From a virus (Duplodnaviria; Caudoviricetes): a stretch of DNA of 64,000 bases. The notes beneath the pieces are model-generated. The model saw only the letters and a list, made by a program, of their open reading frames with translations. It did not search any database and had not been told where the DNA came from. Positions within the stretch are counted from its first letter, which is position 1; every line of letters begins with the position of its first letter. This document shows positions 1 to 64,000 of the stretch, one piece after another. The stretch spans positions 1 to 64,000 of IMG/VR virus record IMGVR_UViG_2929656146_000003; one strand, 5' to 3'. Position numbers and translations under genes: made by a program.

Positions 1-258
1 ATGCCCAAACCCCTGCCGCTGCCTGATGACCTGCTGCCCCTCCACGCCGCCGTGCTCCAGGCGGAACGGGCGATGACCGAGGCGCGGGAGGCCAGCGGCG
101 ACGTAGACGCGGCGCGCGAGGTGTACGTGGCGGCGTCCCTGGCCCTGCGCGCGCACCCGATCTGGGAGGAAGCCCGGCAGGGCGCCTGCCACGCGCAGAC
201 CTGGCAGGCCAGCCTGGACGCCGCCAAGGACGCGCTCGCGGAGCCGGCCGCGGCCTGA
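1..258 (+). CDS. Hypothetical helical protein (85 aa)
   Basis: ORF with high-GC3 codon usage; ATG at position 1, upstream not visible. Confidence 0.65.
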   Translation: MPKPLPLPDDLLPLHAAVLQAERAMTEAREASGDVDAAREVYVAASLALRAHPIWEEARQGACHAQTWQASLDAAKDALAEPAAA

Positions 259-349
259 CCGGGTTGGTCACAGGTCGGCTACACCCCGGGCAGCCATCAG
301 GGCGCCGCCGATACGGTCATGGCCTACCCGTGTCGCCCCCGGAGGACCA

Positions 350-649
350 GTGCCTACCGTCACCACGCGCCGCAAGATGGGCCCGATCGCCCTGACCTTC
401 CATACGATCATGATGGTCTGCACGCTCGGCCTCTGGACTCCCGTCCTCATGGCCGCCAAGCGAGGCCGCAAGACCGTCACCCGCTACGACGGGATCCCGC
501 CGATGCAGCCCGGCCAGCAGCCGTACGGCCCGCCGCCCGGACAGTACCCGCCCCCGCCCTACGGCCAGCAGCCCCACCCGCCCCAGCAGCAGCGGCAGCA
601 GCCCGGCCCGCCGCCGCCCGCCTCCTGGGGCCGGCCACCCCAGCACTGA
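350..649 (+). CDS. Small membrane protein with Pro/Gln-rich tail; paralog of 50914..51261
   Basis: GGAGG RBS before GTG; hydrophobic segment FHTIMMVCTLGLWTPVLM; ends WGRPPQH. Confidence 0.75.
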   Translation: MPTVTTRRKMGPIALTFHTIMMVCTLGLWTPVLMAAKRGRKTVTRYDGIPPMQPGQQPYGPPPGQYPPPPYGQQPHPPQQQRQQPGPPPPASWGRPPQH

Positions 650-652
650 CCC

Positions 653-708
653 CGCACACGACGAAGCGCCCCGCCCTCCGAGGAGAGCGGGGCGCTTCGT
701 CGTGTGCG
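653..708. terminator. Bidirectional intrinsic terminator hairpin
   Basis: Perfect 22-bp inverted repeat CGCACACGACGAAGCGCCCCGC / GCGGGGCGCTTCGTCGTGTGCG between convergent genes. Confidence 0.85.
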
Positions 709-713
709 GTCTC

Positions 714-992
714 CTAGGCGTCTCGTCTGCGCTGGATCTCGTGCCATGTGATGGTCGGCAGCAGGCCAGTGCGTGCAGCGCTCACCCTCTGTGCACGGTC
801 GGGTCGTTGGTCCAGAGCCGCCCGGCACTGCCAGACGTCGAGCACTCTCTCGCGGGCCGTTTCTGTCAAGGCCTGGCTCAGTGCTGCCCGGAACGCGGCC
901 CGGCGGTCCGGGGTGAGTGCGATGGCGATTCCGTCGGGGGTTCGGGGGACGGCTGGGCGGGCGGAGTTCGGGCTGGGCGGAGTGGGTGACAT
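714..992 (-). CDS. DUF6247-like hypothetical protein (92 aa)
   Basis: C-terminal part of ORF 714..1652; ATG at 992 after GGAG; 'PRTPDGIAIALTPDRRAAFRAAL...VLDVW' resembles the actinobacterial DUF6247 pattern. Confidence 0.6.
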   Translation of the reverse strand: MSPTPPSPNSARPAVPRTPDGIAIALTPDRRAAFRAALSQALTETARERVLDVWQCRAALDQRPDRAQRVSAARTGLLPTITWHEIQRRRDA

Positions 993-1047
993 GGGGCTCC
1001 GAGTCCATGCTGGCTGCGGTCTTGCGTAGGTTTCCCGAATCGACTTG

Positions 1048-1074
1048 AACTTTGCCGGACTGTACGGCAAAGTT
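1048..1074. promoter_or_regulatory. Palindromic operator between divergent genes
   Basis: AACTTTGCCG-N7-CGGCAAAGTT with perfect 10-bp arms, upstream of an HTH gene. Confidence 0.65.
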
Positions 1075-1100
1075 GTGGATGTCGAGAGAGGGAGGGTCCG

Positions 1101-1619
1101 ATGACCGCCATCACCACCACCAACGCCGCCACCCAGGCCGGAGTCACGGTCGCCACCATCCGCACCTGGTGCCGCACCGGCGCCGTCGCCGCCGTCAAGC
1201 AGGCCGGTCGCTGGATCATCGACACCGCCTCCCTCGCCTACCGCATCAAGCTCCCCACCCTCCTGCACCGCAAGGCCCGGCCCGCCGCCGTCACTGCCGA
1301 GACCGTGGTCGCCATCGGCGGCAGCCGCTGGCAGCGCAACGGCCACGACCGCGTCTACCTCAACAACTGGGCCGAACTCGCAGGCCTCGACGTCTCCTAC
1401 TACAACAGCGGCAACATCTCCGGCGCCTCCTACCGCGGCGAAGGCATCTCCAACTCCCAGGCCCGCCTCATCCTCGGCAGCATCTCCAAGGTCTGGTTCG
1501 ACACCGCCGACGGCCGCCTCCACTGCCGCTACGGCTGGAGCGAATCCCGAATCGCCACCCGCGAGGAGATCTGGGACCACGTCGCCGCAGGCATCCGCAC
1601 CGCCATCGCCCCCCTCTGA
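1101..1619 (+). CDS. Helix-turn-helix (MerR/excisionase-like) domain protein
   Basis: N-terminal 'TTNAATQAGVTVATIRTWCRTGAVAAVKQAGRWII'; GGGAGG RBS. Confidence 0.75.
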   Translation: MTAITTTNAATQAGVTVATIRTWCRTGAVAAVKQAGRWIIDTASLAYRIKLPTLLHRKARPAAVTAETVVAIGGSRWQRNGHDRVYLNNWAELAGLDVSYYNSGNISGASYRGEGISNSQARLILGSISKVWFDTADGRLHCRYGWSESRIATREEIWDHVAAGIRTAIAPL

Positions 1620-1638
1620 CACCGAAGGAACCCCCACC

Positions 1639-2193
1639 ATGGCCACGACCACCAGCTACGGCACCTGGTACAACCACACCAAGCACAACTCCAGCCCCGA
1701 AGGCGACATCCTCGACTTCATCAACGGCGGCGGCACCGACTGGTGCGAGCGCGTCGACGAGTGCGGCGCGTTCGAGCGCATGGCGTCCGACTACCGCGCC
1801 GCCGTCCAGGCCGCCCTGCCGGACGGCGTCTACCTCACCGGCGACGAGTTCATCGGCCCCGCCTACGACGACGACACCGACTTCGACGGCTATCCCGCCG
1901 ACGAGTACGACGACCTCGACCTCGGCACCATCATCGACAGCGTCGACCTCACCCCGATCGTCGAACGCTGGGACCCCGACGCCGAGTGGACGACCGAGCA
2001 GGTCGCTGACCGCATCGGCGCCAGCAGCATCAAGTCCGCGAGCAAGACCCTCCACGTGTGGGGCATCACCGCCACCGGCAGGCAGCCGGGCCGCAGCGGA
2101 CAGAACCTCTACAGTGCTGAGCTGATCCTCAACGCGATGGCCGCCCGCCCCGGCCAGGGCACCCGCACCGACCTGAAGGACAGCGGCGAGTGA
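1639..2193 (+). CDS. Acidic N-terminal domain plus C-terminal HTH protein
   Basis: 'WTTEQVADRIGASSIKSASKTL...RPGQGTRTDL' HTH-like tail; AAGGA RBS. Confidence 0.7.
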   Translation: MATTTSYGTWYNHTKHNSSPEGDILDFINGGGTDWCERVDECGAFERMASDYRAAVQAALPDGVYLTGDEFIGPAYDDDTDFDGYPADEYDDLDLGTIIDSVDLTPIVERWDPDAEWTTEQVADRIGASSIKSASKTLHVWGITATGRQPGRSGQNLYSAELILNAMAARPGQGTRTDLKDSGE

Positions 2194-3209
2194 CCGTCCC
2201 CGCCCCGCTGCCCACCGGCCTCACCGCCCGCGACCTGCCCGAGATCCGCGCCGAACTCGCCACCTGGCTCACCGACCCCGGCCCCGACGGCGGCCCCGCC
2301 GTCTGGTCCGCACACCTCGACCCGGAGGTCGCCGCCCAGGAACGCGGCGCCGCCACCGACTGGGCCCACTCCCTGCGCGTCGCCAACCTCTACTACGCCA
2401 GCACCGACATGGCCCGCCTCGCCGTGAACGCCGGCGCAGCCCTCCCGTCCTACCGCCTCCACCCCGAAGACCTCCCCGCCCGCAACGGCCTGGTCGTCTG
2501 GGAGGAACCCGTTGCCGACGCCTACCCGGGCGGCGAGTACACCGGAGCCCCGCTCACCGCCGCCACCTGGGCCCACTACGGCAACGGCGTCCAGATCCGC
2601 ACCTGGGCAACCCGCGAGAACTGGCTGCGCTTCGTGGCGGCCAGCGACCCGCGTACCGGACTGACCGAGATGACGAAGCAGGAGATCGCCGTCCTGCGCC
2701 GCCGCTGCCCCCAGCCGATCGTCAGCATGCACGCCTCCTACCTGCCGTTCGGCCGCATCCCCGGCTGGCTCCGCGGCGCGCCCGAGGACACCGCCGGCAT
2801 GAGCCTGGTCGAACTCGAATCCCGGCACAACGCCCTCGGTCAGCTCCAACAGGCCGAACGTGCACTCGTCGTGACCTGGCTCCTCATGGGTCAGACCCTC
2901 ACCAGCACGGAGGACCACCACGCCAGCAAGGCGTCCGCCAAGCGCATCGCCCGCCTCGATCCCAACCTGCTGACCGCGGTCCGCTACGTCCGCCTGCGCC
3001 ACCACGGCGTCCCCCAGCAGGACCGCGCTGACGAACCCAGCGCAGGGACGCGGCACCAGCACAGGTGGATCGTCCGCGGGCACTGGCGCAACCAGTACTA
3101 CCCCTCCCGCAAGTCCAACCGCCCGATCTGGATCGACGACCACCTCAAGGGCCCCGACGGCGCCCCCATCCTCGACCCTGACAAGCTCGTAAACATCCTG
3201 CGCCGCTGA
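2190..3209 (+). CDS. Conserved phage hypothetical protein with C-terminal VRGHWR motif
   Basis: GTGA overlap with upstream gene; 'HRWIVRGHWRNQYYPS...IWIDDHLKGP'. Confidence 0.75.
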   Translation: MTVPAPLPTGLTARDLPEIRAELATWLTDPGPDGGPAVWSAHLDPEVAAQERGAATDWAHSLRVANLYYASTDMARLAVNAGAALPSYRLHPEDLPARNGLVVWEEPVADAYPGGEYTGAPLTAATWAHYGNGVQIRTWATRENWLRFVAASDPRTGLTEMTKQEIAVLRRRCPQPIVSMHASYLPFGRIPGWLRGAPEDTAGMSLVELESRHNALGQLQQAERALVVTWLLMGQTLTSTEDHHASKASAKRIARLDPNLLTAVRYVRLRHHGVPQQDRADEPSAGTRHQHRWIVRGHWRNQYYPSRKSNRPIWIDDHLKGPDGAPILDPDKLVNILRR

Positions 3210-3217
3210 CGACGAAG

Positions 3218-3247
3218 CGCCCCCGCCCAAGAGTCCGGGCGGGGGCG
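3218..3247. terminator. Terminator hairpin between convergent genes
   Basis: CGCCCCCGCCC-N8-GGGCGGGGGCG. Confidence 0.7.
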
Positions 3248-3261
3248 AAGTCGATCAGCGG

Positions 3262-3624
3262 TCAGACACCGAGGTCGTGCAGGTACGGACGGACATCCTC
3301 CGGGACAGGCTGCGGCGCCGGAGGCGGCTCCAAACCACTGGTCTGCACGAACCCCACCAGCGACCGCACCCAGCCAGCCAGGTACCGGATCGTGTAGTCC
3401 TGCCCAGAGATACGGGCCCGCTGCTGAGCAGTCTCCAACTCCTGCTCATCAACCCTCTTACCGAGACGCTCCAGCTCCCGCTCCATGCGGTCCGTCACCG
3501 CGGCGAAATCATCCCGCCGCTCCTGCCCGCGGGTCCTGCGGCCAGCTCGTGCCGTGTACACGGTGCCAGCCAGCGTCACACCGGACACGCCCAGCGCCGA
3601 GACCGAAGTCCAGTCCAGACTCAC
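3262..3624 (-). CDS. Lysis-cassette membrane protein (1 TM + coiled coil)
   Basis: GGAGG-N5-GTG start; N-terminal hydrophobic helix then heptad-rich region; downstream of holin. Confidence 0.7.
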   Translation of the reverse strand: MSLDWTSVSALGVSGVTLAGTVYTARAGRRTRGQERRDDFAAVTDRMERELERLGKRVDEQELETAQQRARISGQDYTIRYLAGWVRSLVGFVQTSGLEPPPAPQPVPEDVRPYLHDLGV

Positions 3625-4037
3625 GGACACCTCCGATCCACGGCCTCCGGCCAGCCCGCAGTGACCGCCGCCACCGCGCCGAACGCCGCAAAGACAACGC
3701 CCCCAACCCACCCCCGCGCGTTGTCATACAGCCACCAGGACGCGAGACTCGCGCCCGCCCAGCCCGTCGCGACCACACACACCGCGGCGAAGCCCGGCCA
3801 GTCCCTGCCCTGCTGTAACGGGGCAGAGGCGAGAGCGGTGCAGCCGGCGAGGACCCACAGCCAACCCAGCCAGTGAGAGGGCAGTAGGCCGAGGAGTAGC
3901 CGGTAGCCGCTGTCCGTTCGCGGCGGGTCGGCGATCTGCGCGTACCCGTAGCCCAGCGCCATCGACCCCTTGAGTGCGAGCACAGCGCCGCGGCGGCCCA
4001 CACGGCGGATTGCACGGTGGGCCGCCGCGGTACGCAC
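3621..4037 (-). CDS. Lysis-cassette multi-pass membrane protein (about 4 TM)
   Basis: C-terminal hydrophobic part of ORF 3621..5363, GTG at 4037 directly after the holin stop. Confidence 0.7.
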   Translation of the reverse strand: MRTAAAHRAIRRVGRRGAVLALKGSMALGYGYAQIADPPRTDSGYRLLLGLLPSHWLGWLWVLAGCTALASAPLQQGRDWPGFAAVCVVATGWAGASLASWWLYDNARGWVGGVVFAAFGAVAAVTAGWPEAVDRRCP

Positions 4038-4038
4038 T

Positions 4039-4287
4039 TCAGAGGCCCTTGGTGTCGGCTGCAGTTTGGGCAGCCACATCGGTGCGCGGCGTGTGCCGGG
4101 CCTGGTAGCCGGCCACCGCGGTGATGGCCGCGGGGATGAGGGGCAGCACGAGCGGCGCCACCCAGGCGGGCAGCCAGGAGACGAGGCCGGGCTGGTCCTG
4201 GAGGGCGGTGAGGTCGGCGAGCAGAGCCGTGGACGCCAGGTAGGCGCCGGCTGTGGCTGCCTTGACCTTGGTTTCGATCCGGGCCAT
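4039..4287 (-). CDS. Holin
   Basis: 82 aa, two TM segments, 'IETKVKAATAGA...AGYQARHTPR', directly after endolysin. Confidence 0.85.
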   Translation of the reverse strand: MARIETKVKAATAGAYLASTALLADLTALQDQPGLVSWLPAWVAPLVLPLIPAAITAVAGYQARHTPRTDVAAQTAADTKGL

Positions 4288-4288
4288 G

Positions 4289-5149
4289 TCAGTTTCCCTT
4301 CAGCAGGTTGGCGAGCTGGGCGAGCGCGGCCCGGGCACCGGCCTCCGCCGCGGCCTGGGCCTGGGCGGCGGTCAGCGCGCCGCCAGCGGCCACGGCGGCC
4401 GCAAGTTGGTCGACCTTGGCGGACACCGCACGGACCTCGGCCACGGCAGCCTGAGCGTGCTGGGTGGCGTATGCGGCCCCATTCAGGGCGTCGGCTACTG
4501 ACGGAACGAAGCCATCGATGGCGTACTGGCCGCCGATCTTGGCCTGCAGGAGTTCCTCGGGGGTCACGTCTTGCTCCTTGGGGGCGGGCGCCGGCGGCGC
4601 CGGGATGGTAGGCGGCTGCTGGCCGCTGGCCCGGGCGGCGATCCCGGGGAAGACCACGTCGCGGAACTGCTGCACTCGGGCGTCCCCCGGGCAGGCCGTC
4701 CCGCCGTCCGACCAGTCCGGGAACAGCCGGTGGTAGCCGTACCCCGGATCGCCCGCGGTCCGGCAGACCCGCAGGGGGATGCCGTGCTGCTGATGCAGCC
4801 ACACCCCGAGCCGGATGATCGACTCGACCTGCTGAGGCGTCCACGGGTCGGTGTGCTGGAGATTCGACTCGGACTCCAGGCTGACCGCCCCGGTGCCGTC
4901 CGGGCGCCGATTCGCGTACATGTTGGCGTCGGCGCGGGTCTGCGTTCCGATGAACTGGCCGAGACTGCCGTCGTATCCGAGCCCGAAGTGCGACTCCAGG
5001 TTGGTGCTGTCCCGCCAGTACTCGTAGATCCGTCCAGGCGTCCACGGTGCCGCGATGCTGTGCAGGATGAGCTGCGTCGGCACGATCGCCGGCTGGCTGT
5101 CCGACTCGGGTTGGAGCTCCATCTTCTGGGCCCCGGGGTACCAGGCCAT
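4289..5149 (-). CDS. Endolysin, N-acetylmuramoyl-L-alanine amidase (Amidase_2)
   Basis: Zn ligands 'ILHSIA', 'ESHF', 'GYHRLF', 'TACPG'; Pro-rich linker; ATG at 5149 after GGGAG. Confidence 0.9.
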   Translation of the reverse strand: MAWYPGAQKMELQPESDSQPAIVPTQLILHSIAAPWTPGRIYEYWRDSTNLESHFGLGYDGSLGQFIGTQTRADANMYANRRPDGTGAVSLESESNLQHTDPWTPQQVESIIRLGVWLHQQHGIPLRVCRTAGDPGYGYHRLFPDWSDGGTACPGDARVQQFRDVVFPGIAARASGQQPPTIPAPPAPAPKEQDVTPEELLQAKIGGQYAIDGFVPSVADALNGAAYATQHAQAAVAEVRAVSAKVDQLAAAVAAGGALTAAQAQAAAEAGARAALAQLANLLKGN

Positions 5150-5535
5150 GACTCCCGCTCTCGTTATACAGATCACTCGAAGGTCCGCGCGCGCACCGGC
5201 TGGTAGCCACGCCCGGGTTGCAGACGCGGAGTCCACCGAGTCGGTCAGCCACCACACCAGCCCCGTCCGTGCAGACCCGGCGCAGGTCACGGCACTTGCC
5301 GGTAGCCCTCCAGCCAAACAAGTGCAGCTCCCCACACCGGGTCCACACCCTCACGATCACCACGCCCGGTGAACCGCCTGCAACGCCCTGACCAGCGTTT
5401 CTACAGGCACGCTCGGCCGCTCGTACGGTCTGCGGCAGCAGCTGGTCGCCTCGTCCATCGGCTGCCCCCGCGGGGCCCGGTCATAGCGGGCACGGGCCCC
5501 GCGCCCAGCCCGCTACCGCCCGCACAGGAGAAGCG

Positions 5536-6543
5536 GTGACCTCACCCCCTCCCCGACTTGACGTGTTCGGGTGGCTCGCGGACCGGAACGGCTGCGGCTA
5601 CCTCCGCCTCCAGCTTCCCCTCGCCGCTCTGCGAGCGGCCGGCTTCGAGACTGTGTGCTCGGAGGGGATCGACCTGCGCAGGGACCTACGAGACCTGGCC
5701 CGGACCCTTGTCGGTCAGCGGCTATGCCTCGAAGGCCCGTCCGCTCAGTGGCAGAAGCTGGCCAGAGAGACTCCCAGGCCCCGCCTGGTGTTCGAGCTCG
5801 ATGACGACCTGTGGCATGTCGACGGCACCAGCCCGATCGCTCACACCTTCTTCTCGCAGCCGGACGTGATGGCCCGCCTGGAGGCGAACATCGCAGCCGC
5901 CGACGTGGTCACCGTCACCGGGGAGGCACTCGCCAAGCAGGTCCGCCGCTACAACCCGAACGTCGTCGTCGTGCCGAACTACCTGCCGGCGTGGCTGCTG
6001 CAGCACGAACGGCCGCGGCGCGACGGGGCCGTCACCATCGGCTGGGGCGGCTCGGCCACCCACGCCATGGACCTCGCCGAACTCGGCGGCCACCTGAGGC
6101 AGACGATGCGCCGCAACCCACAGACCGAACTCCACCTGATGGGGAGCGACTTCTCCCGAGAAATGGGCGTCCGCGAACGCGTGCGGGTCACGCCTTGGAC
6201 GAACAGCGTGCCGGACTACTGGCGGGCGATCGACTACGACATCATGCTCGCGCCGCTGCGCCCGCACCCGTTCAACGCCTCGAAGTCCCCGCTGCGCCCG
6301 CTTGAAGCCGCAGCTCTTGGCATCCCCGTCATCGCCTCCGCGTACGGCCCCTACGAGGAGTTCGTGCAGCACGGCGTCACCGGCTACCTCGTGCGCCGGG
6401 ATCACGAGTGGGGCCGCTACCTCACCGAGCTCGTCAACGACCTGGCCGCGCGGGCGGAGATGGGCGCCGCGGCCCGACGGCAGGCCGCCGACTGGACGAT
6501 CGAGGGCCACATCGACGACTGGGAGAAGGTGCTGCTCGGATGA
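5536..6543 (+). CDS. Glycosyltransferase, GT-B fold (GT4-like)
   Basis: 'GCGYLR', 'FELDDDLW', 'IGWGGSATH', 'FNASKSPLRPLEAAALGIPVIAS'; AGGAG RBS. Confidence 0.9.
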   Translation: MTSPPPRLDVFGWLADRNGCGYLRLQLPLAALRAAGFETVCSEGIDLRRDLRDLARTLVGQRLCLEGPSAQWQKLARETPRPRLVFELDDDLWHVDGTSPIAHTFFSQPDVMARLEANIAAADVVTVTGEALAKQVRRYNPNVVVVPNYLPAWLLQHERPRRDGAVTIGWGGSATHAMDLAELGGHLRQTMRRNPQTELHLMGSDFSREMGVRERVRVTPWTNSVPDYWRAIDYDIMLAPLRPHPFNASKSPLRPLEAAALGIPVIASAYGPYEEFVQHGVTGYLVRRDHEWGRYLTELVNDLAARAEMGAAARRQAADWTIEGHIDDWEKVLLG

Positions 6544-7289
6544 ACCCCGAACTGATCGTGCTGGTACCCACGCGAGGCCGGCCCGGCAACCTGCGAGACC
6601 TGTGGGCCGCGTTCGAGGAGACGTGCGTTCGCCGGACCGTGTTGGTCGCGTGCGTAGACGAAGACGACCCGCGACTGCCCGAGTACGAAGCGCTAGTGGC
6701 CAGCGTGTACGACCAGCAACTTCCTGACATCACCGCTGACGAGTCCGGCCGGCTGGCGAATCGGTTCCGGCGGCTGTGGCTGGTGACGGGACCGCGGCTG
6801 CGTCTCGGCGGGACCCTGAACGAGGTCGCCCCGGTGATGGCCAACTCGTGTGGTCGGATCGCCTTCATGGGCGATGATCACAGGCCGGTCTCCCTCGGCT
6901 GGGACCAGCAGTACATCGCTGAGCTGGACCGGCTCGGCACCGGCATCGTGTACGGCAACGACCTGATCCAGGGCCCGAACCTGCCGACTCAGGTCGCGAT
7001 GACCTCGGACATCGTCCTCGCCACCGGCTACATGGTGCCGCCCGGGCTCGTCCACCTGTACATCGACAATGCCTGGCTCGCCCTCGGCCGGGCACTCGAC
7101 GCGATCACCTACCTGCCCGACGTCGTCGTCGAGCACAAGCACCCCATCGCCGGGCGCGCCGAGTGGGACCAGGGCTACGCCGAGTGCAACACCGACGAGC
7201 GGTCCGATGCCGACCGAGCCACCTTTGAGCGGTGGCGGGACCAGGACCTGGCCCGCTGGGTCAAGCAGATCAAGGAGCACCAACGATGA
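6540..7289 (+). CDS. Glycosyltransferase, GT-A fold (GT2-like)
   Basis: 'IVLVPTRGRP', DxD-like 'FMGDDH', 'HLYIDN', 'VVEHKHP'; ATGA overlap. Confidence 0.85.
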   Translation: MNPELIVLVPTRGRPGNLRDLWAAFEETCVRRTVLVACVDEDDPRLPEYEALVASVYDQQLPDITADESGRLANRFRRLWLVTGPRLRLGGTLNEVAPVMANSCGRIAFMGDDHRPVSLGWDQQYIAELDRLGTGIVYGNDLIQGPNLPTQVAMTSDIVLATGYMVPPGLVHLYIDNAWLALGRALDAITYLPDVVVEHKHPIAGRAEWDQGYAECNTDERSDADRATFERWRDQDLARWVKQIKEHQR

Positions 7290-7489
7290 GCGCCCCATTG
7301 AACATCAGCGCGGAGCAGATGAGAGAGCTCGCCGCAGCCCTGGATGCCATGAGCGAGATGACCCGGACCACCGGTGTCGACCTCACTCCGAATGGCCGCC
7401 GACAGATCGGCATCGCGGACAACATGCTGTCCATCATCTGGTCTGAGGAGGTTCGGGCCTACGTCATCGACGACCGGATTGGCGACTGA
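7286..7489 (+). CDS. Small hypothetical protein (67 aa) in the glycosylation operon
   Basis: AAGGAG RBS; ATGA overlap with GT2 stop. Confidence 0.7.
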   Translation: MSAPLNISAEQMRELAAALDAMSEMTRTTGVDLTPNGRRQIGIADNMLSIIWSEEVRAYVIDDRIGD

Positions 7490-7495
7490 TCGGAG

Positions 7496-8137
7496 TTGAG
7501 CATGACTGAGTACCGCCTGTTCACCGGCGACGTGCCGTACGTCTCTACCGCAGCGTTCCATGAACACCGTGAGCGTGCTGCACACTTCGAGCAGCCCGCC
7601 CACCGGCCCCGACTGGAGAAGGCGCTGAAGTTTATCGCCGCCGCCTACGTGTGGCTCGCCGCCGAGGGCGTGAACGACATCACGCTGTCAGACCTCGGAT
7701 GTGGAGACGGTGGCCTCCTCCAGTTCGTCGGCGAGACAATCCCCGACCGTGACACCCTCGGCGTCAACTTCTCCGCCTGGGGCTACGACTTTCAGCCCTC
7801 CAACCAGGCAGGGTGGGACGAGCGGGGCGTCACGGCAGAGCTCCGCGACGCCTTCGCACCCGACCACCCCGGCGTCATCCTCGGTGACATCGCTGTCATG
7901 ACCGAGGTGCTGGAGCACCTCGCCGATCCGCACGGCACCGTCCGGTGGGTCGGCGCGCACTGCCGGTTCGTTGTGGCCTCCAGCCCCTGGAACGAGACCC
8001 CCGAGTCCCACGACGAGTGCCACGCGTGGAGTTGGGACCACGACGGCTACCGGGCGCTCATTGAGCAAGGCGGCTACGAGGTGCTGCGGCACGAGTCGGT
8101 CGGACAGTTCCAGATCATCCTCGGGGAGCGGAAGTGA
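7496..8137 (+). CDS. Class I SAM-dependent methyltransferase
   Basis: Motif I 'LSDLGCGDGGL'; 'MTEVLEHLADP'. Confidence 0.88.
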   Translation: MSMTEYRLFTGDVPYVSTAAFHEHRERAAHFEQPAHRPRLEKALKFIAAAYVWLAAEGVNDITLSDLGCGDGGLLQFVGETIPDRDTLGVNFSAWGYDFQPSNQAGWDERGVTAELRDAFAPDHPGVILGDIAVMTEVLEHLADPHGTVRWVGAHCRFVVASSPWNETPESHDECHAWSWDHDGYRALIEQGGYEVLRHESVGQFQIILGERK

Positions 8138-9222
8138 GCACCTGGCTGAACGTGGTGGACCACGAGAAGGCGGACGGGCACCAGCCCGGCACCTTCCTCA
8201 ACCGGTCCTTCTACCTGAACGACGTACCGCGGCTGATCCTGCTGTGCCGGCTGTTCGGCCACCGGCCGGTCGTCGACGGCTACGGCAGCGGCACGGACGG
8301 CCGCCAGGCCCGCTGGGTCGCCTGCGGCCGATGCGGCGTACGCCCGAAGCCCCAGGGAGACCTGGACCCCGTGCAGTGGCGGGTCGGCCAGCGGTACCGG
8401 GGGCCGTTCATCCCCGCTCCTCCTCGGACGCGGCCACAGACCCTGACCGACGCCGTCCCGTACGTGGCGCCGAAGGAACCGGGCCTGTGGCCCACCGCAC
8501 CGACCACTACGGTCAGCGGTCAGATCGTGGTCGGGCGAAGCGAGCTCCACAGCATCAGTGCAGCGTTCAAGGTCGGCAACGACGGCTCCGAGAACGCCCT
8601 CGGCGGCAGCATCACCCTCGGCCGTCTCGGTGCCCTGTACCTGAGCACGGGCGACCTTGGGCGCCGGGTGCAGCGCCTCCTCAACTCCCTGACCTACGAG
8701 TCCCGGGTCATCGAAGTCTCCGCGTACGAGGGCCACCTCAGCTGGAAGGTGTGGGCGCCCCGGAACTCGTCGACCAAGGGCACCCCGCGGTGGATGGACG
8801 GCTACACCACGATCAACCTCCTCGACCGATGGCTCGGACCGGTCCGCTTCTCCTACGAGGACATCGGCCCGAAACGCCCTGGCCGAGTACTCATGCCCGA
8901 GGGCGACGCGCACGAGGTCACCCTGCAGCTCCAGCGTCAGCGGAAGGGTCGGCGACGCGGGCGCCCGGTCGAGTCCTGGACCGTCGACTGGACGTGTCAT
9001 CCCGGGATCCCCGTCCGCAACCACTCCTGGAAGGGCGATGAGGTCCTCGGCTCCAGCGTCGAGGTCACCGCGGCGGCCGTCGATGGAGGACGGTGGGCGG
9101 AGGAGGCGTGCGCACAGATCGCCGCGGACATGTCCCGGGACCGGGCGCACTATCGCTGGCGTGGCGACTCCGCCTTCCCTAAGCCCGACCCGGACGCGGA
9201 CTTCGACGTGGAGGTCTCCTGA
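8134..9222 (+). CDS. Hypothetical protein (362 aa) with an N-terminal C/H motif (CRLFGH...CGRCG)
   Basis: Translationally coupled on both sides; no catalytic family recognised. Confidence 0.75.
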   Translation: MSTWLNVVDHEKADGHQPGTFLNRSFYLNDVPRLILLCRLFGHRPVVDGYGSGTDGRQARWVACGRCGVRPKPQGDLDPVQWRVGQRYRGPFIPAPPRTRPQTLTDAVPYVAPKEPGLWPTAPTTTVSGQIVVGRSELHSISAAFKVGNDGSENALGGSITLGRLGALYLSTGDLGRRVQRLLNSLTYESRVIEVSAYEGHLSWKVWAPRNSSTKGTPRWMDGYTTINLLDRWLGPVRFSYEDIGPKRPGRVLMPEGDAHEVTLQLQRQRKGRRRGRPVESWTVDWTCHPGIPVRNHSWKGDEVLGSSVEVTAAAVDGGRWAEEACAQIAADMSRDRAHYRWRGDSAFPKPDPDADFDVEVS

Positions 9223-10094
9223 TGCGCGTACTCCTCACCGGGAGCGCCGGGTTCATCGGCCGACACCTCCACCGCGCCCTCGACGAACGTGGCCACCACA
9301 TAACGACCTGCGACCTGCGCGCCGCGCACATCGGCGATGCCCTCGACTTCTTCCGCCGCGACCGCACACCCTACGACCTCGCCATCCACTGCGCCGCCAT
9401 CGTCGGCGGCCGAGCAAGCATCGACGGCAGTCCCCTCGGCGTCGGCACCAACCTCGCCCTCGACGCCTGGTTCATGCGCTGGCTCCTCGCCTCCAAGACC
9501 CGCCGCGCCATCTACTACTCCAGCAGCGCCGCCTACCCCGTCGACCTCCAAGGGGAGGACTCCGGGCACCGGCTCCGTGAGGACGACATCGACCTCACTG
9601 CGCCCCGCCGACCGGACGCCACCTACGGGCTCGCCAAGTTGACCGGCGAGCAGCTTGTGCCGTACGTCGAGGCGGAGGGCTGCCGTGTCCACGTGCTGCG
9701 CCCCATGTCCGGGTACGGCGCCGACCAGGCCCTCGACTACCCGTTCCCCAGCTTCATCGCCCGCGCCCGCCGCCGAGAGGATCCCTTCGAGATCTGGGGC
9801 ACCGGCCGGCAGGTCCGCGACTGGGTCCACGTGGACGACGTCGTCGGCGCCACCCTCGCGGCGATCGACCAGGACGTCCAGGGGCCGGTCAACATCGGCA
9901 CCGGACGTGCTACGTCCTTCAACGAGCTCGCCGAGATGGTCTGCTCGCAGGCCGGCTACAAGCCCGAGCTGCGCCACCGCCTCGACGCCCCTGACGGCGT
10001 CCAGTACCGGGTCGCCGACCCCACCAAGCTGCTGTCCTTCTACGCCCCCAAGATCAGCCTGGAGGAGGGAATCCACGGTGCCCTCGCCACGTGA
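9222..10094 (+). CDS. NAD-dependent nucleotide-sugar epimerase/dehydratase (extended SDR)
   Basis: 'TGSAGFIG', 'YYSSSAAY', catalytic 'YGLAK', 'RDWVHVDD'. Confidence 0.92.
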   Translation: MRVLLTGSAGFIGRHLHRALDERGHHITTCDLRAAHIGDALDFFRRDRTPYDLAIHCAAIVGGRASIDGSPLGVGTNLALDAWFMRWLLASKTRRAIYYSSSAAYPVDLQGEDSGHRLREDDIDLTAPRRPDATYGLAKLTGEQLVPYVEAEGCRVHVLRPMSGYGADQALDYPFPSFIARARRREDPFEIWGTGRQVRDWVHVDDVVGATLAAIDQDVQGPVNIGTGRATSFNELAEMVCSQAGYKPELRHRLDAPDGVQYRVADPTKLLSFYAPKISLEEGIHGALAT

Positions 10095-10686
10095 CCCTGG
10101 CATCACCGTTGTCGTGCCCACGCACCCCGCACGGTTGGCCAACGGAATGACCAAGCGGGCTGTCGGCTCGATCCTCGGCCAGTCCCTTGCACCCGCCGCT
10201 CTGGTTGTTGAGGTCGACAGGGACCGCAGCGGAGCGGCAGCCACCCGCAACCGCGGCCTGATGAAGGCCACCACCGAGTGGGTGGCGTTCCTCGACAGCG
10301 ACGACCAGATGAAGGGCAACCACCTCGCCGAGCTGTACACGTGGGCGTACGCCACCGACGCCGACTACGTATACAGCTGGTACGAACCTGTCGGTTTCGG
10401 CTTCGACCCGCTGCCGCACTTCGGCAAGGCCTTCGACCCCGAGCAGCCTACGCAGACCACCATCACCACTCTGGTGCGCACCGAGCTCGCTCAGGCCGTG
10501 GGGTTCCGGGAGCCCCCGCCCGGCGCCACGATCGGAGGCGAACGGTACGGCGAGGACTTCCAGTTCACCGTCGAGTGTCTCCAGGCCGGGGCGCAGATCG
10601 TCCACCTGCCCAAGCGGACCTGGCTGTGGAACTGCCACGGCGGCAACAGCAGCGGTCAGCCCGACCGCGGCGACGCGAGGACCTGA
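10078..10686 (+). CDS. Glycosyltransferase, GT2-like
   Basis: 'ITVVVPTH', 'GAAATRNRGL', 'WVAFLDSDD', 'GEDFQF'; GTG at 10078 after GGAGGAGG. Confidence 0.88.
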   Translation: MPSPRDPGITVVVPTHPARLANGMTKRAVGSILGQSLAPAALVVEVDRDRSGAAATRNRGLMKATTEWVAFLDSDDQMKGNHLAELYTWAYATDADYVYSWYEPVGFGFDPLPHFGKAFDPEQPTQTTITTLVRTELAQAVGFREPPPGATIGGERYGEDFQFTVECLQAGAQIVHLPKRTWLWNCHGGNSSGQPDRGDART

Positions 10687-10908
10687 CTACCGCTCTGTCC
10701 CTGCCGGATCCGTGTGTTCGTACGGCCACGCAGCCGGCGCCTCGTCGGCGGCGGCATTCTTCTCGCGCTCGGCCTGCAGCTCGCGGGTGCGATCAGCCAG
10801 CGCCGCCCGCAACTGCGCGATGGCGAGCGTCTGGTCGGCGTGCATGGCCTGGTACTCGCGGAGTACGGCTTCGAGGGACACGGTCTGCTGCGGGGCGGGG
10901 CTGGACAC
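10687..10908 (-). CDS. Small coiled-coil protein at the end of the tail operon
   Basis: AGGAG RBS; follows the tail gene. Confidence 0.65.
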   Translation of the reverse strand: MSSPAPQQTVSLEAVLREYQAMHADQTLAIAQLRAALADRTRELQAEREKNAAADEAPAAWPYEHTDPAGTER

Positions 10909-10916
10909 AGGGGCTC

Positions 10917-11681
10917 CTATACGCCGAGGGCTTCGATCATGATGTAGCGGTAGTCATACGTGCCGGTACCCGAGTTGACCATGTGATACGGCGTCACGGT
11001 CAGAGTGTCACCCGGGGTGAGGCCGGTGATGCGGCGGACAATGGTGCCGGTGGCGTTGTTCGTGCCGGTGACGCCGATGGCACCGGTCAGGGTCTCCGTG
11101 AACGCGGTGCCGCCAGCGGTGCCGACCGCGCGGAACGAACTGAAAGTGTTGCCGGTCGAGCTGTTGCGCTGCAGCGTCACAAGGGTGACCCGGACCTTGC
11201 CGGACGGTGGGACCGTGAGCGTGCACGTCATCGACCCAGCCACGGTGGTCAGGCTGGTGCTGGTGGTGGTGCGGGTGGTGGTGTCCTCCGCAATGTTGCT
11301 GGTCAGGCTGCTGATGGTGCCGCTGGCAGTGATGTTGCCTGACACGCTGAGAGTCGAGTTCAGGGTGACGGCGCCCGTGACGGACAGGGTGGAGCCGAGG
11401 GTAAGGCCGACGAGGAAGCTGGCGCCCTCGGCCGGGATTTGCTTCCACGAGCCGGAGGCGGGTGCGCTGCCGTTGGAGACGTAGAGGCGCCCGGTGTCGG
11501 ACTCACGGATGCACAGGCCCGCCCACACACTGCTCGGCCTGGTGCTGCTGGTGCAGTCCCGGTAGTTGGCGTTGAGGTCGAGCTTGTCCAGGTTGTTGAG
11601 CAGGTCCGTCACGACGTTGACCAGCTCAGACCCGTCAGAGGCGGGCTTGTACAGGCCGAGGCGGGGCGTGGTCGTCGACAT
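10917..11681 (-). CDS. Minor tail / tail fibre-like protein
   Basis: 'MSTTTPRLGLYKP' N-terminus typical of actinophage minor tail proteins; S/T-rich beta repeats. Confidence 0.8.
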   Translation of the reverse strand: MSTTTPRLGLYKPASDGSELVNVVTDLLNNLDKLDLNANYRDCTSSTRPSSVWAGLCIRESDTGRLYVSNGSAPASGSWKQIPAEGASFLVGLTLGSTLSVTGAVTLNSTLSVSGNITASGTISSLTSNIAEDTTTRTTTSTSLTTVAGSMTCTLTVPPSGKVRVTLVTLQRNSSTGNTFSSFRAVGTAGGTAFTETLTGAIGVTGTNNATGTIVRRITGLTPGDTLTVTPYHMVNSGTGTYDYRYIMIEALGV

Positions 11682-12163
11682 CAGACTCTCCTCGGTGCGG
11701 CGGGGGGCATGTGGCCGTGAGCCGGGACGGTGCCGGCCAGCATGGCCTGGATCTCAGCTAGCCGTCCGGGGGCGTGCTGGTGACTGCGGATCGGCGCGAG
11801 CGGGTCAGGTGTGCTCTTGCCCGCCGGGGCCTTGATTCCTGTGATGCGGCGCCGAGCCTTGACCGCGGCGATGCGGGCCAAGTGCGCGGTTTTGGCCTCG
11901 CCCGTCGTCCTGGCCGCAGCGAGGGTCACAGGTTCGGCCAGTGCTTCTGCGGGGGTGATGTGCGGCTCGTGGAGGATTATGTCGAGGAGGGTCTCGGTGT
12001 CGTCCGGGTCGATGCCGTATTCGGCGGCGCGCCACAGCAAGGTGTCGGTCGGGAAGGCGTGCTGGTGCCGTTCCCCGGCCTGGCTGGTCGTGACCACGAC
12101 CCAGAAGGTGCCGCCCGTGCTGCTTGTTGCCTGGTAGGTCTCGGTGATGGCGAATACGTCCAT
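11681..12163 (-). CDS. Tail-associated hypothetical protein (possible fibre chaperone)
   Basis: Coupled position between tail genes. Confidence 0.65.
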   Translation of the reverse strand: MDVFAITETYQATSSTGGTFWVVVTTSQAGERHQHAFPTDTLLWRAAEYGIDPDDTETLLDIILHEPHITPAEALAEPVTLAAARTTGEAKTAHLARIAAVKARRRITGIKAPAGKSTPDPLAPIRSHQHAPGRLAEIQAMLAGTVPAHGHMPPAAPRRV

Positions 12164-12166
12164 GGT

Positions 12167-15097
12167 TTACCTGAATGTCATGTAGGCGATGCTGGTTGGG
12201 CCAGTGGCAAATTCGGTGGAAAGCGTGAATCCGGTGGCCGAGAAAGCGGTGACCTGCCAGCGGCAGAGGGTTCCGTTCCCGTCGTAGTAGGTTGCGAGCG
12301 GGAGGCAGGTGGTGGCCATGGTCGGGCCGTAGGTGATTGAGTGTCCGCCGGCTCCGGAGGTGAAATCGATTTTGTCGAAGATGAGGCCCTGGCTGGATGA
12401 CACAGCCCCGAATTGCAGTCGGCCGTACAGGGTGGCTCGTGCGTCTGCTGAGGCGTGAAACCAATACCCGTTCGTGACTCCGCTGGACCAGCCGACGCTG
12501 TCGCCGTTGAAGTATCCGTAGCCGGTACCCGCGTTGCCGTAAATCTGGTTGGAGTAGGCGCCGATCGCCGCTGCGGTGGTGTCGTGGTGGAGTGATGCGG
12601 CATCTACGGTCGAGGCGACGTAGCTGCCGCCTTCGTAGCCTGCGGCCCAACCGTTGTCGTCCATGATTTCCCAGACGTATCTGGTGAATCCGTCTGCCGA
12701 ATATCGGCCGAAGTCGACGCGGTCCTCGGCGAGTTTCATCAGGCTGACGCGTCCGTTTGTGTGGGTGCCGGACTGCATGCCGATGTTGGCCATTGAGCCG
12801 GTTCCCCAGGCATTGATGTAGCCGAAGTCAGTGCCGTCGACGTTGTAGAGCCGGATGACGGCCTCGCCGCTGTTGCTCGGGTTGACGACGATGCGGCGGC
12901 CTGAGCTGGCGGTGGCGAGTTCACCGACGATGGTGATGTTGCCGGTAGCCGCCTCGGCGTAGAGAGTGCGGGTGCCTCCGGCGTTGTAGGTGCTGATGCC
13001 GCTCGCGCTGAGCTCGACTCGGGCACCGGTGTCGGCGGTCTTGATGCGGGCGCCGACGATCCAGTCTGCTGTGATTGTGCCGGCGGTGACTTTGGTGACG
13101 GTCAGGTCGGAGATGTGGGCGTCGTCGATGAGGAGGGCCGTGGCGCTCGCCGCGGTTGACGGTGCGCTCTTGTTTCCTGCGATGTCGACCGCCACGACCC
13201 GGACGTAGCGGGTGGAGACCTCCTCGACCGAGACGGTCGTGACGACGGGGATCTGCGCTTGGATCATGCCGGAGGTCGCGGAGACCTTGCCCTTGAGGGT
13301 CGTCGTGCTCGGTGTGAAGTTGGGCTCGTACTCGACATGGACCTCCAGGTGGTGGAGGTCCGATTCGAGGTTGTAGGTGCCGCCCGTGGCCTTGCCCAGC
13401 GTGTGCGTGACCTGCAGTGCGATCCTGGACCCAGCGACCGATGGAGCGGCTGGCGTGCTGGGCGGGATGTTGTCGGAGGTGGCGGTGAACGTTGTTGTCG
13501 ACGACCAGGCGCCCGCGTTGCCGGCCTTGTCGACCGCACGGATCTGAACGTCGTACCCGATGCCGGGAGACAGGTCCTGCAGCTGCACCGAGCCGGTGCC
13601 CCACGCGACGTAGACGATCTCCCACTGCCCGGTGGGGGCGGCGAACGGCTGCCTCCACTGCTGCAGGTCCTGCCAGCGGACGACGGACAGCTGCGCCCAG
13701 GTCGCGGGGTAGATGAGGTCGGTGTCGACGGCGTACCGGATCTCGAAGTGGTCGCCGTCCAGCACGGTGGAGCCGTCGGTGTTGTTGGGGGCGTTCCACG
13801 AGACGATCACCCTGCTGCGGGTGAAACCCCGGTTGTCCAGGTACGCGGCCCCGCTGAACGGGGTGACGAAGACCGGCACGCCGGGGATCGACGTGTCCGC
13901 GGTCGGCCGAGAACCGACCGGTTCCGTGCTGGAGTTGGCGAGCTGGCGGGCGAAGTCCCCGACCACGACGGTGGTGGCGCCTTGCTGCTCCCACGCCACA
14001 TAGTCGGTGAGGTCGGTCCACGTGCCGTCCGCGGCCCGGTAGGCGACAGTGTGTCCGTCAATCACGGGCCAAGTGGCCTCGGTGACCTGGAGCTTGAGCG
14101 GGTTCAGGCGCTGCCCGCGAAACGTGATCTCGTTCGACGTGTCGAGCAGCCCTTTGTCGGGGTCGTACGCCCACACGTAGTCGCCCGGGCTGAAGCTGCC
14201 GTCGATGTCGTAGTCGAGGGTGGAGAGGGTCAGTCCTCGTTGCGGGCTGACGAACTGCGACAGGGCCAGCTGGGCCCGAACCGACGCGTTGCTCTGCGAG
14301 GTGCCGGACTCGGACACCATCCGCGTGAGCCTGACCGTGTTCCCGTGGATGTCCTTGTACGGGTTGAATGCCGGGTTGATGTCCGCCGAGCCGGTCGAGA
14401 TCGAAGCGCCCTCGCCCTGCGCGAGAAGGATCACGCGTGTCGTGAAATCGTCCAGATCCTCCTGGTAGTTGAGCTGGCCGGGCAGCGCGCGCAGGCTCAT
14501 GTCCTGGCCGGCGCCGCGCCGCACGATCGCGCACTCCGGAACCGTGGTGAACAGGTTGCTCTCCGGGCCCGCGTCGAGGGTGCCGGTCCCGTTCACCCGC
14601 CAGCTGACGGGCACGGACGTAGTAGACATGGTGGTGCACACGTACTGGATGGCCCTGCGGGGGGTCTCCCACTGGTGGGTGCCGGTGTACGTGCCCGCGA
14701 CCGAGTAGAGGGTGCCCTCCGTGACGGCCCCGGAGGCCGGCAGCAGGCCGCGGATCGTGTTGGCGAACGACGCGGACGCGAAGGGCGTGCTGTTCTCCAG
14801 CACGCTGCCCTTGTCGTCCTCATCACCCAACCAGGCGGCCATGCCGACGCCGCCGACGGTGACCTTGTCACCGACCGCCTTCGTGCGGCCGTCGTCCGCC
14901 AAGGTCTTGGTGCGCACCACGCCGACGTACTTGGCCGCGGCCAGGAGGTTGTCGCCCGCGGTGCGGACGTCGACCCGGCCGGGCACGATCGCCACGTGCC
15001 CGAACTCGACGAGGGCGTCGAGGACATCGCGGGGTGTGGCCGGCTTGAGGTCGATCTGCCAGCGGCCGAGTGCGGTGAGGACATCAGTTACCGGCAT
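12167..15097 (-). CDS. Large minor tail (tail tip / central fibre) protein with FN3-like domain
   Basis: 'DLSPGIGYDVQIRAVDKAGNAGAWS' FN3-type; 'ISDLTVTKVTAGTIT' fibre motif. Confidence 0.85.
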   Translation of the reverse strand: MPVTDVLTALGRWQIDLKPATPRDVLDALVEFGHVAIVPGRVDVRTAGDNLLAAAKYVGVVRTKTLADDGRTKAVGDKVTVGGVGMAAWLGDEDDKGSVLENSTPFASASFANTIRGLLPASGAVTEGTLYSVAGTYTGTHQWETPRRAIQYVCTTMSTTSVPVSWRVNGTGTLDAGPESNLFTTVPECAIVRRGAGQDMSLRALPGQLNYQEDLDDFTTRVILLAQGEGASISTGSADINPAFNPYKDIHGNTVRLTRMVSESGTSQSNASVRAQLALSQFVSPQRGLTLSTLDYDIDGSFSPGDYVWAYDPDKGLLDTSNEITFRGQRLNPLKLQVTEATWPVIDGHTVAYRAADGTWTDLTDYVAWEQQGATTVVVGDFARQLANSSTEPVGSRPTADTSIPGVPVFVTPFSGAAYLDNRGFTRSRVIVSWNAPNNTDGSTVLDGDHFEIRYAVDTDLIYPATWAQLSVVRWQDLQQWRQPFAAPTGQWEIVYVAWGTGSVQLQDLSPGIGYDVQIRAVDKAGNAGAWSSTTTFTATSDNIPPSTPAAPSVAGSRIALQVTHTLGKATGGTYNLESDLHHLEVHVEYEPNFTPSTTTLKGKVSATSGMIQAQIPVVTTVSVEEVSTRYVRVVAVDIAGNKSAPSTAASATALLIDDAHISDLTVTKVTAGTITADWIVGARIKTADTGARVELSASGISTYNAGGTRTLYAEAATGNITIVGELATASSGRRIVVNPSNSGEAVIRLYNVDGTDFGYINAWGTGSMANIGMQSGTHTNGRVSLMKLAEDRVDFGRYSADGFTRYVWEIMDDNGWAAGYEGGSYVASTVDAASLHHDTTAAAIGAYSNQIYGNAGTGYGYFNGDSVGWSSGVTNGYWFHASADARATLYGRLQFGAVSSSQGLIFDKIDFTSGAGGHSITYGPTMATTCLPLATYYDGNGTLCRWQVTAFSATGFTLSTEFATGPTSIAYMTFR

Positions 15098-15101
15098 CGG
15101 A

Positions 15102-16319
15102 TCAGCGCCTCACTACGTAGGTGCTCTCGGCGAGGGCGCCGATGTACTGATTCCGGAGGTCGGTTGCGGCGTCCCCCGCGACTGCGGATCCTCCGCCCGC
15201 GACGATCCCGAGCCAGAAGTCGAGCGTCGCAGTGGAGGTCTTGCTGACTCCGAGGTTGGCGTGCGCGCTGAAGCTGCGCGCCGACCCGGCCGCAGCCCGG
15301 TTCCCGTCACTGTCATTGCCGGTCGCGACGACGTACCCGGACGCTGCGACGCTGGTGTTGGTCTCCGAGGTGCGCAGGTACACGGCGAGCGTGGATGAGG
15401 AGCCGGACTGCAGGTAGCCCTCGACGATGCGGGACCCGCGGCGCAGGGTGAGGTCGAGGGTTGCCCGGCCGGGGGAGCGGGGCGCGGTCAGACGCAGGAT
15501 GCACTGCTCGGGGTCGTTGCGAAGGATCGTTGCGGTGTCCCAAGCGGCGACGTTGGCGCCGCCGACTGTGATGTTCCACTGCTTGGAGTGCCAGGCGCCG
15601 CCCGTGTAGGACTGCACGTCGATCACGCCGGCCGACGCGGTGGGGGTCACGTTGACGAGGGCGTTGCCCAGGGTCCAGCCACCGGCGGGGAGGGGCTGGG
15701 CGGTGCCCTCGATCTCGAAGCCGGCGCCGGACGCGGCGACGGTGTCGTTGATGCGGACCCGGCCGGTGAGGTAGGCGGTGGGGTCGCATCCCCAGCGGGG
15801 GCTCGCGCCGGTGGGGATGCCGCGGTAGACGGTCATGGTCCCGTCGGCGCCGGTGCGGGTCATGGTGGAGGGGCTGGTGGCGCCGGTGTAGTAGGTGGTG
15901 TGGCCGATGGGCGGGGCGTGCCAGGTTTCGCCGGTGAGGGCGAAGTCGTTCGCGCGGACCACGCCGGTGAGCCTGCTCTGCAGGTCGATCTCGCCGACTG
16001 CACCGAGGCGTTCGAGGCTGGCTTTCCAGGTGGAGGTGACGACGTCGTTGACGTACTCCCGCAGCGCTGCGCTGCTCCCCTTCACCGCGTAGTAGCCGTT
16101 GCGTTCCGGCTTGTCCGTCCAGGTCACCGCTACGACGCTGCCCTGGTCCAGGGAGAGGATGTTGTCGTGCCGGGCGACCAACACCGGCCTGGTGAGGGGC
16201 GGCGTGGATTCCTGGCCGTCCAGGTCGAGGGTGCGCATGTCGCCCGCGGTCTCGGTGACAGTGAACGTCTCCCGGAGCTGGGTGCGGCCGAGCTGCAGGG
16301 TGCCCCAGGTGTCGGCCAT
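15102..16319 (-). CDS. Minor tail (distal tail-like) protein
   Basis: Directly after tape measure; beta-rich. Confidence 0.75.
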   Translation of the reverse strand: MADTWGTLQLGRTQLRETFTVTETAGDMRTLDLDGQESTPPLTRPVLVARHDNILSLDQGSVVAVTWTDKPERNGYYAVKGSSAALREYVNDVVTSTWKASLERLGAVGEIDLQSRLTGVVRANDFALTGETWHAPPIGHTTYYTGATSPSTMTRTGADGTMTVYRGIPTGASPRWGCDPTAYLTGRVRINDTVAASGAGFEIEGTAQPLPAGGWTLGNALVNVTPTASAGVIDVQSYTGGAWHSKQWNITVGGANVAAWDTATILRNDPEQCILRLTAPRSPGRATLDLTLRRGSRIVEGYLQSGSSSTLAVYLRTSETNTSVAASGYVVATGNDSDGNRAAAGSARSFSAHANLGVSKTSTATLDFWLGIVAGGGSAVAGDAATDLRNQYIGALAESTYVVRR

Positions 16320-19300
16320 CAGCGGGCCCTTCCTCGGTCGTAGTCGCGCAGCGCGTCCTTGATCTCGATGACGAGGGCGTCGGCGACGCGACGCCGGTCA
16401 GCGGCCGACGACATGTCGAAGGATCCAGTGATGTTGATGTTCTGGATGGTGATGCTCCCAGCCGGAGTCTGGACTGAGGGCACGGCGGGCGCTGCCGCGG
16501 GTGCGGCGACACCGCCGGCCTGCGGGGCGGAGAATCCTGCGGGGGCCAGAGCCTGCGTGGAGGCAGAGATCTGAGGGCCGGTGAGGACTCCGAGAGAGGT
16601 GCCGCCGATCTGCGTGGTGATGCCCTGGAGGAGGGACTGGAGGGCGGGCACGCGTCCGGAGATGCCCGACATAAGGCCGTCCATCAGTAGGCCACCAGCG
16701 GGGCGCAGCAGCTTGGCGTCCCTCTCTGGGGGCCCCTTCTTGATGGGGATCATGTCGGTGATGCTGCCGAGCAAGTTGGTCAGGCCGCTGATCTTTGACT
16801 TGATGCCGTCGATCAGGCCGCTGATGACCTGCTTGCCTGCGTTGAGGAGCAGGCTGCCGAGGTCGCCGATGGCGTCGAGGATGTGGCCGGGCAGGTCGCT
16901 GAAAAAGTCGGTGATGTCGGAGCGGTGATCGCGGAGCCAGTTGACGCCCGCGCGGATCGCCCGGCCGAACACTTCGATGAGCTTCTGGTCGAGGCTGATG
17001 ATCGCGTCGAAGATCTTGCCGGGCAGCTCGATGAACAGCCTGATTGCCTCGTTGATCATTCCCTTGACGAGCTCCTTGGCGCTCTCGAAGGCGCCGTGGA
17101 AGTCGCCCTGCAGCAAGGCTGTGATCACGTGGATGGCGGGGACCACGATGTTCTGGATGTACGCGGCCAGCTCACCCGCCAGGATCGACGCAAGCTGACC
17201 GATCGTCTGGATGATCGGCAGGAGCACGGGCATCAGGGCACCGAGGAGCGGGCCGATCAGCTGGGCGAGAGCGACGAGGAGCGGGGCCAGTGCGGTCACC
17301 ACGGAGAGCAACGCGGTCGACAGCTCGTTGATCGCGGGCTGCAGTGCAGTCAGGAGCTGCGCGAAAACTGGCAGCACCGCAGTGATGATCTCAGTGAAGA
17401 CCGCCATGAGTGGCGGCATCACCTGTGTGACCAGCGCGGTAAAGATCGGCAGGAGGGCGGAGCCGACGGTGCTGGCGATCTGCGCGAAGATCGGCGCGAG
17501 CCCCTGGATGGCCAGCGTCAGCGCGTTGATCATCGGGGTGAGGATCGGCAACGCCGCGGCGATCAGCTGGCCGAGCAACGTGATCACAGGGGCGAGAGCG
17601 ACAGCAAGCGCGGACACGGCCTGAGCCGCTGCCGTCAGCACCGGACCAAGCGCGCTGGTGATCGACGAAAGCGCCGGCCCGAGCGCACGGAGAAGTGCGT
17701 TGAAGCCGGGTTCCAACGCCTGGACTACCGGGCCGAGTGCCATCAGGGCCTGCCCCAGGAGCGGCACCACGGTCCCTGCGATCTGGTTCAGGATGCGGAA
17801 GAGTGAGGTGAGTCCGGCTTGCATCTCCGGCGAACCGGTGATCCGCCGCAGCTCTGCGAACGCCGCGCCAAGAGCACCGAGCGCGTCCCCGCCTGCGGCT
17901 CCGGCTGCCTTGAGGATGTTCCCGACTGTGCCGCCGATGTCGAAGATCAACTTGCCGAACTGCTTCGCGACCTCCATCGCCTGATTGATCGCCTCAGTGA
18001 GACGTCCCGACTTGAACGCCTCGTTAAGGCGCGTCGAGAATGCGGTCGCAGTCTCTCCGATCGCCGACGTAATCCTCTGAAACGCGGGACCCGCCGCCGC
18101 CGTCAGCGTCGTGAACATGCTGATCAGGTCGCCCGGGGCCTTCTGCAGCGGCTTCAAGCCCTCGTTGACGCTGGCGAACGCGGCCTTCAGGGCGCCGATC
18201 TTGCTGAGCTTGTCAACCGCGTCCAGCGCATTGAGGCCCATCTGGTTCAGTACCCCGGCGGTACCCACCATCCCGGCCCGCAGGTCAGGCAGGACCTGAT
18301 GAGCCACTGAAGTGAGCTTGGCGCCGAACCCCTCGAACAGCTGCTGCTGCACGTCCAGCTTGAGCGCGTTCCACGCCGGCGCCAGGGCCTTGACGGCCTC
18401 GACGAACTCCCGCGCGCTCGGCGCCAGCTTGGCCATCGCATCCGCGTACGCGTTTGCCCCGGCAGCACCCGCAGCAGTCTGCTTCGTCTGAGCGTCGGCC
18501 AGCTCCTCCTGTGCCCTGGCCAGCTCCTCCTGGGCCTTGGCGATCCGCTGATTGCCCTCCACCGCCGCATCGACAGCGGCCTGCCGGGCATCCGCGAGAT
18601 CACGCTCCGACCGGGCGATGTCCTGCTGGTTCTCCTGCTGTGTGCGAGCAGCCTCGGTCTGCGCGTCGCCGAGCTCCTGCGTTGCATCAGTGGTGTCCTG
18701 CGTGGCCTGCGTCACCTGCTCCTGCGCAGACCGGACACCGTCACTGCCCTCAACTCCGGCCGCGGCGGCCTGCCGCTGCTCATCCGCGAGCCGACTGTTT
18801 TCCAGCCGCTGCTCCTGCAGCGACTGCACGGCCTGGTCGTACGCGAGTTGGGCGCGCTCTATCTGGTCTGCGGTGGCGCCGGAGCCCTCACGCTTGACGC
18901 TGGCAAGCGCCGCCTCGGCATCGGCGACCTGAATGACGTCTTCACGTTCCTGTAGCCGGCCATCCGCCACTCGGTTGGCGAGGTCTTCCAGATCCTGCGC
19001 GGCCTGGCGGCGGGCAGCGTCCAGGTCCTGTTGCGCGCGCAGTGCCTTGGCCTGTGCGTCGGTGAGGCGGCGTTCGGCCGTCTCGACGTCTCGCAGGGCC
19101 TTGGCGGAGCGGTCGGCGGCCTGTTGCCGGGTGTTCGCGAGGGCCTGTTCGGCGTCACCGACATCCCTGTTGGCCTTGGCGACGCGTCGGGCGGCTTCCT
19201 CTGTGGCCTGCGCGACGTTCTGCTTGGCGTCCGCGACCTGACGCTCGGCGCCCCGGATGGCCTTGGCCATCTCGGCGGCGCCCCCGCCACCTCCACCCCC

Positions 19301-20140
19301 GCCGCCGCCGGCTGGGGCGAATGCGGCTTTGAACGCCCCGCCGAGGCCGCCGAGGCCGACCTTGAGCGTGCCGAGGATCGCCCCCAGGGAGGCGATTGCC
19401 GGCGCCGCGGCGGCTGCCGCCGGGCCCATCGCGACTATTGCCTGCCCCAGGCTGGCCAGCGTCGGCAGTGCGGTGAGTGCCGCGCCGATGAGCATGCCGA
19501 TCCGGCTGCCCAGCATGCCGATCCCGCCGGCAGCGCCCCCGCTGCTCCCACCAATCCGGGACAGCAGCCCCGACAGTCCTGACAGCCCGTCGGCGTCGAC
19601 GTCGACCCTGATCCTGCGGTTACGGGTCAGCGCGTCGAGGCGGGCACGCGTGTCACCCGCTATGAGCTGGGAACGGATCTCGATCCGCTGGTCACGTGTG
19701 AGACGCGACAATTGGTTGAGGTACTGGTCGGCCTGCATCTGGGCACGGATGTGGACGACCTGGTCGCGGGTGATTCGGGCGAGCTGGGTGAGGTAGTTGG
19801 TGGCGTCAAGGACCGCAGTGATGCGAACGACCTGGTCACGGGTCAGCTTTGACAGTTGAGCGAGGTAGGTGCCGGTGTCCAGTTCGGGTTGCACCCGCAC
19901 CTTGAGCCGGTTGCCGAGCTCGGCCAGCTGGGCTTTGGCAACGGTGTCATCGAGCTGGGCCTTGAGCTGCACGGTAAGAGGGCGAGCGAGACGAGAGAGC
20001 TGCGCCTTCGCGGTGGTGTCGCTGAGCTTGACGAGCGCCTCGATGTCCAGCTTGTCGCCGAGCAGACGCCGCTTGTCAGCCTCGTACTTCGACTTGTCCA
20101 TCGACACTTCGACATAGCCTTCGGCGACTCTGAACGCCAC
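16319..20140 (-). CDS. Tape measure protein
   Basis: 1273 aa, Ala-rich coiled coil and amphipathic repeats, 'IPIKKGPP' C-terminal motif, follows tail chaperones. Confidence 0.95.
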   Translation of the reverse strand: MAFRVAEGYVEVSMDKSKYEADKRRLLGDKLDIEALVKLSDTTAKAQLSRLARPLTVQLKAQLDDTVAKAQLAELGNRLKVRVQPELDTGTYLAQLSKLTRDQVVRITAVLDATNYLTQLARITRDQVVHIRAQMQADQYLNQLSRLTRDQRIEIRSQLIAGDTRARLDALTRNRRIRVDVDADGLSGLSGLLSRIGGSSGGAAGGIGMLGSRIGMLIGAALTALPTLASLGQAIVAMGPAAAAAAPAIASLGAILGTLKVGLGGLGGAFKAAFAPAGGGGGGGGGGAAEMAKAIRGAERQVADAKQNVAQATEEAARRVAKANRDVGDAEQALANTRQQAADRSAKALRDVETAERRLTDAQAKALRAQQDLDAARRQAAQDLEDLANRVADGRLQEREDVIQVADAEAALASVKREGSGATADQIERAQLAYDQAVQSLQEQRLENSRLADEQRQAAAAGVEGSDGVRSAQEQVTQATQDTTDATQELGDAQTEAARTQQENQQDIARSERDLADARQAAVDAAVEGNQRIAKAQEELARAQEELADAQTKQTAAGAAGANAYADAMAKLAPSAREFVEAVKALAPAWNALKLDVQQQLFEGFGAKLTSVAHQVLPDLRAGMVGTAGVLNQMGLNALDAVDKLSKIGALKAAFASVNEGLKPLQKAPGDLISMFTTLTAAAGPAFQRITSAIGETATAFSTRLNEAFKSGRLTEAINQAMEVAKQFGKLIFDIGGTVGNILKAAGAAGGDALGALGAAFAELRRITGSPEMQAGLTSLFRILNQIAGTVVPLLGQALMALGPVVQALEPGFNALLRALGPALSSITSALGPVLTAAAQAVSALAVALAPVITLLGQLIAAALPILTPMINALTLAIQGLAPIFAQIASTVGSALLPIFTALVTQVMPPLMAVFTEIITAVLPVFAQLLTALQPAINELSTALLSVVTALAPLLVALAQLIGPLLGALMPVLLPIIQTIGQLASILAGELAAYIQNIVVPAIHVITALLQGDFHGAFESAKELVKGMINEAIRLFIELPGKIFDAIISLDQKLIEVFGRAIRAGVNWLRDHRSDITDFFSDLPGHILDAIGDLGSLLLNAGKQVISGLIDGIKSKISGLTNLLGSITDMIPIKKGPPERDAKLLRPAGGLLMDGLMSGISGRVPALQSLLQGITTQIGGTSLGVLTGPQISASTQALAPAGFSAPQAGGVAAPAAAPAVPSVQTPAGSITIQNINITGSFDMSSAADRRRVADALVIEIKDALRDYDRGRAR

Positions 20141-20157
20141 TGCCGCTCACCTCCTCC

Positions 20158-20843
20158 CTAATCGGCCACTCGTGTCACGCTCACCAGCCCTGGGTGAGCC
20201 AGCCTGAGTTCGGTCAGGTCCATCTCCCGCTCGCCACTGTTGGCGGGAGGCTGCTGCATTGGCTGGCCCGCGTCTCTCTGCTCTTCGATCCGCCGGGCCA
20301 TCACTCCGCCGTACGCGGCGACTCGCTGCGCCAGCCGCACCCACCTGGGGCCGTCCAGCTCCGCTTGGTCCAGCCCGTAGTGGGCCTGGAAGTCGGCCTC
20401 CAAGTCGTCTACGTGGTCGACCATCCAGCCCGCCCGCTCCAGCAGCTCGCCGATCGGCCTCGACCAGGTCAGGCCTGGTCTTTTCCCGAGTCCTCCGGGC
20501 CGGCGATGTGGTGGGTGACGGCTCGCAGGATCTGATCCATCTCCTCCTCGCGGACGTCGTCGGACTGCTCCAGCGCCTCGTATGCCTCGGGCCCGAGGAG
20601 TCGTTCGAGGATCCGCTGTGCGGCCGCGGACTCGCCGAGGGTGCGGGCGAGGCGCAGGTACTCCAGCGTCATGCCCTGGCTGATCCGTGCGGGGATCCGG
20701 TAGGGCTGGTCGTCGAGGTAGAAGAGGACGATGCCGTCGTCGGTCGGCCTGGCCTTGCGGCCGATGCGAACCGGTTCGAACGGCGCCGACTCGGCGGTCA
20801 CCGGGGCCTTGGTCGGGCGCTTGGTTGGGGTGCGGGTTGCCAT
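20158..20843 (-). CDS. Tail assembly chaperone, long form (gpGT-like) made by -1 frameshift
   Basis: -1 frame after the GGGAAAA site reads RPGLTWSRPIGELLERAGW...VTRVAD, stopping just before the tape measure. Confidence 0.85.
20469..20843 (-). CDS. Tail assembly chaperone, short form (gpG-like)
   Basis: Between tail tube and tape measure; ends ...SGKDQA. Confidence 0.88.
   Translation of the reverse strand: MATRTPTKRPTKAPVTAESAPFEPVRIGRKARPTDDGIVLFYLDDQPYRIPARISQGMTLEYLRLARTLGESAAAQRILERLLGPEAYEALEQSDDVREEEMDQILRAVTHHIAGPEDSGKDQA
20481..20487 (-). other. Programmed -1 ribosomal frameshift slippery site G-GGA-AAA
   Basis: TTTTCCC on + strand; canonical XXXYYYZ heptamer in the correct phase. 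Confidence 0.88.
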
Positions 20844-20909
20844 CGGTGTGCTCCAGGGATGGGGTGGAGGGCTTGGTGGGGCGGCGTCGGCCGCCGCCGC
20901 TTGGGGTTG

Positions 20910-21476
20910 CTAGGACGTGGCCTCGGCGATGTGCAGTGGCGCGATCACGGAAGTGACGTAGTGCGCGCTGAACTTGGCCTTGAGTACGGTCTGCTTGTCC
21001 TTGGTGTAGGCCACCTCGACGGACTCGGTGTTCAGCACCTTGCGGACGATGACCCTGCGTCGGTAGGAGTTGGCTCCCCAGCCGTCGAAGAGCAGCGCGG
21101 TGTAGTTCGGCTGCGTCGCGCTGGACGCGAAGTTCGGCTCCAGGGTCTTGTAGCCCGCGCCGGACGCGGCGGTGCCGCCGTTCATCAGGACGCTGAGGTT
21201 CTCCAACGTCGCCTCCGCCAACGACGTTTCGATGCTCATGTCCCGCTTCGTCAAGCGGCTGCCTGCGCGGTCGACGATCTGGTCGACTTCCAGTGCGGTG
21301 TACGTCTGGTCGATCGTCAGTTTGACGCCGTCCATCGTGCCGCCCATGTCCGTCCATGCGGATGCGGCTGGGGTGGCGTTGATCGCGACGTTGGTGTCGG
21401 CCGGCTCCGCTGCGCCGAACGCCCCCTGGTAGAGGGTGGCGGGGCCGAGCAGCAGGTTGGCGGTGGTCACTGCCAT
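20910..21476 (-). CDS. Major tail (tube) protein
   Basis: 'WTDMGGTMDGVKL...EVDQ...TSLAEATLENL'; position; ends in Thr-Ser. Confidence 0.9.
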   Translation of the reverse strand: MAVTTANLLLGPATLYQGAFGAAEPADTNVAINATPAASAWTDMGGTMDGVKLTIDQTYTALEVDQIVDRAGSRLTKRDMSIETSLAEATLENLSVLMNGGTAASGAGYKTLEPNFASSATQPNYTALLFDGWGANSYRRRVIVRKVLNTESVEVAYTKDKQTVLKAKFSAHYVTSVIAPLHIAEATS

Positions 21477-21540
21477 GGGTCAGTCCTCCAGGACACGGTG
21501 TGGGCGGCGTGCGGGGTGGAGGGGCCCCTGGTGTGACGGG

Positions 21541-21768
21541 TCATCGGTAGTCCTCCCGACGAAGCGGGAAGCGGTGATGGGCGAACTGCGGGTGGCAGGA
21601 GAGCGGGATGGTCTGCTCGTCGGGGATGTTCCGAGGGCACGGAACGGCGCGGGCACCGGTGATGAGGAACTCCAGTTCGCCCCGGTGGTTGTGGACGAGG
21701 ACTCGGCCGCGCCACGTTAGGAGATCCCGGCTGGTCTCCCCCTGCAGCGCCCACCGCTCGGCGGTCAT
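21541..21768 (-). CDS. Small hypothetical protein (75 aa)
   Basis: ATGA overlap with tail terminator, GAGG RBS. Confidence 0.65.
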   Translation of the reverse strand: MTAERWALQGETSRDLLTWRGRVLVHNHRGELEFLITGARAVPCPRNIPDEQTIPLSCHPQFAHHRFPLRREDYR

Positions 21769-22211
21769 GGCGTCACCTCGACCCAGTTCACGGACAGGCC
21801 GAGATTGATGCGGGCGTACGACGCTTCGTCGTCCGGCACCCGCCGCGGCTCGTACGTCGAGTACGCGGACAGCACGCGGGCCTGCGGGTAGTTGCCGGGC
21901 AGGGTCAGCAGCCGCGGGGTGCCGGGGTGGTCCCAGCACGCCGCCTGGATCCGCTCGGCCAGCACCGACGCCTTGTTCCACGGCGGCCGGCCCGACGAAG
22001 GGGCAACGGCCCAGCAGTCCACGGAGACGACGGGGGAGCGCATCGGCACGTACGGGTCCGCACTGCCGCCGATGGTGGCGACGGTGACGAACCCGGATGC
22101 CGCCCACGTCGAGTTGTCGCGGGGGAGGGTGGTGGCGACGATGTCGCCGACCACGTCGTGCAGCCACGCGACGGTGACGAGCTCGGTGGTGGCCCGCAGG
22201 ATCGTGGTCAT
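21765..22211 (-). CDS. Tail terminator protein
   Basis: Synteny; 'PVVSVDCWA' and 'YARINL' pattern. Confidence 0.75.
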   Translation of the reverse strand: MTTILRATTELVTVAWLHDVVGDIVATTLPRDNSTWAASGFVTVATIGGSADPYVPMRSPVVSVDCWAVAPSSGRPPWNKASVLAERIQAACWDHPGTPRLLTLPGNYPQARVLSAYSTYEPRRVPDDEASYARINLGLSVNWVEVTP

Positions 22212-22567
22212 CGCAGTGCCCACTGCTGCAGCAGGGCCGGCCGCAGGAACGGGAACGCGGGCGTGCCGGGGTGGTTGACCTGGGCGACGGGATGGTCGGC
22301 GCCCTCCCAGTACAAGGCCTTCGCGGTCTTCGGCCGGATGATGTGCGGGCCGGTTCCGTACTCGACGTACCGCCAGTAGTCGACGTCGGTGGACACCCGC
22401 ATCGTCAGCCCGTCGACCTCCGAGAGGATCGACTGCTTGAGGCGGCCCGTATTCACCCGCGCCAGTCCCTGCGCTGCGGCGGCCATGTCCTGTCCGAGGT
22501 GCACCATGACGCGGTGCAGCTCGACGTCCAGATGGGCGTCGGCGCTCGGGTCGAGACGTATCGACAT
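22208..22567 (-). CDS. HK97 gp10-like tail completion protein
   Basis: 'VNTGRLKQSI', 'YVEYGT', 'HPGTPAFPFLRPAL'. Confidence 0.85.
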   Translation of the reverse strand: MSIRLDPSADAHLDVELHRVMVHLGQDMAAAAQGLARVNTGRLKQSILSEVDGLTMRVSTDVDYWRYVEYGTGPHIIRPKTAKALYWEGADHPVAQVNHPGTPAFPFLRPALLQQWALR

Positions 22568-22634
22568 GGTCCGCCGTCCTCTCCGGATCGTCGGGGTTGG
22601 GTGGCCGCCCGGTCTCCCCGGGCTCACGGCCGCT

Positions 22635-22970
22635 TCAGTTGATGAGCTTGAGGTCCAGGCGGAGCATCGGTGTGAACCCGACCGCGCTGGGTTGGGTGAC
22701 TGCGGTGATCTCGTAGATGCGGCCGGTCCGGTCGTCCCGCAGCCGGTCTTCCTCGGTGACGTCGGTGCCGGGTCGGACGCGGGCGACGGCGTACCGCACG
22801 ACCCGGGGCGTCGGGTTGTTCGGTGTCGTGATGGTGCGGGAGCCTTCGATCAGGCTGGCGGGGATGCGGGTCTGGGCGTCAGCGCCGGCTTCGACGGGCA
22901 GATCAACATCATCGTTATACGGATCACTGGAGGTTCCGCGCAGGACCGTCACGGTGGTGGTGGCGATCAC
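22635..22970 (-). CDS. Head-to-tail stopper / head closure protein
   Basis: 'TVTVLRGT...DPYND', 'DRLRDDRTGRIYEITAV'. Confidence 0.75.
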   Translation of the reverse strand: MIATTTVTVLRGTSSDPYNDDVDLPVEAGADAQTRIPASLIEGSRTITTPNNPTPRVVRYAVARVRPGTDVTEEDRLRDDRTGRIYEITAVTQPSAVGFTPMLRLDLKLIN

Positions 22971-23410
22971 CGCAGCGGACTCCAAGTCATGTCGTCATCC
23001 GAGCCGTCCGTCAGCGGGTTGATGCCGTAGTTGCTACTGCCGTCGACGAACGGAGAACGGATGTGAATGGTCCTGGAGCGTCGCCACGAGAGGCGGTTGA
23101 TCGCGCGGGCGGCCATCGGAGCCAGCACCACGGCGTCGGCCGTGAGGTTCGCCGAGATGCCGTCCTGCGTGGACGAGGTGAGATCCATCCGCGACTCCAG
23201 GCCGGCCTGCTGCGCCGCCCACACCGCCTGGTAGGCCACAGCCCGGCCGAGCCAGTACAGGTCCCGGGGGCGGATCCTGGCCGTGTCGGCGTACGTGCGG
23301 CCGGTCATGACTTCGATCGCCGCCTGCGCGGTCAGGACCTGGACGTCCGTGGCCTCGGCGCCAGTGACGGCGAGCACCGTATCGGTGTCGGTCCACGCCT
23401 GAATGGTCAT
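22967..23410 (-). CDS. Head-to-tail adaptor
   Basis: Directly after capsid; GGAGG RBS; 'AVAYQAVW'. Confidence 0.75.
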   Translation of the reverse strand: MTIQAWTDTDTVLAVTGAEATDVQVLTAQAAIEVMTGRTYADTARIRPRDLYWLGRAVAYQAVWAAQQAGLESRMDLTSSTQDGISANLTADAVVLAPMAARAINRLSWRRSRTIHIRSPFVDGSSNYGINPLTDGSDDDMTWSPLR

Positions 23411-23473
23411 CGCAGCCTCCGGCTGGGCCCGCGCCACCCGGGGGACGGGCGGCACGGGCGAAGAGGGGCGGTG

Positions 23474-24382
23474 TCAGCCGACGAGGATGGACGCGGCCGC
23501 CGGGTGGCCGTACGCCCAGCCGCGGCGAGCCCGCATCTTGAGGATGGACTCGTCGGTCAGGGCGCTGAGTCCGTCCCGGCCGTCGATGACGACGGACTCG
23601 GGGCCGGAGCGGACACCGAGGAGCATCATGTCCGTGCGGACGAACGCCATGATCGGGCGGCCGGTGGGCGCGCTGGTTGCGGTGGCGGAGGTGCGGGCAC
23701 CGAGCGACCAGTGGATCTGCACGCCGAAGATGGTGTCCGGGGTGCCGGCGAGGCCCTGCACGAAGATCGGCTCGTTGGTGGTGTCGAGAACGCCGCGCAG
23801 GTACTTCCGGAACGCGGGGTGGGCGATCGCGACGGTCGTCGACGGATCGAAGTAGTCGCCGGCCTCCACGTTGCCGAGCGCGGTCGAGTACTCCAGGTAG
23901 GTCGCGTTCCCGGCGGTCGCGGCGACAGTGATGTTGCTGCTCGCCGTGTAACCGAGGTTGCTGTCCGTCTGGGACAGCAGGTAGTACAGGCTGGTGAACG
24001 GGATGCCAGTGCCGGCCGCAGCGGTGACGGCGAGGCACGAGTTGTCGAGGATCTTCGCGTACGAGGTGCCCCAGTCGGTCATCTTGGTGGCGATGACGTT
24101 GGCGACGGAGTCGTCGACATCCTCCTCGGCCAGGCGCACGACCTTGCCGAACTTCTTGACGCTGAGGACCACTTCGTCGTTGGAACTCGCGTCCTCGCCG
24201 TACGTGCCGCCCTTATCGACGACGTCGACGCCCATGCCCGCGGAGCGCGGGACGTGCCGGGTGTCGGTCGACATGGGGGTGCGGGCCGCGAGCGACTCGA
24301 CCGCGGAGACCTGGTTGATGCGCTGGATGACCTTGGAGTCCCACTCCTCGGGAATCCACGCTTCGAGGGTGTTGCGTGCCAC
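23474..24382 (-). CDS. Major capsid protein (HK97 fold)
   Basis: 'WIPEEWDSKVIQ', 'VVLSVKKFG', 'TIFGVQI', 'ILKMRARRGW'; strong RBS. Confidence 0.92.
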   Translation of the reverse strand: MARNTLEAWIPEEWDSKVIQRINQVSAVESLAARTPMSTDTRHVPRSAGMGVDVVDKGGTYGEDASSNDEVVLSVKKFGKVVRLAEEDVDDSVANVIATKMTDWGTSYAKILDNSCLAVTAAAGTGIPFTSLYYLLSQTDSNLGYTASSNITVAATAGNATYLEYSTALGNVEAGDYFDPSTTVAIAHPAFRKYLRGVLDTTNEPIFVQGLAGTPDTIFGVQIHWSLGARTSATATSAPTGRPIMAFVRTDMMLLGVRSGPESVVIDGRDGLSALTDESILKMRARRGWAYGHPAAASILVG

Positions 24383-24512
24383 GGGTGCCCTCCTGGGGCG
24401 GTGATGGGGCTGAGAAGACGGTGGGCTCGGGCCCCATCACGGGCGCCTCGGGCGGACGTTCACGCGCCGGGTCGATCTCCGACCGGGCACGTGATCACGC
24501 TAGGTGGGCGGG

Positions 24513-25241
24513 TCAGTTGCCCCGCAAACGCGCGGCGTGCTGGTCCCAGGAGCTCTTGGGCTTCTCTGGGGCGGCCTGCCTCGGTGCGGCGGTCGGCCTG
24601 GCCTTCGGCTTGGCGGGCTCGGGGCGCGCGAACAGCTCGGGGTAGTCGGTCCTCAGCCGGTCGATCTCGCTGTCGAGACCGATCACGTCACCGTCGTCGT
24701 CCACGCTGAGGGAATCGGTGTCGAGGAGCTTGAGGACCCGGGACGGGCCACCGGCAACGCCGGCCTCCGCGAGTGCCGCACGCGCGGCCTGGTTGATGAT
24801 GCGGGGCTTCCACTGGCTTTCCGCCGCCTCGGTGGCCTCGCGGATCGCACGCTCGTGGTCGCCCTCGTTCTCGCGGCCCTTCGCTTCGAGCTGCTTGAGG
24901 GCGAGTCGGTTCCTCTTGGCCTCCTCGTTGGCCTTCCTCAACGCCGCGACGGTGCGAGCGTGTTCGGCCTGCAGCTTCTCCAGCACCGGGTCGGCCTTGC
25001 TGTCCGCGGGCGGCCTCGGCTTCGGCTTCTCGCCGTCGTCCTGGCTGCCGTCGTCAGAGGTCTCGTCGTCCGCGGTCTCGTCGGCGGCGGTGTCGTCGTC
25101 GACTTCGATGTCCGTGCCGTTGTCTTCCTCGGAGCCGCCGGCCACGTTGTAGATCGGGCGGCCGTCGGCGCGGTGGCCGAGCAGGGTCCACGGGGGCAGG
25201 CTGATCGCGGTGCTGGAGGGTCCGATCACCGGAGCGTCCAC
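24513..25241 (-). CDS. Capsid scaffolding protein (start uncertain)
   Basis: Acidic N-region, coiled coil 'KANEEAKRNRLAL', 'YPELF'; upstream of capsid. Confidence 0.82.
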   Translation of the reverse strand: MDAPVIGPSSTAISLPPWTLLGHRADGRPIYNVAGGSEEDNGTDIEVDDDTAADETADDETSDDGSQDDGEKPKPRPPADSKADPVLEKLQAEHARTVAALRKANEEAKRNRLALKQLEAKGRENEGDHERAIREATEAAESQWKPRIINQAARAALAEAGVAGGPSRVLKLLDTDSLSVDDDGDVIGLDSEIDRLRTDYPELFARPEPAKPKARPTAAPRQAAPEKPKSSWDQHAARLRGN

Positions 25242-25312
25242 AGGGTGTCTCCCATCACGGGGGTTTACATGACTGACTGCGACCGTAGCCGCGGGCCCGG
25301 GACGGACTGTGA

Positions 25313-26314
25313 TCACGCGGCCCGGTCGAAACGGCCGGTGCGCACTGCGCGGTGGGCCCGCTCAGCAACCCGCGGCGGTAGCGACACGCCAGAGTTGAGG
25401 AGCGCGCGTGCGGCACGCACCCGGGCTACGCCGGACTCCGACGGCAGCGCCCAGCCCTCGGCGACGGCCCGCTCGGCTTGGTGGCGCAGCAGGTTCGGCA
25501 GGCCAGTGCCCCATGATGCAGACCACGGCACTGCGCGGCACCGGCAGTGAGGGTGCAGAGGAGGGCCCGAAACCGGGGGCGCCTCTGCTGCACGTTGTTG
25601 AGGGTCGAACGACAAGCCGCCTGGGAACTCCCCGCCCGGCCTGATAGTGCGCCCGGAGTAGGCCGTGCACCGTAGGCACGCATCCTGCTCCGACACCCAC
25701 AGCCGGCCCACACTCATGCCGTCGGCGACCGCAGCCGTACCCGCGTTGACGGCCGTATGCACCAGCCATGCGAGCAACGCCCGAACCCTGGACACTGCGG
25801 ATCGGGCAACCTGTAGGACGGTCGCCAGGCTGGAGAACCGCTCCGGGTTGGCTGCGAGGAGTTGCTTGGCGCGCCGGAGTTGCTCCGAGACGGCGTCACC
25901 GATGCCGCGGGCCTGGTCGGTGAGCGCCCGCGGTAGCCGCGCACCGGAGCCGGCCGTGGACGACACCCGCTGGCCGGCGGCACGTACGAGTTGGCGGGCG
26001 TGTTTGGCGCCGAGCGCGACGGCGTGGGGCAGCGAGCTGCCGGCGGCCCGGCGTGCGCGGGCACCAAGCCCCGCCAGCGCCGTGCGGATCCGCTCGCCGA
26101 CTGCGGCAAGGATTCGGGTGAGAGCATCACCGTCCCCGCTGCTTGTGGCCGAGCCGAACTCGCCGATCCACTCGGTGAGGGTGAGCCGCAGTGCTTCGAC
26201 GAGGAGGTCGTCGGCGTTGCCGACTGCCTGCCGGACTGTGGCTTCTTCCAAGTTCCGGGCCTCGCCGATCTGCTGGTCCTGGATGAGACGGGCCAGATCG
26301 GTGGGGCTAGTCAC
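25313..26314 (-). CDS. MuF-like minor head / capsid maturation protein
   Basis: 'DACLRC...PPLHPHCRC' motif; after portal. Confidence 0.8.
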   Translation of the reverse strand: MTSPTDLARLIQDQQIGEARNLEEATVRQAVGNADDLLVEALRLTLTEWIGEFGSATSSGDGDALTRILAAVGERIRTALAGLGARARRAAGSSLPHAVALGAKHARQLVRAAGQRVSSTAGSGARLPRALTDQARGIGDAVSEQLRRAKQLLAANPERFSSLATVLQVARSAVSRVRALLAWLVHTAVNAGTAAVADGMSVGRLWVSEQDACLRCTAYSGRTIRPGGEFPGGLSFDPQQRAAEAPPVSGPPLHPHCRCRAVPWSASWGTGLPNLLRHQAERAVAEGWALPSESGVARVRAARALLNSGVSLPPRVAERAHRAVRTGRFDRAA

Positions 26315-27884
26315 CGGTCGGCTCCGGCGGCACAACGGGGCGACCGGTCATGGCGTCGACTACGGGACCGATGAGGTCCTGCACTTGGGCCTGGTCGATC
26401 GCGCCGAGGGTGACGGCCGCGCCGAGTTTCTGGACGGTGTCGGCGAGGCTGGACAGGTCAGCGAGACGCCGGGTCAGCTCTGCGGCGTCGTCGGTCGGGG
26501 ACTCCAGCCACGCTTCGACCTGGTCGTCGCTGTATCCGGCTTCGACGAGGAGTTGTCGGTGGGGTACGCCGAGTTCGGACTTGACCTTGGCGGTGTCCCA
26601 GCTGTCCTTGTCGTCGACGGTTTCGGCGGCGTGCCAGCGCACGTCGACCACAGGGTCGGCGAATCCGACGAGGTGCAGGGCGAAGCCTTGGGAGTCCTGC
26701 CAGGAGTCGGTGGCGCCTTCCTGCCGGTCCTTGATTTTCTCGACGAACGGGGCGTCCTGCGCACGAACGGATCGGCCGGACGGCTGCTCGCTGGTCGGGT
26801 CGAGCAGGTGGAGCGGCGTGGTGGTCAGTACTCCGATGCTGCGCACATTGAACTCAAGCGGGTCGTAGAACACGGCGGGCTCGGCAGGGTCGAACTGGCC
26901 GACCTGCCGGAACCCCCGCAGCAGCCATACCTCGCCCGGGCCGGACTTGAGGGACGAGTCGTCACCGCTGTCGGACGGGCCGGCTGCGGGGTCTGGGGGG
27001 AAGAGGTCGTCGCCGAAGTCTGCGGGTTCGAAATCGCCCGTGTCGGCGTTCGCTGCGTCGGTGAGGGCGTATCGCTGTGGTACGCCCTGGTAGTCGATGC
27101 CGCCCATGTGGGTGGCGTCGAGCTTGTTGATGGTGTCCTGGGCACCGTAGCCGCGTCGGTGCTCGGGGACGCCGTAGGGTTCGGAGTTGCGGAAGTGGAA
27201 GACCGGGATTTCGCCGTAGTTGTGCTCGATGATCCACGCGTCGTCGTCCGGCTCGACCGTCTCGCCGTCCTCGGTTGTGACCGCCGAGGGCAGCCACGGC
27301 TCCCAGTCCGCACGGGCATTTCCCGCCGAGTCGGCCTTGGTGGTCCAGCGTTCGACGCGGTCGTTGTAGTACAGCTCGGCTCGGTGGATCTGCCGGTCGG
27401 TGTCGACGGTTTCGCACCACCGCTTGACCGCGTATGCCTTCTCGCGAGGGTTCTCGGCGCTGTAGATCATGCGGACGGTCAGCGGGTCGTTGGCGTATTC
27501 GTCGACGCCAGTCACAGTGCTGGCGTCGTCGGTGCGAGGCAGCACGATCAGGTAGGCATCGCCGTACTCGGCCTGCCACTTGTGGACCTTCATGGCCTCG
27601 CGGCGCAATCTGTTGCTGTCCCAGATCCGCTGCAGCGCCTCGGCTTGATCCTGGTCGGGGCTGGTGATGGCGGCGAGCTTCATGCGGTCGACCACGGCGT
27701 CGACGACCATGGCGATGTACGGCTTGCCGTGGTCCATGCCGGTACGGGCGATCGCCCGTCGGACCCGGGCCGAGGCGAACACCTCCGGCACCTCGTCGTC
27801 GTAGTACGCGGCGGCCTCGACGTACGCCGGCCTGGCCTCGCGCAGCGCCTCCAGGCCCATCCACAGGTCGTCGCTTGCGGTCAC
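26307..27884 (-). CDS. Portal protein (SPP1-like)
   Basis: 'MVVDAVVDRM', 'YGDAYLIV', 'HNYGEIPVFHF', 'PSGRSVR'. Confidence 0.93.
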   Translation of the reverse strand: MTASDDLWMGLEALREARPAYVEAAAYYDDEVPEVFASARVRRAIARTGMDHGKPYIAMVVDAVVDRMKLAAITSPDQDQAEALQRIWDSNRLRREAMKVHKWQAEYGDAYLIVLPRTDDASTVTGVDEYANDPLTVRMIYSAENPREKAYAVKRWCETVDTDRQIHRAELYYNDRVERWTTKADSAGNARADWEPWLPSAVTTEDGETVEPDDDAWIIEHNYGEIPVFHFRNSEPYGVPEHRRGYGAQDTINKLDATHMGGIDYQGVPQRYALTDAANADTGDFEPADFGDDLFPPDPAAGPSDSGDDSSLKSGPGEVWLLRGFRQVGQFDPAEPAVFYDPLEFNVRSIGVLTTTPLHLLDPTSEQPSGRSVRAQDAPFVEKIKDRQEGATDSWQDSQGFALHLVGFADPVVDVRWHAAETVDDKDSWDTAKVKSELGVPHRQLLVEAGYSDDQVEAWLESPTDDAAELTRRLADLSSLADTVQKLGAAVTLGAIDQAQVQDLIGPVVDAMTGRPVVPPEPTGD

Positions 27885-27948
27885 CGCGTCCCCTCCTCAG
27901 GTCGCGATCACCGTAGGTCCGGGGTCCGGGCGGGCTGTGAACGGCCGG

Positions 27949-29508
27949 TCAGTGGGTGTAGGTGTGGCTGGTCGCGGTCGGCACAGCACGTTTGGTGGTG
28001 TCGAGGAACCGGGTGACCGCGCTTCCGACGGCGTCGACGAGGTCGTCGTGCGGGGCCCGGGGGAACCCCACCATCTGCTCCTCCAGGTCGCGCAGGGTCC
28101 GGCCGTGGAGGACGCGGCCCCGCTGGTAGTGGTTGAGGGCCCGCGCCGCGCGGACTGTCTTGTGCTCGGATTGGCTGACGGTCTTCACCTTGACGGGCAT
28201 GTGGTGAAAGATCGCGTCCCAGGTGCCGTGACCCTGGTTCACTTCCAGCAGGATCAGCCCGACCTCCGGGTACTCGTCCAGCAGGGCCAGCACCCGTTCC
28301 CGCAGCTTCGCGCCGGGCGGGATCCGGACCGGGATCGCCGCGTGGACGGTGCAGCGGCGGGTCTGCGCGGACCAGGACACGACGGCGAGGCCGGTGTAGT
28401 CGCTGGTGGCCTTCGCGGTGACCGCGGGGTCGATGGAGAGGACCATGTGCGTGACCGGGTCGGGGCCGTCCTCGGGGTAGCGGAAGTCGTCGGCGCACCA
28501 GTAGTCACCGTCGGCGCCGAGCGGATCGTTGGCGTAGTTCTTGGCGAAGCTGCGGGTGTGTTCGATCTTCTTCAGGTAGCTCAGTGGCCACTTCGCCGGC
28601 CACATGCTGCGCTCGGTGCCGTCGTCACGGCGGATGATCGGCAGGCTGTGGTGCGTCGCGAAGCCCTCGTCGGCAATCCACTCCGCGGTCTCCACCCCTT
28701 GGCCGTGCTTGACGAGCTGGTGGACGATGCTGCCGGGCATGGTGACCGTGCCGACGAGGACCACCCTTGCGTAGACGTTGAGGGGCAGGACCGCGTCCCG
28801 CAGGGTGGTGAGCCTCTTCCGGGCCTGGTCGGGGGAGTAGGAGGACTCGTCCGGTTCGACGTCGTCGAGGAGCAGGAGGTCCGGCCTGTGATTGCGCACC
28901 TTGAGGCCCAGGCTGGAGGAGTCCATGCCGCGGGCTGCGAAGGCGAACCCGTTCTCGGCGATGTACATGCGCTGCGTGTCGGCGACGTTCCCGCCGTTCG
29001 GCCGCTTTGCGGGGTTGCACAGTTCCGGGAAGTCGGACCGCAGCTTGTCGTTGTTGTCGATCTCCTGCTTGAACGTCGACAGGTGGGCCTCAGCCTGCGC
29101 CGCGCTGGCGGAGAACGCCGCGGTGAACTTCACCCAGCCATGCGCCGCGGCCCACATCGGCAGCAGCAGAAACCACCACGTGCTCTTGCCGGTCTCGCGG
29201 GGTGCCACGTAGGCGTCCCGCTGCTCCGCCGGCATCGTCGGCGTGCGGATCCAGCGACGGCCGGCGCGGCACCAGTCCAGGTGCGCGTCGCTGAAGGTGA
29301 CCTGGCCCTCGGCGTCCTTGATGTGGTCGCGCAGGTAGACGATCGCGAACAGGGCGGGGTCAAGCCGGGTGAGCGCGCGCCGGCCTTCCGGGTCGTCGAG
29401 CATCCGCGCGTCGGGCACGGTGCGGGCCAGGTACCGGTGCAGGTCGAAGCCCTCGCCGGTGACCCCGGCGAGGTAGGAGTCGACGACACCGGCCGCCAGG
29501 TCCGTCAC
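27949..29508 (-). CDS. terL: Terminase large subunit
   Basis: Walker A 'APRETGKST', Walker B 'LLLLDD', nuclease 'SIDPA' and 'HDDLVDA'. Confidence 0.96.
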   Translation of the reverse strand: MTDLAAGVVDSYLAGVTGEGFDLHRYLARTVPDARMLDDPEGRRALTRLDPALFAIVYLRDHIKDAEGQVTFSDAHLDWCRAGRRWIRTPTMPAEQRDAYVAPRETGKSTWWFLLLPMWAAAHGWVKFTAAFSASAAQAEAHLSTFKQEIDNNDKLRSDFPELCNPAKRPNGGNVADTQRMYIAENGFAFAARGMDSSSLGLKVRNHRPDLLLLDDVEPDESSYSPDQARKRLTTLRDAVLPLNVYARVVLVGTVTMPGSIVHQLVKHGQGVETAEWIADEGFATHHSLPIIRRDDGTERSMWPAKWPLSYLKKIEHTRSFAKNYANDPLGADGDYWCADDFRYPEDGPDPVTHMVLSIDPAVTAKATSDYTGLAVVSWSAQTRRCTVHAAIPVRIPPGAKLRERVLALLDEYPEVGLILLEVNQGHGTWDAIFHHMPVKVKTVSQSEHKTVRAARALNHYQRGRVLHGRTLRDLEEQMVGFPRAPHDDLVDAVGSAVTRFLDTTKRAVPTATSHTYTH

Positions 29509-29511
29509 GGG

Positions 29512-29967
29512 CTACTCCCCGCTGTCGCTGGCCTCATGCCGCTCGCGGCCGTCGAGGGAGTGGTGCGTGACGACCCACATCTGCGATCCGTCCGCGGACT
29601 GCTCGGTGCGCTGCCGGGGCCCGCATGGGCATGCGTCGTGGAGGTCGTGCACGATGAGGTCGTCGAGCGGGTAGGCGTGAACCTCGGCGTCGGTGCTCTG
29701 GACGACCATCCAGGGACCGCCCGCCTGGCCGTCGGCGAGGTCGATGTCGAACTCCTCCACGCACACCTCGGCGCGCAGAAGGACGGTGCCAACAGGGATT
29801 CGGGCCTCGCAGCCGTCGGCGGGCATGACGGCCGGGCCGGCGACGACCTTCCAGCCCTGCAGCTCGACGCGGGCGACGAGGTGCTCGCCGAGCGCGGCGA
29901 TGTAGCCGGGGTCCTCGGCGAGCCAGGACGGGACGAGGGAGTCGAAGGTGTATCGGGTCACGGCCAT
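29512..29967 (-). CDS. Hypothetical protein with H-C-C-H metal motif between terminase subunits
   Basis: 'VHDLHDACPCGP...VTHHSLDGRE'. Confidence 0.7.
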   Translation of the reverse strand: MAVTRYTFDSLVPSWLAEDPGYIAALGEHLVARVELQGWKVVAGPAVMPADGCEARIPVGTVLLRAEVCVEEFDIDLADGQAGGPWMVVQSTDAEVHAYPLDDLIVHDLHDACPCGPRQRTEQSADGSQMWVVTHHSLDGRERHEASDSGE

Positions 29968-29968
29968 C

Positions 29969-30436
29969 TCAGGCGCCGCCCCGGAGCTGGGCCTCTTCGG
30001 CGGCTTGCCTGGCCTTCGCCTCGTTGATCATGTCGCGGAGTTCCAGATCCGTCGCGGACGGCGCCTGCTCGATCGTCACCTCCGCGCGAGTCGGGGCGTA
30101 GAGGCCCTGAACCTTGGCGATCTCCTTGCACACCATCACTGCCACTTCGATCGCCCGCGGCTCGCCCCGGTCGATGCGGGGAGAGAGCCGGGTCAGGTAG
30201 TACTCCAGCCGGTCGACGTGCTGGTCGACCCACAGATCGACCATCTCCTGCTCGGCTTCCTTGGCAGCCCGTCGGGCCCGGGTGAAGTCCTTGCGGGCGT
30301 GGTCGCTGGAGCTGTAGCCGAAGCCGGGGTCGGCTGCGATGTCGTCGAAGCTCCGGCCGTCGATGCGGGCTTGGATCATGCGGGCGCGACGGTCGGCAAT
30401 CTGCACCCTTTCGTAGCGGGTGGTTCCTCCGGGCAC
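29969..30436 (-). CDS. Terminase small subunit-like HTH protein
   Basis: 'RIDGRSFDDIAADPGFGY', 'AKVQGLYAP'; upstream of terL. Confidence 0.78.
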   Translation of the reverse strand: MPGGTTRYERVQIADRRARMIQARIDGRSFDDIAADPGFGYSSSDHARKDFTRARRAAKEAEQEMVDLWVDQHVDRLEYYLTRLSPRIDRGEPRAIEVAVMVCKEIAKVQGLYAPTRAEVTIEQAPSATDLELRDMINEAKARQAAEEAQLRGGA

Positions 30437-30494
30437 GGTTCCTCCTCGGGTCGATCTGGATGATCGCCCGGGGGCCGACAGAGGCTGCGAACGG

Positions 30495-30665
30495 TCAGCG
30501 CTTGCGGACGCCCTTGCGCGCGGGCAGGCGGCGGTACCGGGTGACGGCGCCGCCGGGCGTGGCGTGGGCTTTCTGGTGTGCGTAGCGGCGGAGCCGGGGG
30601 CTGGCGAAGAAGAGCCGCCACTGGGCGTTGCTCTTGAAGCCGGTGCGGCCTGCGCGTTTTGCCAC
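30495..30665 (-). CDS. Small highly basic protein (56 aa), not in the ORF track
   Basis: GAGGAGG RBS + GTG; MAKRAGRTGFKSNAQWRLFFASPRLRRYAHQKAH...LPARKGVRKR. Confidence 0.75.
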   Translation of the reverse strand: MAKRAGRTGFKSNAQWRLFFASPRLRRYAHQKAHATPGGAVTRYRRLPARKGVRKR

Positions 30666-30674
30666 GGTTCCTCC

Positions 30675-33575
30675 TCAGGCGATGTCGAACGGAGCGGTGT
30701 CCATCACGGGCAGCTCCGGGGTGGCCGCGACCCGCACCCATGCCCTGTACCGGCCCGGCACCGGGACAACAACGCCCGCCGGGCCGACCAGCAGCTTCGC
30801 GACCGTGCCGGTTCCGCTGCTGGCGGTGTCCCACGCGGCGGCATGCCAGTCGCCAGCCGCGGGTTCGTGACCGACAGGGACAATGGCCATCTCGACGCCG
30901 TACCCGGTCGGGATGCCGCGGTCCCAGGTGACACCGACTTCGTAGTACTCGGTGGAGAGCGCGTCCACAGGGATCGTCCTTCCAGTGCAGGCCCAGGCGG
31001 TGGTGGTGCCGTGGACGGTCCACCGGGCGGTGGGGCCGCCGGTGAGTCGCAGGCCGTGGGTGGTGTGCTGGCCGGCGACGGTGACGGCCACGGCCAGGTC
31101 GAGGGTGGTGGCGCGGCTGAGGGCGCGGGTCTTGACGCGGGTGGGCGAGAGTGCGAGGGCGGTCTCGCCTGCGGTGCCGAGCGGGATGATGAAGCCCCGG
31201 GCGACTGTGATGGCAATATCGACGGATGCCGCGGCCGTGAGGGTGATGGTCTTGTGGCGGGCCGGGGCGAGCGCGGTCGCGGTGCTGCCAGCTGGCGTGA
31301 TGGGTGTGCGCTTCAGCCGACCCGGGGCTGGGGCGGTGCTGGTCTCGGTGGCGTAGCCGACGGGGACGAGCCGGCCGGTGGAGATGGCGAGTGCCTGCTC
31401 GCTGCTGGCGGCGGGGGTGAGCGCCGCGGTCTTGCGGCGCTGGACCGACTGGGCGGCGCCGGATTCAGCAGCGGCGGTGACGGCCCGAGCCTTGAGCCTG
31501 GCTGGGGACAACGCCGACTCGACAGACGCGGCGGGTCCGGACGTGAGCGACTTCCTCCGGCCGACAGACTGGGCTGACCCGGTCTCGCCCGCCGTGCCCA
31601 GAACGAGTGTCTTACATGCCGTCACCGTCTGCGCGGTAGCGGCCTCCTGTGCCGTCCCGACAGGGATGACTCGGGCCGGGAGGATGTTGACGTTGTCGAG
31701 CTCAGTCCAGGTGGAGGAGCCAGCATCGCGGTGGGACTCGACGAGGAGGGACAGGTCGGTGGCGGACGCCCACCCGGGCGTGGTCTCGCTGCGCCTCACA
31801 GTCCATGTGGACCCGTCGGGGCTCGTCTCCCAGTACAGGGTGCCCGCGTCCTCGCGCAGGCGCAGCCAGGCGTGGCCGGTCGGGTCGTAGGAGAGGAACA
31901 CGGCGCCAGGGTCTGAGAAGCCGGTGCGGAGGTAGAAGCCCATGGCTCCGGCAGCGGAGTCAATCAGGAACCCGCCGTCGGTGCCGGATGTGCTCGTCTC
32001 GACGAGAAGCGTCGCCGTGGCGGTGCTGGCGCCGGCGGAGATGGGTGGCCACATGCGGGCCTGCACGTGGGAGCCGGTGAGGGTGTAGAGGCTGCCGGAG
32101 CGTAGGCCGTTGAATCCGGTGTCGCAGGCGACCCTGCCGTGCCCGGCGCTGGTGTCGTAGGTGCCGTAGCTGGCGGGCCAGCGGCCGGCGTCGATGGCGC
32201 CGGAGAAGTCGTCGACGAGGTTGGCGAACGGCTGGGCCGGGGCGAGCGCGGTCTCGGTGCTGCCCGCGATGCTGAGCGTCCGTGTCTTGGTCTTGGCTGT
32301 TGGGGAGAGGGCTGTCTCGGTGGCTGTGGATTGTGGACAGGCACGGGTCTTGACCCTGCCGATGGCCTGGGCTGTGTCGGTCTCGGTGGCGGTGCCGAGG
32401 CTGATGGTCTGGGCGGCGTTGAGGTTGTCAATCTCAGCGTTGTCGGCGGTGCCGGAAGATCGCTGCGCTTCCGCGTAGAAGATCAGCGTCCCCAGACGCA
32501 TCCATTGGGAGGGTGTGGAGATGGTGCGGCGGGTGGTCCAGGTGGTGCCGTCCGGGCTGGTGTCCATGGTGATGGAGCCGCCGGATTCGGCGAACCGCCA
32601 CCAGGCGTGGGTGGACGAGTTGTAGGTGAGGGTGGTGGGGGAGGCGTCGGTGCCGCCCACGCTGTTGCGGAGGACGAGGTTGCCGGTGTTGGGGGAGTAC
32701 TCGAACTCCAGGTTCGTCGTGCTGATCGTCGGGCCGGCGGACAGGTAGGCGGAGAACGCCACGCCGGAGCCGCCGCCCGTGCTGGGGACGGTCGGGACTT
32801 GGAAGCGGACCTGGGAGCCCTGGATCTCGTACGCCGTGGCGGTGTACATGTCCTCAAGGGTGGTCGTGCAGGGGATCCGGGCCCGGCCGCCGCTGGAGCT
32901 GACGTTGGTGGTCTTCGTCCACTTGGAGTCGACGCTGCTGGTGAACGTGTCAGTCAGCGTCGAGAAGCTCGGCGTGAACAAGCCGTCAGCCCCGGAAAAC
33001 TCCACCCACCCGGGTTCGGTTGTGACCGCGGTGTCGCCGGATCCGAGGTCGGTGCCGCCGGTGTTGCCATAGTTGATCGTCGCGTTGTACGTCGTCGACA
33101 GGGAGTTGGCGCGGTAGCCGATCTCGACGACCAGGCGGTCCCCCACCTGGATGGCGACAGGCGTGACGGCCTGCCCGCTGATCGCGGTGCCGGTGGCGGT
33201 GGTGGTGAACTCCGTGCTGCCGATGTAGTCGGCCAGCAGGGTGCCGCGGGGCGTGTCCGAGTCACCGCTGGTCGCGTAGATGTGAAGGTGCCAGAAGCCG
33301 TTGAGGTCGACGTTGGACTCGCGGACTCCGACCGTCCACGACACGGTGCCACTGATGGTGCCCGCCTTGATGGCGCCCGCACTGATGGACCGGTGCAGCA
33401 GGACGTCCCGGTCCGCAGCAGTGGAGCCGACGTTGATGCTGGACGTGCCCGCCGACCCGGCCGGCTTGCGGCCGAGGAGCTGAACGTCCTCGCCGCTTGC
33501 TGTATCCCAAGCCCCGCGACGGGTCGTGGGCGTGTAGGGCGCGGCCGAGTTGGTCAGCCAGAACCTGGTGGCCAC
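30675..33575 (-). CDS. Large fibre-like structural protein: two ConA/lectin-like domains, 20-aa repeats, C-terminal beta domain
   Basis: Internal duplication with 'HAW.R..E..G......SPDG.TW'; about 13 repeats of 20 aa. Confidence 0.8.
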   Translation of the reverse strand: MATRFWLTNSAAPYTPTTRRGAWDTASGEDVQLLGRKPAGSAGTSSINVGSTAADRDVLLHRSISAGAIKAGTISGTVSWTVGVRESNVDLNGFWHLHIYATSGDSDTPRGTLLADYIGSTEFTTTATGTAISGQAVTPVAIQVGDRLVVEIGYRANSLSTTYNATINYGNTGGTDLGSGDTAVTTEPGWVEFSGADGLFTPSFSTLTDTFTSSVDSKWTKTTNVSSSGGRARIPCTTTLEDMYTATAYEIQGSQVRFQVPTVPSTGGGSGVAFSAYLSAGPTISTTNLEFEYSPNTGNLVLRNSVGGTDASPTTLTYNSSTHAWWRFAESGGSITMDTSPDGTTWTTRRTISTPSQWMRLGTLIFYAEAQRSSGTADNAEIDNLNAAQTISLGTATETDTAQAIGRVKTRACPQSTATETALSPTAKTKTRTLSIAGSTETALAPAQPFANLVDDFSGAIDAGRWPASYGTYDTSAGHGRVACDTGFNGLRSGSLYTLTGSHVQARMWPPISAGASTATATLLVETSTSGTDGGFLIDSAAGAMGFYLRTGFSDPGAVFLSYDPTGHAWLRLREDAGTLYWETSPDGSTWTVRRSETTPGWASATDLSLLVESHRDAGSSTWTELDNVNILPARVIPVGTAQEAATAQTVTACKTLVLGTAGETGSAQSVGRRKSLTSGPAASVESALSPARLKARAVTAAAESGAAQSVQRRKTAALTPAASSEQALAISTGRLVPVGYATETSTAPAPGRLKRTPITPAGSTATALAPARHKTITLTAAASVDIAITVARGFIIPLGTAGETALALSPTRVKTRALSRATTLDLAVAVTVAGQHTTHGLRLTGGPTARWTVHGTTTAWACTGRTIPVDALSTEYYEVGVTWDRGIPTGYGVEMAIVPVGHEPAAGDWHAAAWDTASSGTGTVAKLLVGPAGVVVPVPGRYRAWVRVAATPELPVMDTAPFDIA

Positions 33576-33609
33576 CAGCCACCCCCTCCCTCTCCGTTAG
33601 TGGTGGCGG

Positions 33610-34056
33610 TCAGGCTGCGGAGGTGGAGCGGTAGAAGTCCGCGACGGTGGCGGTGACGTCGGAGCCGTCGGGGGTCAGGGCGAAGTCCAGCTTGACCAGC
33701 GGCACGAGGTCGGAGTCAGTGCCGGTGGTGGTGTCCGGGTCGTAGCAGATGACGAGGGCGGAGACGGCGTTGCCGGTGGCGGCAGTCCAGGTGATGTCGG
33801 CGCAGTCGACGGCGACGCGGTCGTTGGTGTCGTCGACGGTGACGGTGACCGAGGCCAACGTCTTGCGTCCCATGGTGGTCTGCTCGTTGCTGGCGCCGGC
33901 GAGGAGGGTGGAGAGGTCGTCGTAGTCGCGCATGGTGGCGTCGGAGACGATGCCGCTGGTTTCGATGGGGACGGCGATGAGGGCGTCGTTCGTGGCGGGC
34001 AGGCTGGCGTACGCAGCCACCCGACCAAGTGCCACATTGAATACGAGGTTGGCCAT
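33610..34056 (-). CDS. Putative virion structural protein (148 aa), partner of the fibre-like gene
   Basis: Beta-rich, T/D-rich 'RKTLASVTVTVDDTNDR...DITWTAATG'; AAGGAG RBS. Confidence 0.72.
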   Translation of the reverse strand: MANLVFNVALGRVAAYASLPATNDALIAVPIETSGIVSDATMRDYDDLSTLLAGASNEQTTMGRKTLASVTVTVDDTNDRVAVDCADITWTAATGNAVSALVICYDPDTTTGTDSDLVPLVKLDFALTPDGSDVTATVADFYRSTSAA

Positions 34057-34089
34057 TGGTCAACTCTCCTTTTCGATATAATCGATGCC

Positions 34090-34881
34090 ATGACGGGTAC
34101 TACGCTTGCCTGCGAGAACTGCGGAACCAACTATGTCCGCAGGCCCAGCGGAGCTGGAAAGTACTGCTCTCACCCCTGCTACATCGCAGCGAAGAAGAGA
34201 ACGGCCACGGCGAAGTGCGGGCAGTGCCGGAAGGACTTCACACACAAGGCGCGCCTGTCGCCCAAGTTCTGCTCGCGGGCCTGCGCAGCCAACAGCTACA
34301 GGAAGACCGAGACCAGGAACTGCGCCTACTGCGCTGCGGCCTTTTCGAGGGTCCCTACTGCGATCGGGAAGTACTGCTCCGACACCTGCAAATACGCAGC
34401 CCGACGCAAGGACAACCCTGCAGTCCGGCGCATGAGGTATGCGCCGGGACATCCGCTTGTCTTGACTGCGCCATATGTCCCTGAACACCGGGCGGTCCTC
34501 TTCGAGAAGATCGGACCCGGGCCTCACCCATGCCACCATTGCGGGGACTCGGTGGAATGGACGCCTGGTGGTCGAACCGGGCAAGGGGTGCTCGTAGTCG
34601 ACCACCTTGACCGCAACCCGATGAACAACAGCTCTGACAACCTCGTGCCGTCCTGCTCGCGGTGCAACGTGCTCAACGCAGATCGCGCGGTGACTGACGG
34701 GGAGAGCTACCGAAACGTGGGCGGGCGGAGGACCCGGCTTCGCGGCCTCCCACGGAACTGTGAGTACTGCGGCCAGGGGTTCGTGACGTGGACGATGAAT
34801 CCTGGCGAGGGGAAGGGCCGGTTCTGTTCGCGGTCGTGTGCTCGCCGGAAGCCGATGGCGGATGGGCCGGGCGCAACATAG
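34090..34881 (+). CDS. Free-standing HNH endonuclease with multiple Cys zinc-finger repeats
   Basis: 'VVDHLDRNPMNNSSDNLVPSCSRCN'; repeated CxxC...KYCS/KFCS; antisense to late genes. Confidence 0.9.
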   Translation: MTGTTLACENCGTNYVRRPSGAGKYCSHPCYIAAKKRTATAKCGQCRKDFTHKARLSPKFCSRACAANSYRKTETRNCAYCAAAFSRVPTAIGKYCSDTCKYAARRKDNPAVRRMRYAPGHPLVLTAPYVPEHRAVLFEKIGPGPHPCHHCGDSVEWTPGGRTGQGVLVVDHLDRNPMNNSSDNLVPSCSRCNVLNADRAVTDGESYRNVGGRRTRLRGLPRNCEYCGQGFVTWTMNPGEGKGRFCSRSCARRKPMADGPGAT

Positions 34882-35027
34882 GTCGGGCATGGCCCCTCCT
34901 CGGCAGGTAGTACGGTGCCGGGTGGAGGGACCCGGGTGGCTTGGTCTATCGGAGCACAACCGGGTTCGGGTCCTGGAAACGCCGAAGCCCCGCCCGGTGA
35001 AGGGGGGGCTTCATGGACTGGGCGCGG

Positions 35028-35321
35028 TCAGGCGTCGGGCGCCCACTCGGGCTGGTAGTTGGGGTGGTCGCGGTACGGCATGGCGAGGATAGCCAGTGTC
35101 TGGTTCGCGAGCCAGTGACCGTGGTCCTCGTAGGCGAGGACGTGGTTGCAGGTTGCGATGATGCGCCGCTTGGCGTCGACCTCGGCCAGCACCCGTAGGT
35201 GGTGACCTGGGGCGCCCGGTTCGTTGTACTCGGAGTACCCGTTGTCCCCCCACGGGCCCTGTGCGAACTGCTCGTCCTCGTCGAGGCGGGCGTTCATGAA
35301 CGCCACGAGGTCAGCACTCAC
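35028..35321 (-). CDS. DUF6221-like protein
   Basis: 'LVAFMNARLDEDE...VLAEVDAKRRII...LAMPYRDHPNYQPEW'. Confidence 0.75.
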   Translation of the reverse strand: MSADLVAFMNARLDEDEQFAQGPWGDNGYSEYNEPGAPGHHLRVLAEVDAKRRIIATCNHVLAYEDHGHWLANQTLAILAMPYRDHPNYQPEWAPDA

Positions 35322-35605
35322 AGCCCCAGCTCCCCATACGGGTAGTCGTACGGGCGAAGCGCCTCGGTGAGCGCCTCGTGCAGAGTGGGCTGTGGCAGGG
35401 TAGCGCTGATCTCGGGGTTGAGTTCCTTGACGATGGCTTCGCCGAGGGACCTCAGCAGGTCGGCCTTCATCCACTCCTGGTACTGCTGGTCCTGATGCCA
35501 CAGCTCAACGCTGGCGAAGGTCTGTGCCTGAAGCCGCTTGCCGTTGACCTCGACGACGGTCCTGAGGGCCACCATGTCGGGCGGGGTCGTACTTCCGTCA
35601 GTCAT
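35318..35605 (-). CDS. Hypothetical protein
   Basis: Coupled ORF with typical codon usage. Confidence 0.7.
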   Translation of the reverse strand: MTDGSTTPPDMVALRTVVEVNGKRLQAQTFASVELWHQDQQYQEWMKADLLRSLGEAIVKELNPEISATLPQPTLHEALTEALRPYDYPYGELGL

Positions 35606-35796
35606 CGGGGGAACACGTCCGGCAGCACTGGAGCGAACTGCAGGCTGGCCTGCCGGAGTGGCTCCATGGCGGCGGCCAGGTCACGCAGGGCCTTCGCGGC
35701 GACGAGTTGCAGCGGCGTGGGATTGGGTGCGGGGTGGTGGTGTCGGCCGAGTTGGCGGAGGGTCCGGTCGGTGCTGGGGTACGGGCGGTGGCTCAT
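35602..35796 (-). CDS. Hypothetical protein (64 aa)
   Basis: ATGA overlaps at both ends. Confidence 0.55.
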   Translation of the reverse strand: MSHRPYPSTDRTLRQLGRHHHPAPNPTPLQLVAAKALRDLAAAMEPLRQASLQFAPVLPDVFPR

Positions 35797-36158
35797 GCGG
35801 TCACCGTCGCTACTCCATGGCAAGGTCCACACATGGGCACGTCTACCCGGCCTGTTATCTCCGAGTACCTCGGCACCGTCAGGCCCGGTACCGCCTGTCC
35901 GGTGCAGGTCACGTTGGGCTGATCGCGGTGGAGGTCGCACAGGCAGTGGCATCCGCCGATTCCGGAGAGTGCCTCGTTCTCACGCCGGAGGCGGTCGAGT
36001 TCCTCGGGGTGCTGTTCGAAGTACTCGATGGTGGGGCGGAGGGTTTCGTACGCCTGGGCGATAGTTCCGACCGCGTGATTGAGAACGGGGCGGAGCGCCT
36101 GGCTTACGGCGTTGATCGCGGCTCGGAGTTCCTGAGGGAAGGGCTGCTCACTGCTCAT
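35793..36158 (-). CDS. Hypothetical zinc-binding protein
   Basis: GAGAGG RBS; 'CHCLC...C...CGPC'. Confidence 0.65.
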   Translation of the reverse strand: MSSEQPFPQELRAAINAVSQALRPVLNHAVGTIAQAYETLRPTIEYFEQHPEELDRLRRENEALSGIGGCHCLCDLHRDQPNVTCTGQAVPGLTVPRYSEITGRVDVPMCGPCHGVATVTA

Positions 36159-36217
36159 GGGTTCATCCTCTCGTGGGAGGCCCGCCCGTGGTGAGAACTG
36201 GGCGAGCCCCTCTTCTA

Positions 36218-38188
36218 TCACTCCTCGGCACCGGGCAGGTAGAACTGCTCGGCCTTGCCGGCCTTGCGTGACTGCACACCGTGGGTCTTCCACAGGTCGA
36301 GGGCCCGGCGGACGGTGTCCCGGCTACCGAACGGCCCCTCTTCGACCAGGCGTTCCTTCGTGGCGTAGCCCTCCTCCTCGCATAGCTGAAGGAAGACCCG
36401 GTACAGGTCGATCCACTCGTCTCGACCGACCATGGTGCCGTCCGGGTAGACGGGCGGCGGCGGACCAACCGGCCGGGCCGGGGCGGGCTTGAACAGGGAC
36501 GCCTGAACTCCGCCCCCGACGGGCCGGGTCTGCGCCGGGGCGGCGGCGTGCAGGTGCGCCACATCTGCGGCGATGTCCAGGTCCGTCACATACTCGGCCC
36601 GGCACTTCGGCGGATCCGTCAACGGCATCTCCGGGCAGCCGATGTAGAACTCGCCTGGTCGGGTGAGCTTCTCCGGCGTGAAGCCGTTGCTCTTGCAGCC
36701 CTGCCCGAAGATGAACACGCTGTGCCCGGCCTCGCCGACCCTGGTCGAGATGCGGTTCGCGTAGTTACCGCGGGCGTCGCTGGACCCGCCGAACACCTTC
36801 GCGGACGGCTGCTGCGTCGCGGACAGGAACATGATCCCCATCGAGCGGGCGATCGCCAGGGCGGACTCGTATGTCGTCGCGATGTCCTGCTCGGGCGGGC
36901 CCATCTCCGGGTCCAGCTTGCGGAGCTCCGCCTCCTGCTTGCGGAGTTCCTCGTCCTGCCGGATCAGCTCGGCGAGTTCGTCGGTCACGACGATCCATGC
37001 CGGGCCGTGGACGCCGGGGATCCACTTGCGGACGGGCTCGCGGCCGGCAGCCATCTCCCTCTTCGACAGCTCCTCCAGGTAGGCGCCACGGCGGTCGCAC
37101 TCCGCGCGGATGTACTGCAGGAGCTCGCGGGCCTCCTCGGCGGTTCGGGCGAGCCTGCGCATCTTCGGCTCCCACGGGCCGAGTTCCACGGCGCCAGGCT
37201 TCATATCGATGCCGAACAGCTCGACGTGCTTCTTCTTCAGCAGCTTCTTGATGATCAGGTTGATGATGCCGGACTTGCCCCAGTCCGATGCGCCGGCGAC
37301 GAGGGTGTGCCGGTACATGACGGTCAGCAGGACGGGCTGCCCGTACTCGGTCCAGCCGAGCCGGATCGGCTTGGTGATGTCGTCGGAGTCGTCGTCGGCG
37401 TACGGGATGACGCGGTCGTGGAACGGGCCGCCCGGGCCCCGGGGCGTCGACTGCTCTTCGGTGCTGCTGGACGCGGAGGCCTTCAGGGCGGCCTGGCCCC
37501 CCTGGTGCAGCTGGACGTCGACGGAGGCGTTGGCCTTCGCCGTGGCGCTGGCTTTCCCCGGCAGCGCCTTGTGGTCCTTGCGGTGCTGGATCAGCCACGG
37601 CACGTACACCGCGTACGCGGCGCCGGTGGTGACCGCTGCGGCGGTGAGGGAGACACCGCCAGGGCCGGTGCCGACAGCGGTGGCGACGTCGGCGAAGGTG
37701 AGCGTCAGGCCGGCTCCGGCCCGTGTCAGCATCTCGTCCTTCTTCTCTACCCCGGCGGCGGTGACCGCTGCACCCAGGACGGCAAGGCCGGCGTACGCGG
37801 CGGTTCCCCAGCCTCCGACACCGGCGAGGTACTGCCACCAGCCGAGACCGGTGACGGCGCCGACGGTCATGGCGGGGGCGAGCTCGACGCGGTACCGGAT
37901 GACGAGGGCGCTGGCCTGGTTGGCGACGGCCACGCAGGCGGCGAGGAACCGCCTGGGCAGGGCTGGCCGGGTCTTCTGGACGACGTAGACGGAGCCCTCG
38001 ACCACCGCCGTCGCGGGTGACGACGAGGCCCCAGTGGACTCGTCGTTTCCTGTTTCCGCAGGTCGCGGCTCTGCGATGGTCGTCGTCATCGGCATCGTCG
38101 GCGTGATCGTCGCGTTGTCCTGCCGCTGGGGTCGGGGGAGGAAGGGGAGGATCTGAGCCCCGTCGGCCGGGGGCAGGTACTGGGCCAC
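36218..38188 (-). CDS. traB: TraB-type FtsK/SpoIIIE conjugative DNA translocase
   Basis: N-terminal TM helices; Walker A 'HTLVAGASDWGKS'; 'GIDMKPGAVEL'; Walker B 'VVTDELAEL'; 'ARSMGI...ATQQP'; C-terminal wHTH-like region. Confidence 0.88.
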   Translation of the reverse strand: MAQYLPPADGAQILPFLPRPQRQDNATITPTMPMTTTIAEPRPAETGNDESTGASSSPATAVVEGSVYVVQKTRPALPRRFLAACVAVANQASALVIRYRVELAPAMTVGAVTGLGWWQYLAGVGGWGTAAYAGLAVLGAAVTAAGVEKKDEMLTRAGAGLTLTFADVATAVGTGPGGVSLTAAAVTTGAAYAVYVPWLIQHRKDHKALPGKASATAKANASVDVQLHQGGQAALKASASSSTEEQSTPRGPGGPFHDRVIPYADDDSDDITKPIRLGWTEYGQPVLLTVMYRHTLVAGASDWGKSGIINLIIKKLLKKKHVELFGIDMKPGAVELGPWEPKMRRLARTAEEARELLQYIRAECDRRGAYLEELSKREMAAGREPVRKWIPGVHGPAWIVVTDELAELIRQDEELRKQEAELRKLDPEMGPPEQDIATTYESALAIARSMGIMFLSATQQPSAKVFGGSSDARGNYANRISTRVGEAGHSVFIFGQGCKSNGFTPEKLTRPGEFYIGCPEMPLTDPPKCRAEYVTDLDIAADVAHLHAAAPAQTRPVGGGVQASLFKPAPARPVGPPPPVYPDGTMVGRDEWIDLYRVFLQLCEEEGYATKERLVEEGPFGSRDTVRRALDLWKTHGVQSRKAGKAEQFYLPGAEE

Positions 38189-38281
38189 GAGGGGCTCCTC
38201 TCGGTACTGGGATGGGGTGGTCTGAGTGCTCGCGGCGGCCGCCCAACCGCAGGGGTTGGGCGTCACCGGCAGGCCGTCAGA

Positions 38282-39649
38282 TCAGCCGTCCGTCCCGGTG
38301 ATCGGCCGGACGTTGTCGGACCCGAGCGCGGCAAGCTCGGGGTGCTCTCGCTCGATCTCCAGCCGGCGAGCGTTCGCGAACTGGCGGGACTTGGGGAGCT
38401 TCGCGGCCTTCAGGGCGGCCACCATCTCGGACTCCAGGGGGCGCCTTCCAAGGTCGGCGTAGAGCGCCTTGATGGCGTCTCGTGCGGCGTCCCGTGGCGC
38501 CGCCGTGGGGCGCCCTGAAGTGGTGGGCCGGGGCGCCTTCGTGGCGCTACGAGGGCGGGCGACGGGGCGCTTCTGGGGCGCTTCAGAAGCGGCATTGGTG
38601 GCGCTCTGACGGGCGCTGTCATAGCGCTCTCGGGGCGCCATAGCGTCGACTGCCGTGGCGCTCTGAGGGCGCTTCACAAGGTCGACGGTGGCGTCATGCG
38701 TGGCGCTCCCGTGGCGCCCCGAAGCCGCTGCCTGAGGCGCTTCCGTGGCGGGTGCGAGGGCGCTTTCGATGGCGCCCCGAATCACTGGTTGGGGCGCCAC
38801 GATGCCGGACGCCATGGCGCTTTCGGGGCGCTCTACGTAGATAGGCGGGAGCGCTTCCGTGGCGCCTTCATGGCAGTCGACGGTGGCGTCCTGAGGCGCC
38901 TCGATGGCGGCCTGTCCGTAGGCCTCGTGCAGCGCTGCGCCGATCGGCTTGCCAAGCTTGGCGAGCCTGATGGCGAGCTGCTCGGGCTTGGTGGCCTGCC
39001 TCTTCCATCCGCGTCCGTAGCGGATCCTGAGCGTGGTGCGGAAGACCTTCGACTCCTGTTCCATCAGGATCACTTCGGTGTAGGAGCGGATGTTCCACAT
39101 GCGCATGCGGCGCCACACGCGGTAGGTCGGCCACGGGGCGAGGAACCAGCGGGGCAGCGGCGGGTTCTCGTAGTAGGCGCCGCTGCTGATCTTCGCCATC
39201 CGGCCCACGGCGTGCCTGCCAGCCTCGACGATGAGGACGAACAGGATGGGCATGGTGGCGTGCATGCCTACGGCGATTTCGTCACCCCAGGAAGCGGCGA
39301 CGTTGAAGGCGATCGTGGCGCCGGTGAGACCCCAGGCCGCGTAGCGCAGTAGGGGGAACGGCATGCGGAAGAAGGTGAGGAGGAGGTCAAGGGCAAGGAG
39401 GGTACCGATGCCGACGTCGACGCCGAGGGGGAAGACGCGGGCGAAGTCGCCGAAGTCCTTCTTGATGGCGAGCCTGACAACGGCGTTGTAGGAGCCTGCG
39501 AAGCCGATGCCAGCGATGGAGATGGCGCCGGCAACGATGGCGCCGATGGTGGCTTTCTGCGGCTTGGTGAGCTCGCGCTTGGTGCGGGCGTCGAGGCCCA
39601 GCGCGGGAGTGGTGGTGAGCTCAGTCTCGGTGTTTGCGATCGGGTTCAC
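38282..39649 (-). CDS. DUF2637 membrane protein (Spd/transfer-accessory type)
   Basis: 'IGFAGSYNAV', 'FPLGVD', 'TIAFN', 'GMHATMP', 'RWFLAPWPTYRVWRRM'; directly upstream of TraB. Confidence 0.82.
   Translation of the reverse strand: MNPIANTETELTTTPALGLDARTKRELTKPQKATIGAIVAGAISIAGIGFAGSYNAVVRLAIKKDFGDFARVFPLGVDVGIGTLLALDLLLTFFRMPFPLLRYAAWGLTGATIAFNVAASWGDEIAVGMHATMPILFVLIVEAGRHAVGRMAKISSGAYYENPPLPRWFLAPWPTYRVWRRMRMWNIRSYTEVILMEQESKVFRTTLRIRYGRGWKRQATKPEQLAIRLAKLGKPIGAALHEAYGQAAIEAPQDATVDCHEGATEALPPIYVERPESAMASGIVAPQPVIRGAIESALAPATEAPQAAASGRHGSATHDATVDLVKRPQSATAVDAMAPRERYDSARQSATNAASEAPQKRPVARPRSATKAPRPTTSGRPTAAPRDAARDAIKALYADLGRRPLESEMVAALKAAKLPKSRQFANARRLEIEREHPELAALGSDNVRPITGTDG
38440..38900 (+). 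repeat. Dense polar GGCGCY hexamer array inside the DUF2637 gene (candidate clt/TraB recognition locus)
   Basis: About 22 GGCGCY copies in about 460 bp by hand count, in all three codon phases. Confidence 0.7.
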
Positions 39650-39668
39650 GTCTGGGCTCCTTCCTGGG

Positions 39669-40004
39669 TTAGCGAGTGGTCGGTGAGTGGTTGGGGGCGA
39701 TGTGGTGGGCGCTGGTGGTGAGTACCCACAGTGCTGCGGTGGCGAGCGCGCGGAGTGTGGCGGCGAGGGTAAGGAGGCTGCCGGCCGCGATCGCGCGGAG
39801 GGTGTGGTGGTGGCCGGCGATGAGCTGCGGAAGGTCGAGGCGCAGGGCGGTGCCCGCGAGGGCGAGCACCGCGTACTGGGCGAGGATCGCGGTGGTGACT
39901 GCGGCGAGGGCGGGGGCGGGGAGCAGGGTGGCGGCGAGCACCGCGAGCGCTAGGGCGGTGGTGGTGAGGGCCTGCTGCTCGGCCGGGGCGGCGGTGCGGG
40001 CCAC
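39669..40004 (-). CDS. Small hydrophobic membrane protein (Spd-like context)
   Basis: Ala/Leu-rich TM segments; GAGAGGAG RBS. Confidence 0.65.
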   Translation of the reverse strand: MARTAAPAEQQALTTTALALAVLAATLLPAPALAAVTTAILAQYAVLALAGTALRLDLPQLIAGHHHTLRAIAAGSLLTLAATLRALATAALWVLTTSAHHIAPNHSPTTR

Positions 40005-40050
40005 GACGGTCTCCTCTCTGGGTTAGGCGGGTGGGTCCGGGGCTCGGCTC

Positions 40051-40281
40051 CTACTTCGGGGTGACGACGAGGTCGAGCACGTTCCCGGGCACCTTCAGCA
40101 GGGTGGCGAGGTCGGCAGCGAGCGAGCCCAGGGTGTGCGGGATGTCGACCCTGGTGACGATCTGCTTCTGGTTGATGCCGGTGCCTGCGCTGTCGCGCAG
40201 CTCGGTGATGAGGGTGACGGCGTAGTTGCCCGGCGGAACCTGGGTACCGGCTCCGTTGCGGCTGATCGACATGGTGGTCAT
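40051..40281 (-). CDS. Hypothetical protein (76 aa)
   Basis: AAAGGA RBS; co-oriented in the transfer arm. Confidence 0.65.
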   Translation of the reverse strand: MTTMSISRNGAGTQVPPGNYAVTLITELRDSAGTGINQKQIVTRVDIPHTLGSLAADLATLLKVPGNVLDLVVTPK

Positions 40282-40296
40282 GGCGTGGTCGTCCTT

Positions 40297-40830
40297 TCAG
40301 GTGGTGGCTGCGGTGCGCAGCAGGTTGTGGATGTCGGCCTTCGTGCGGCCGGGCTCGTCGTTCCAGGTGTCGACCGGGATCGGGTGGCCGGCGCGGCCGA
40401 GGGCGTTGCCGATGAGGAGGCGGGCTTGCCAGGCGGTGGCGGGGGTGCCGTATCCGTGGGCGAGGACCTGGAGGTGGGCGCCGAGGACGCACACGGCGCC
40501 GGTGGCGTCCCAGAGGCCGCCCTGGGTCCAGCCGTGCTGGGTGATGTAGCGGTCCATCAGCTGCAGGTGCTCTCTCGCGGTGACTTGGATGGTGGGAGCC
40601 GGGCGACGGAGGATCCGGTCGGTGAGGGTGCGGGCGGGTTGGGGGTGGCCGGCCCACCAGGGCGGGGTGGTGCTGCCGTGGGCCGGGATGTGCACCGTTG
40701 GGGCGGTGCGCAGCGGGGTGGGTCCGCCGGTGGGGATGACGGTTTTGAGGTAGGCCTCGATCTCGGCGACCAGGAGGGGGCCGTACAGGTCCACGTCCAG
40801 GTCGAGCGGGGTGGTGATGGTGGCGGGCAT
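40297..40830 (-). CDS. DUF6197-like protein
   Basis: 'HGWTQGGLWDATGAVCVLGA...WNDEPGRTKADI'. Confidence 0.7.
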   Translation of the reverse strand: MPATITTPLDLDVDLYGPLLVAEIEAYLKTVIPTGGPTPLRTAPTVHIPAHGSTTPPWWAGHPQPARTLTDRILRRPAPTIQVTAREHLQLMDRYITQHGWTQGGLWDATGAVCVLGAHLQVLAHGYGTPATAWQARLLIGNALGRAGHPIPVDTWNDEPGRTKADIHNLLRTAATT

Positions 40831-41137
40831 CTTGGGGGTTCTCCTCTCCTGGTCAGCGAGCGTGCGATGGGTGCGGTCCGTGCGAGTGATGCGATACCGT
40901 GCACGGCCCGCCGGGAGGTCAGGCCCGGTGCCGGCCGCATCGCGACAGTGCGGCCGAGCCGTAGCCGACGCCGGAGGTGACGACGCACAGGCAGGCATCG
41001 CAGACGGCTCCGGGGATGGGCAGGCTCTCGGTGGCGTGCGCGACCCGCATCGGCTGGCCGCAGCAGGTGAGGTTGTCGTAGGCCTCGGGGGTGAGTGATG
41101 CGCCGTCGGCGAGCTGCGTGAGTGGGGTGGCTATGGC

Positions 41138-41311
41138 TCAGTCCTCCAGGTCGGTGGGGTACTCGCCGAGGCGGGCGGTCTCGGCGAGCGAGCGGTGTTC
41201 TTGTGCCTGTGCGAGGCACTCGGTCCGGCCGGGGCCGTCGGCCTGGGCGGCGAGAAGCTTCAGGGCCGCGGCTTCCCTCAGGTGGTGGGCCACTGCGGCG
41301 GCGCGTTTCAT
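41138..41311 (-). CDS. Small hypothetical protein (57 aa), not in the ORF track
   Basis: MKRAAAVAHHLREAAAL...EYPTDLED after a purine-rich leader. Confidence 0.55.
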   Translation of the reverse strand: MKRAAAVAHHLREAAALKLLAAQADGPGRTECLAQAQEHRSLAETARLGEYPTDLED

Positions 41312-41367
41312 GTCGATGTCCCCCTGCTCCGGTGCGGTGTGTGTGAGGGTGCGGGCCTTGGCGTGGG

Positions 41368-41640
41368 CTAGAGCGCGGCGCGCAGGTCTGCGAGGGCCTG
41401 GTCGGCGGCCCGCTGGCTGGGGGTCAGGATGCTGCGCGCGGCGCCGTGGATCGTGGCGGGCAGCAGGGCGCGGATGTCGCGCTCGTTGACGCCGGCTGCG
41501 ATCGCGGCCTTGTAGGCCTCGCAGGCGTCGGCGACGGACTGGCTGTAGGTGGCGTCGGCCGCGGCGTCGGCCCGGTAGGCGGACTCGCTGCGGGCGACAG
41601 CGTCGACAACGGTTCGGATGAGGTGCTGCTGGCTGGCCAT
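41368..41640 (-). CDS. Hypothetical protein
   Basis: AGGAGG RBS. Confidence 0.7.
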   Translation of the reverse strand: MASQQHLIRTVVDAVARSESAYRADAAADATYSQSVADACEAYKAAIAAGVNERDIRALLPATIHGAARSILTPSQRAADQALADLRAAL

Positions 41641-41695
41641 GGTTCCTCCTGGGAGTGAGGCGGCGGGCTGGGCGCGGGGCTCTCCTGGTCGGCGT

Positions 41696-42154
41696 TCAGG
41701 CCGCGCGGAGCAGCTCGCGGGTGGCCGGGTACATGTCGAGCTGCGCGGCCAGGTAGCGCTGGGCGACGTCGTCCTGGATGCCGGCGCTGGCGGCTGCGAC
41801 GCGGTCGTGGAGGTCGGAGCTGAACCGGGCGGAGAGCTCCTCGTCGTGGCGGTGCTGGTCGGCGCCGGTCCACTGCGGGGTGTCGGTGAGCGGGCCGTGA
41901 GCGGACCAGATCTGCCAGGACGGGGTCTGGCCGGCCATCAGCTGGCCCGTGTAGACGCCCCACTTGGCTTTGCGGTCGAACTGGTAGTCGCCGTGGACGA
42001 GGCCCCCGCTTCCGGAGCTTCCGATCGGGGCGATTGTGTAGTAGGTGACGCCGAGCTTGGCGACGGTGTTGACCCACTGGTCGTGTTCGCGGCGGGCCTC
42101 GGCGGCGTAGCGCTGGCTGCGGGCACTGTCGATGGCGCGGTTGAGGAGCCTCAT
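41696..42154 (-). CDS. Hypothetical protein
   Basis: ATG at 42154 after AAGAAGGG; high GC3. Confidence 0.7.
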   Translation of the reverse strand: MRLLNRAIDSARSQRYAAEARREHDQWVNTVAKLGVTYYTIAPIGSSGSGGLVHGDYQFDRKAKWGVYTGQLMAGQTPSWQIWSAHGPLTDTPQWTGADQHRHDEELSARFSSDLHDRVAAASAGIQDDVAQRYLAAQLDMYPATRELLRAA

Positions 42155-42249
42155 ACTGAGGTTGCCCTTCTTGCTCGTTGGCGGGTGGTGGGGTGTCCGG
42201 GGCGGCCGGCTGTGCTTGGCGGCTGATGGCGGCCGCCCCGGGGGCGGGG

Positions 42250-42483
42250 CTAGGAAACGTGCTCGGAGGCGTCGGACTTGGCTTGGGCGACTGCGGCATA
42301 CCAGTTGGCCTGGTCGTTGAACAGACGCTTGCCGGGATCGCTGGCGTTGTTCCAAGTGCAGGTGCAGAACGCCTCGATGGTGTTGCCGTCGGGGCAGGCT
42401 GTCTCGGTGACCACCGCGGTGTGCTGACCGTTGCGGAACGCGGCGATGTCACCGCGGCCTGGGTAGATTTCGTGGGGAAGCAC
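42250..42483 (-). CDS. Hypothetical protein with CxC...H motif
   Basis: AAGGAGG RBS. Confidence 0.65.
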   Translation of the reverse strand: MLPHEIYPGRGDIAAFRNGQHTAVVTETACPDGNTIEAFCTCTWNNASDPGKRLFNDQANWYAAVAQAKSDASEHVS

Positions 42484-42526
42484 TGCTTTGGCCTCCTTGC
42501 GGCCAGGTCTGGGCTGGGTTGCGTGG

Positions 42527-42826
42527 TCAGGACCAGTGCCAGACCGAGCGGGTGCGGGCCGCCTCTGCGGCGGCTGCGCCGAGTTCGTAGCAGGCCTGCT
42601 GCCATGTCGGTGAGGCGAACGGGGTGAGGGCCTTGAACGCGGCGCCCATGCGCGCGGCCTGGTCGGGCTGGATGTCGAAGGTGTCTCCGCTGCCCCGGTT
42701 GAACAGTGGGCTGATGGCGGCCCAGTCGCTTCGTGGGGCGATCTGCTTCAGGTACTCGCCGAGTTCGGTGTGCGCACTGTAGGAGCGGGTCCCGCCGGTC
42801 TGGTTGTGGTCCCAGGACCAGCCCAT
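42527..42826 (-). CDS. Hypothetical protein
   Basis: Coupled ORF, 'MGWSW...WHWS'. Confidence 0.7.
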   Translation of the reverse strand: MGWSWDHNQTGGTRSYSAHTELGEYLKQIAPRSDWAAISPLFNRGSGDTFDIQPDQAARMGAAFKALTPFASPTWQQACYELGAAAAEAARTRSVWHWS

Positions 42827-43029
42827 CAGTTCTTCCGAAGCTGTTCGGGCCGGTAGGTGCGCTCTCCGAGTACCGCCTCGACGAGTCGGTTGTCGATGCC
42901 CTTCACAGAGACCAGCTGGCCGACGTCATCGGTCTGGACCTGGACGACGGTGCCGGTGCGGCCGAGGGTCTTGGGGTTCTGCCCGTCGGTGTTGATCACG
43001 GTGACGCTGTCACCCTCACGAACGGCCAT
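42826..43029 (-). CDS. Small SH3/KOW-like beta-barrel protein
   Basis: 'VREGDSVTV...GRTGTVVQV...YRPEQL'. Confidence 0.6.
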   Translation of the reverse strand: MAVREGDSVTVINTDGQNPKTLGRTGTVVQVQTDDVGQLVSVKGIDNRLVEAVLGERTYRPEQLRKN

Positions 43030-43220
43030 CAGGCGGCAGCCCGGTAGACGTCGACGTAGCCAGCGGGCAGGTGGAGCTCCTGCGCGGCGAACGCGAGGAC
43101 CTCCGCGTCGGTGACCGCACCGTACGTGTGGACGGGCTTGAAGACCGGGCCGGCGAACTCGGGGTGCCGGACGATCAGGCGGGCGGGCTCGCCCAGGATC
43201 CGGTCGGTGAAGTTCTTCAT
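43029..43220 (-). CDS. Hypothetical protein (63 aa)
   Basis: AAGGGA RBS; coupled. Confidence 0.6.
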   Translation of the reverse strand: MKNFTDRILGEPARLIVRHPEFAGPVFKPVHTYGAVTDAEVLAFAAQELHLPAGYVDVYRAAA

Positions 43221-43235
43221 GATGTCCCTTCAGAA

Positions 43236-43382
43236 TCAGACGTAGAGGGCGTAGGCGATGCCGCTGAGGATGAGGATCACGAGGATCACTACGGGGATGA
43301 GAGCAGCCAGGCGGTGGGCCTCCTCCCTTGCGCTGTCCTGAGGGGTGATGAGGTATCGGAGGTAGCTGCCATCGCCGTCCAT
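43236..43382 (-). CDS. Small single-pass membrane protein (48 aa), not in the ORF track
   Basis: MDGDGSYLRY...LIPVVILVILILSGIAYALYV; AAAGG RBS. Confidence 0.6.
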   Translation of the reverse strand: MDGDGSYLRYLITPQDSAREEAHRLAALIPVVILVILILSGIAYALYV

Positions 43383-43393
43383 CAGGTTGCCTT

Positions 43394-43585
43394 TCACGCG
43401 GCGGCCGGGTAGCGGATGGTGTCCGCGCCGAGCCGGTAGAGGAGGGTCGTGGCCAGAGCCTCGGCCTCGTGCTCGGCAGCGTCGATGACGGCGTCGCGTT
43501 CGGCGGGGGTGGCGTCGGGGCGCAGTCGGCCGAGGGCGATCTGCATGCTGGCGATGCCGTCGCGCTGCTCCTGCAAGGTGGCCAT
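43394..43585 (-). CDS. Hypothetical protein (63 aa)
   Basis: AAAGGA RBS then MATLQEQ. Confidence 0.6.
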   Translation of the reverse strand: MATLQEQRDGIASMQIALGRLRPDATPAERDAVIDAAEHEAEALATTLLYRLGADTIRYPAAA

Positions 43586-43598
43586 CAGACGGTTCCTT

Positions 43599-43838
43599 TC
43601 AGAGTCGGGCGGCGGCCTCACGGACCGCCTGGACGGTGTCGTACGGGGAGTCCTCCAGCGCGAAGACCTCCGCGCTGGGCAGTGCGGCGAGCATGCGGGC
43701 CGCGTGGGTGACGCATCCGTTCGCGTTGATGTACGGGTTCCACTGGACGACATGGGCCACGACCGGGCCGTCACACGGGGGTTGTGCCTGCTTGCTGTGG
43801 TTCGCGGCGGACTGGGCGGCGTCGCAGTAGGCGCTCAC
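43599..43838 (-). CDS. Hypothetical Cys/His protein
   Basis: Coupled ORF. Confidence 0.55.
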   Translation of the reverse strand: MSAYCDAAQSAANHSKQAQPPCDGPVVAHVVQWNPYINANGCVTHAARMLAALPSAEVFALEDSPYDTVQAVREAAARL

Positions 43839-43980
43839 TCGGTGTCCTCGTCGAACGGTTCGGTGAGGATGTCGATGTACGGGGTTCCGTCTGCGGCGGT
43901 CATGAGCGACAGGAGCTCGATCAGGCCGGCGCTGTTGGGGTCGTCGATGTCGACGGGGACCGGGTCACCGTTGCCGGCCA

Positions 43981-44160
43981 TCAGACGATGTCCAGCGGGG
44001 TGCGGACCTGGGTGGCTTCGAGGTCGGTGATCTCCTGGACCTCCGCCCGGAACTGCTGGGCCAGGGTCTCGCGCAGGCCCTTGTCCTTGGCGGCGAGGAA
44101 CTGCCTTGCCGTGGTCCGGGCCTTCGTTTCGAGGGCGGCGATCTGCTCGTCGAGGGTCAC
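43981..44160 (-). CDS. Small coiled-coil protein
   Basis: AGGAGG RBS + GTG; TLDEQIAALETK... Confidence 0.6.
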   Translation of the reverse strand: MTLDEQIAALETKARTTARQFLAAKDKGLRETLAQQFRAEVQEITDLEATQVRTPLDIV

Positions 44161-44478
44161 TGCTTGTCCTCCTTCTTGATCGGGTCGATGGGCTTCCGCG
44201 GCCGCGGGATCCTGGGGATGACCGGCCGGTTGTCCCAGTCGGTCACTTCGTGGGCTGCGGGGGGAGGGGCGGGAGGGGCTGGTGGCCGTAGCCGCCGTTC
44301 GTGGAGTGGTCGCCGGCGCCGTCGGCGAAGGCACGGTCGTAGTGCATGGGGTCCTCCTTGCTGGGGGTGATGGTCCGCTGGCCGATCGGGGGAGCCCCGA
44401 ACGCCGGCGAGGGGCGGGACGGCTGCGGGCCGGGTTCAATGGGGTCGAGGCCGGGCCAGCCGTTGTGCGGGTCAGGCA

Positions 44479-44706
44479 TCAGGCGGCGTCCGCCAGGTCG
44501 TGCATCGCCTGGATCTTGGCCGCGACGACCGCGCGGGGGATGCGGATGGCACCGCCGCGACCGGCCTGGCCGCGGGACCACTGCTTGCCGTGGCGGATCG
44601 CTTCGAGCTCTCCGTCCTGCACCCAGCGGTAGATGGTGGGGATGCTGACCCGGAGCGCTTTCGCGACCTCCTTGACGGTCAGGACCGGTGGACTCTCGGG
44701 CAGCAT
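44479..44706 (-). CDS. Excisionase-like HTH (HTH_17) DNA-binding protein, first gene of the leftward arm
   Basis: 'LTVKEVAKALRVSIPTIYRWVQDGELEAIR...IRIP'; AAGGAGG RBS. Confidence 0.88.
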   Translation of the reverse strand: MLPESPPVLTVKEVAKALRVSIPTIYRWVQDGELEAIRHGKQWSRGQAGRGGAIRIPRAVVAAKIQAMHDLADAA

Positions 44707-44751
44707 GCTGAAGCCCTCCTTCCGAGGGGTTCCTCGTTGGCTGATGGACAC

Positions 44752-44791
44752 AACTATATAGGTTCTCTTGAGAAGCTGCAATGTTCTCAGG
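44752..44791 (-). promoter_or_regulatory. Leftward promoter/operator (TTGCAG-N17-TATAGT), copy 1 of a 40-bp element
   Basis: 34/40 identical to the reverse-oriented 47421..47460; AT-rich; GAGAA...TTCTC dyad. Confidence 0.8.
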
Positions 44792-44878
44792 CTGTGTTCG
44801 AGCTACCAGGGCCGCAACCTTGTGCCTTAACTTGAAAGGCGACAAGGTTTCCCGCTCTGTGCCAAAAGGAGGCGACTG

Positions 44879-45421
44879 ATGGCTGACGAAGGCCAGCTGG
44901 ACGCGTCGGCTGCCTACCTCCGAGCACCCACCAGCGGACACCGCGATGCATGGAGCGAGCTCGCACGCGCATCTGGGCGGCAGGGTGGTCAACGGCTGAT
45001 TGAAGTGGGTGAAGTCGAGGCGCCAGAAGGCGTCGCCTGCGCGCTCCGTTTGCCCGTAGGGGCGCTCGTCTCGATCCGGCGCAGGGTGATCACGCTTGAT
45101 GGCCGTGCAGTGGAAGTCGCAAGTTCCTACTACCCGGCCGACATAGCGGCGGGCACTCCGCTGGCGAGACCCGCACGCATTCGAGGCGGGGCTGTGGCGG
45201 TGTTGGCAGCCCTCGGGCACCAACCAGTGGTTGCTCACGAGGAAGTGGCGGCCAGGCCAGTGTCAGCAGCTGAGCTGGAGATCCTTGACGCGAACCCGTC
45301 TGACTGGGTCCTCGATCTCCTGCGAATTGCTCTGGATGTGACTGGGCGCCCTGTCGAGGTCTCTCTGATGACCATGCTGGCCGTTGGCCGGAAGCTCCAC
45401 TACACCGTCGAGATCGGCTGA
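44879..45421 (+). CDS. Stand-alone UTRA-domain protein (no HTH)
   Basis: 'VSIRRRVITLDGRAVEVASSYYP...RIRGG...GRPVEV'; paralog of the downstream GntR C-domain. Confidence 0.85.
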   Translation: MADEGQLDASAAYLRAPTSGHRDAWSELARASGRQGGQRLIEVGEVEAPEGVACALRLPVGALVSIRRRVITLDGRAVEVASSYYPADIAAGTPLARPARIRGGAVAVLAALGHQPVVAHEEVAARPVSAAELEILDANPSDWVLDLLRIALDVTGRPVEVSLMTMLAVGRKLHYTVEIG

Positions 45422-45425
45422 GATC

Positions 45426-46229
45426 ATGAAAGAACACGACATCAGTACCACCAGTGAGGCACCGGACAAGCCGACTCTTGAGCAGGAAAAGGGCGCCTGG
45501 CCGCAACACGAACTCCTGGCGAGCTACCTGCGCGACGGCATCCTGTCCGGCGACTTCCCTGCCGGCAGCCTGCTGCCGTCGACGAGGCTCCTGCGAGAGA
45601 AGTTCGGGGTTGCACCCCAGACCATCAAGCACGCAAATGACCAACTGGCCAGCGAGGGCCTTGTCCGCAGCCACCGAGGCAAGGGCATCATCGTGCTTGA
45701 TCGCCGCCCACAGACCGTGGTGCCTGCGGCGACCAAAAGGCCGGCAAACCCGGGTGACCCGTATCGCTGGATCACCGAAGCATCGAAGAGTGGGCTGCAG
45801 GGAGCGAGTGTCCTTCTCGACGTAGACGAGGTCGTTCCGCCCAAAGACGTTGCGCGGGCGCTCGGACTTGGGGCGAGTGGCGTGGCCCTTCGGCGCGAGC
45901 AAGTCCTCACGCTCGACGGCGAGCCGGCCGAATACGTGAGGGCGTACTACCCTGTGGATATCGCGCGAGGCACTGAGATCGCCGTTCGCAAGCGGATCAG
46001 GGGCGGGACGCCGCGGGTCCTTCAGGACCTTGGGTATCCGCCGCTCAGGTGTGTGGACACTGTTTCGGCGCGTGTTCCGACGCCGGACGAGGTCAAGGCC
46101 CTGGGTACGCCCACCAAGGTTCCAGTCCTCAGGACACTGCGCGTGGTTCACAGCGTTGACGACAGAGTGGTGGAGGTCGCTGTGATGGCGAAGGCAGGCC
46201 ACCTCTACGAGCTGCAGTACGACTTCTAG
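45426..46229 (+). CDS. GntR/HutC-family repressor (KorSA/TraR-like)
   Basis: wHTH 'LRDGILSGDFPAGSLLPSTRLLREKFGVAPQTIKHA...GKG' plus UTRA domain. Confidence 0.9.
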   Translation: MKEHDISTTSEAPDKPTLEQEKGAWPQHELLASYLRDGILSGDFPAGSLLPSTRLLREKFGVAPQTIKHANDQLASEGLVRSHRGKGIIVLDRRPQTVVPAATKRPANPGDPYRWITEASKSGLQGASVLLDVDEVVPPKDVARALGLGASGVALRREQVLTLDGEPAEYVRAYYPVDIARGTEIAVRKRIRGGTPRVLQDLGYPPLRCVDTVSARVPTPDEVKALGTPTKVPVLRTLRVVHSVDDRVVEVAVMAKAGHLYELQYDF

Positions 46230-46252
46230 CCCCTGCGTCGGGAGCGATCAAG

Positions 46253-46286
46253 CTACGGCCCTGCCTTAGTCATGGCGGGGCCGTAG
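46253..46286. terminator. Bidirectional terminator between GntR and MazF
   Basis: CTACGGCCCTGCC-N8-GGCGGGGCCGTAG. Confidence 0.75.
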
Positions 46287-46292
46287 TAGTTG

Positions 46293-46679
46293 CTAGCCGA
46301 GTTCTCCGAGGAGCCCGAATGAGCGGGCCAGGACTGTGTTCAGCTCGGCCATCTGGGGAGGGCGCAGGCGACCAGCGAAGCGTTCGAGGCGGGACTGGTC
46401 GATGGTCATCACCTGAAATCCCAGGATGTCACCGGCATCGGGGAGGGGGTCACCAGCCTGAAGGGTCACCGTGATGGGGGAGGTTTCGCGAACCCTGGTT
46501 GTCATCGCCGCGACGGTCACCGTAGGCATACGGCTATTGAACGAGTCCAGCGAGATCACGACGGCGGGCCGATGGCCGGCCTGCTCTGAACCGCGTGCTG
46601 GGTCGAAGTCCACCCAGTAGATGTCTCCCCGCTGAGGGGACGGCGGCCGCCTGAGAGGCGGAGGGCTCGGTACGGGCAC
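46293..46679 (-). CDS. mazF: MazF/PemK family endoribonuclease toxin
   Basis: 'RGDIYWVDFDPARGSEQAGHRPAVVIS...VAAMTT...QVMTIDQSRL'. Confidence 0.92.
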   Translation of the reverse strand: MPVPSPPPLRRPPSPQRGDIYWVDFDPARGSEQAGHRPAVVISLDSFNSRMPTVTVAAMTTRVRETSPITVTLQAGDPLPDAGDILGFQVMTIDQSRLERFAGRLRPPQMAELNTVLARSFGLLGELG

Positions 46680-46688
46680 TCGGACAGC

Positions 46689-46943
46689 TTAGTACTCGGG
46701 CCACTCCGCCGAACCCGCATCCCATGCGGCCGCAGCCCACTCTGCCGACTCGTCGGCGAATACTGCGAACGCATCTCCCAAGCCATCATCGGGGGACGGC
46801 GTGGCGGTGGCGAGTTCCACCTGTGGAGAGCTTTGCAGGGAGAGGGACAGCCAGGGGAAGCACTCCGCGAGGCTTGCTGACGGTGCGCCGACAAGTGGGT
46901 AAACCACCTGGGCGGAGTTGCTCTGAGAAGGTGCGGTGCTCAT
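46689..46943 (-). CDS. Putative antitoxin (acidic Trp-rich C-terminus, no obvious DNA-binding domain)
   Basis: Directly upstream of MazF; 'FADESAEWAAAAWDAGSAEWPEY'. Confidence 0.65.
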   Translation of the reverse strand: MSTAPSQSNSAQVVYPLVGAPSASLAECFPWLSLSLQSSPQVELATATPSPDDGLGDAFAVFADESAEWAAAAWDAGSAEWPEY

Positions 46944-47290
46944 GGCTGTTCCCCCTGTGCCTCGTCGTAGATCTCGGCCGCCGACTCCAGGATCTTGATG
47001 AGCTCCTGGATACGGTCTCGTGTCAGGACGAATCTGCCAAGAGGTTTCACGGGCAGCTTATGCCCGGATTCGGCCAACCGCTCGACGATCTCTTCGTCCG
47101 AGCCGAACAGTAGGGGTGGCTCAAGGATCCCCATGGTCAGGTAGATGGAGTCTGGCCGGCCTGACGCGTTTGGAACGCCGAGCGCAACGGCGAACTGGTT
47201 GGTCGGTTGAGCAGGGCCGGCGGGGTCTTCCCACACCAGTCGGAACTTCGCGGTGTGTGCCGTGGTGCTCGTGATGGGGGGCTTGGTCAC
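46940..47290 (-). CDS. DUF3467-like protein coupled to the antitoxin (possible chaperone)
   Basis: 'PTNQFAV...IYLTMG..EPP...RFVLTRDRIQELIKIL...IYDEAQG'; ATGA overlap. Confidence 0.6.
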   Translation of the reverse strand: MTKPPITSTTAHTAKFRLVWEDPAGPAQPTNQFAVALGVPNASGRPDSIYLTMGILEPPLLFGSDEEIVERLAESGHKLPVKPLGRFVLTRDRIQELIKILESAAEIYDEAQGEQP

Positions 47291-47420
47291 ACGGACAGTC
47301 TGCCACCGTCAACTGATCAGCATGCAGGCGCCAGCCAGGTTCCGCTGCGACTGGCCACCCTAAGGGGGGAACTGCCACGTATTGGCTGCGCCTGCGATTG
47401 CAGTTCAGGGCGCGCGCAGT

Positions 47421-47460
47421 CCCGAGAACATTGAAACTTCTCAATAGAACCTATAAGGTT
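47421..47460 (+). promoter_or_regulatory. Rightward promoter/operator (TTGAAA-N17-TAAGGT), copy 2 of the 40-bp element
   Basis: Inverted near-copy of 44752..44791; followed by a hairpin at 47483..47507. Confidence 0.8.
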
Positions 47461-47617
47461 TGATGTGCTGCACAACGTAAGACGGCCCCGCAGTAGGTGC
47501 GGGGCCGCGACTTCACCGCGCGTGCAAGTGGCCTGGTAACCGGAACACGCGCAGATCGGAGATCTCCATCATGGCATTCGCCGTCAAGAGCGTCGACGTC
47601 ACCCCGGCGGTGACCCG

Positions 47618-47812
47618 ATGATCGCCGTCACCGTCGCCCGCCCCACCGAGAACACCGCCGTCGGCCTCATGCCGGTCCGTGAGCTCGGCAACCTCGGCGC
47701 CTACCACCTCGCCCGGTTCGCCCTCAAGACCGGGGACATGTACGGCGCCCGCCTGTTCACCAAGAGCTACCTGCGCGCCCTGGCCGGCGGCAAGGTGGGG
47801 GAGTCGCTGTGA
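47618..47812 (+). CDS. Hypothetical protein
   Basis: Coupled small ORF. Confidence 0.6.
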   Translation: MIAVTVARPTENTAVGLMPVRELGNLGAYHLARFALKTGDMYGARLFTKSYLRALAGGKVGESL

Positions 47813-48018
47813 TCACCATGACCGCCCCGCGGATCACCGCCGGCCTCGTCCCCGTCGAGTTCGGCAACCCCGGGCCCGCGATGCACCCCGTGCAGATCGA
47901 CGCCGTCACCCTGATCGTCGGCTACGACCCGCGGGTCCTCGACGCCGACCTCGTTACCACGATCCTGCAGTCCGTGCACGGCGCCGACCTCGTCATCGTC
48001 GAGGAGGTGCCTGAGTGA
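47809..48018 (+). CDS. Hypothetical protein
   Basis: GTGA coupling, GGGGAG RBS. Confidence 0.6.
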   Translation: MITMTAPRITAGLVPVEFGNPGPAMHPVQIDAVTLIVGYDPRVLDADLVTTILQSVHGADLVIVEEVPE

Positions 48019-48212
48019 AGCTCCTCCAGTCCCTCCACAAGGACCAGCCTGGCGCGGCCGCCCAGATCGCCGCGACCGCGGACGACGCCCGCACGCTCGG
48101 CTTCGAGAACGTCGCGACGCACTACGAGCCCCAGACAGGCCACCACACCGTCACGGGTGACCTGCCCGCGGCGACGGCGCAGCGCACCGTCGACCGGATC
48201 CTCGGCCGCTGA
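48015..48212 (+). CDS. Hypothetical protein
   Basis: GTGA coupling, GAGGAGG RBS. Confidence 0.6.
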   Translation: MKLLQSLHKDQPGAAAQIAATADDARTLGFENVATHYEPQTGHHTVTGDLPAATAQRTVDRILGR

Positions 48213-48325
48213 GGCCTGCTTGGGCCGCCCCGTGATGGGGCGGCCCCTCGTTCACCCTCACCTTCGTGTCCAGCTGGAGAAGCCGTGTTCCTGCGTACCC
48301 CTGCCGCCGTACTGGCGGTGCGCTG

Positions 48326-49303
48326 ATGGGGATCAAGCTGGTCGAAGAGGTCATGGACTGGTGTCCGGATGATGTGACGCCAGCGCAGCGCTGGTGTTTG
48401 ACGGTGTTGGCGCGGGATGCGAACGACGCGACCCGGGAGACCTTTCACGGCCCGGAGCATCCCGAGATCCTGCGCCGGGTGCGGTTGTCGGCGAAGCGGT
48501 GGGAGGCGGTGCGGTCGTCGTTGTTGAAGCGGGGGTTGATCGAGCCGGTGTCAGGTGGGTATCGGGGGCGTGCGGGGCGGTATCGGATCGCGTGCTTGTT
48601 CGCTCCGTGTGTGATTGGGGACGGTCGAAAGACCCCTGGTTTTCGGGGGGCTTTCGGTGGCTACCAGCCGGTAAGGGGGCAGAAAGACCCTCAGGTTCCG
48701 GGGGTCAATCACTCTGAAAGCCCCCCGGAACCTGAGGGTCTTTCGTCGGAAAGCCCCCTGGAACCCGAGGGGCAATCGGCCGAAAGACCCCCGGAAACCA
48801 GGGGTCCTACTCCTCCTTCTTTCTCCTCCCAACCACCCTCCTCCCGACCCGCGCCTCCCGAGCCGCCCACCGGACCCGAGCCGGACGACGGACGGGAGGG
48901 CGGGGGGACCGCCTCACGGCGGCAGGACAACCCCGCCTACGCCGCCCTCGCCCGCATCGCAGCCCGCCACCACCAACTCGCCCTCGGCGAAAACGAGATC
49001 GCCACCCTCGCCCCACTCGTCGCCCCCTGGCTCCAGCGGACCACCGAGGCCCGCATGGAGCACGCGATCACCACGGGCATGCCCGCTACCGTCACCAACC
49101 CTGTCGGGTTCCTGCGCCGCCGGCTCGTCGAGAAGCTCCCTCCGCCGCTCGCCGCCGTCCCCGACGAAGAACGCTGCGGTCGCCCGAACTGCGACCCGAT
49201 CACCCACATGGTCACCCTCCCCGGAGGCGACCAAGCGCACTGCGCCACCTGCCACCCCACCGGGCGCGCCCTCGCCCGCCGAGCCCAAGGAACCGCCGCA
49301 TGA
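48326..49303 (+). CDS. Phage replication initiator (lambda O-like organisation)
   Basis: N-terminal wHTH-like region, internal iterons, 'NPVGFLRRRL', coupled to DnaB. Confidence 0.8.
   Translation: MGIKLVEEVMDWCPDDVTPAQRWCLTVLARDANDATRETFHGPEHPEILRRVRLSAKRWEAVRSSLLKRGLIEPVSGGYRGRAGRYRIACLFAPCVIGDGRKTPGFRGAFGGYQPVRGQKDPQVPGVNHSESPPEPEGLSSESPLEPEGQSAERPPETRGPTPPSFSSQPPSSRPAPPEPPTGPEPDDGREGGGTASRRQDNPAYAALARIAARHHQLALGENEIATLAPLVAPWLQRTTEARMEHAITTGMPATVTNPVGFLRRRLVEKLPPPLAAVPDEERCGRPNCDPITHMVTLPGGDQAHCATCHPTGRALARRAQGTAA
48627..48810. repeat. Five quasi-palindromic 29-bp iterons, probable replication origin
   Basis: GAAAG(A/C)CCC...GGG units start at 48627, 48682, 48716, 48749, 48782. Confidence 0.85.
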
Positions 49304-50679
49304 CCGACCACGACGACGACCAGGCCCTCGGCCCCGTCCCGCCGCAGGACCTCCACGCCGAACGCGCCGTCCTCGGCGCCATGCACCTCGCCTCCACCGC
49401 GGTTGCCGATGCCGTCGGCACCGGCCTGCGCGGCAGCGAGTTCTACCGCCCCGCCCACGAAAAGATCTACGACGCGATCGTCGCCCTGTACGCCGCCGGC
49501 GACCCTGCCGACCCGATCACCGTGTCCCGGCAGCTGGCCGTCACCGGCGACCTGGACAGGTGCGGTGGGCCCGGCTACCTGCACACGCTCGTCAAGGCTG
49601 CTCCGGCGGCGGCGAACGCCGAGTACTACGCGGCGATCGTCCGCGAGAAGGCCCGACTGCGTACTCTCGCGGTGGCGTTGAACCGCGGCTCGCTGATGAT
49701 CGCCCAGGCCGAGGGCGATCCGGCCGAGGTTGTCGAGGCGATCCAGGCGGAGATCATTGCCGCAGCCGGGAACCCGGACGGGCCGGGCGCGTCCTCGGTC
49801 GGCCTGGCCGTCGTGCGCGACACCCTGGGAGCTGCTCTCGATGCGATCGAGGCCGTCAACGAGGGCTCTACGCCGATCGGCGTCCCGTGGGGCTTCAGGG
49901 ACCTGGACGCGCTGACCGGTGGCATGCACCCCGGCCAGATGATCGTCATTGCAGGGCGGCCGGGCATGGGCAAGTCCACCGGAGGTATGGACATCGCCCG
50001 GTCCGCCGCGATCGGGCACGGCCTCGGCACGGCGTTCTTCTCGCTGGAGATGTCCCGTGTCGAGATCATGAAGCGGTTGATCTGCGCCGAGGGATGCGTC
50101 CCCCTGCACCACATGCAGGTCAAGGCTGGCATGACGGATGACGACTGGACGCGGGTTGCGAAGGTCATGCCGCGGATCTCGGACGCTCCGCTGTACCTCG
50201 ACGACTCGCCGGACCTGACGATGACGTCGATCCGGACGAAGGCCCGCCAGATCGCCGCTGAGACCGAGTTGAGGCTCATCGTGATCGACTACATGCAGCT
50301 GCTGCGGTCCGGGGGCGGGCACCGCTACGAGTCCCGGCAGCAGGAGGTCTCGGACCTGTCGAGGTCGATCAAGTTGCTGGCGAAGGAGTTGGAGATCCCG
50401 GTGATCGCCCTGTCGCAGCTGAACCGCGGCCCGGAGCAGCGCACCGACAAAAAGCCGATGGCGGCTGACCTGCGGGAGTCCGGGGCGATCGAGCAGGACG
50501 CCGACTTGATCATCCTGTTGCACCGTGAGGACGCCTACGACAAGGAGTCGGCGCGGGCGGGGGAGGCGGACTGGATCGTGGCGAAGAACCGGTCGGGGCC
50601 GACGTCGACGATCACGGTCGCCTTTCAGGGGCACTATGCCCGTTTCGTCGACATGGCTGCGGATCTTCGGGCAGCCTGA
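49300..50679 (+). CDS. dnaB: Replicative DNA helicase DnaB
   Basis: 'PPQDLHAERAVLG', 'AGRPGMGKST', 'FSLEM', 'IDYMQL', 'LSQLNR', 'DLRESGAIEQDAD', 'KNRSGPT'. Confidence 0.97.
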   Translation: MTDHDDDQALGPVPPQDLHAERAVLGAMHLASTAVADAVGTGLRGSEFYRPAHEKIYDAIVALYAAGDPADPITVSRQLAVTGDLDRCGGPGYLHTLVKAAPAAANAEYYAAIVREKARLRTLAVALNRGSLMIAQAEGDPAEVVEAIQAEIIAAAGNPDGPGASSVGLAVVRDTLGAALDAIEAVNEGSTPIGVPWGFRDLDALTGGMHPGQMIVIAGRPGMGKSTGGMDIARSAAIGHGLGTAFFSLEMSRVEIMKRLICAEGCVPLHHMQVKAGMTDDDWTRVAKVMPRISDAPLYLDDSPDLTMTSIRTKARQIAAETELRLIVIDYMQLLRSGGGHRYESRQQEVSDLSRSIKLLAKELEIPVIALSQLNRGPEQRTDKKPMAADLRESGAIEQDADLIILLHREDAYDKESARAGEADWIVAKNRSGPTSTITVAFQGHYARFVDMAADLRAA

Positions 50680-50913
50680 CCACCATCACCGAAAGGAGCG
50701 CCATGAAGCGCGAGTTGAACATCATCTGCCAGACCTGACGAGGATCCGCCAGCGTGCTGACCGGCGGCCTGTGACGAGAGCGCCCCACCGTGCTTGGGAC
50801 ACGGTGGGGCGCTGCGGTGTTCGGCGGGCAACGTGAACACCTCGGGGTGACCACCCCTCGTGCCGTGGAACGCTACGCCTGCGGAACGGGGGAGTCCACA
50901 TGTTGCGCAGCAG

Positions 50914-51261
50914 TCACTGCCGTGGCGGCCGGCCCCACGTCGTGTGCGTCGGCATCTGGCCCGGGCCCGGGGGATGCCCCATCCCGCCGTTGCTGTCGTG
51001 CTGTGGCGGCCCGAAATAGCCCGGCTGCCCCGGAGGTCCACCAGGGTCCTGAAAGCCCGTGTACGGGCCCTGTGGGGCCGCGACCGTCACCGTAGTCTTC
51101 GTCTTCCGGCCCATCGCCGCCGCGATCGGCCAACCAGTGATCGCCCACAGGCCACACGTGATGATCGACAGAAACACGTGCAAGCCGTGGTTCGCACCCC
51201 GCTTCGTCACCCGCGTCTGCCGCTGCGGACCAGGCGGGGGAGGGTAGTTCTGGTAGGACAA
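50914..51261 (-). CDS. Small membrane protein with Pro/Gly-rich tail; paralog of 350..649
   Basis: 'NHGLHVFLSIITCGLW'; ends WGRPPRQ. Confidence 0.72.
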   Translation of the reverse strand: MSYQNYPPPPGPQRQTRVTKRGANHGLHVFLSIITCGLWAITGWPIAAAMGRKTKTTVTVAAPQGPYTGFQDPGGPPGQPGYFGPPQHDSNGGMGHPPGPGQMPTHTTWGRPPRQ

Positions 51262-51349
51262 GGCGCTGCTCCTCGACTCCGGAGAACTGACTCGCCGAGC
51301 CTCCCAGGACCCACCCCCGGCCCGTCGGCGACGTGATGAACCTGTGACG

Positions 51350-51877
51350 TCACCGCACCCCAGCCGACTCCCGCGCCACCAACTCGCCCGCCTGCAACCG
51401 GCAATCCCGCCACACCACGAACCACCGCCGCCACGCCAGATACTGCGCCTCGCGGTCGAACCACGTCTCCAACGGCAACCGCTCCGGACACCCGTCCGGC
51501 AACGGCGCCACCCACTCGATGTTCGCCGCCGGCAACTCCGCGCGGATCACCTCCCGCTCCACGGCGATCGCATCGTTCCCGCCGCACTGCAGCCACTCGA
51601 CAGTCGTCCGCGACCGGTCCACGTCCCGCCACCACGGCGTCGCCTTGCGGTGCTCCCGGAACCGGCGCTCCGGCGCCGTCGACAAGCCGACATACAGCAG
51701 CAGCCCGTTCCCGTCGTACAGCCGGTACAGGCCCGTCGGGCCATTCCAGAACGCGGCGTTGCGGGCCGCCACCTTCACGTCCCAACAGGGCCGACACCGG
51801 TCACCGGGCCACCGGCCGGGAGAGTGCTGGCCGCAGTCACGGCAAGGGCCGGCGCCCTGCGATCCGAGGAGCTCCAT
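51350..51877 (-). CDS. GIY-YIG nuclease family protein
   Basis: 'GLYRLYDGNGLLLYVGLS...RRFREH...E..I..E.P..N'. Confidence 0.82.
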   Translation of the reverse strand: MELLGSQGAGPCRDCGQHSPGRWPGDRCRPCWDVKVAARNAAFWNGPTGLYRLYDGNGLLLYVGLSTAPERRFREHRKATPWWRDVDRSRTTVEWLQCGGNDAIAVEREVIRAELPAANIEWVAPLPDGCPERLPLETWFDREAQYLAWRRWFVVWRDCRLQAGELVARESAGVR

Positions 51878-51882
51878 TCAGG

Positions 51883-52155
51883 TCAGATGGCCCGCACTCG
51901 GGGCTGGCTCTCCGTGACCCGGTACCTGGCCGACTCGACCACGGACGCGGGGAACACGAACACCGTGTACTCGCCGCTCGGGTCCGGGGGGACGGTGCTG
52001 GAGGACCGCGTGTCGACGTGCACGAAGCCGTTGTCGAACGCCACCCGGACGTTCGCCAGCTGGTCGAGGAGGAGGGACTGGTGGCCCGGGGACGGGATGA
52101 GCTTGTCCTTGAGGCGGAGCTCGACTCCGCGGATCCACTGCAGAGAATTGTTCAT
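51883..52155 (-). CDS. Hypothetical protein
   Basis: 90-aa ORF with typical codon usage. Confidence 0.6.
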   Translation of the reverse strand: MNNSLQWIRGVELRLKDKLIPSPGHQSLLLDQLANVRVAFDNGFVHVDTRSSSTVPPDPSGEYTVFVFPASVVESARYRVTESQPRVRAI

Positions 52156-52364
52156 GGCGGGAGGCTAGCGGCGGGGTCGGACAATCAGCCCCCGCCGGTC
52201 GGCGCGAACGGCGTGTCGCTGTGGGGGACTTCCGCTCTGCCGGATGTGCTGGCTACAATCGCCGCCACGTCGGCCGGGTGCCCCAAGCCCGGACCACGAC
52301 CAGTCGAAGGCTCCACCCGCGCCAGGGTGGGGCCTTCTTGCGTTCCCGGACCAAGGAGACCCTC

Positions 52365-52658
52365 GTGCCCCACTGCAACCGGCTCGCCGGCCACTGCACC
52401 GAGACCGGCGACCACTGGCTCCACTACGGACCCACTCACGCGATCCCCGCCCCGCCGGCGGCAGGCCACCCGAACCTGGTCGACCTACGGCTGGAGGAGT
52501 ACGAGGAAGGCGGGCCGCTCCTCGTCCTCGCCTGGGGCGGTGATACCGCCAGTCTCAGCCCGGGCGGGGCGCTGCTCCTCGCCGCCCACTTCGTGCGGTT
52601 CGCGGCCCGCATGGTCGTCGCGGCCGTCCAGCTGGCGAAGGCCCGCCGCACCGCCTGA
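52365..52658 (+). CDS. Hypothetical protein with N-terminal C/H motif
   Basis: AAGGAG RBS + GTG; 'HCNRLAGHCTETGDHWLH'. Confidence 0.6.
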   Translation: MPHCNRLAGHCTETGDHWLHYGPTHAIPAPPAAGHPNLVDLRLEEYEEGGPLLVLAWGGDTASLSPGGALLLAAHFVRFAARMVVAAVQLAKARRTA

Positions 52659-52671
52659 ACCCCGCCACTGC

Positions 52672-52745
52672 AAGCCCCCGCCCACTCGGGCCGGGGGCTT
52701 TCTTCATGCCCGCACACACAAGGCCCCGCCGAGTCGGCGGGGCCT
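52672..52745. terminator. Two tandem hairpins between convergent genes
   Basis: AAGCCCC...GGGGCTT and AGGCCCCGCCG-AGT-CGGCGGGGCCT. Confidence 0.7.
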
Positions 52746-52785
52746 CTCATACTTGGGCAGGGTGGAGTCGACGCGCTGTGCCTGA

Positions 52786-53085
52786 TCATGGCCAGCTGAT
52801 GGTGGTGGGTCGATGCCAAATGTGCTGATCAGTCTCCGAGAACCTCTCCCATCGATCGTCGGGTCCTGAGTCCAGGAGCCGCTCGATGGTTGACTCGGCC
52901 CACTGCGCGAAGGCTGCGCGCTGTGCACCCTTCACTCCGCGCTTGACTGCCACCTTCAACAGATAGCCGGCCTGGGCCCGCCGGGCGAGGACGAGGCCGT
53001 CGTGGCGCGGGTCTGCGTCTGGGGGCAGGTCAGTCTCCAAGATCCTGATCCCACGGCGAAGCAGGAGCTCTTCTCCAGTGTTCAC
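52786..53085 (-). CDS. Hypothetical protein coupled to the Phd-like gene (possible toxin)
   Basis: GTGA overlap; lower GC3. Confidence 0.6.
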   Translation of the reverse strand: MNTGEELLLRRGIRILETDLPPDADPRHDGLVLARRAQAGYLLKVAVKRGVKGAQRAAFAQWAESTIERLLDSGPDDRWERFSETDQHIWHRPTTISWP

Positions 53086-53279
53086 GAGGCGTCGGCACCG
53101 TCCGTCGGGCGTCGCGTCGCTTCGGCTTGCTCGGCGATGGCGAGCGGCACCATAGCGGCGATCCGTCGACCGCGGCTGGTCAGGTAGGTGATGCGGCCGT
53201 GAGCGGCCGCCGCGTTGATGACGTCGGCGAGGTTGGCACGGACGTCGGCAGTGCTCATCTCAACGGCTTCGTTATTCAT
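53082..53279 (-). CDS. Phd/YefM family antitoxin-like DNA-binding protein
   Basis: 'MSTADVRANLADVINAA...ITYLTSRGRRIAAMVP'. Confidence 0.85.
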   Translation of the reverse strand: MNNEAVEMSTADVRANLADVINAAAAHGRITYLTSRGRRIAAMVPLAIAEQAEATRRPTDGADAS

Positions 53280-53304
53280 GAACGGGAGTGTACTCCGGCG
53301 TTCG

Positions 53305-53328
53305 TTCATGTACACTGGTGTACATGAA
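53305..53328. promoter_or_regulatory. Palindromic operator with TGTACA cores
   Basis: TTCATGTACAC-TG-GTGTACATGAA; TGTACA is the Phd/YefM-type operator core. Confidence 0.75.
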
Positions 53329-53800
53329 TGTGGATCGGGGGTCGAGGATTCCCCGGAGGCACTCGTCCTGCTATCACGTCGGATACTCACTGAACTGCAA
53401 TGAGTACGACGATCTTCGCGGGCTGGCCGCCGGTCGCTGCATGATGTGCAGCGAAGCAACCGCCCGGCTCTACATCGACCACGACCACCAACTTGGGACG
53501 TGGGCCGTTCGCGGCCTGATATGCCACACCTGCAACCAGGGCCTGAGGTACGTCGATGCGGGCACCAGGCACGCTGGCCCGGAAGTCAACGAGTACCTCG
53601 CCCGTGCCTGGCATCGCGATCAGCCAACCAGCGCCGCCAAGCAGGCCCGCTCGCGAAAGCGTGTCGCCTGCCCAACTTGCGGGCGTGATACCGCGATCAA
53701 ACGGGACGGATCTTTATTCCGGCACTGGTCACGCCTGTCGGGTCCCACGCGTTACCGCGACGCCAGCGTCGACGCCGGCCCCCGCATCATCCGCCACTGA
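53324..53800 (+). CDS. Endonuclease VII domain protein
   Basis: 'GRCMMC...LYIDHDH...VRGLICHTCNQGL'; C-terminal CPTC zinc ribbon. Confidence 0.85.
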   Translation: MNVDRGSRIPRRHSSCYHVGYSLNCNEYDDLRGLAAGRCMMCSEATARLYIDHDHQLGTWAVRGLICHTCNQGLRYVDAGTRHAGPEVNEYLARAWHRDQPTSAAKQARSRKRVACPTCGRDTAIKRDGSLFRHWSRLSGPTRYRDASVDAGPRIIRH

Positions 53801-53813
53801 AACCGAGGAACCG

Positions 53814-54026
53814 ATGACCCCCTTGCCGCCCGACCTGCTCGACCACCTCGCCGCCGTCGGCAACAGGGCCCTCAGCGACCACTACCACGACGACCTCTGC
53901 GGCTGCTCCCCGTGGCCCAACTCCTGCGTCAGCCGGTACAACGCCAGTGGCTGGGACACCAGCGCGTTCGACATCGCCCTGCCCGCCATCACCGCCGCAT
54001 ACGAGAAGGCCAAGGCGCAGCAGTAA
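53814..54026 (+). CDS. Hypothetical protein
   Basis: GAGGA RBS, MTPLPPDLL... Confidence 0.6.
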   Translation: MTPLPPDLLDHLAAVGNRALSDHYHDDLCGCSPWPNSCVSRYNASGWDTSAFDIALPAITAAYEKAKAQQ

Positions 54027-54231
54027 CCGTGGACGCCACGCACATCAGCTACCACCTCGGCGACCGAACCACCCACCCCGGAACCCGCCGCACCTGTACC
54101 GACTGCACCGTCGAAGACCAGTGGTTCCGCACCAGACAAGCCCCATGCCCCCAGTGCGGAACCCCCCTCGCCACGCGAGACCTCTACGACGGCACCATCC
54201 CCGCCCACAACTGCCAAGCCAAGGAGCAGCA

Positions 54232-54465
54232 GTGACCACGCCGAAGCGCAAGGCCAAGCCGTGGGCCGTCGTCCTCAATGCCCCCGGCGGCCCGCTCCGC
54301 ACCGAGCACACCAGCGAAGCCAAGGCCTACGAGCACGTCCGCGCCGAACTCGCCGCTGCCCGCGCCGGCGCCAGCCGCGTCACCCGCATCCGAGTCGAGC
54401 AGTGGGACCGGCCGGCCGGCCGGTGGCAGCTGTTCGACCTCATCGACCCGAAGGAGCAGCAGTGA
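54232..54465 (+). CDS. Hypothetical protein
   Basis: AAGGAG RBS, GTGA coupling. Confidence 0.6.
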   Translation: MTTPKRKAKPWAVVLNAPGGPLRTEHTSEAKAYEHVRAELAAARAGASRVTRIRVEQWDRPAGRWQLFDLIDPKEQQ

Positions 54466-54701
54466 CTCCCGACGACATCCCCACCAGCGTCACCAGCCTC
54501 GTCTACACCGATCCGTCCGGCATCGTCCTCAGCCAGAACCAGGCCGCCGCGTTCCTCGCCCACTACTGGCCCGCCATCGATCAGGACCGCGGGCCCGCTC
54601 CCTGGCGCGAGACAGCCCACCCCCGCTATGGCGAGGACGGCCAGTGGATCGACTCCCGCGACTGCACCAAGGCCGCCCGGATCGCCCGGGGACAGCAGTG
54701 A
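54462..54701 (+). CDS. Hypothetical protein
   Basis: AAGGAG RBS, GTGA coupling. Confidence 0.6.
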   Translation: MTPDDIPTSVTSLVYTDPSGIVLSQNQAAAFLAHYWPAIDQDRGPAPWRETAHPRYGEDGQWIDSRDCTKAARIARGQQ

Positions 54702-55000
54702 CCACGAACGGAGGCGCCTCCGCCTCCTATGTCTGGTGCTTTGACCACGGCCGCACCCACAACTTCTCCCACGGCGCCTGGTGCACCGCATGGTGGACCC
54801 CGCTCACCGGGAACACCGAAGCCGAAGCGCTGACCGACAAGACCAACCGGTTCGGCGACGCAGTGTTCTACAACGACCTGCCGACCGACCAGCAGATCGC
54901 ACTCGCCAACGCATGGCAGGACGGTGCCGACCACTCCGACTGCATCCAGCCCCACCGCACCGTCGACGGCTACACCGACTGCGACGGCCAACCCCTCTGA
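54698..55000 (+). CDS. Hypothetical Cys/His protein
   Basis: GTGA coupling; 'WCFDHGRTH', 'HRTVDGYTDCDGQPL'. Confidence 0.6.
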   Translation: MTTNGGASASYVWCFDHGRTHNFSHGAWCTAWWTPLTGNTEAEALTDKTNRFGDAVFYNDLPTDQQIALANAWQDGADHSDCIQPHRTVDGYTDCDGQPL

Positions 55001-55015
55001 CTCTGAGGAGTAGCA

Positions 55016-55534
55016 GTGATCCGCAAGGTCTACCTCGACACCGAGTTCATCCCCTCCGACCCCACCACCAGCGGCCTCATCAGCATCGGCCTCACCGACA
55101 ACCAAGGCCGCGACTACTACGCTGTCAACGGCGACATCAACCCGCCCGACGTTGCCTTCCACCCTTGGCTCGGCAAGCATGTCTGGCCCTACCTCCCGAA
55201 GAACAACGCCGGGTTCCTCGATCACTTCCACCCCGACGTCAAGCCGCTCGCGCAGATCCGCAAGGACATCGCCCGCTACTTCGCCGATCACCAGCCAGCC
55301 CATCTCTACGCCTGGTACGGCGGCCAGGACATCTGCCGCCTCCACTCCCTCTGGGACAACGACTGGTCCCGCATGCCCGAAGACATCCCGCAGTGGTTCC
55401 ACGAACTGCAGTCCCTTGCCTGGCAATCCGGCAACCCGCAACTACCGCAGCAAGACGGCGGCGAGCACCACGCCCTCGCCGACGCCAAGTACAACCGGCA
55501 GCTCCACGAGTTCCTGAGCGGAGTGAAGCGATGA
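55016..55534 (+). CDS. DEDDh 3'-5' exonuclease (Rv2179c/DUF5051-like)
   Basis: 'YLDTEF', 'LISIGL', 'HHALADAKY'. Confidence 0.85.
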   Translation: MIRKVYLDTEFIPSDPTTSGLISIGLTDNQGRDYYAVNGDINPPDVAFHPWLGKHVWPYLPKNNAGFLDHFHPDVKPLAQIRKDIARYFADHQPAHLYAWYGGQDICRLHSLWDNDWSRMPEDIPQWFHELQSLAWQSGNPQLPQQDGGEHHALADAKYNRQLHEFLSGVKR

Positions 55535-55782
55535 GAGTGCCCCGTTTCGGGTTCACCGTCGAGTACATCAAGGAACTCTGGCTCGACGACGACAACAAGC
55601 CCGGCTGGAAGGTCCACCTCCCCCACCAGTGTGACAACTGGCGCATCGACGCTGACACCGCCTACGCCGACCCCAGCAGCCAACAGGCCGCGCTGTACAG
55701 CCTCGACAAGTTCATCGCCGAGGCGCAGCAGGCCCGTGCCGCGCTGGCCCGGGGCGAGCAGTACCCGCCAGCCGAGGGGTAG
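55531..55782 (+). CDS. Hypothetical protein
   Basis: ATGA coupling; 'WKVHLPHQCDNW'. Confidence 0.6.
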   Translation: MRVPRFGFTVEYIKELWLDDDNKPGWKVHLPHQCDNWRIDADTAYADPSSQQAALYSLDKFIAEAQQARAALARGEQYPPAEG

Positions 55783-55808
55783 AGGTGAAGGCACCCCGGA
55801 GACCACGA

Positions 55809-55839
55809 AGGCCCCGCCACGATCGCAGTGGCGGGGCCT
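55809..55839. terminator. Terminator hairpin
   Basis: AGGCCCCGCCAC-N7-GTGGCGGGGCCT between convergent genes. Confidence 0.75.
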
Positions 55840-55848
55840 CTTCGTCTC

Positions 55849-56142
55849 CTATGGCTCGCGTTGCCCGGGTATCTGGACCCAGCCACGTGCCGCAGCGCCG
55901 TCGCGCAGCCAGGCGACGGCGAAGTCGAGGAAGAGATCCTGCGGACGCTGGTCCTCGGGCAGGCCCAGGATCGCGACGAGCCGGCCAGCAGGAGTGTTGC
56001 CGGTATCGCACCGGAGGCACAGGAACAGCTCGATGCCGTCGCCGAGGGGAAGGTGGGCGGTGAGAGCGGCCGGTTCGCCGCAGCGGGGGCAGGGCGGCAT
56101 GTCGCCGGTGCGGTTCACTTGGAAGTCGGCCATGTCGGTCAA
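55849..56142 (-). CDS. Small zinc-ribbon protein (DUF6300-like)
   Basis: 'CPRCG...LCLRCD'; GGAGGAGG upstream. Confidence 0.6.
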   Translation of the reverse strand: MTDMADFQVNRTGDMPPCPRCGEPAALTAHLPLGDGIELFLCLRCDTGNTPAGRLVAILGLPEDQRPQDLFLDFAVAWLRDGAAARGWVQIPGQREP

Positions 56143-56233
56143 TGCGGGCTCCTCCCTGAGGGGTGGCCAGGATGATCCCGGTGATCATGCGGAGTCAATA
56201 CCTTGATCCGCAACAGGCCGCTACCGTTCACCA

Positions 56234-57646
56234 ATGGCCGTCACCACCCTCCCCGCCCAGGCCCGCCCCGCACGAAGACCAGACCGCCGTCACACCCCGC
56301 ACCTGGCCCTCGCCGCAGGCCTGTTCGCCGCCTACACCCTCACCTCGGTCCTCCGATACCAGCGCTACGCATCGCCCAGCTGGGACCTCGCCATCTTCAC
56401 CCAAGCCGTCAAGGCCTACGCAGCGTTCGGCCCGCCGATCGCCCCGATCAAAGGCGACGGCTTCAACCTCCTCGGCGACCACTTCTCACCCGTCACCGCG
56501 ACGCTCGCCCCGGCCTGGTGGATCGCCCCCAGTGCGATCACCCTCCTCGTCGCCCAGGCCGCACTCATGGCCTGGTCCGCCGGCATCGTCTCCGCGACCG
56601 CCGAACACCTCCTCGGCCGGGCCCGCGGCCTATGCACCGGCGCCGCATACGGCCTCAGCTTCGGGATCCTGCGAGCCGTCGACTTCGAGTTCCACGAGAT
56701 AGCGTTCGCCGTCCCCCTCCTCGCCATGACCGGCCGCCAGCTGATCCTGCGCCGCTGGACCCGCGCCGCCTGGTGGGCACTGCCGCTACTCCTCGTCAAA
56801 GAAGACCTCGGCCTGACCGTCGCCGCGATCGGCCTGTACATCGCCCTCGCCAGCCGACACCGTGTCCTGGGCGCAACACTGGCCGTCCTCGGCCTGGCAG
56901 CGATGACGGCATGCGTCTGGTGGCTCATCCCGCACTACAACCCCGACCACGCCTACCCGTACTGGGACCGAATCCCCGCCGGCCCCTGGTGGCACACCCC
57001 CGCCGACGCCGCCACCCGCCTACAGACCTGGAAGACCCTGGGCTGGACGCTCGGCATCACCGGCCTCCTCGCAGCCAGATCCCCACTCGCCCTCGTGGCC
57101 GCCCCCGGCCTGCTGCTGCGCCTCGCCTCCAGCAACGAAGGCATCCACGGCACCGGCGCGCACTACTCCGCCACCGCCATGCCGATCATGTTCCTCGCCG
57201 CTGCGGACGCCGCCACCAGGCTCCGCCGCTCACCGAAGATTCCGCTGCGCCAAATCGCAGACCGCGCCATCACCACACTCCCCGCCATCTCCCTCGCCCT
57301 GATGTGCGCCTTCGGATACGGCATCGCCGACCTCACCAGAGTCCAAGCCTGGACCGGCACCGAAGTAGGCGCTGCCCGGGCCGCGGCCGCCCGCATGATC
57401 CCCGACGGAGCCAGAGTCGAGGCTGGAATCGCCGTGTCCCCCCACCTTGCCGGCCGGGCGACCGTGTACTGGACCGGCGACCCGCACCGGCCCGTCGGCT
57501 GGATCGTCATCGACCGCCCGGAGTGGCCGGAGGCCCCCGCCGATCTGGTCGGCTATGCCGCGGCGGAGAACGGGGGAGCCCGGTACCAGGTGGTGTCCGA
57601 GCGGGCAGGGATTGTGGTGCTGCGTCTGACCATCACAAACACATAG
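56234..57646 (+). CDS. DUF2079 multi-pass membrane protein (predicted GT-C-type glycosyltransferase)
   Basis: 'SWDLAIFTQ', 'LGDHFSP', 'FEFHEIAFAVP', 'LLVKEDLG', 'HYSA'; many TM segments. Confidence 0.82.
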   Translation: MAVTTLPAQARPARRPDRRHTPHLALAAGLFAAYTLTSVLRYQRYASPSWDLAIFTQAVKAYAAFGPPIAPIKGDGFNLLGDHFSPVTATLAPAWWIAPSAITLLVAQAALMAWSAGIVSATAEHLLGRARGLCTGAAYGLSFGILRAVDFEFHEIAFAVPLLAMTGRQLILRRWTRAAWWALPLLLVKEDLGLTVAAIGLYIALASRHRVLGATLAVLGLAAMTACVWWLIPHYNPDHAYPYWDRIPAGPWWHTPADAATRLQTWKTLGWTLGITGLLAARSPLALVAAPGLLLRLASSNEGIHGTGAHYSATAMPIMFLAAADAATRLRRSPKIPLRQIADRAITTLPAISLALMCAFGYGIADLTRVQAWTGTEVGAARAAAARMIPDGARVEAGIAVSPHLAGRATVYWTGDPHRPVGWIVIDRPEWPEAPADLVGYAAAENGGARYQVVSERAGIVVLRLTITNT

Positions 57647-57659
57647 AACGCACGTTCGA
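57644..57659. promoter_or_regulatory. Actinobacterial LexA (SOS) box
   Basis: TAGAAC-GCAC-GTTCGA, one mismatch to TCGAAC-N4-GTTCGA; TATCGT -10-like hexamer follows. Confidence 0.75.
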
Positions 57660-57671
57660 TATCGTGGGTGT

Positions 57672-58010
57672 GTGAGCACAGCCCTCCACCCCACATGGTG
57701 CGACCCCGCACACTGCGACGTCCCCGACCGCCAGCCGCTCGGAGCCCGCGGCGGCGCCCACCGCTCCAAGCTGGTCGCGCTCAACCTGGAAGCCGAAGCC
57801 CGCGGCGAAACTGGCCACGTCTACGCCGGCCTCGCCCAATCCGCCCGACCCCGCGCCGGCGTGTTCCTCAAATGGATCATCAACGGCGAAGTCGTCGGCC
57901 ACCTCCCCCTCGCCGACGCCGAACCCCTCGCCTGGCTCATCGCCGACGGACTCGCCAACCTCCGCGGCGACGACCAGCCCATCGAACACGCAAAAGCGCC
58001 CGACCAGTAG
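57672..58010 (+). CDS. Putative SOS-inducible small protein with HPxWC...HC...H motif
   Basis: GTG start 12 bp after the LexA box, no RBS (probably leaderless). Confidence 0.65.
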   Translation: MSTALHPTWCDPAHCDVPDRQPLGARGGAHRSKLVALNLEAEARGETGHVYAGLAQSARPRAGVFLKWIINGEVVGHLPLADAEPLAWLIADGLANLRGDDQPIEHAKAPDQ

Positions 58011-58034
58011 GCCGGGCGCAACGGGCGAGAGTGG

Positions 58035-58232
58035 CTACTTGGGCGTCGGCACCTCGAACGCGTGGCAGGGGCTGGAGAACCGCATCACCTGGCCGTCCGA
58101 GAAGTCCAGCTGGAACATGTTGGTCCGGCCGCACGTCGGGCACTTGCTCCTCCCGCCGAGGGGCTTGCCGTCGGCGTCGAAGAAGTTGCGGAGGTGTGCG
58201 GCACTGACCGGGACGTACTCGGGGTTGCTCAT
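58035..58232 (-). CDS. Small zinc-ribbon protein
   Basis: AAAGGA RBS; CPTC. Confidence 0.6.
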   Translation of the reverse strand: MSNPEYVPVSAAHLRNFFDADGKPLGGRSKCPTCGRTNMFQLDFSDGQVMRFSSPCHAFEVPTPK

Positions 58233-58424
58233 GAGTCCTTTCTAGTGGTCCCTAAAATGCCCGGCCAGAGCCCGAAAGGGTCACCCGAAATGGCTCGGCA
58301 GGTTGGAACTATCCACGCCGTTACGCGAGAGCGTCAGGCCGTCACGGTGGGATGCGGTAAGTCATGGCCGGCTCGGGCGGCGCGGTGATTGGACTGCGTG
58401 GGTGCCCCGTTGCCGTGCCTGGGG

Positions 58425-58703
58425 TCAGTGGCGGTGGGTGGGCGGGCCGTACGGGAACTGCTGCCAGGCCGGTCGAGGCTCGCAGCAGAAGTCGCCGTCG
58501 TAGTTGGCCGTCCGCTCGCGGTACCGGCGGAGCGTGACGAGGGCGTCCTCGCCGTCGGCCCAGGACAGTTCGCCGCGCGGGTTGCGGGCGACGAGCCAGT
58601 CGGGGCCGAGCGCCTCGACGGTGCAGCAGGTGTAGTGGTCGCGGCCGAAAACCCCGCCACAGAATCCGTGAAGAATGTCGCCGACGGCGATGGGCTGGTT
58701 CAT
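58425..58703 (-). CDS. Hypothetical phage protein
   Basis: GAGGAG RBS; 'VGDILHGFCGGVFGRDHY'. Confidence 0.7.
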   Translation of the reverse strand: MNQPIAVGDILHGFCGGVFGRDHYTCCTVEALGPDWLVARNPRGELSWADGEDALVTLRRYRERTANYDGDFCCEPRPAWQQFPYGPPTHRH

Positions 58704-58860
58704 GAGGCTCCTCAGGGTTGGTAGTCGGCGAGGTCGCGGATGACGGTGATGGTCGGCGGGGTGATGGGCGGGGTCGGGGCGTCGGCGCTGTCGGCGAGGA
58801 TGCGGTCAGTGATGGCCTGGTCCGTGTACCGCTCGTCCTGGTGGCGGTCGTCCGCGCAGC

Positions 58861-59562
58861 TCACGGCCGGACCTTGCTGGCCAGCCGGTGGCAGGAACAC
58901 GTGTCGGGGCAGGTGCCGTCCGGGAGGCGCTCGTCCAGGCCCGCGTACCCGGCACTGCCTGCCGTGCTGGTGGTGGCCCCGTCGAGGGCGGTGTGGGTGA
59001 GGCGGCGGCCACCTCGGACGGTCTCGGTGTTGATCGGCATGCCGCAGTCGCACCCGTCGAGCGGACGGCAGACGCAGGGCTGCCCGCCGTCGAGGATCGT
59101 GGTGATGCGGCCGCAGACGTCGCGGGTAGCGTCGTCGTCCTCGTCGTGCTGGCCGTACACGGAGGCGACCAGCCGCTCGCACTCGGCCCGGGCGGCGTCG
59201 ATGCGGGACTCGGCACGCTCGGCACGCTGGTAGTGGATGTCGACCATGCCGCGGGTCAGCCGCACGAACTCCGCGTACTGGGCGCTGAGGATGTCGACGG
59301 TGGTCTCGGCGTCGGCGGCCCGGGCCTGCTGGCGGCGGGCCTCCAGGATGGTGGACTGCCAGGCGCGGCGGGTGTAGGCGGCGCGGCGGCGGGCGGACTG
59401 CCAGGCGGCCCGGTAGCGGTCGGCGCGGCGGCCCGGCCGGCGCCACGCGGCGAGCTCGTCCTCGGCGGCCCGCAGGTCGGTCGCGGCCTTGGCGGCCCGG
59501 GCGAGTGCGTCGTCGCGTTGGCGCGTGAGTTGCTGCTGGTAGGTCTCCTGCTCGGGGATCAT
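58861..59562 (-). CDS. Coiled-coil hypothetical protein
   Basis: AGGAG RBS; 'RYRAAWQSARRRA'. Confidence 0.65.
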   Translation of the reverse strand: MIPEQETYQQQLTRQRDDALARAAKAATDLRAAEDELAAWRRPGRRADRYRAAWQSARRRAAYTRRAWQSTILEARRQQARAADAETTVDILSAQYAEFVRLTRGMVDIHYQRAERAESRIDAARAECERLVASVYGQHDEDDDATRDVCGRITTILDGGQPCVCRPLDGCDCGMPINTETVRGGRRLTHTALDGATTSTAGSAGYAGLDERLPDGTCPDTCSCHRLASKVRP

Positions 59563-59840
59563 GCGGCGCTCCTGGGGGTGAGCGGGTGGACGAGGCGGAC
59601 CTCGCGGGGGTGGAGCTGGCGCGTGATGATCGCGAGGCCGATTGAGTGGGCGTTGTCGCGGGCGCCGAGCTTGCGGTGGGTGGTGGTTCGGATGTTGGTG
59701 ACGGTGCCTCTGGAGATGCCGAGGGTGTGGGCGATGTAGGCGGTGGTGTGGCCGTTGGCGGTGAGGCGGAGGACCTGAAGTTCGCGCTCGTTCAGAAGTT
59801 CGCCGGGCTCGGCGTTCGGGGTGCTGGGCGGTCGGGTCAC
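59559..59840 (-). CDS. Stand-alone LuxR-type HTH regulator
   Basis: 'LNERELQVLRLTANGHTTAYIAHTLGISRGTV...RKLGARDNAH'. Confidence 0.88.
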   Translation of the reverse strand: MTRPPSTPNAEPGELLNERELQVLRLTANGHTTAYIAHTLGISRGTVTNIRTTTHRKLGARDNAHSIGLAIITRQLHPREVRLVHPLTPRSAA

Positions 59841-60121
59841 GGCTGCGGCTCCTCGGCGATGGGCTGGCATCGGTGGCAGCCGTTGTGCATAACGCAGGCC
59901 ATCGACGTGTTGCAGCCCTGCATCGGGTGGATGCGGCGCATCGAGTGGCGGGCGAGCATGCCCTCCAGCTCGTCGGCGGTGCGGCGGTCGAGGACGATCT
60001 CGTCGCGGTCCGGGCCGAGGCTGAACGTACGGAGGGCGCCGAGCTGCAGGCTGATGGCGACGCGTCCGTCGGGCAAGTCGGTGACGGTGATGAAGGTCGG
60101 CTCGGACGGCGGGCGCTTCAC
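59837..60121 (-). CDS. Hypothetical protein
   Basis: Coupled ORF ending EEPQP. Confidence 0.6.
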   Translation of the reverse strand: MKRPPSEPTFITVTDLPDGRVAISLQLGALRTFSLGPDRDEIVLDRRTADELEGMLARHSMRRIHPMQGCNTSMACVMHNGCHRCQPIAEEPQP

Positions 60122-60372
60122 GGCTGCGGCTCCTCGGGGGCGGCGAGTGCGCGGAGCAGGTCAGACAAGCGGAGCGCGTCGTCGATGGTCAGGTGGAGGA
60201 GCCCGGTGAGGCCGCGTCGGTTGTCGAGGGCGAGGCCTATGCAGCCAGCGCGCTGGTGGCCACTCCAGGTGCCGCAGGTCCGGCGGCCGTCGATGACGAC
60301 AGGGGTGTTCTCTCCGCCCCAGCGGCGGACTCCAACGAGCCAGAGGTCGGGCAGGGCCTGGATGTCGTTCAT
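60118..60372 (-). CDS. Hypothetical protein
   Basis: Coupled ORF ending EEPQP. Confidence 0.6.
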   Translation of the reverse strand: MNDIQALPDLWLVGVRRWGGENTPVVIDGRRTCGTWSGHQRAGCIGLALDNRRGLTGLLHLTIDDALRLSDLLRALAAPEEPQP

Positions 60373-60484
60373 GTGGTGCCTCCGGGGCGGGGGGTGCGGC
60401 GGGTGCCGTGGCAGCAGGCGATGAGGGTGAGGGCGGAACCGGCGCCGAGGATGGCGCCGGCCACGAGCAGCAGGTGCGCGGTCG

Positions 60485-60880
60485 TCACTCGGCGGCCCTG
60501 ATCTGGGCGATCCGGTCGAGCGCGGCCTGCACAGTGAGGCCGTTTACCGTGACGTGCCGGGCCGCCTCCTGTGCGAGCTTCAGCGCGGTGTCGAGGTCGT
60601 GCCGGTGATTGGCCGTCCACTCGTCGCGGGCGGCGTGGTAGGCGTCCCACTCGGTGTCGTTCTCGGGTTCGCGGCTGCCGGGCTTGCCGGGCGGCCACTC
60701 GGGGCCCCAGGACCACTGGCCATCGGCGCCGAGCGACTGGTGGTGCCGGGTGACGGCCCACAGGTCGCGACCGCGGTACTCAACGGCGATCTCGAAGACG
60801 TGGGCGTCGGGGCTGGAGTCCTCGGGCATGCAGTTGACGGTGTAACGGGTGGCCTGCACCCGCGGCTCCAGGACGGTCAC
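60485..60880 (-). CDS. Hypothetical phage protein
   Basis: 'ATRYTVNC.PE...IAVEYRG..LWAV'; GTGA coupling. Confidence 0.7.
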   Translation of the reverse strand: MTVLEPRVQATRYTVNCMPEDSSPDAHVFEIAVEYRGRDLWAVTRHHQSLGADGQWSWGPEWPPGKPGSREPENDTEWDAYHAARDEWTANHRHDLDTALKLAQEAARHVTVNGLTVQAALDRIAQIRAAE

Positions 60881-61275
60881 TGCTGGCCGCCGTCCTGGCC
60901 GAGCACCGCACGGGCGAGGTCGATGGGCTCCCACAGCGCGGCCAGGTGTTGGACCATGCTGGTCAACCACTTGCGGATGGCCGGCTCGTCAGCCTCGGTG
61001 ACGCGGATGCTGTAGGACATGCAGCAGCTCTTGCGCGGCATGATGAAGAACAGCTCCAACTTCTCGCGGCCGTCCCATTCGTGGTGGCCGGGCTTGCGCC
61101 AGTCCCAGCGGTAGAGGTGGTTGAGGTCGGCATCGAGGTGGGGGGCGATCTCGGTGGCGAACTCGCTCCAGTCCTCGCACTCGTTGGTGTAGCCCTCTGC
61201 TCCGTAGTACGGGTGGTCGATCTCCCACAGGTGCTGGGCTGCGTTGGCGAGCAGGTCGGCGGGCTGGTCGGGCAC
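60877..61275 (-). CDS. Hypothetical phage protein
   Basis: 'HLWEIDHPYY...DLNHLYRWDW...LWEP'; GAGGAG RBS. Confidence 0.72.
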   Translation of the reverse strand: MPDQPADLLANAAQHLWEIDHPYYGAEGYTNECEDWSEFATEIAPHLDADLNHLYRWDWRKPGHHEWDGREKLELFFIMPRKSCCMSYSIRVTEADEPAIRKWLTSMVQHLAALWEPIDLARAVLGQDGGQQ

Positions 61276-61333
61276 GGGCGCTCCTCGGGTGGGTGGGGCC
61301 GCCGCCCGGGGTGGGCGGCGGCGGGACGGGATG

Positions 61334-62290
61334 TCAGGCAGCGGCGAGCGCAGGCTGGCGGGCGGTGATGCCGGTGGCTTCGGCGATCAGCACCGTGGCG
61401 AGGGGCGGGGGGACGGCGTTGCCGATGGCGAGGTACTGCTGTCCGGCGGTGCCGTGCCACTGGAGGCCGGGGCGGAAGCCCTGCAGCGCGGCACAGTCGG
61501 CAACCGTGGGCCGCCAGCCGCGGGGGCCGGGGACGCACAGGGCCGGGTCGCGGTCGGCGGTGTTGCGCATCGCCCGTCGGCTGCCGTTGCCGAACGGCTC
61601 GGCCCCGCCGGTGGAGGTGCCGCCGCCGGTGACGGTGGGGGACGGGCGCCGGGTGTATCCCCAGCCGACGGTGTCGCGCATGGCGGTGAGCGGCAGCTGT
61701 CCGGGCCCGCCGTGCGTCGTGGCGGGAAGGGCCACGGGCCGGGCCTGGGAGGCGATGAGGACGGCGCGCTTGCGGTGCTGGCCGAGCCCGTACGAGGCGG
61801 CGTCCACGATGCCGGTGGCGGTCCGGTAGCCCCAGTCCTGCAGCAGGTCGGCGTACAGCTCCCACAGGGGCAGGACGGCGGGTACCTGTTCCATGAGGAT
61901 CCACTCCGGGCGGAGGTCGTGGTACCAGCGCATGGGTTCGGCGGTGAGGGCGGAGCGTTCGTCGCGGCAGGCGGCGCGCAGGGCCTGGCGGGTGTCGTGG
62001 CCGCGGGCGTAGTCGCGGATCGCTCCGGCTACGTACGGGGCGTCGTGGGTGCCGGCGCCGTTACCGGACTTGGAGAAGCTGGGGCAGGGCGGCGACATGA
62101 TCACCCCGGTGGTGCCGCGGTGGTCGGCGGTGTCGAGGGTGGTGATGTCGGCGTGGATGGTGGCGTGTCCGGCTGCGGTGCGGGTGGTGCAGGCGGAGGC
62201 CGAGTAGTCGATGCCGGTCTCGGTGAGGCCGAGCACCTGGGCGCCTTCGGCCCAGCCGATGCCGGCGAAGCCTCCGAGGATGGTGGTCAC
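61334..62290 (-). CDS. DNA (cytosine-5) methyltransferase
   Basis: Motif I 'FAGIGW', IV 'SPPCPSFS', VI 'MEQV', VIII 'QHRKR', X 'IGNAVPP'. Confidence 0.92.
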   Translation of the reverse strand: MTTILGGFAGIGWAEGAQVLGLTETGIDYSASACTTRTAAGHATIHADITTLDTADHRGTTGVIMSPPCPSFSKSGNGAGTHDAPYVAGAIRDYARGHDTRQALRAACRDERSALTAEPMRWYHDLRPEWILMEQVPAVLPLWELYADLLQDWGYRTATGIVDAASYGLGQHRKRAVLIASQARPVALPATTHGGPGQLPLTAMRDTVGWGYTRRPSPTVTGGGTSTGGAEPFGNGSRRAMRNTADRDPALCVPGPRGWRPTVADCAALQGFRPGLQWHGTAGQQYLAIGNAVPPPLATVLIAEATGITARQPALAAA

Positions 62291-62298
62291 GGTGGTCC

Positions 62299-62658
62299 TC
62301 AGCTGGTCGGGGTGCGGGCGGCGAGGAGGTATCGCGCGGCAAGGCGCTTGGCGGCGTCGCAGGCCTTGGTCATCTCGGTGAGCTCGGCGCGGAGGCGGGT
62401 GTTCTCGGCGTCGCGGGCGGCCAGCTGCTGGCGCGTCTCCCGCAGGTCGGCCTCGGCGTGCAGCCAGCGCATCAGCGTTGGTCGCAGGGCGTCCATCGCG
62501 GCGCGGGCCTGCCGGTGGTGGTCGGCATCGGGATGGTCCTGCGCGAGCTGGTGCAGGGCGCTGAGGACCTCGTACTGGCGGAGCTGGCGGATCTCGGTGG
62601 GCTCACCGCACGTCCAGCAGGATGGGCCGACGCACAGGTGCGGCGGGGTGGCGGTCAC
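62299..62658 (-). CDS. Hypothetical coiled-coil protein
   Basis: Coupled ORF. Confidence 0.6.
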   Translation of the reverse strand: MTATPPHLCVGPSCWTCGEPTEIRQLRQYEVLSALHQLAQDHPDADHHRQARAAMDALRPTLMRWLHAEADLRETRQQLAARDAENTRLRAELTEMTKACDAAKRLAARYLLAARTPTS

Positions 62659-62795
62659 CGGTCACCCCCGGCGGCGCAGGTGTGCCCCCGGCCCGCGCAG
62701 TTGCAGCCGTCGCACTGCTCGCACAACTCGGCGTGGCAGTGGGAGCAGTGCGCGCCGATGCAGGGGCTGTCGTGGTCGCAGGAGTAGGTGTCCAT
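62655..62795 (-). CDS. Tiny Cys/His-rich protein (46 aa), not in the ORF track
   Basis: GGAG RBS; MDTYSCDHDSPCIGAHCSHCHAELCEQCDGCNCAGRGHTCAAGGDR; GTGA coupling. Confidence 0.6.
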   Translation of the reverse strand: MDTYSCDHDSPCIGAHCSHCHAELCEQCDGCNCAGRGHTCAAGGDR

Positions 62796-62849
62796 GGCGG
62801 GTCTCCGTGGTGGGTGTGGCGGGGCTGTGCGGGGCGGCCGGTGGGGGCG

Positions 62850-63239
62850 TCAGCAGCGCTGGCAGGTGACGTCCTCGGTGGTCGGGATCAGGAAGTGGAG
62901 GCGGCGGGCCGCGGACTCGCTCGCGCAGCAGGCGGGCAGGTGGGTGCGGAGGCGCTTCGAGTAGCTGCCCTTGCGGTGCACGGTGCCGGTGTGGGTGCGG
63001 AGGTTCGCGGGCTGGTCGTCGGCCTGGGCGCGGTGGGTTTCGATCTCCTGCGCGGTGGCCGGTCGCACCGTCACGCGTCGGCCGTCGGGGTAGGTGATGG
63101 CGTAGGTGCTGCCGGAGCCGTACAACTCGGTGCCGTCATCGTGGCCAGCGCTCATGACGGCCTGGACCTCGTCGAGGGCGGCGCGGGTGGCGATGAGGGT
63201 GGTGGTGCCGTTCTCGGTGCGGATGTGGGTGAGGTCCAT
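62850..63239 (-). CDS. Hypothetical protein with C-terminal zinc finger
   Basis: GGAGGA RBS; 'TVH...ACC...VTCQRC'. Confidence 0.7.
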   Translation of the reverse strand: MDLTHIRTENGTTTLIATRAALDEVQAVMSAGHDDGTELYGSGSTYAITYPDGRRVTVRPATAQEIETHRAQADDQPANLRTHTGTVHRKGSYSKRLRTHLPACCASESAARRLHFLIPTTEDVTCQRC

Positions 63240-63256
63240 CGGTTCCTCCAGCTCAC

Positions 63257-63308
63257 AGGTGGTTGACCACCTCTAGATAAGCACACGCTGGACAGGTGGT
63301 CAACCACC
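63257..63308. promoter_or_regulatory. Pair of palindromic operators GGTGGT-NN-ACCACC between divergent genes
   Basis: AGGTGGTTGACCACCT at 63257 and GGTGGTCAACCACC at 63295. Confidence 0.75.
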
Positions 63309-63324
63309 CTGCGAAGATCTGGTC

Positions 63325-63513
63325 ATGGCCAACATGCACAAGCACCCCGTCCGCGGACTCCGCGGCATCCCCAGCGACCTCTGGGACGCCTTCGACCAGT
63401 CCGCCAAGGGCGTCGGCGCCGACCGCTCCGCCCTGCTCCGCCAGTTCATGGAGTGGCACACCCACCAGCCCGGCGCCGAGCTCCCCGCCCGGCCCGAGCC
63501 GCCCAAGGCCTGA
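63325..63513 (+). CDS. Ribbon-helix-helix (CopG/Arc-like) regulator
   Basis: 'RGLRGIPSDLWDAF...DRSALLRQFMEW'. Confidence 0.75.
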   Translation: MANMHKHPVRGLRGIPSDLWDAFDQSAKGVGADRSALLRQFMEWHTHQPGAELPARPEPPKA

Positions 63514-63680
63514 CCAGCCCCGACCCGTAGCCGCCGGCCGACGCCGTGCGGCTCTTCGTGCTGTCCGGCGACAGTCGGCTGGCGCACGGCGGGTCCTTTC
63601 GCGTGGTGGGGCTGTGCGGGCGCGTGGCGGCCTCGCGGGCGGGCGGTGACCGACGGGTCCGGTCCGGTACTGCGGGGCCG

Positions 63681-64000
63681 TCAGACGGGCGCCTGCGGGC
63701 CGCCGGGGGCGGGTTGCGGGTTGAGCACGGCGCGGATCTCGTCGAGGAGGTTGCGGGTCTGCGGTCCGATGCAGTGGTCGGTCCACTGCTCGACGACGTC
63801 GAGGGCGGCGTCGAGGCGGCCCTCGGCGCGGTGGGCGCGCTGGTTCTCCTCGACGGCCCGGGCGGTGAGGCGCTGGACCTCGGATCGCTTCCGGTCGAGG
63901 ACGGGCCACACGACCGCGAGCATCGCGTCGACCAGGCCGAGGCGCTCGGCGCGGGGCTTGGTGGCGTCGTCGACGATGGCGGTGACGACGGCGCCGCGGA
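63681..64000 (-). CDS. Hypothetical protein, 5' end probably beyond the window
   Basis: Frame of ORF 63681..63923 stays open to the window edge. Confidence 0.55.
   Translation of the reverse strand, partial: RGAVVTAIVDDATKPRAERLGLVDAMLAVVWPVLDRKRSEVQRLTARAVEENQRAHRAEGRLDAALDVVEQWTDHCIGPQTRNLLDEIRAVLNPQPAPGGPQAPV

Follow-up and report, generated by a model that had tools for sequence, protein, structure and literature searches.

The 64,000-nucleotide viral sequence analysed here (the window) carries a long leftward early operon, in the following referred to as the arm, between the late genes of a tailed phage and a rightward replication operon. The arm encodes a TraB-like double-stranded DNA translocase together with a DUF2637 membrane protein and a set of small proteins, and is headed by a regulatory region with two copies of a promoter/operator element. 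The features are listed below in window coordinates.

4039..34056, minus strand: late module (TerL, portal, scaffold, capsid and tail genes, ORF in tape-measure position, lysin)
4289-5335, minus strand: Amidase_2 lysin (Amidase_2 match)
5536-10094, plus strand: glycosyltransferase/methyltransferase/epimerase island within the late-module span
16319-20140, minus strand: 1273-aa ORF in tape-measure position (assigned by position; no family match)
27949-29508, minus strand: TerL (phrog_38)
34090-34881, plus strand: ORF with HNH and zinc-finger matches below threshold only
34960..36160, minus strand: small ORFs downstream of traB (GC3 gene calls; DUF6221 at 35028-35321)
about 34975-35012, minus strand: G+C-rich terminator-like hairpin, after the small ORFs downstream of traB
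36218..38266, minus strand: TraB-like dsDNA translocase, 682 aa (Pfam, PHROG, motifs, AlphaFold, Foldseek, BLASTP)
38282..39649, minus strand: DUF2637 membrane protein, 455 aa (Pfam 99 bits; phrog_29003, 4e-80)
38444..38899, minus strand: 22-copy GCGCC array within the DUF2637 coding region, at least 180 bp upstream of the traB start
39669..44160, minus strand: early-left operon, 15 small ORFs (GC3 gene calls; Pfam)
40297-40998, minus strand: DUF6197 (Pfam), among the 15 small ORFs
42527-42826, minus strand: DUF7739 (Pfam), among the 15 small ORFs
44479..44751, minus strand: HTH_17/excisionase-family protein (Pfam 50.8 bits; TIGR01764 46 bits)
44757..44788, minus strand: left 32-nt promoter/operator copy, facing the traB operon
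44879..45421, plus strand: stand-alone UTRA-domain protein, 180 aa (Pfam UTRA 71.8 bits)
45384..46229, plus strand: GntR+UTRA regulator (Pfam)
46293..47290, minus strand: PemK/MazF-type toxin and two small ORFs, between the promoter copies
46293-46679, minus strand: PemK/MazF-type toxin (Pfam 94.9 bits)
47424..47455, plus strand: right 32-nt promoter/operator copy, facing the replication operon
47618..50679, plus strand: early-right operon (three small ORFs, 345-aa ORF, DnaB-type helicase)
49300-50679, plus strand: DnaB-type helicase of the early-right operon
79411-80940, minus strand: large serine integrase (sole PF07508 match), beyond the window at the right end of the element

Apart from the DUF6197 and DUF7739 proteins, the small ORFs of the early-left operon match no family in Pfam. 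The leftward operon starts with the HTH_17 gene, and the UTRA-only gene on the other strand is preceded by a strong ribosome-binding site. The initial annotation had described about 15 small ORFs, an xis-like HTH gene and a divergent GntR/UTRA gene, and all are located where it had placed them. It had also assumed a promoter shared between the arm and the replication operon. Instead, the 32-nt element is present in two separate, near-identical copies in the window (zero expected), which face outward and lie 2.6 kb apart. The GntR+UTRA regulator, whose domain pair is common to pIJ101 KorA and pZL12.80, is a candidate repressor of both early operons, which may be regulated through the outward promoter copies.

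In the late module, portal, scaffold and an HK97-type capsid are recognised, and 148-aa and 966-aa proteins are also encoded. No terminase small subunit was identified there, the two small ORFs upstream of TerL having no family match. The arm had been described as lying directly upstream of an intact head-tail-lysis module. It is indeed upstream of that module, but not directly, as four small ORFs, the terminator-like hairpin and the plus-strand ORF 34090-34881 intervene at 34-36 kb.

The translocase, its membrane partner and the GCGCC array

The translocase scores 29 bits against the Pfam profile FtsK_SpoIIIE (cut-off 24), and its Walker A (GASDWGKSG) and Walker B (IVVTDE) motifs are intact, in agreement with the original description of this gene; an alternative gene call starts 26 codons later. 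It also matches phrog_1358, a family that PHROGs files under 'moron/host takeover'. Among 39 homologues 82 columns are invariant, including the Walker residues. In Foldseek searches its structure comes closest to the FtsK motor and to TcpA, a coupling protein of conjugation (E 2.7e-14 to 1e-12). The protein has an FtsK/SpoIIIE-type motor domain. The AlphaFold model comprises N-terminal helices (103-229), an FtsK-type ATPase (285-575) with a core pLDDT of about 90, and a winged helix (610-680). The five hydrophobic helices at 103-229 (pLDDT 80-88) are predicted to form a membrane-association region. At the other end, three helices and a hairpin (619-676, pLDDT at least 90) form a predicted winged-helix DNA-recognition domain; neighbouring Atlas clusters carry MarR_2/IclR/FtsK_gamma. 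Characterised Tra proteins are only remotely similar in sequence, with BLASTP aligning pIJ101 Tra along 234 aa of the motor at 24% identity (E 1e-8). The nearest plasmid matches come from only five plasmids of ~130 kb, with 37-43% identity over the ATPase.

The DUF2637 gene is likewise confirmed by the Pfam search; the C-terminal half of its product is of low complexity. A DUF2637 gene or DUF2637-like homologue lies 5' of traB in G005, G156, G392, G338, G376 and G120, and the protein is a conserved upstream partner of the translocase. The link to Spd proteins that had been drawn for DUF2637 is not supported: a Pfam scan of pIJ101 SpdB gave no match at all, and DUF2637 copies occur apart from small FtsK-like genes. 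The genome contains four DUF2637 copies, the one in the arm and three elsewhere without an FtsK-like neighbour. None of the four adjoins another of the small FtsK-like genes; two such genes (on C6 and C2) lie near tyrosine integrases. DUF2637 also lacks an FtsK-like neighbour in phage VWB and on an S. canus plasmid, where it is found beside ParA, and 348 plasmid records match the domain.

The GCGCC motifs of the array are flanked by purine-rich sequence on the 5' side and by A/C-C on the 3' side. Their spacing follows multiples of about 11.35 bp (Rayleigh R = 0.96; none of 300 random sets was equally periodic) and they fall into all three codon phases (7/9/6). The array accounts for 13 of the 25 window matches to the 9-mer pattern. 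The cis-acting transfer locus (clt) of Streptomyces Tra/TraB proteins such as pSVH1 TraB consists of short direct repeats that are read by the winged helix. Among relatives, the repeat motif 5' of traB tracks the type of DUF2637 gene and not TraB: G167 has a different upstream repeat motif, yet its TraB shares 76% identity and the recognition helix is conserved. Across all seven TraB-positive elements no shared 8-mer is enriched near traB, and no clt could be assigned in the element.

Element boundaries and occurrence in relatives

The whole window (1..64000) lies inside an 84.06-kb element (window -3072 to 80992) integrated in the genome of a Kitasatospora-like actinomycete. All five relatives fetched carry the empty site, with position -3073 joined to 80993 at an overlap of a few bases. 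A single att pair with sharp junctions bounds the 84 kb, and integration took place into a gene for a PLP-dependent decarboxylase, at its 3' end. The sole large serine recombinase of the genome sits at the right end of the element, ~41 kb from traB and about 35 kb past the arm, while contig C4, which carries the element, has no PF00589 match to a tyrosine integrase. In the prophage, the structural, lysis and replication genes called are all open, as is the integrase gene. With the integrase at one end, att junctions, an empty site in relatives and a complete set of packaging, head, tail and lysis genes, the element is an intact temperate tailed phage of the large-serine-integrase type.

Full-length translocase homologues are found in 6 of the 134 other same-genus genomes sampled, with identities of 53-62% (tblastn) and, for G167, 76%. 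In all five relatives that could be placed (G338, G392, G156, G376 and G005) the gene lies between the tail genes and DnaB, a position kept also in G392, G156 and G376, where head-gene queries found no match. Translocase relatives are encoded on 52 IMG/VR viral contigs; 50 of these were examined, of which CheckV rates 23 as at least 90% complete, while direct terminal repeats are present on 9 and an HK97 capsid match on 23.

A comparison set of 12 genomes was defined by prophages sharing the tail module (related major tail protein). TraB is present in seven of these, a remnant in one (G296, with a 119-aa C-terminal fragment), a divergent FtsK-like gene in one and other genes in three. The prophages of these three (G200, G226 and G275) contain no FtsK-domain gene; a TROVE-domain gene takes the place of traB in G226 and G275, and two ORFs without known function do so in G200. 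Close relatives cleanly lacking the block had been named beforehand as evidence against a phage-borne arm. Such relatives exist in part: in these three the FtsK-like gene is missing at this place, through cassette replacement in a mosaic arm that left no att scars. Because three of the 12 genomes lack an FtsK-domain gene and one retains a remnant only, TraB is dispensable in this phage group, a conserved yet exchangeable part of the early genes. The cassette has been both gained and lost within one phage lineage, which offers natural plus/minus pairs for experiments.

AICEs have an integrase of their own and att sites bounding a small element of about 9-24 kb. No such integrase or att sites belong to the arm, the sole integrase being that of the 84-kb element as a whole. 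The initial annotation had regarded the arm as part of the phage genome rather than an inserted AICE, and the single att pair, the one serine integrase and the conserved position bear this out; its statement that no integrase flanks the arm is correct for the immediate surroundings, but one does exist for the element as a whole. The suggested check for att-like direct repeats around the arm gave no good ones bounding 33-48.5 kb. RepSA, RepAM and Prim-Pol were not found in Pfam/NCBIfam scans of the genes in the arm, which include no RepSA model and leave most small ORFs without a family. It is improbable that the arm derives from an AICE or a plasmid, a fragment of which was captured by or inserted in the prophage as cargo and not backbone. 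That origin would suit the pairing of GntR/UTRA with Tra, which the excerpted text of PMC2440964 gives as a hallmark of Streptomyces plasmids and AICEs, the many plasmid records with DUF2637 and the swapping of the cassette among relatives. Against it stand the searches that turned up no integrase, att-like repeats or AICE-type replication gene in or beside the arm, the same position in five other prophages and on 52 viral contigs of varied type, the scarcity and distance of plasmid translocases, and the duplication of the arm's promoter/operator at the phage replication operon. It is very improbable that the prophage has become defective and that its arm persists as a decaying remnant with no function today: the fragment in G296 speaks for this, but here the called genes are open, the att junctions sharp and 82 translocase columns, Walker residues included, invariant among homologues.

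A proposed virion-independent route and its known counterparts

We propose, with a probability of about one half, that the early-left operon of this temperate phage encodes a pump that moves phage DNA between hyphae independently of virions; conjugative spread via the arm is suggested by the domain architecture together with the precedent of pZL12. The two promoter/operator copies would flank a regulatory island consisting of the UTRA-only protein, the GntR/UTRA regulator and the MazF-type module. Upon relief of repression, the right copy would drive the replication genes (DnaB and others) and the left copy the HTH protein, the 15 small proteins, the DUF2637 protein and the TraB-type pump. Anchored in the membrane and combining an FtsK-like motor with a C-terminal winged helix, the pump could then drive the phage genome, once excised and in double-stranded form, through cross-walls or from one hypha into another that it touches, much as Streptomyces plasmid Tra/TraB does. 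The phage would thereby gain a virion-independent route beside packaging.

A serious possibility, though short of even odds, is that the phage genes for the pump and its DUF2637 partner serve some other purpose and transfer no genome between cells. They might act in superinfection exclusion, block or handle DNA that enters the cell, assist the replication of phage DNA or its segregation at septa, or interfere with host development. Such roles would fit the PHROGs class, the replaceability of the gene in close relatives, the failure to find a transfer locus and the DUF2637 genes without FtsK-like neighbour in VWB, the S. canus plasmid and three other places of this genome; excerpted reports on FtsK-like genes of Streptomyces phages point the same way, suggesting replication or development roles. 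However, membrane anchor, FtsK motor and winged helix together make up the architecture of plasmid Tra/TraB, the excerpt of PMC3583192 connects the shared gene order, as present in pZL12, with conjugal transfer, and dispensability is equally expected of an auxiliary spreading function.

If transfer by the pump is real, phages of filamentous bacteria have a second, receptor-independent transmission route. This would change the view of host range, resistance and lysogen spread in antibiotic-producing actinomycetes and blur the boundary between prophage and conjugative element. More doubtful is the extension to a broad family of phages of mycelial actinomycetes, in which the TraB pump and DUF2637 would routinely spread the phage, as lysogen or as infection, without virions or receptors and the GCGCC array would serve as cis loading site.

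FtsK-like genes are already known in Streptomyces phages, and the first reading over-rated the novelty of the arm. They have been noted in Geonosis, Jaresh and AndoPrime, where the authors, in the excerpts available, suggest roles in replication or host development; in these excerpts the FtsK-like genes of isolated Streptomyces phages are not linked to transfer. The product of phage Gilgamesh gene 10 is 35% identical to the translocase, over the ATPase only. Gilgamesh also has a DUF2637-like membrane protein, its FtsK-like and DUF2637-like genes being about 68 kb apart.

Among plasmid proteins, pIJ101 Tra resembles the translocase in size (648 vs 682 aa), in a weak Pfam match to FtsK_SpoIIIE and in a C-terminal HTH, with MarR_2 where the translocase has its predicted winged helix. 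pIJ101 KorA is a divergent GntR+UTRA protein like the regulator of the element. No homologues of SpdA, SpdB or KilB were seen in the element. Streptomyces Tra/TraB proteins are encoded on plasmids and AICEs, whereas the replicon here is a phage, and traB is the fifth-from-last gene of a ~10-kb operon, whereas plasmid tra comes first, beside the regulator.

The combination of virion and conjugation is already known from pZL12 (phage ZL12; GQ919031, 90,435 bp), the one published precedent. [quoted passage not shown] Like the element, pZL12 is a tailed-phage genome of 85-90 kb, a single replicon that unites a structural module, an FtsK-like tra gene and a divergently oriented GntR/UTRA regulator, in the order TerL, few genes, FtsK-like.71c,.72c, membrane.73c, small ORFs, divergent GntR/UTRA and rightward early genes. 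However, pZL12 is a circular plasmid with ParA/ParB, of which none was found among the element proteins scanned (part of its genes), whereas the element is integrated by a serine integrase. Eight element proteins match pZL12 at E 1e-3, none of them in the arm; in the virion module only one small protein upstream of TerL matches. The alignment of pZL12.71c with the translocase is confined to the surroundings of Walker A (E 0.003). pZL12.71c-.73c have no Pfam match, and the pZL12 arm therefore contains no DUF2637; next to the tra gene of pZL12, unlike in the element, there is also no repeat array. What is new here are the twin outward promoter/operator copies and the 22-copy GCGCC array phased at 11.35 bp. 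Beyond pZL12, the same arrangement is thus found again in a phage family that integrates and has no sequence similarity to it, and pump relatives occur commonly in phage genomes predicted to be complete.

Gene content and limits of the element

The window corresponds to G000:C4:330874-394873 (contig C4 of the host genome, minus strand), part of a 729-kb contig in a 9.1-Mb genome of 70% G+C, and all best protein matches carry the name Kitasatospora. As raw ORF lists are noisy at 70% G+C, genes were called by third-position G+C; nearly all those between about 10.7 and 44.8 kb lie on the minus strand. The arm genes named by the initial annotation were all found in place by gene calls and Pfam/PHROG matches, and the HMM search it had proposed detects both FtsK_SpoIIIE (29 bits) and DUF2637 (99 bits). 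The head-tail-lysis set that it had described as complete was likewise recovered, with TerL, portal, scaffold, capsid and lysin.

Genes of the early-left arm and the late module
36218-38266, minus: translocase (traB), 682 aa; Pfam FtsK_SpoIIIE 29 bits (cut-off 24), phrog_1358, Walker A and B intact
38282-39649, minus: DUF2637 protein; 99 bits, phrog_29003 4e-80
up to 44160, minus: 15 small ORFs, families for two only (DUF6197, DUF7739)
44479-44751, minus: HTH_17/excisionase-family protein (family profile match)
45384-46229, plus: GntR+UTRA regulator (Pfam)
within the window, minus: complete late module by family matches (TerL, SPP1-type portal, scaffold, HK97-type capsid, Amidase_2 lysin)
late module: 1273-aa ORF in the tape-measure position, without family match

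A plus-strand island (5536-10094) of glycosyltransferase, methyltransferase and NAD-dependent epimerase genes separates the lysin from the tail genes. It is also conserved in the prophages of G338, G200 and G226, and may be a moron that modifies the cell wall or a receptor.

The insert is one 84.06-kb element, since a single serine recombinase lies at its end and the same junction of the flanks occurs in all five relatives' loci fetched. No tyrosine integrase was found on contig C4, and the only large serine recombinase of the genome maps to 79411-80940, right of the window. To its right, relatives conserve the DNA only up to 80993, and in 5/5 loci position 80993 is joined straight to -3073 with an overlap of a few bp. 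The phage-side ends carry a short common core flanked by imperfect inverted repeats, resembling serine-integrase attP sites, and integration has taken place at the 3' end of a gene for a PLP-dependent decarboxylase. As a tRNA scan found none, there is no tRNA att site in the element. RecT, SSB and RuvC-like genes lie in the element beyond the window, and DnaB and, inside the window, a C5 methylase are also carried. A megablast of 23.5 kb against phages gave no match. The sequencing runs listed comprise one DNA run that is probably the source and a soil run with a 0.05 share, and no RNA run.

The arm in related prophages

Of 134 other genomes of the genus that were sampled, six encode a full-length homologue of the translocase, and 11 of 401 family genomes, our own counted, match it at E 1e-30 or better. 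Loci of 83-100 kb around four translocase-bearing relatives and of 40 kb around a fifth were fetched, and all five are collinear with the element through tail genes, translocase, small ORFs and three small genes plus DnaB; the far-end SSB/RuvC-like genes are present in the four longer loci. The prophage in G338 shares the integrase and the whole virion module, while in G392, G156 and G376 the translocase sits at the same place though head-gene queries matched nothing. One translocase-bearing relative is an 87-kb IMG/VR provirus. In genome G005 the translocase of the related prophage was found twice with equal scores on two contigs (C1:8485203 and C2:858181), which may reflect duplication either of a chromosome end or in the assembly.

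To avoid selecting on the translocase itself, a second selection was made by the major tail protein, which matches 12 of 141 same-genus genomes. Seven of these 12 carry the translocase, a 119-aa C-terminal remnant is left in G296, and in G380 its position is held by a divergent FtsK-like protein of 753 aa whose C-terminus carries an HTH. No FtsK-domain gene was found in the prophages of G200, G226 and G275. In G200, structurally the nearest relative (80% for TerL and capsid), two unknown ORFs replace traB, and the DUF2637, HTH_17 and GntR genes are retained; in G226 and G275 a gene with a TROVE domain (Ro60-like) takes the position (L057:9200-10819 and L062:3216-4916, respectively). The initial annotation had named close relatives cleanly lacking the block as an observation that would count against its reading; this is partly borne out, as three close relatives have no FtsK-like gene there, in their case by exchange of the cassette and with no att scars. 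Judged from these comparisons, the translocase is a cassette that can be exchanged within a mosaic early arm, and the phage life cycle does not require it.

The cassette is present or replaced at the same place in relatives and therefore belongs to the phage rather than to an inserted AICE. The latter was considered and rejected: the cassette occupies a phage position and has neither att-like repeats nor a tyrosine integrase of its own. Direct repeats bounding the arm alone, which had been named as a sign of insertion, are absent from 33-48.5 kb, where only 65-80% families at chance level occur. The collinear relatives and the single att-bounded element thus bear out the earlier view of the arm as phage-borne, and we put the probability that it belongs to the phage genome at about 0.9.

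Relatives of the translocase also occur in 52 IMG/VR viral contigs, found with an alignment of 39 homologues. CheckV rates 23 of the 50 records examined as at least 90% complete; nine of the 50 have direct terminal repeats and 11 are proviruses; DUF2637 is matched in 20 and the HK97 capsid in 23. By tblastn with the element's proteins, the 52 loci and the element have few genes in common.

The pair of DUF2637 gene followed by translocase is supported as recurring in this phage family on sequence grounds, with a Pfam match of 24.5 bits in G338 and a near-identical 334-aa protein in G376. DUF2637 itself matches 348 plasmid records and the phages VWB and Gilgamesh. The initial reading of it as Spd-like is not supported: pIJ101 SpdB has no Pfam family, gp25 and gp26 adjoining the VWB gene are not FtsK-like, and none of the four DUF2637 copies of our genome lies near its other small FtsK-like genes. 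In an S. canus plasmid the DUF2637 gene adjoins ParA.

Repeats and putative regulatory elements of the arm

Upstream of traB, 22 GCGCC motifs lie at 38444-38899 on the coding (minus) strand of the DUF2637 gene, compared with a window mean of 4.1 per kb on that strand. Their spacings are 11/12, 22/23 or 34 bp, and the periodicity statistic of 0.96 at 11.35 bp was matched by 0 of 300 random sets. Since copies of the motif are spread over all codon phases (7/9/6), the array is not a peptide repeat. Of 25 window matches to an extended 9-mer, 13 lie within the array's 430 bp. G005 has the same motif and phasing, with 19 copies in all three codon phases. The array is probably a protein-binding array, with a transfer locus, iterons or a centromere as candidate functions.

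An array in every relative as one phenomenon was rejected, because the clusters of G156 (k-mer period 6.0) and G200 (24/27 copies in one codon phase) are peptide repeats and those of G392, G338 and G376 are unphased. When our array and that of G005 were aligned, core identity was 53/95 versus 241/465 outside, no clear excess at the imprecise G005 coordinates. The motif tracks the DUF2637 gene type rather than TraB, and near traB no enriched 8-mer is common to all seven TraB-positive elements, the search for 7/8-mers having turned up only generic G+C-rich words; together with the differing clusters this leaves the array a candidate transfer locus. Iterons within coding sequence are a known alternative, as described for pMEA300 RepAM in PMC2440964.

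The initial annotation had assumed one promoter common to the arm and the replication operon. Instead, a 32-nt element occurs twice in the window, facing outwards, one copy per operon, with 29/32 positions identical and none expected by chance.

Copies of the 32-nt element
44757-44788, minus: left copy, facing left, just before the HTH gene
47424-47455, plus: right copy, facing right, before the replication operon

Inspected by eye, the copies each contain a -35/-10 pair whose -35-like hexamer is covered by a short palindrome; a sigma-70 consensus scan of the regulatory region called no promoter. The copies enclose genes for a UTRA-only protein, the GntR/UTRA regulator and a PemK/MazF toxin as well as two small ORFs, an arrangement that resembles an immunity region with a pair of early promoters. 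The gene for the UTRA-only protein (44879-45421, plus), which has no HTH, immediately precedes the GntR/UTRA gene and overlaps it; its product may modulate the repressor's response to ligand or act as a decoy in it. The toxin gene and two small upstream ORFs occupy 46293-47290 (minus). Downstream of traB, four small ORFs are followed by a G+C-rich hairpin (-35.7 kcal/mol, z -2.6) that appears to mark the end of the leftward operon.

The translocase and comparison with known transfer systems

In the AlphaFold model of the translocase (mean pLDDT 72.5) the N-terminus is disordered; five hydrophobic helices (103-229) precede the ATPase core (285-575, pLDDT ~90), and a winged helix (610-680) lies at the C-terminal end. 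The top Foldseek matches (E 2.7e-14 to 1e-12) are to TcpA, the conjugation coupling protein of pCW3, and to the FtsK motor, and the neighbours in the Atlas are actinobacterial FtsK_SpoIIIE proteins whose ends are of MarR/IclR type. The family profile scores a small FtsK-like protein of our genome, encoded near tyrosine integrases, at 44.5 bits, chromosomal FtsK at 36.3 and pIJ101 Tra at 28.5; the family is thus a lineage of its own in the FtsK/Tra superfamily. Two small FtsK-like genes of the genome lie near tyrosine integrases (C6:289-304 kb and C2:71-78 kb) in loci that look like ordinary AICEs and are possible internal comparators for transfer.

pIJ101 Tra aligns with the translocase at 24% over 234 residues (E 1e-8) and has an equally weak Pfam FtsK match and an HTH of MarR type at its C-terminus; KorA, encoded divergently from it, is GntR+UTRA, as is our regulator. 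By analogy, the arm may mediate cell-to-cell transfer independent of virions, for which we see an even chance. The main rival is that the FtsK-like gene has another phage-internal role, and such roles are suggested by authors of Streptomyces phage papers. A literature search of limited coverage found only pZL12-citing papers linking phage FtsK-like genes to conjugation.

The Streptomonospora plasmid phiM2 has a terminase in common with the element and no FtsK-like gene within 20 kb either side of it. The plasmid-phage pZL12, termed a singleton (PMC7157519), has a syntenic counterpart, pSLE1, of 86 kb with two integrases (PMC4487206). In the GenBank record of pZL12, TerL (.67c) and three further genes precede an FtsK-like protein of 725 aa (.71c), which is followed by a 766-aa protein, a 398-aa membrane protein, small ORFs including a NUDIX gene, a divergent GntR+UTRA gene (.80) and rightward genes (Pfam). 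This is the layout of our element, and pZL12 stands as the precedent it was proposed to be, with sequence similarity almost nil: eight of the element's proteins match pZL12 at E 1e-3, none of them from the arm, and the two translocases align around Walker A only (E 0.003). Like pZL12, where the tra gene adjoins one for a large protein of unknown function, the element encodes a 966-aa protein (30675-33575, minus) between arm and terminase; it matches a PHROG of unknown function (4.5e-99) and, below threshold, DUF1349, and is partly kept in G338, G200 and G226. Because the layout is the same and the similarity almost nil, the element would on paper work like pZL12 and is not its sequence relative; it integrates, whereas pZL12 replicates as a plasmid.

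Follow-up and report, generated by a model that had tools for sequence, protein, structure and literature searches.

Architecture of the locus

The window, by which we mean the whole 64,000-nucleotide stretch of DNA analyzed, contains a traB-like gene for a DNA translocase and, directly upstream on the same strand, a gene for a DUF2637 protein whose stop codon lies 15 nt before the traB start (Table 1). TraB matches Pfam FtsK_SpoIIIE (E 8.7e-7) and phrog_1358 (FtsK/SpoIIIE-like; E 1.2e-21). The upstream protein has DUF2637 (PF10935; E 3.5e-28, residues 38–192) as its only Pfam match, matches phrog_29003 (E 4e-80) and is 53% identical to gp24 of phage VWB over residues 53–236; a putative SpdB2 homologue is ascribed to VWB in PMC4447253. 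Based on the DUF2637 domain, the adjacency to traB and the homology to VWB gp24, we consider this protein SpdB2-like. According to PMC4447253, SpdB2 oligomerizes, interacts with TraB and binds dsDNA, the latter in a manner described as non-specific, and for the pSVH1 protein a role in intramycelial spread, pore formation and TraB binding have been reported from experiments. No tRNA was found by sequence search.

In the AF2 model, a disordered linker sits between two confidently predicted domains. The N-terminal domain, predicted to reside in the membrane, is built from long helices (residues 29–63, 69–93, 99–119 and 124–155). Its GC content by codon position is 0.59/0.49/0.90; this third-position signature collapses in the linker (0.74/0.64/0.76), which nevertheless contains no stop codon in the frame of the gene, as compared to one to seven in each of the other five frames.

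Table 1. Features of the traB region and their coordinates in the window
Feature	Coordinates	Strand	Basis or remark
traB-like gene, FtsK/SpoIIIE DNA translocase, 682 aa	36218–38266	−	Pfam and phrog
C-terminal winged-helix region of TraB, recognition helix GSRDTVRRALDLW; rival candidate reader of the array	36221–36415	−	Sequence comparison
Gene for DUF2637/SpdB2-like membrane protein, 455 aa; host of the array	38282–39649	−	Pfam, phrog, VWB gp24 homology
Conserved C-terminal four-helix domain (CTD), residues 385–443; candidate reader of the array	38321–38497	−	AF2
Phased array, about 42 slots, 11.37-bp period	38440–38911	+	Slot table and Rayleigh statistic
Predicted disordered linker, residues 258–384; bears most of the array	38498–38878	−	pLDDT 36–50
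N-terminal helical (predicted membrane) domain, residues 29–257	38879–39565	−	AF2, pLDDT about 85–97
Gene for GntR/UTRA regulator, usually paired with traB in kil-kor systems	45384–46229	+	Context only

A polar, phased repeat array in the linker-coding region

Between positions 38440 and 38900, the + strand carries exactly 22 copies of GGCGC[CT] (10 GGCGCC and 12 GGCGCT), the number that a preliminary description of this DNA had arrived at approximately and by hand. Its estimate that one to two copies would be expected also agrees with the density in the remainder of the window (2.3 per kb, or about 1.06 per 460 bp); genome-wide, the density is 3.1 per kb. Likewise, the reported strand bias is seen in the exact count, as the 12 GGCGCT copies face a single + strand copy of the reverse complement, AGCGCC, at position 38463. 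The array indeed lies upstream of traB, but the earlier figure of 250 bp was approximate: it extends from 174 to 645 bp upstream, with its proximal end (38440) 174 bp from the GTG start codon of traB at 38266.

The 21 spacings between successive copies measure 11–13 bp (8 cases), 22–23 bp (9), 34 bp (3) or 56 bp (1). The notion that many copies are 11–13 bp apart thus holds for 8 of the 21 spacings but is incomplete, because every spacing is close to a multiple of 11.4 bp. The copies fall on a lattice with a period of 11.37 bp and a Rayleigh R of 0.97, while the 95th percentile of R for 22 randomly positioned copies is 0.58. In the corresponding table of about 42 slots, 22 are occupied by a perfect GGCGCY and about nine by a word with one mismatch, with a 34-bp super-period in the pattern good-good-weak. 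Read on the coding (−) strand and including its flanking consensus, the word approximates RRRGCGCCMC(g). The array is the top repeat cluster of the window and the sole dense same-strand cluster near traB, and nowhere else in the 9.1-Mb genome does a 460-bp stretch hold a comparable array; the next-richest GGCGCY clusters of that genome (19, 17 and 12 copies) are in-frame tandem repeats of 9, 18 and 15 bp.

Constraint on the DNA rather than the peptide

The 22 copies on the coding strand are distributed 9/7/6 over the three codon phases, confirming that the motif is read in all of them. Depending on the phase, the word encodes SA(T/M/L/R) and GA, (E/K/V/M/A)AP, or (K/E/G/R)R(P/H), and the period of the array is not a multiple of three. 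Permutation of synonymous codons within the region yielded 6.46 copies on average (sd 1.96, maximum 13), resampling from local codon usage 5.5 GGCGCY and shuffling of the codon order 1.9; in none of these procedures did any of 5000 trials reach 22. The comparison with a codon-shuffled control, on which the preliminary description had made its proposal depend, therefore reveals a clear enrichment (22 versus 6.5 ± 2 copies). In addition, GC3 falls to 0.76 in the array from 0.90 and 0.94 in the flanking domains. Because of the shuffles, the non-triplet period and the conservation in relatives (see below), the conclusion that the array is under DNA-level constraint, i.e. that it is a dual-coding cis site, is well supported, as is the earlier suggestion that selection acts on the DNA and not on the peptide.

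Related loci carry the same array

At the DNA level, the same phased array was found before the same CTD in six further loci, a count that overstates independence since the relatives are kin. G064 has 17 RGCGCC copies at a best period of 11.30, a number reached in none of 2000 synonymous shuffles. In L114 (S. aurantiogriseus), 14 copies follow a period of 11.42 (R 0.98). Two metagenomic loci, L149 and L150, have 19 copies (0 of 2000 synonymous shuffles) and 10 copies (R 0.96; 27 of 2000), respectively. G247 and G309 have six copies each with an R of 0.96 at the pre-set period, but, taken by itself, their copy number does not exceed that of synonymous shuffles (197 and 185 of 2000, respectively). 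With a peptide proxy, 30 of the 45 relatives possessing an anchor exhibited a period of 11.3–11.5 nt above shuffles. Conservation of columns in a DNA alignment of the arrays was left uncounted, as the aligner itself lines up repeated cores. Between L003 and L009, the linkers share only about 35–40% of their amino acids, while the CTDs are 74–79% identical.

L114 was identified by DNA pattern alone, in a scan of genome contigs that returned at least 119 stretches; it is the only one with homologous proteins among the 119 matches listed, and tblastn, for which TraB, the N-terminal part of the DUF2637 protein and the CTD served as queries, showed the other 118 to be unrelated. A few of the 80 loci that were screened among the 119 listed (L023–L102) bear other tandem repeats, such as 27 copies at 10.7 bp in Sorangium and exact 11-bp repeats in Cupriavidus. 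A search by protein pattern with the C-terminal alignment gave no confirmed relative in genome contigs or viral contigs, and tblastn with the C-terminal 219 residues gave no match among 72,556 plasmids.

Two candidates for arrays of other k-mers were rejected. The linker of VWB gp24 contains in-frame EVEP/AP peptide repeats, almost all in one phase, and that of L008 contains in-frame AEAE peptide repeats, 19 of whose 25 copies share a phase.

Co-variation of the motif with TraB and with the CTD

One reading of the array is that it represents the clt of the element, on the direct repeats of which TraB hexamers would load via their C-terminal winged helix. Helix α3 of the TraB winged helix-turn-helix (wHTH) reads 8-bp repeats (PMC3583192), and known clt loci are short direct-repeat clusters adjoining or overlapping tra (PMC3583192, PMC4447253). 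The array would fit this description, given that there is no second dense cluster of same-strand repeats near traB and that the traB start is close. Moreover, the region downstream of traB, where a classical clt would lie, offered no alternative candidate: there is no multi-copy repeat here and no 8-mer common to the traB 3′ regions of the relatives. The TRS octamer of pSVH1 occurs in 10 scattered copies in the window (6.4 expected) and forms no cluster.

The comparative data, however, fit TraB poorly. In TraB relatives with another upstream CTD, the position of the array is occupied by different motif clusters: in L004, L005, L007 and L010, by 11–18 copies of GATGCG/CGCATC per 540 bp, a number matched in none of 2000 synonymous shuffles and amounting to roughly half the copies present in 20 kb, and in L006, by 28 copies of GAGCGC/GCGCTC (again 0 of 2000). 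Yet the TraB recognition helix SRDTVRRAL is common to loci with GGCGCY arrays (L003, L009 and L020) and to all four GATGCG loci. Motif clusters also differ between nearest TraB neighbors (L003-L004, 80% identity; L009-L010, 75%; L006-L008, 90%), including the L009-L010 pair whose TraB C-termini are 73% identical, and in the TraB identity matrix each array type stands beside a different type. Conversely, G333, which has an unrelated TraB-like wHTH and the CTD helix SRSYANARRLEI, keeps 13 RGCGCC copies (0 of 2000 synonymous shuffles), and G309 keeps its sparse phased set beside yet another differing TraB-like wHTH. With about 42 slots, the array is also far larger than the clts described in PMC3583192 and PMC4447253. 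The GntR/UTRA regulator does not track the motif either, because homologues occur near traB in both array types.

As judged from these sequence comparisons, the motif always travels with the CTD of the upstream gene and not with a particular TraB, and among the components tested, the CTD alone accompanies it in every case; as array and CTD are adjacent in one gene, they could, however, simply have stayed linked by descent. The preliminary description had anticipated that homologous genes would carry element-specific k-mers co-varying with the TraB wHTH. The k-mers do differ between elements, but they co-vary with the upstream CTD instead. Similarly, of its proposal of a dual-coding site for TraB or for the CTD of the DUF2637 protein, the dual coding and the CTD withstand the comparison better than TraB does, and we regard a clt read by TraB as unlikely. 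The GATGCG (family-2) and the family-3 clusters lack periodicity and run in both directions, so that a single rule for every family is not established.

The CTD has pLDDT values of about 90–97, its own AF2 model having a pLDDT of 85, and is common to 53 proteins, its invariant residues including L396, Y397, R403 and P404. Slots 0–4 of the array overlap the codons for its first helix and for the invariant R-P. No Pfam or NCBIfam family covers the domain, and a search against PDB sequences gave nothing below E 0.06. Its structural neighbors (VIA) are mostly winged-helix DNA-binding domains, with weak Z scores of 5.2–6.5 in a range that the tool calls common, and the best Foldseek match, also weak (E 2.1), is the DNA-binding domain of LexA. 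Homology between family-1 and family-2 CTDs was undetected by hhalign (probability 0.4%). Position +1 of the array word is C in 24 of 25 copies that occur together with a CTD helix SRQH-ANKLR, and A in 23 of 60 copies that occur together with SRQF-ANARR (24 of 67 including L020).

Other possible readers and the RNA

Alternatively, a third DNA-binding protein of the element or the host (a partition or segregation adaptor, a nucleoid protein or a restriction-modification component) might read the array, with the CTD merely riding along. Plasmid centromeres on which proteins assemble into helical coats (ParR/parC, TubR/tubC) typically consist of direct iterons of 10–12 bp, and the array resembles these; the RGCGCY core is a degenerate palindrome of the kind that restriction enzymes cut, and a gene for a C-5 cytosine methylase is present at 61334–62290. 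However, when 16 neighboring proteins of the window were searched for in the loci of the relatives, none tracked the array type or was restricted to loci with GGCGCY arrays, and no gene resembling ParA, ParM or ParR was found among the approximately 32 window ORFs put to Pfam. A host factor, for its part, would not explain a motif that changes with the CTD within one genus. We hold a third protein to be a quite improbable reader.

An explanation at the level of the mRNA, in which a structured stretch would tune translation or stability before the toxic traB or would serve as a site for an RNA-binding protein, appears very improbable. The array ends 174 nt before traB and is transcribed in the same direction, and the 466-nt array RNA has a predicted folding energy of −228.7 kcal/mol as compared to −198.4 ± 6 for shuffles (z −5.05), none of 100 shuffles being as stable. 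Yet any array built on a GCGC core should gain stability in this way, the dominant word AGCGCC lacks self-complementarity, and a strict, polar 11.4-nt lattice reflects the geometry of a double helix and not the folding of RNA; the best Rfam hit (E 0.47) lies far below the gathering threshold.

That the array has no function, having arisen by slippage or duplication in a low-complexity linker that tolerates such changes and now being in decay, or else reflecting peptide-level selection, retains hardly any probability in spite of the predicted disorder of the linker and the in-frame peptide repeats of VWB gp24 and L008, given that a single duplication of the 34-bp unit would, with this non-triplet period, shift the frame, that perfect cores stand in 42-nt units no more than 61–71% alike, contrary to what recent duplication or concerted evolution would give, that word and period persist between the dissimilar linkers of relatives, and that each of three peptide motifs would need selection to spell one and the same hexamer on a lattice of 3.79 residues.

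Discussion

We tentatively favor, with a probability that we place a little short of even, a dual-coding cis site that is read by the CTD of its own gene and tethers the element to the membrane and the TraB machinery. The array would be a DNA-level docking site for protein, placed inside the coding sequence of the disordered linker of an SpdB2-like protein, and its likeliest reader would be the small, helix-turn-helix-like CTD encoded right after it. With the N-terminal DUF2637 domain presumably in the membrane, the long flexible linker could allow many CTDs to coat the approximately 470-bp array, one per 11.4-bp slot and mostly as adjacent pairs within each 34-bp unit. A spacing of 11.4 bp on DNA of about 10.5 bp per turn rotates each site by about 30 degrees, and bound CTDs might for this reason assemble into a helical coat that completes a turn about every 12 sites. 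Such a coat could tether the element's dsDNA to the complex in the membrane where SpdB2-type proteins and the TraB pump come together, in the service of transfer or of intramycelial spread. We infer the binding of the array by the CTD, the geometry of the coat and the role in tethering or handover.

How dsDNA is selected and handed over to the TraB pump, and how Spd proteins drive its passage through the compartments of a Streptomyces-type mycelium, is only partly understood. A large, conserved and lineage-specific site within an spdB2-like gene could assign a specific cis site to this spread machinery. The array is also a striking natural case of an amino acid sequence largely dictated by a DNA code that is read in all three frames, and it marks a family of prophage-like elements with a conjugation-type pump. 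It is conceivable, though we consider it doubtful, that the principle is general: the SpdB2-type protein of each lineage would then be a specific binder, whose linker-coding region is a private "centromere" read by its own CTD. Here, the approximately 470-bp, 11.4-bp lattice would nucleate a helical, membrane-anchored coat, and this coat would be the real handle for the transport, from cell to cell and within the mycelium, of TraB-type plasmids, AICEs and TraB-bearing prophages. If this were true, a DNA code would dictate the linker in three frames in an unusually long and clean instance of dual coding.

The system coming closest to a site read by its own gene product is SpdA2 of pIJ101, which binds sps palindromes inside its own coding sequence, as tested by synonymous recoding (Thoma et al. 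2014, PMC4170104). In both cases, a spread or stability protein of a TraB-type element has a short word in its own gene, with the CTD being the candidate binder here. The sps element is a 12-bp palindrome, present in two to three copies in one frame (SRDD/E) of the gene for a small soluble protein (PMC4170104); the array, in contrast, comprises about 42 phased slots of a polar 6–10-bp word in three frames of the linker of a DUF2637 membrane protein, and the sps palindrome has no match in the window at up to one mismatch.

With the clt/TRS sites of pSVH1, pJV1, pWTY27 and pIJ101, the array shares its short direct repeats and its location on a mobile element of actinomycetes, beside an FtsK-like tra gene. 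These sites comprise nine 9-bp repeats in pJV1, four 7-bp repeats in pWTY27, where the clt also reaches 16 bp into the coding sequence of traA, and the 8-bp TRS in pSVH1 (PMC3583192, PMC4447253). The array differs in having 5–10 times more copies on a strict 11.4-bp lattice, in lying inside another gene upstream of traB and in a word that does not follow the winged helix of TraB.

KOPS/SRS sequences are likewise polar short words, and an FtsK-family motor gene adjoins the array, but they are dispersed and strand-skewed, whereas the array is one 470-bp block. The analogy to KOPS drawn in the preliminary description fails because GGCGCT and AGCGCC are balanced in the window outside the array (37 versus 35 copies).

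The ori of phage lambda lies inside the O gene and consists of four iterons of about 19 bp and an AT-rich region, with a role in replication. There, too, a repeat array occupies the linker-coding part of a gene, which in lambda encodes the very DNA-binding protein that the repeats serve, the candidate binder being the CTD in the present case; here, by contrast, there is no AT-rich stretch, and replication genes are about 10 kb away.

In ParR/parC (R1, pSK41) and TubR/tubC, same-sense repeats are spaced about one helical turn apart, a small domain polymerizes on them and another machine grips the assembly. The array resembles these centromeres in its many short, same-sense repeats near one helical turn apart. 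It differs in that their repeats are non-coding and lie beside par operons, while the array is itself coding sequence, its candidate binder would be anchored in the membrane and the partner would be a DNA pump.

Results

A phased, polar word array in the linker of an SpdB2-like gene

Between window positions 38440 and 38900, where the preliminary description had counted about 22 GGCGCY hexamers by hand, the exact number on the + strand is 22. The reported polarity also holds: 12 copies read GGCGCT (the other 10 being GGCGCC), while its reverse complement, AGCGCC, occurs once. The window background of 2.3 copies per kb corresponds to about one per 460 bp, in agreement with the one to two originally expected, and the array is the top short-repeat cluster of the 64-kb window. 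Permuting synonymous codons inside the array region gave a mean of 6.5 copies (sd 2.0, maximum 13), resampling them from local usage 5.5 and shuffling codon order 1.9. As none of these codon-shuffled controls, the kind of test proposed at the outset, ever reached 22 copies (0/5000 in each), both the peptide and its codon usage are bent towards the word. When GGCGCY-rich stretches were compared across the whole 9.1-Mb genome, no comparable locus was found; the next richest (C7:81677, C3:259172 and C17:5537) are ordinary in-frame tandem repeats (9 bp x 12; 18-bp, collagen-like, of GAxGSPGAN type; 15 bp x 10).

Gaps of 11–13 bp do occur as described, but so do gaps of 22–23, 34 and 56 bp, and each of the 21 inter-copy spacings is close to a multiple of 11.4 bp. 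A Rayleigh scan of the 22 positions peaked at 11.37 bp with R 0.97, compared with a 95th percentile of R = 0.58 for 22 random positions with all periods scanned. On an 11.33-bp grid over 38441–38911, 22 of the ~42 slots are perfect and ~9 carry one mismatch, in a good-good-weak rhythm that gives a 34-bp super-period. On the coding strand, the word with its flanks reads about RRRGCGCCMC(g); its RGCGCY core is a degenerate palindrome, of a kind cut by some restriction enzymes. Because neither period is divisible by three, the word cycles through all three frames, as had been noted, with RGCGCC codon phases of 9/7/6 encoding SA/GA, xAP and (K/E/G/R)R(P/H). GC content by codon position is 0.74/0.64/0.76 in the array, against 0.59/0.49/0.90 and 0.73/0.47/0.94 for the domains on either side, the usual GC3 signature thus being lost within the array. 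The gene's own frame contains no stops across the array, each of the other five between one and seven.

The encoded DUF2637 protein strongly matches the phage protein family phrog_29003 (E 4e-80) and shares 53% identity over residues 53–236 with gp24 of Streptomyces phage VWB. As VWB is one of two phages for which Thoma et al. 2015 (PMC4447253) mention putative SpdB2 homologues, we refer to the protein as SpdB2-like, a putative assignment reached via VWB gp24. AlphaFold modelling with 51 homologues gave a helical domain, a linker and a small C-terminal domain (CTD; see table). The array occupies the linker and extends into the first CTD helix and an invariant Arg-Pro. As the linker is predicted to be unstructured, the array is translated, but where the protein can tolerate almost any sequence. 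The CGMACCCG k-mers enriched in the linker of VWB gp24 were rejected as a candidate; they fall almost all in one codon phase, because they stem from in-frame EVEP and AP peptide repeats. The annotated gp25 frame of VWB translates into an arginine/proline-rich product and looks like a wrong frame.

The translocase gene begins 15 nt past the end of the SpdB2-like gene, on the same strand. An imperfect inverted repeat (34 nt, 71% complementary, 5-nt loop) spanning the spdB2-like stop and the traB start might affect coupling of the two genes or termination. The module sits inside a prophage-like element. In two further genomes (G095 and G113), the gene order around traB matches that of the window (gntR, xis, spdB2-like, traB, p148, orf966, terL, portal), with terL identities of 91% and 50%, respectively. 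Together these look like a temperate-phage family with a conjugation-type DNA pump. An integrase or att site was not found among the window ORFs scanned.

Coordinates of features in the window and in comparison loci
Feature	Location	Strand	Remarks
DUF2637 (SpdB2-like) gene	window 38282-39649	-	455 aa; Pfam DUF2637, E 3.5e-28, residues 38-192
N-terminal helical domain	residues 29-257		AlphaFold, confident
Linker	residues 258-384		unstructured, pLDDT 36-50
CTD	residues 385-443		four helices, confident, pLDDT about 97
FtsK/SpoIIIE-type translocase gene	window 36218-38266	-	682 aa; architecture of actinomycete TraB
Imperfect inverted repeat	window 38215-38287
Terminase-like, portal, capsid and 1273-aa tape-measure-like ORFs	window 10900-30450	-	downstream of module
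Excisionase-like HTH, GntR/UTRA regulator, MazF/PemK-like toxin, DnaB helicase, endonuclease VII, GIY-YIG	window 44400-55600		upstream of module
C-5 cytosine DNA methylase gene	window 61334-62290	-
G064 copies (L009, L011, L012)	C1:8485203-8487095, C2:858181-860073, C4:36679-38571		two near contig ends
T5orf172/MUG113-domain gene, G309	L021 3872-4642	-	between array-bearing DUF2637 gene and divergent 690-aa TraB-like gene
GATGCG/CGCATC clusters	about 920-1480 of L004, L005, L007, L010		traB-sense orientation; include GATGCGCATC palindromes
GAGCGC/GCGCTC cluster	L006, about 650-1420	both	28 copies; 0/2000 synonymous shuffles
VWB gp24	L001 5908-7224
VWB gp25, annotated frame	L001 7250-8500
GGCGCY array, Sorangium sp.	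L035 1848-2296		27 copies, period ~10.7 bp; chromosome
Tandem repeat, Cupriavidus sp.	L097 4562-4760		exact, 11-bp-phased

The array precedes the same small domain in relatives

The CTD has no sequence match in Pfam, NCBIfam or the PDB. Folded alone, it gave a confident model (pLDDT 85), for which Foldseek returned weak matches only (best, the LexA DNA-binding domain, E 2.1). Exhaustive structural alignment retrieved mostly winged-helix regulators (DriD, BrxR, MecI, PadR, Lrp/AsnC, ScpB) at Z 5.2–6.5, a range that, for this tool, can reflect a common arrangement. The models are at most consistent with a helix-turn-helix or winged-helix domain.

The CTD family comprises 53 proteins, with source names Kitasatospora, Streptacidiphilus and Streptomyces and N-terminal membrane domains of three or more different kinds. 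In relatives with available DNA, the word recurs with the lattice in the linker directly ahead of the CTD, sparsely in some. RGCGCC occurs 17 times in G064 (best period 11.30; 0/2000 synonymous shuffles as high), 14 times in S. aurantiogriseus (L114; period 11.42, R 0.98), and 19 and 10 times in the metagenomic loci L149 (period 11.33; 0/2000) and L150 (R 0.96; 27/2000). G247 and G309 have six copies each, phased at the pre-set 11.37 bp (R 0.96 in both), with copy numbers that by themselves are not above synonymous shuffles (197/2000 and 185/2000). G333 has 13 (0/2000) at a looser ~11.7–12 bp, L151 only three, and the L152 locus is cut off. Between the window and G064, the CTDs are 74–79% identical, while the linkers have only ~35–40% of residues in common.

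For proteins without DNA, SA/GA, [KEQRGW]RP and xAP peptides were mapped back to nucleotide positions, and a pass was scored when the 11.37-nt period was matched by at most 15/300 residue shuffles. Among 52 relatives, seven lacked an anchor recognizable by regular expression; 30 of the other 45 passed (best periods 11.28–11.48) and 15 failed, counts that do not represent independent events, as these proteins are kin.

The S. aurantiogriseus array was recovered by the DNA pattern alone, as the only one with homologous proteins among the 119 matches listed. The pattern also matched an unrelated array in Sorangium sp. and a tandem repeat in Cupriavidus sp., with no homologous proteins found near either. 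The traB locus and array of G064 are identical on three contigs of that one genome, as might arise from terminal inverted repeats, a plasmid copy or an effect of assembly. Between the array-bearing gene and the TraB-like gene of G309 lies a T5orf172/MUG113-domain gene; both of these Pfam domains recur in P0048, a 256-aa match of the CTD search, suggesting that members of this nuclease-like family also occur as fusions with the CTD.

The word appears to follow the CTD rather than TraB

The array had initially been proposed as a site for TraB loading (clt) or for the DUF2637 C-terminal domain, and its position and repeat type fit a clt. TraB homologues with 53–76% identity were found in 7/166 other genomes of the genus. 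The TraB recognition helix of the window, SRDTVRRAL, recurs in L004, L005, L007 and L010, but there the upstream gene encodes another small helical domain at its end, for which hhalign detected no relationship with the CTD (probability 0.4%). These four loci have no GGCGCY array within 20–30 kb. Instead, the last 540 bp of the upstream gene contain 11–18 GATGCG/CGCATC copies in both orientations and several frames, a number not reached in any of 2000 synonymous shuffles and accounting for roughly half of those present within 20 kb. L006 carries a third word, GAGCGC/GCGCTC, likewise densely clustered at the corresponding position and spread over several frames; neither cluster type is periodic. 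A GCGC core is common to all three words.

In the TraB identity matrix, the nearest partner of each array type is a different array type (80% between the window locus and L004, 75% between L009 and L010, whose C-terminal 72 residues are 73% identical, and 90% between L006 and L008). Conversely, G333 retains RGCGCC and a CTD helix close to that of the window alongside a quite different TraB-like winged helix, and G309 keeps its sparse phased set next to another divergent TraB-like protein. Thus, homologous loci with another upstream C-terminal domain do carry other words, a point put forward for checking at the outset, but the words do not co-vary with the TraB helix. Because one TraB helix accompanies different words and one word divergent TraBs, the word appears to follow the C-terminal domain of the host gene, and a TraB clt, contradicted by this co-variation, is unlikely. 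As array and CTD are adjacent, linkage alone would keep them together; it leaves unexplained the dense DNA-level word cluster at this position in every lineage and the change of word when the CTD changes. A third DNA-binding protein as the reader seems somewhat less likely still than TraB; of 16 neighboring window proteins compared with the relatives' loci, none is limited to GGCGCY loci. The base following the core is C in 24/25 copies with the CTD helix SRQH-ANKLR and A in 23/60 with SRQF-ANARR (window, L149 and L009; 24/67 with L020), a weak hint, from only two clades, of fine co-variation.

Discussion

A conserved, phased, polar word array lies in a membrane protein gene beside a TraB pump, in a segment whose sequence is dispensable, and one and the same small helical domain always comes after it. 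We tentatively favor, at slightly less than even confidence, a docking site coated by CTDs that pins the element's DNA to the TraB membrane complex. CTDs of many membrane-anchored molecules would coat the array, mainly as neighboring pairs within each 34-bp unit. Sites spaced 11.4 bp apart on ~10.5-bp DNA would each be rotated by ~30 degrees from the last, yielding a helical coat that completes one turn about every 12 sites (136 bp). Such a coat would hold the DNA at a membrane complex containing TraB, for transfer or spread. It would resemble the iteron centromeres of some plasmids, which form helical coats of this kind.

An mRNA-level role, to which the folding of the array RNA (z -5.05) might point, is improbable, given that a polar 11.4-nt lattice is a feature of the double helix and that Rfam returned no match. 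Lack of function, or selection on the peptide, is marginally more improbable, as the cores are perfect in units only 61–71% alike and the period is not divisible by three.

Several components have published precedents. Clustered short direct repeats serve as loading sites for TraB (PMC3583192, PMC4447253). SpdB2, a membrane protein that oligomerizes, is described as binding both dsDNA and TraB, as pore-forming and as required for spread (PMC4447253). For SpdA2, the binding sites are palindromes within its own coding sequence, recoding of which lowered plasmid stability (PMC4170104). No description of an array such as the present one was found in the open papers searched. The principle is already known from SpdA2 and its sps sites, clt and iteron centromeres; new to us are its scale and phasing here, the dual coding in three frames, the gene that hosts the array and the apparently lineage-specific words.

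What the first reader, a model, noticed from the sequence alone, without database searches (positions are those of the whole stretch)
44752..47460. Twin 40-bp outward-facing promoter/operators: one GntR switch may control both transfer and replication
Seen: the reverse complement of 44752..44791 (CCTGAGAACATTGCAGCTTCTCAAGAGAACCTATATAGTT) matches 47421..47460 (CCCGAGAACATTGAAACTTCTCAATAGAACCTATAAGGTT) at 34/40. Each has -35/N17/-10 hexamers, an almost fully conserved spacer and a GAGAA-N9-TTCTC dyad around the -35. One points into the xis-traB arm, the other into rep-dnaB, with GntR, UTRA and the MazF module between them. Inference: this is a lambda PL/PR-like immunity region in which a plasmid-type GntR repressor stands in for CI; no Xre/CI-type repressor is recognisable in this window.
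Basis: partly seen in the sequence, partly recalled or inferred. Interest (0 to 1): 0.8.

Follow-up and report, generated by a model that had tools for sequence, protein, structure and literature searches.

The report
Paired promoter-operators flanking a prophage GntR
Two near-identical, outward-facing promoter-like sites bracket a GntR-type regulator inside a Streptomyces-like prophage and probably let that one regulator shut off two gene arms at once, as in known conjugative elements, but a classical phage repressor lies just outside the window, so it is not the phage's only switch.

Summary
The two 40-mers match at 34/40 in inverted orientation, are the only copies in the 9.1-Mb genome, and are AT-rich islands in 69% G+C DNA. 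Each has a TTGnnn-17-TAnnnT promoter frame and three GAGAA-type half-sites.

Related elements keep the same layout: an UTRA-only gene coupled to a GntR+UTRA (HutC-type) gene, with a promoter-embedded dyad upstream pointing away. In the prophage-type relatives a second copy lies downstream, in front of a replication arm. The dyad follows the UTRA-GntR pair whatever gene lies beyond it, and its centre changes together with the GntR recognition helix. The GntR, perhaps with its UTRA-only partner, is therefore the likeliest binder; this is inferred, not shown.

The lambda-immunity reading is only partly supported:
- A divergent Xre repressor/Cro-like pair beside a serine integrase lies 14-17 kb beyond the window in what seems the same ~80-kb prophage. 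It recurs in the closest syntenic relative.
- "xis" is an unpartnered HTH_17 protein.
- "rep" has no family match.

One GntR operator repeated before transfer and replication genes is already described for pMEA300 KorA and SLP1 ImpA. This is a new variant of a known kind.

The parts
44752..44791 (-). P_L / O_L: leftward promoter-like site with embedded operator. -35 at 44781-44776, -10 at 44758-44753, three GAGAA-type half-sites.
   Evidence: PWM score 54.4 bits. Aligns in register with the equivalent site of 20 related loci.
47421..47460 (+). P_R / O_R: rightward twin. -35 at 47431-47436, -10 at 47454-47459.
   Evidence: PWM score 50.8 bits. An equivalent site lies in front of the replication arm in G005 (45.0 bits) and just after the GntR stop in 9 relatives.
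44816..44849 (+). O_L2: weaker third site. A 34-nt palindrome with 8-nt perfect outer arms, between P_L and the UTRA start. It overlaps a possible rightward promoter for the UTRA-GntR operon (TTGTGC-17-CAAGGT).
   Evidence: Sequence. PWM 18.3 bits at 44816 (null maximum 14). Nearly the same sequence at the same place in L105.
44479..44706 (-).
   Evidence: Pfam PF12728, E 2.9e-13. Homologue in the same divergent position in 22 of 95 loci.
44879..45421 (+). UTRA-only protein, 180 aa, with no DNA-binding domain.
   Evidence: Pfam PF07702, E 6.8e-20. Directly upstream of the GntR gene in 83 of 95 loci. Stop and start are 0-8 nt apart or overlapping.
45426..46229 (+). GntR+UTRA (HutC-type) regulator, 267 aa: the candidate repressor.
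   Evidence: Pfam PF00392 E 2e-13 and PF07702 E 8.1e-18. Distant matches to solved HutC members.
46293..47290 (-). Variable cargo slot. Here: PemK/MazF toxin (46293-46679), an 84-aa ORF (46689-46943) and a 116-aa ORF (46940-47290).
   Evidence: Pfam PF02452, E 4.3e-27; no family for the other two. Other cargo occupies the same slot in G005 and L105.
47483..47507 (+). 10-bp G+C hairpin in the predicted P_R leader.
   Evidence: Fold. The whole leader gives z -1.6, which is not exceptional.
47618..50679 (+). Right arm: three small ORFs, a 345-aa ORF (48266-49303) and DnaB helicase (49300-50679).
   Evidence: DnaB_C E 3.5e-94. No family for the others. Homologues follow P_R in G005 and L059.
36218..44439 (-). 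Rest of the left arm: closely packed minus-strand ORFs, DUF6197, DUF2637 (38282-39649), FtsK/TraB-like protein (36218-38266).
   Evidence: TraB-like 58% and DUF2637 54% identical in G005.

Best explanation
P_L (44752-44791, minus strand) and P_R (47421-47460, plus strand) are two housekeeping-sigma-type promoters. Each is buried in a ~36-bp operator built from three GAGAA-like half-sites: one just upstream of the -35, and a 5+2+5 dyad filling the spacer.

The HutC-type GntR encoded between them binds these sites and occludes the -35 and -10. It probably acts with the translationally coupled UTRA-only paralogue. This silences two operons:
- the leftward one (HTH_17 protein, about 15 small ORFs, DUF2637, TraB-like translocase);
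- the rightward one (small ORFs, a 345-aa protein, DnaB).

A weaker palindrome (44816-44849) over the likely UTRA-GntR promoter would give autoregulation. Release would come from an unknown small ligand of the UTRA domain(s), or from dilution on entry into a new cell.

The module is one regulatory node of an ~80-kb tailed prophage. That prophage also carries a separate Xre repressor/Cro-like pair beside its serine integrase, so the GntR node is a second checkpoint and not a replacement for CI.

Shown: the repeat, its uniqueness, the gene content and the cross-element conservation. Inferred: promoter activity, who binds, the direction of regulation, and the ligand.
For: Uniqueness and composition.

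Conserved register. In 20 loci the site upstream of UTRA-GntR aligns without gaps, with GAGAA, TTGCnn, a T-rich/A-rich dyad in a 17-nt spacer, and TAC(A/G)GT.

PWM scan. A PWM built from those sites hits almost only two places in 91 loci of ~8.7 kb:
- upstream of UTRA;
- just after the GntR stop (the null of 400 kb of reversed sequence on both strands gave a maximum of 14 bits).

The site follows the regulator pair, not its neighbour. 37 of 70 loci without the HTH_17 neighbour, none used for training, carry a >=20-bit site at the same position. The first gene beyond it is HTH_17 in 19 loci, an HATPase_c_2 protein in 15 (one representative Pfam-scanned), and others elsewhere.

Second, downstream copies, not used for training:
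- 9 relatives;
- G005, 45.0 bits, 3 kb past the GntR stop and directly before homologues of the 345-aa protein and DnaB.

Direct left/right similarity versus control:
- window 30/34 vs 22
- L106 30/34 vs 22
- L025 25 vs 22
- L097 25 vs 21
- L111 24 vs 21
- L107 23 vs 20
- L112 23 vs 21
- L115 25 vs 23

Helix/operator co-variation. All 10 loci whose recognition helix carries QTI(K/R) have a CAAGA or CAGGA dyad centre. The ~50 loci with (S/T)(V/I)QKA have TTTCGCGAA-like centres. The 4 with a ...(S/T)ML helix end have TTTAGAA/TTTAGGA centres.

Autoregulation. The third, weaker site lies over the likely UTRA-GntR promoter. In L097 the equivalent site is a clear inverted copy of P_L.

Precedent. 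KorA of pMEA300 and ImpA of SLP1 are GntR/Kor proteins that bind a 14-16-bp inverted repeat both at their own promoter and before transfer or replication genes (review PMC2440964, passages seen).

The Xre pair's own intergenic repeat motif is absent from the twin sites.
Against: There are no binding data, no mapped transcription start and no RNA data.

The consensus promoter scanner called neither copy.

The PWM was trained on the left-arm sites of 20 related loci plus both window copies, so their high scores are circular. Only the 37 non-HTH_17 sites and the downstream copies are independent.

The helix/operator co-variation amounts to two or three clade splits, so phylogeny alone could produce it.

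In most relatives the left and right sites resemble their orthologues more than each other (26-27/38 within an element against 33-35/38 between elements). The 34/40 twin here and in L106 may therefore reflect recent homogenisation and not a functional need.

Downstream copies were not found above control in L032, L059, L070, L109, L110 and L114; L105 is cut off too early to tell.

The dyad does not look like the GT-n-TA-n-AC core recalled for HutC operators, and the recognition helix lacks the usual Arg.

A CI-like repressor exists in the same element and cannot be excluded as a binder.
Confidence: 0.55

Rival explanations
1. The sites are operators, but for another protein of the element. One candidate is the HTH_17 protein made first from P_L, acting as a Cro-like feedback repressor. 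The other is the Xre-type repressor next to the integrase.
For: HTH_17 is a DNA-binding protein encoded immediately downstream of P_L in all prophage-type loci, and its identity also tracks operator class. A CI-like repressor with a PHROG 'transcriptional repressor' match lies in the same element and is conserved with the module in G005.
Against: 37 of 70 loci that lack an HTH_17 neighbour keep the site next to UTRA-GntR. The Xre/Cro intergenic region carries its own repeated motif, which is not found at the twin sites. The twin core is not found near the Xre pair or anywhere else in the genome.
Confidence: 0.2
2. They are simply two copies of one strong promoter with no dedicated repressor. 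The shared spacer would reflect a recent duplication or gene conversion, or the needs of a particular sigma factor.
For: The window's pair (32/38) is more alike than most left/right pairs in relatives (21-27/38). The -35 and -10 are the best-conserved columns.
Against: The spacer dyad and the upstream GAGAA are conserved across elements that differ elsewhere. In the non-prophage loci the whole site is a ~30-bp palindrome, including the hexamers. A promoter does not need that symmetry; a dimeric binder does.
Confidence: 0.12
3. The 40-mers are terminal inverted repeats of a mobile cassette, or sites for a DNA invertase.
For: They form an inverted pair bracketing 2.6 kb that includes variable cargo.
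Against: No transposase or recombinase lies between them. No flanking direct repeat is visible. The left site is conserved next to UTRA-GntR even where no right site exists. The distance to the right site varies from about 20 nt to 3 kb with the cargo.
Confidence: 0.03

Closest known systems
KorA of pMEA300 (Amycolatopsis methanolica AICE)
   Same: A Kor-type regulator (GntR family, as the review describes AICE Kor proteins) on a mobile element. A 14-bp inverted repeat in the korA-traA intergenic region recurs directly upstream of a replication gene, so one regulator addresses transfer and replication (review PMC2440964, passages).
   Different: Here the host element is a tailed prophage with virion genes. 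The repeated unit is a whole 40-bp promoter. The regulator is preceded by a coupled UTRA-only paralogue. Sequence relatedness to KorA was not tested, and the primary papers are not held.
imp locus of SLP1 (ImpA/ImpC, Streptomyces coelicolor)
   Same: It is described as a master regulator of replication, integration and transfer. ImpA binds a 16-bp inverted repeat at its own promoter and at a second promoter before the transfer genes, and two co-encoded proteins act together (PMC2440964).
   Different: The review says ImpC has an HTH motif, whereas the partner here is UTRA-only with no DNA-binding domain. The operator sequences could not be compared (papers not held).
KorSA of pSAM2 and its homologue SCO3932
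   Same: A GntR/HutC repressor of an integrative element that binds its own promoter and one further promoter and keeps the element silent (PMC8584621, passages; PMC2440964).
   Different: KorSA acts through the activator Pra and has no site at the transfer gene. The SCO3932 motif reported there is not a TTC/GAA dyad. No pra-like gene was identified here.
Lambda immunity region (cI between P_L and P_R; recalled)
   Same: The repressor gene is flanked by two outward-facing promoters with related multi-part operators, and a weaker site lies at the repressor's own promoter.
   Different: The repressor is GntR/HutC, not an HTH_3 protein. A separate Xre repressor/Cro-like pair lies beside the integrase about 32 kb away. 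No evidence shows that this node sets immunity.
HutC-subfamily regulators DasR and NagR/YvoA
   Same: The same domain pair, GntR wHTH plus UTRA. Distant sequence matches to their solved structures (DasR E 3.6e-05, YvoA 7.9e-05).
   Different: Those are chromosomal sugar regulators with known ligands. Identity here is low, the operator differs, and the ligand is unknown.

Membership tests
GntR family, HutC subfamily | N-terminal GntR-type winged helix-turn-helix | tested here: met
   PF00392, E 2e-13, 50.2 bits against a cut-off of 27.
GntR family, HutC subfamily | C-terminal UTRA effector domain | tested here: met
   PF07702, E 8.1e-18. Full-length alignment to 2ra5, DasR and YvoA.
GntR family, HutC subfamily | Dimer binding to a palindromic operator | not testable with these tools
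Kor/Imp (kil-kor) regulators of actinomycete integrative conjugative elements | GntR-family repressor carried by the mobile element | tested here: met
Kor/Imp (kil-kor) regulators of actinomycete integrative conjugative elements | The same inverted-repeat operator at its own promoter region and before transfer or replication genes | tested here: met
   At sequence level only: 34/40 pair plus a weaker third site. The right copy precedes DnaB-arm homologues in G005 as well.
Kor/Imp (kil-kor) regulators of actinomycete integrative conjugative elements | Host element is an AICE or plasmid: integrase, Rep, TraB, no virion genes | tested here: not met
   Terminase, portal, major head, tape measure and minor tail genes lie at 12167-29508. 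The terminase is syntenic with the module in two provirus records.
Kor/Imp (kil-kor) regulators of actinomycete integrative conjugative elements | Sequence homology to KorA, ImpA or KorSA, and a similar operator | not tested
   Their sequences were not at hand, and the primary papers are not held.
Lambda-type immunity region | Repressor gene flanked by two outward promoters with related operators | tested here: met
   Geometry only.
Lambda-type immunity region | CI/Xre-type repressor | tested here: not met
   The flanked regulator is GntR. No PF01381 match falls in the window.
Lambda-type immunity region | It is the element's master lysogeny switch | tested here: inconclusive
   A separate Xre repressor/Cro-like pair beside the serine integrase lies outside the window and is conserved with the module in G005. 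Which node sets immunity is unknown.
Housekeeping-sigma promoter | -35 and -10 hexamers with 16-18 nt spacing | tested here: inconclusive
   TTGnnn-17-TAnnnT is present and conserved in register, but the TTGACA/TATAAT scanner found 0 sites.
Housekeeping-sigma promoter | Mapped transcription start | not testable with these tools
   No RNA holder is listed for this stretch.

The most novel reading that the evidence does not exclude
A translationally coupled UTRA-only / GntR-UTRA pair forms a ligand-sensing heteromeric repressor that sits on a promoter built into a ~30-bp palindrome. This module is widespread in Streptomycetaceae. One lineage of ~80-kb temperate phages duplicated the promoter-operator to either side of the regulator. 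That created a second, metabolite-responsive lysis-lysogeny checkpoint, independent of the CI/Cro switch, which gates both the DnaB replication arm and the arm leading to the TraB-like translocase and the virion genes. The space between the regulator and the right promoter became a landing pad for toxin-antitoxin and other cargo.
Probability: 0.3. Interest if true: 0.7.

Novelty: new variant of a known kind. Interest (0 to 1): 0.5.

Why it matters
If the GntR binds both sites, this prophage family would have a two-node control circuit: an Xre-type switch at the integrase, plus a small-molecule-sensing HutC-type switch over replication and the left arm. That would tie prophage activity to host metabolism, which temperate actinophages are not known to do, and would show plasmid/AICE 'kor' logic reused inside a tailed phage.

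The conserved promoter-operator together with the UTRA-only partner gives a compact testable system: two proteins and three sites within 2.8 kb. It could also serve as a ligand-controlled expression tool in Streptomyces.

My searches of the held library found no description of such a module in actinophages. The library omits most subscription journals, and supplements were closed.

Tried and rejected
- blastn of 44400-47700 against the phage collection: no match.
- tblastn of the GntR: the best phage hit is Micromonospora phage pMLP1 at 46.8%. Neither its locus nor a Streptomyces canus plasmid locus shows a twin. The PWM finds nothing in L001 and one 32.2-bit site in L002.
- First similarity screens were swamped by G+C-rich coding matches at 24-26/32 or timed out. 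Restricting to AT-rich windows or to intergenic regions solved this.
- RNA evidence: no RNA holder is listed for the stretch.
Heterodimerisation rests only on gene coupling.
- Primary papers on ImpA and KorSA: not held, so known operator sequences could not be compared.
- PADLOC: no match for MazF, the 84-aa and 116-aa ORFs, UTRA-only or GntR.
- Transposon/invertase reading: rejected (see rivals).
- CI-operator reading: the palindromic motif of the Xre/Cro intergenic region has no match better than chance in the window (2 hits with 2 mismatches, 1.4 expected, neither near the twins).
- TraB-like protein as a conserved part of the family: not found in 5 records; present in G005.
The question was then answered from coordinates.
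Full report
**Observation**

The reverse complement of 44752-44791 matches 47421-47460 at 34 of 40 positions, and the similarity stops at the edges of the 40-mers. The repeat finder lists the pair independently as 40 nt, 85% complementary, with 2629 nt between the arms.

The pair is unique:
- A 32-nt degenerate pattern covering both copies has 2 matches in the window and none in 100 shuffles.
- The same pattern finds the same 2 matches in the whole 9.1-Mb genome.
- A 27-nt core at >=19/27 again finds only these two. Reversed queries gave a single 19/27 hit.

The arms are 40% and 37.5% G+C in a 69.2% G+C window.

Each copy has a TTGnnn hexamer, a 17-nt spacer and a TAnnnT hexamer:
- Left: TTGCAG / TATAGT on the minus strand.
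- Right: TTGAAA / TAAGGT on the plus strand.

The TTCTC is followed after two bases by another GAGAA (TAGAA on the right), so each copy has three half-sites.

One result goes against the promoter call. The TTGACA/TATAAT scanner reported no site in 44400-47800, because each copy has one hexamer with only three consensus matches. The fit is to the looser form that I recall for Streptomyces HrdB promoters; that consensus comes from memory, not from a call.

**Genes around the pair**

Between the copies:
- An UTRA-only protein (44879-45421).
- Five bases later, a GntR+UTRA protein (45426-46229).
- On the other strand, a PemK/MazF toxin (46293-46679) preceded by two ORFs without family matches.

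Left of P_L:
- A 75-aa HTH_17 protein (44479-44706) starts an 8.5-kb run of tightly packed minus-strand ORFs.
- The run ends with DUF2637 (38282-39649) and a 682-aa protein with a weak FtsK/SpoIIIE match (E 8.7e-07).
- After a 5.8-kb stretch of mixed orientation come terminase, portal, major head, tape-measure and minor-tail genes, all on the minus strand.

Right of P_R:
- Three small ORFs.
- A 345-aa ORF without any Pfam or PHROG match.
- A clear DnaB helicase.

'xis' and 'rep' are labels without support: contig C4 holds no tyrosine integrase with which an HTH_17 excisionase would pair.

**Relatives**

The GntR protein retrieved 80 loci from species-representative genomes and 11 from IMG/VR. 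It also led to phage pMLP1, a Streptomyces canus plasmid, and a 65%-identical stretch present three times in genome G005.

Mapping the window's proteins onto 95 loci gave two results:
- An UTRA-only ORF lies directly upstream of the GntR gene in 83 of 95. Its stop and the GntR start are 0-8 nt apart or overlapping.
- The divergent HTH_17 neighbour is present in 22 of 95. These include all 11 IMG/VR loci.

In 20 of these loci the stretch between HTH_17 and UTRA aligns with the window's left copy without gaps. The conserved features, in order, are:
- GAGAA;
- a TTGC-type -35;
- a 17-nt spacer holding a T-rich/A-rich dyad;
- a TAC(A/G)GT -10.

A weight matrix built from these sites plus the two window copies scores 54.4 and 50.8 bits on the window copies. 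It scores 18.3 bits on a third place, 44816-44849, a 34-nt palindrome between P_L and the UTRA start. The null, 400 kb of reversed sequence on both strands, peaked at 14 bits. The scores of the training sites are of course circular.

**Independent support from relatives**

First, 37 of 70 loci that lack the HTH_17 neighbour have a >=20-bit site at the same position upstream of UTRA-GntR.
- There the site is a ~30-bp palindrome whose outer arms include the two hexamers.
- The gene beyond it is an HATPase_c_2 protein in 15 loci and various others elsewhere.
- The site therefore travels with the UTRA-GntR pair, not with its neighbour.

Second, a downstream copy on the other strand is found in 9 prophage-type relatives just after the GntR stop. 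In G005 it scores 45.0 bits.
- In G005 it lies 3 kb past the stop, directly before homologues of the 345-aa protein (68%) and DnaB (41%).
- The G005 left arm carries homologues of HTH_17 (84%), DUF2637 (54%) and the TraB-like protein (58%).

Direct left-against-right comparison beats its control in the window, L106, L025, L097, L111, L107, L112 and L115, by 2 to 8 positions of 34. It does not in L100, L032, L059, L070, L109, L110 or L114. L105 is truncated.

The space between the GntR stop and the right copy holds different cargo in each element.

**How alike the two copies are**

The window's pair is unusually similar, at 32/38 over the core. In L106 the value is 31/38. In G005, L025, L107 and L111-L113 it is 21-27/38, whereas orthologous left sites or right sites of different elements share 32-35/38.

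The general rule is thus two related promoters, each conserved in its own right. The near-identity seen here may be recent homogenisation.

**Who binds**

The operator's centre changes with the GntR recognition helix:
- All 10 loci with a QTI(K/R) helix have a CAAGA or CAGGA centre.
- About 50 loci with (S/T)(V/I)QKA have TTTCGCGAA-like centres.
- The 4 with a distinct helix end have TTTAGAA/TTTAGGA centres.

These are only two or three clade splits, so this is weak evidence. With the co-localisation above it nonetheless favours the GntR.

A third, weaker site over the likely UTRA-GntR promoter fits autoregulation. In L097 the equivalent site is a clear inverted copy of P_L.

The protein is a distant HutC-subfamily member; its closest solved relatives are 2ra5, DasR and YvoA.

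Whether the UTRA-only protein pairs with it could not be tested. Gene coupling is the only hint.

**The CI question**

Beyond its right end, however, locus L116 holds:
- the genome's only large serine recombinase;
- a 166-aa Xre protein matching a PHROG 'transcriptional repressor' family;
- a divergent 70-aa Cro-like protein;
- then RecE, RecT, an exonuclease, RuvC and a replication initiator, all co-oriented and running into the window's right end.

In G005 the same integrase and Xre protein (53% identity each) lie on the same contig and in the same relative orientation as the GntR module. Divergent long/short HTH_3 pairs lie near a contig end in 2 of the 5 related virus records searched (G061, G063). 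The terminase lies on the P_L side of the module in 2 of those 5.

The Xre/Cro intergenic region has its own repeated palindromic motif, which is absent from the twin sites.

The element therefore seems to have two regulatory nodes. Nothing shows which one sets immunity.

**Comparison with what is known**

The review PMC2440964 (passages read) states three things:
- KorA of pMEA300 binds a 14-bp inverted repeat in the korA-traA region, and that repeat recurs upstream of a replication gene.
- ImpA of SLP1 binds a similar 16-bp repeat at its own promoter and at a promoter before the transfer genes. The imp locus, with two proteins, is described as a master regulator of replication, integration and transfer.
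- KorSA of pSAM2 represses its own promoter and pra.

PMC8584621 (passages) gives footprints for the KorSA homologue SCO3932.

The idea of one GntR switch over transfer and replication is therefore established for AICEs. What differs here:
- the tailed-phage host;
- a whole duplicated promoter as the repeated unit;
- the UTRA-only partner;
- coexistence with a CI/Cro-type pair.

Searches for GntR- or UTRA-type switches in actinophages, and for TraB in tailed Streptomyces prophages, found nothing relevant in the held library (search listings only). The primary J. Bacteriol. papers were not available, and supplements were closed.

**Verdict**

- The mechanism, a GntR-occluded pair of promoters, is plausible at about 0.55.
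- The 'CI replacement' claim is not supported.
- It is a new variant of the Kor/Imp theme, of moderate interest.

Noticed in passing
L116 (G000:C4:311000-330873), 14-17 kb beyond window position 64000: Serine integrase (L116 2935-4464), a 166-aa Xre repressor-like protein (4961-5461, minus strand) and a divergent 70-aa Cro-like protein (5661-5873). RecE, RecT, an exonuclease, RuvC and a replication initiator follow and run into the window. The intergenic region carries a repeated palindromic motif of its own.
   Followed up: partly
window 46293-47290; L118 9404-12365; L105 4775-5840: The gap between the GntR stop and the right promoter is a variable cargo slot. In the window it holds MazF plus two unknown ORFs. 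In G005 it holds about 3 kb with a 601-aa unknown protein and a GIY-YIG protein. In L105 it holds a 177-aa ORF without a family match and a DUF4429/SHOCT protein.
   Followed up: partly
L025-L104 (for example L039 2855-3259): The coupled UTRA-only/GntR pair with its palindromic promoter site is widespread outside prophages. In 15 loci the divergent neighbour belongs to one family of ~134-aa proteins; the representative scanned (L039) is an HATPase_c_2, anti-sigma-kinase-like protein. In L080, L087 and L093 the UTRA-only match lies after the GntR gene instead of before it.
   Followed up: partly
window 48620-48811: Three 33-bp direct repeats and several 27-36-nt inverted repeats lie inside the 345-aa ORF that precedes DnaB. 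They may be iterons or an origin, or they may encode an 11-residue protein repeat.
   Followed up: no
window 38506-38866: Four loosely repeated ~43-nt units rich in GGCGC lie in the 3' part of the DUF2637 gene, just upstream of the TraB-like gene. A cis-acting transfer locus is one possibility.
   Followed up: no
window 47466-47622: The predicted P_R leader (~150 nt) starts with a 10-bp G+C hairpin (47483-47507). It ends with a 16-codon mini-ORF (47572-47622) that overlaps the start of the first conserved ORF.
   Followed up: partly
window 4289-10094: An amidase_2 (endolysin-like) gene at 4289-5335 (minus strand) is separated from the tail genes by a plus-strand block of glycosyltransferase, methyltransferase and NAD-epimerase genes. 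This may be surface-modifying cargo of the prophage.
   Followed up: no
G005: C4:43640-45401, C2:851351-853112, C1:8492164-8493925: The related xis-to-GntR stretch occurs three times with the same score in genome G005. The integrase and Xre protein were found on C2 and C4 only.
   Followed up: no
window 36218-38266: The TraB/FtsK-like protein has a 58% homologue in G005. It was not found in pMLP1 or in four IMG/VR relatives that share the GntR module, so it is not a constant part of this phage family.
   Followed up: partly
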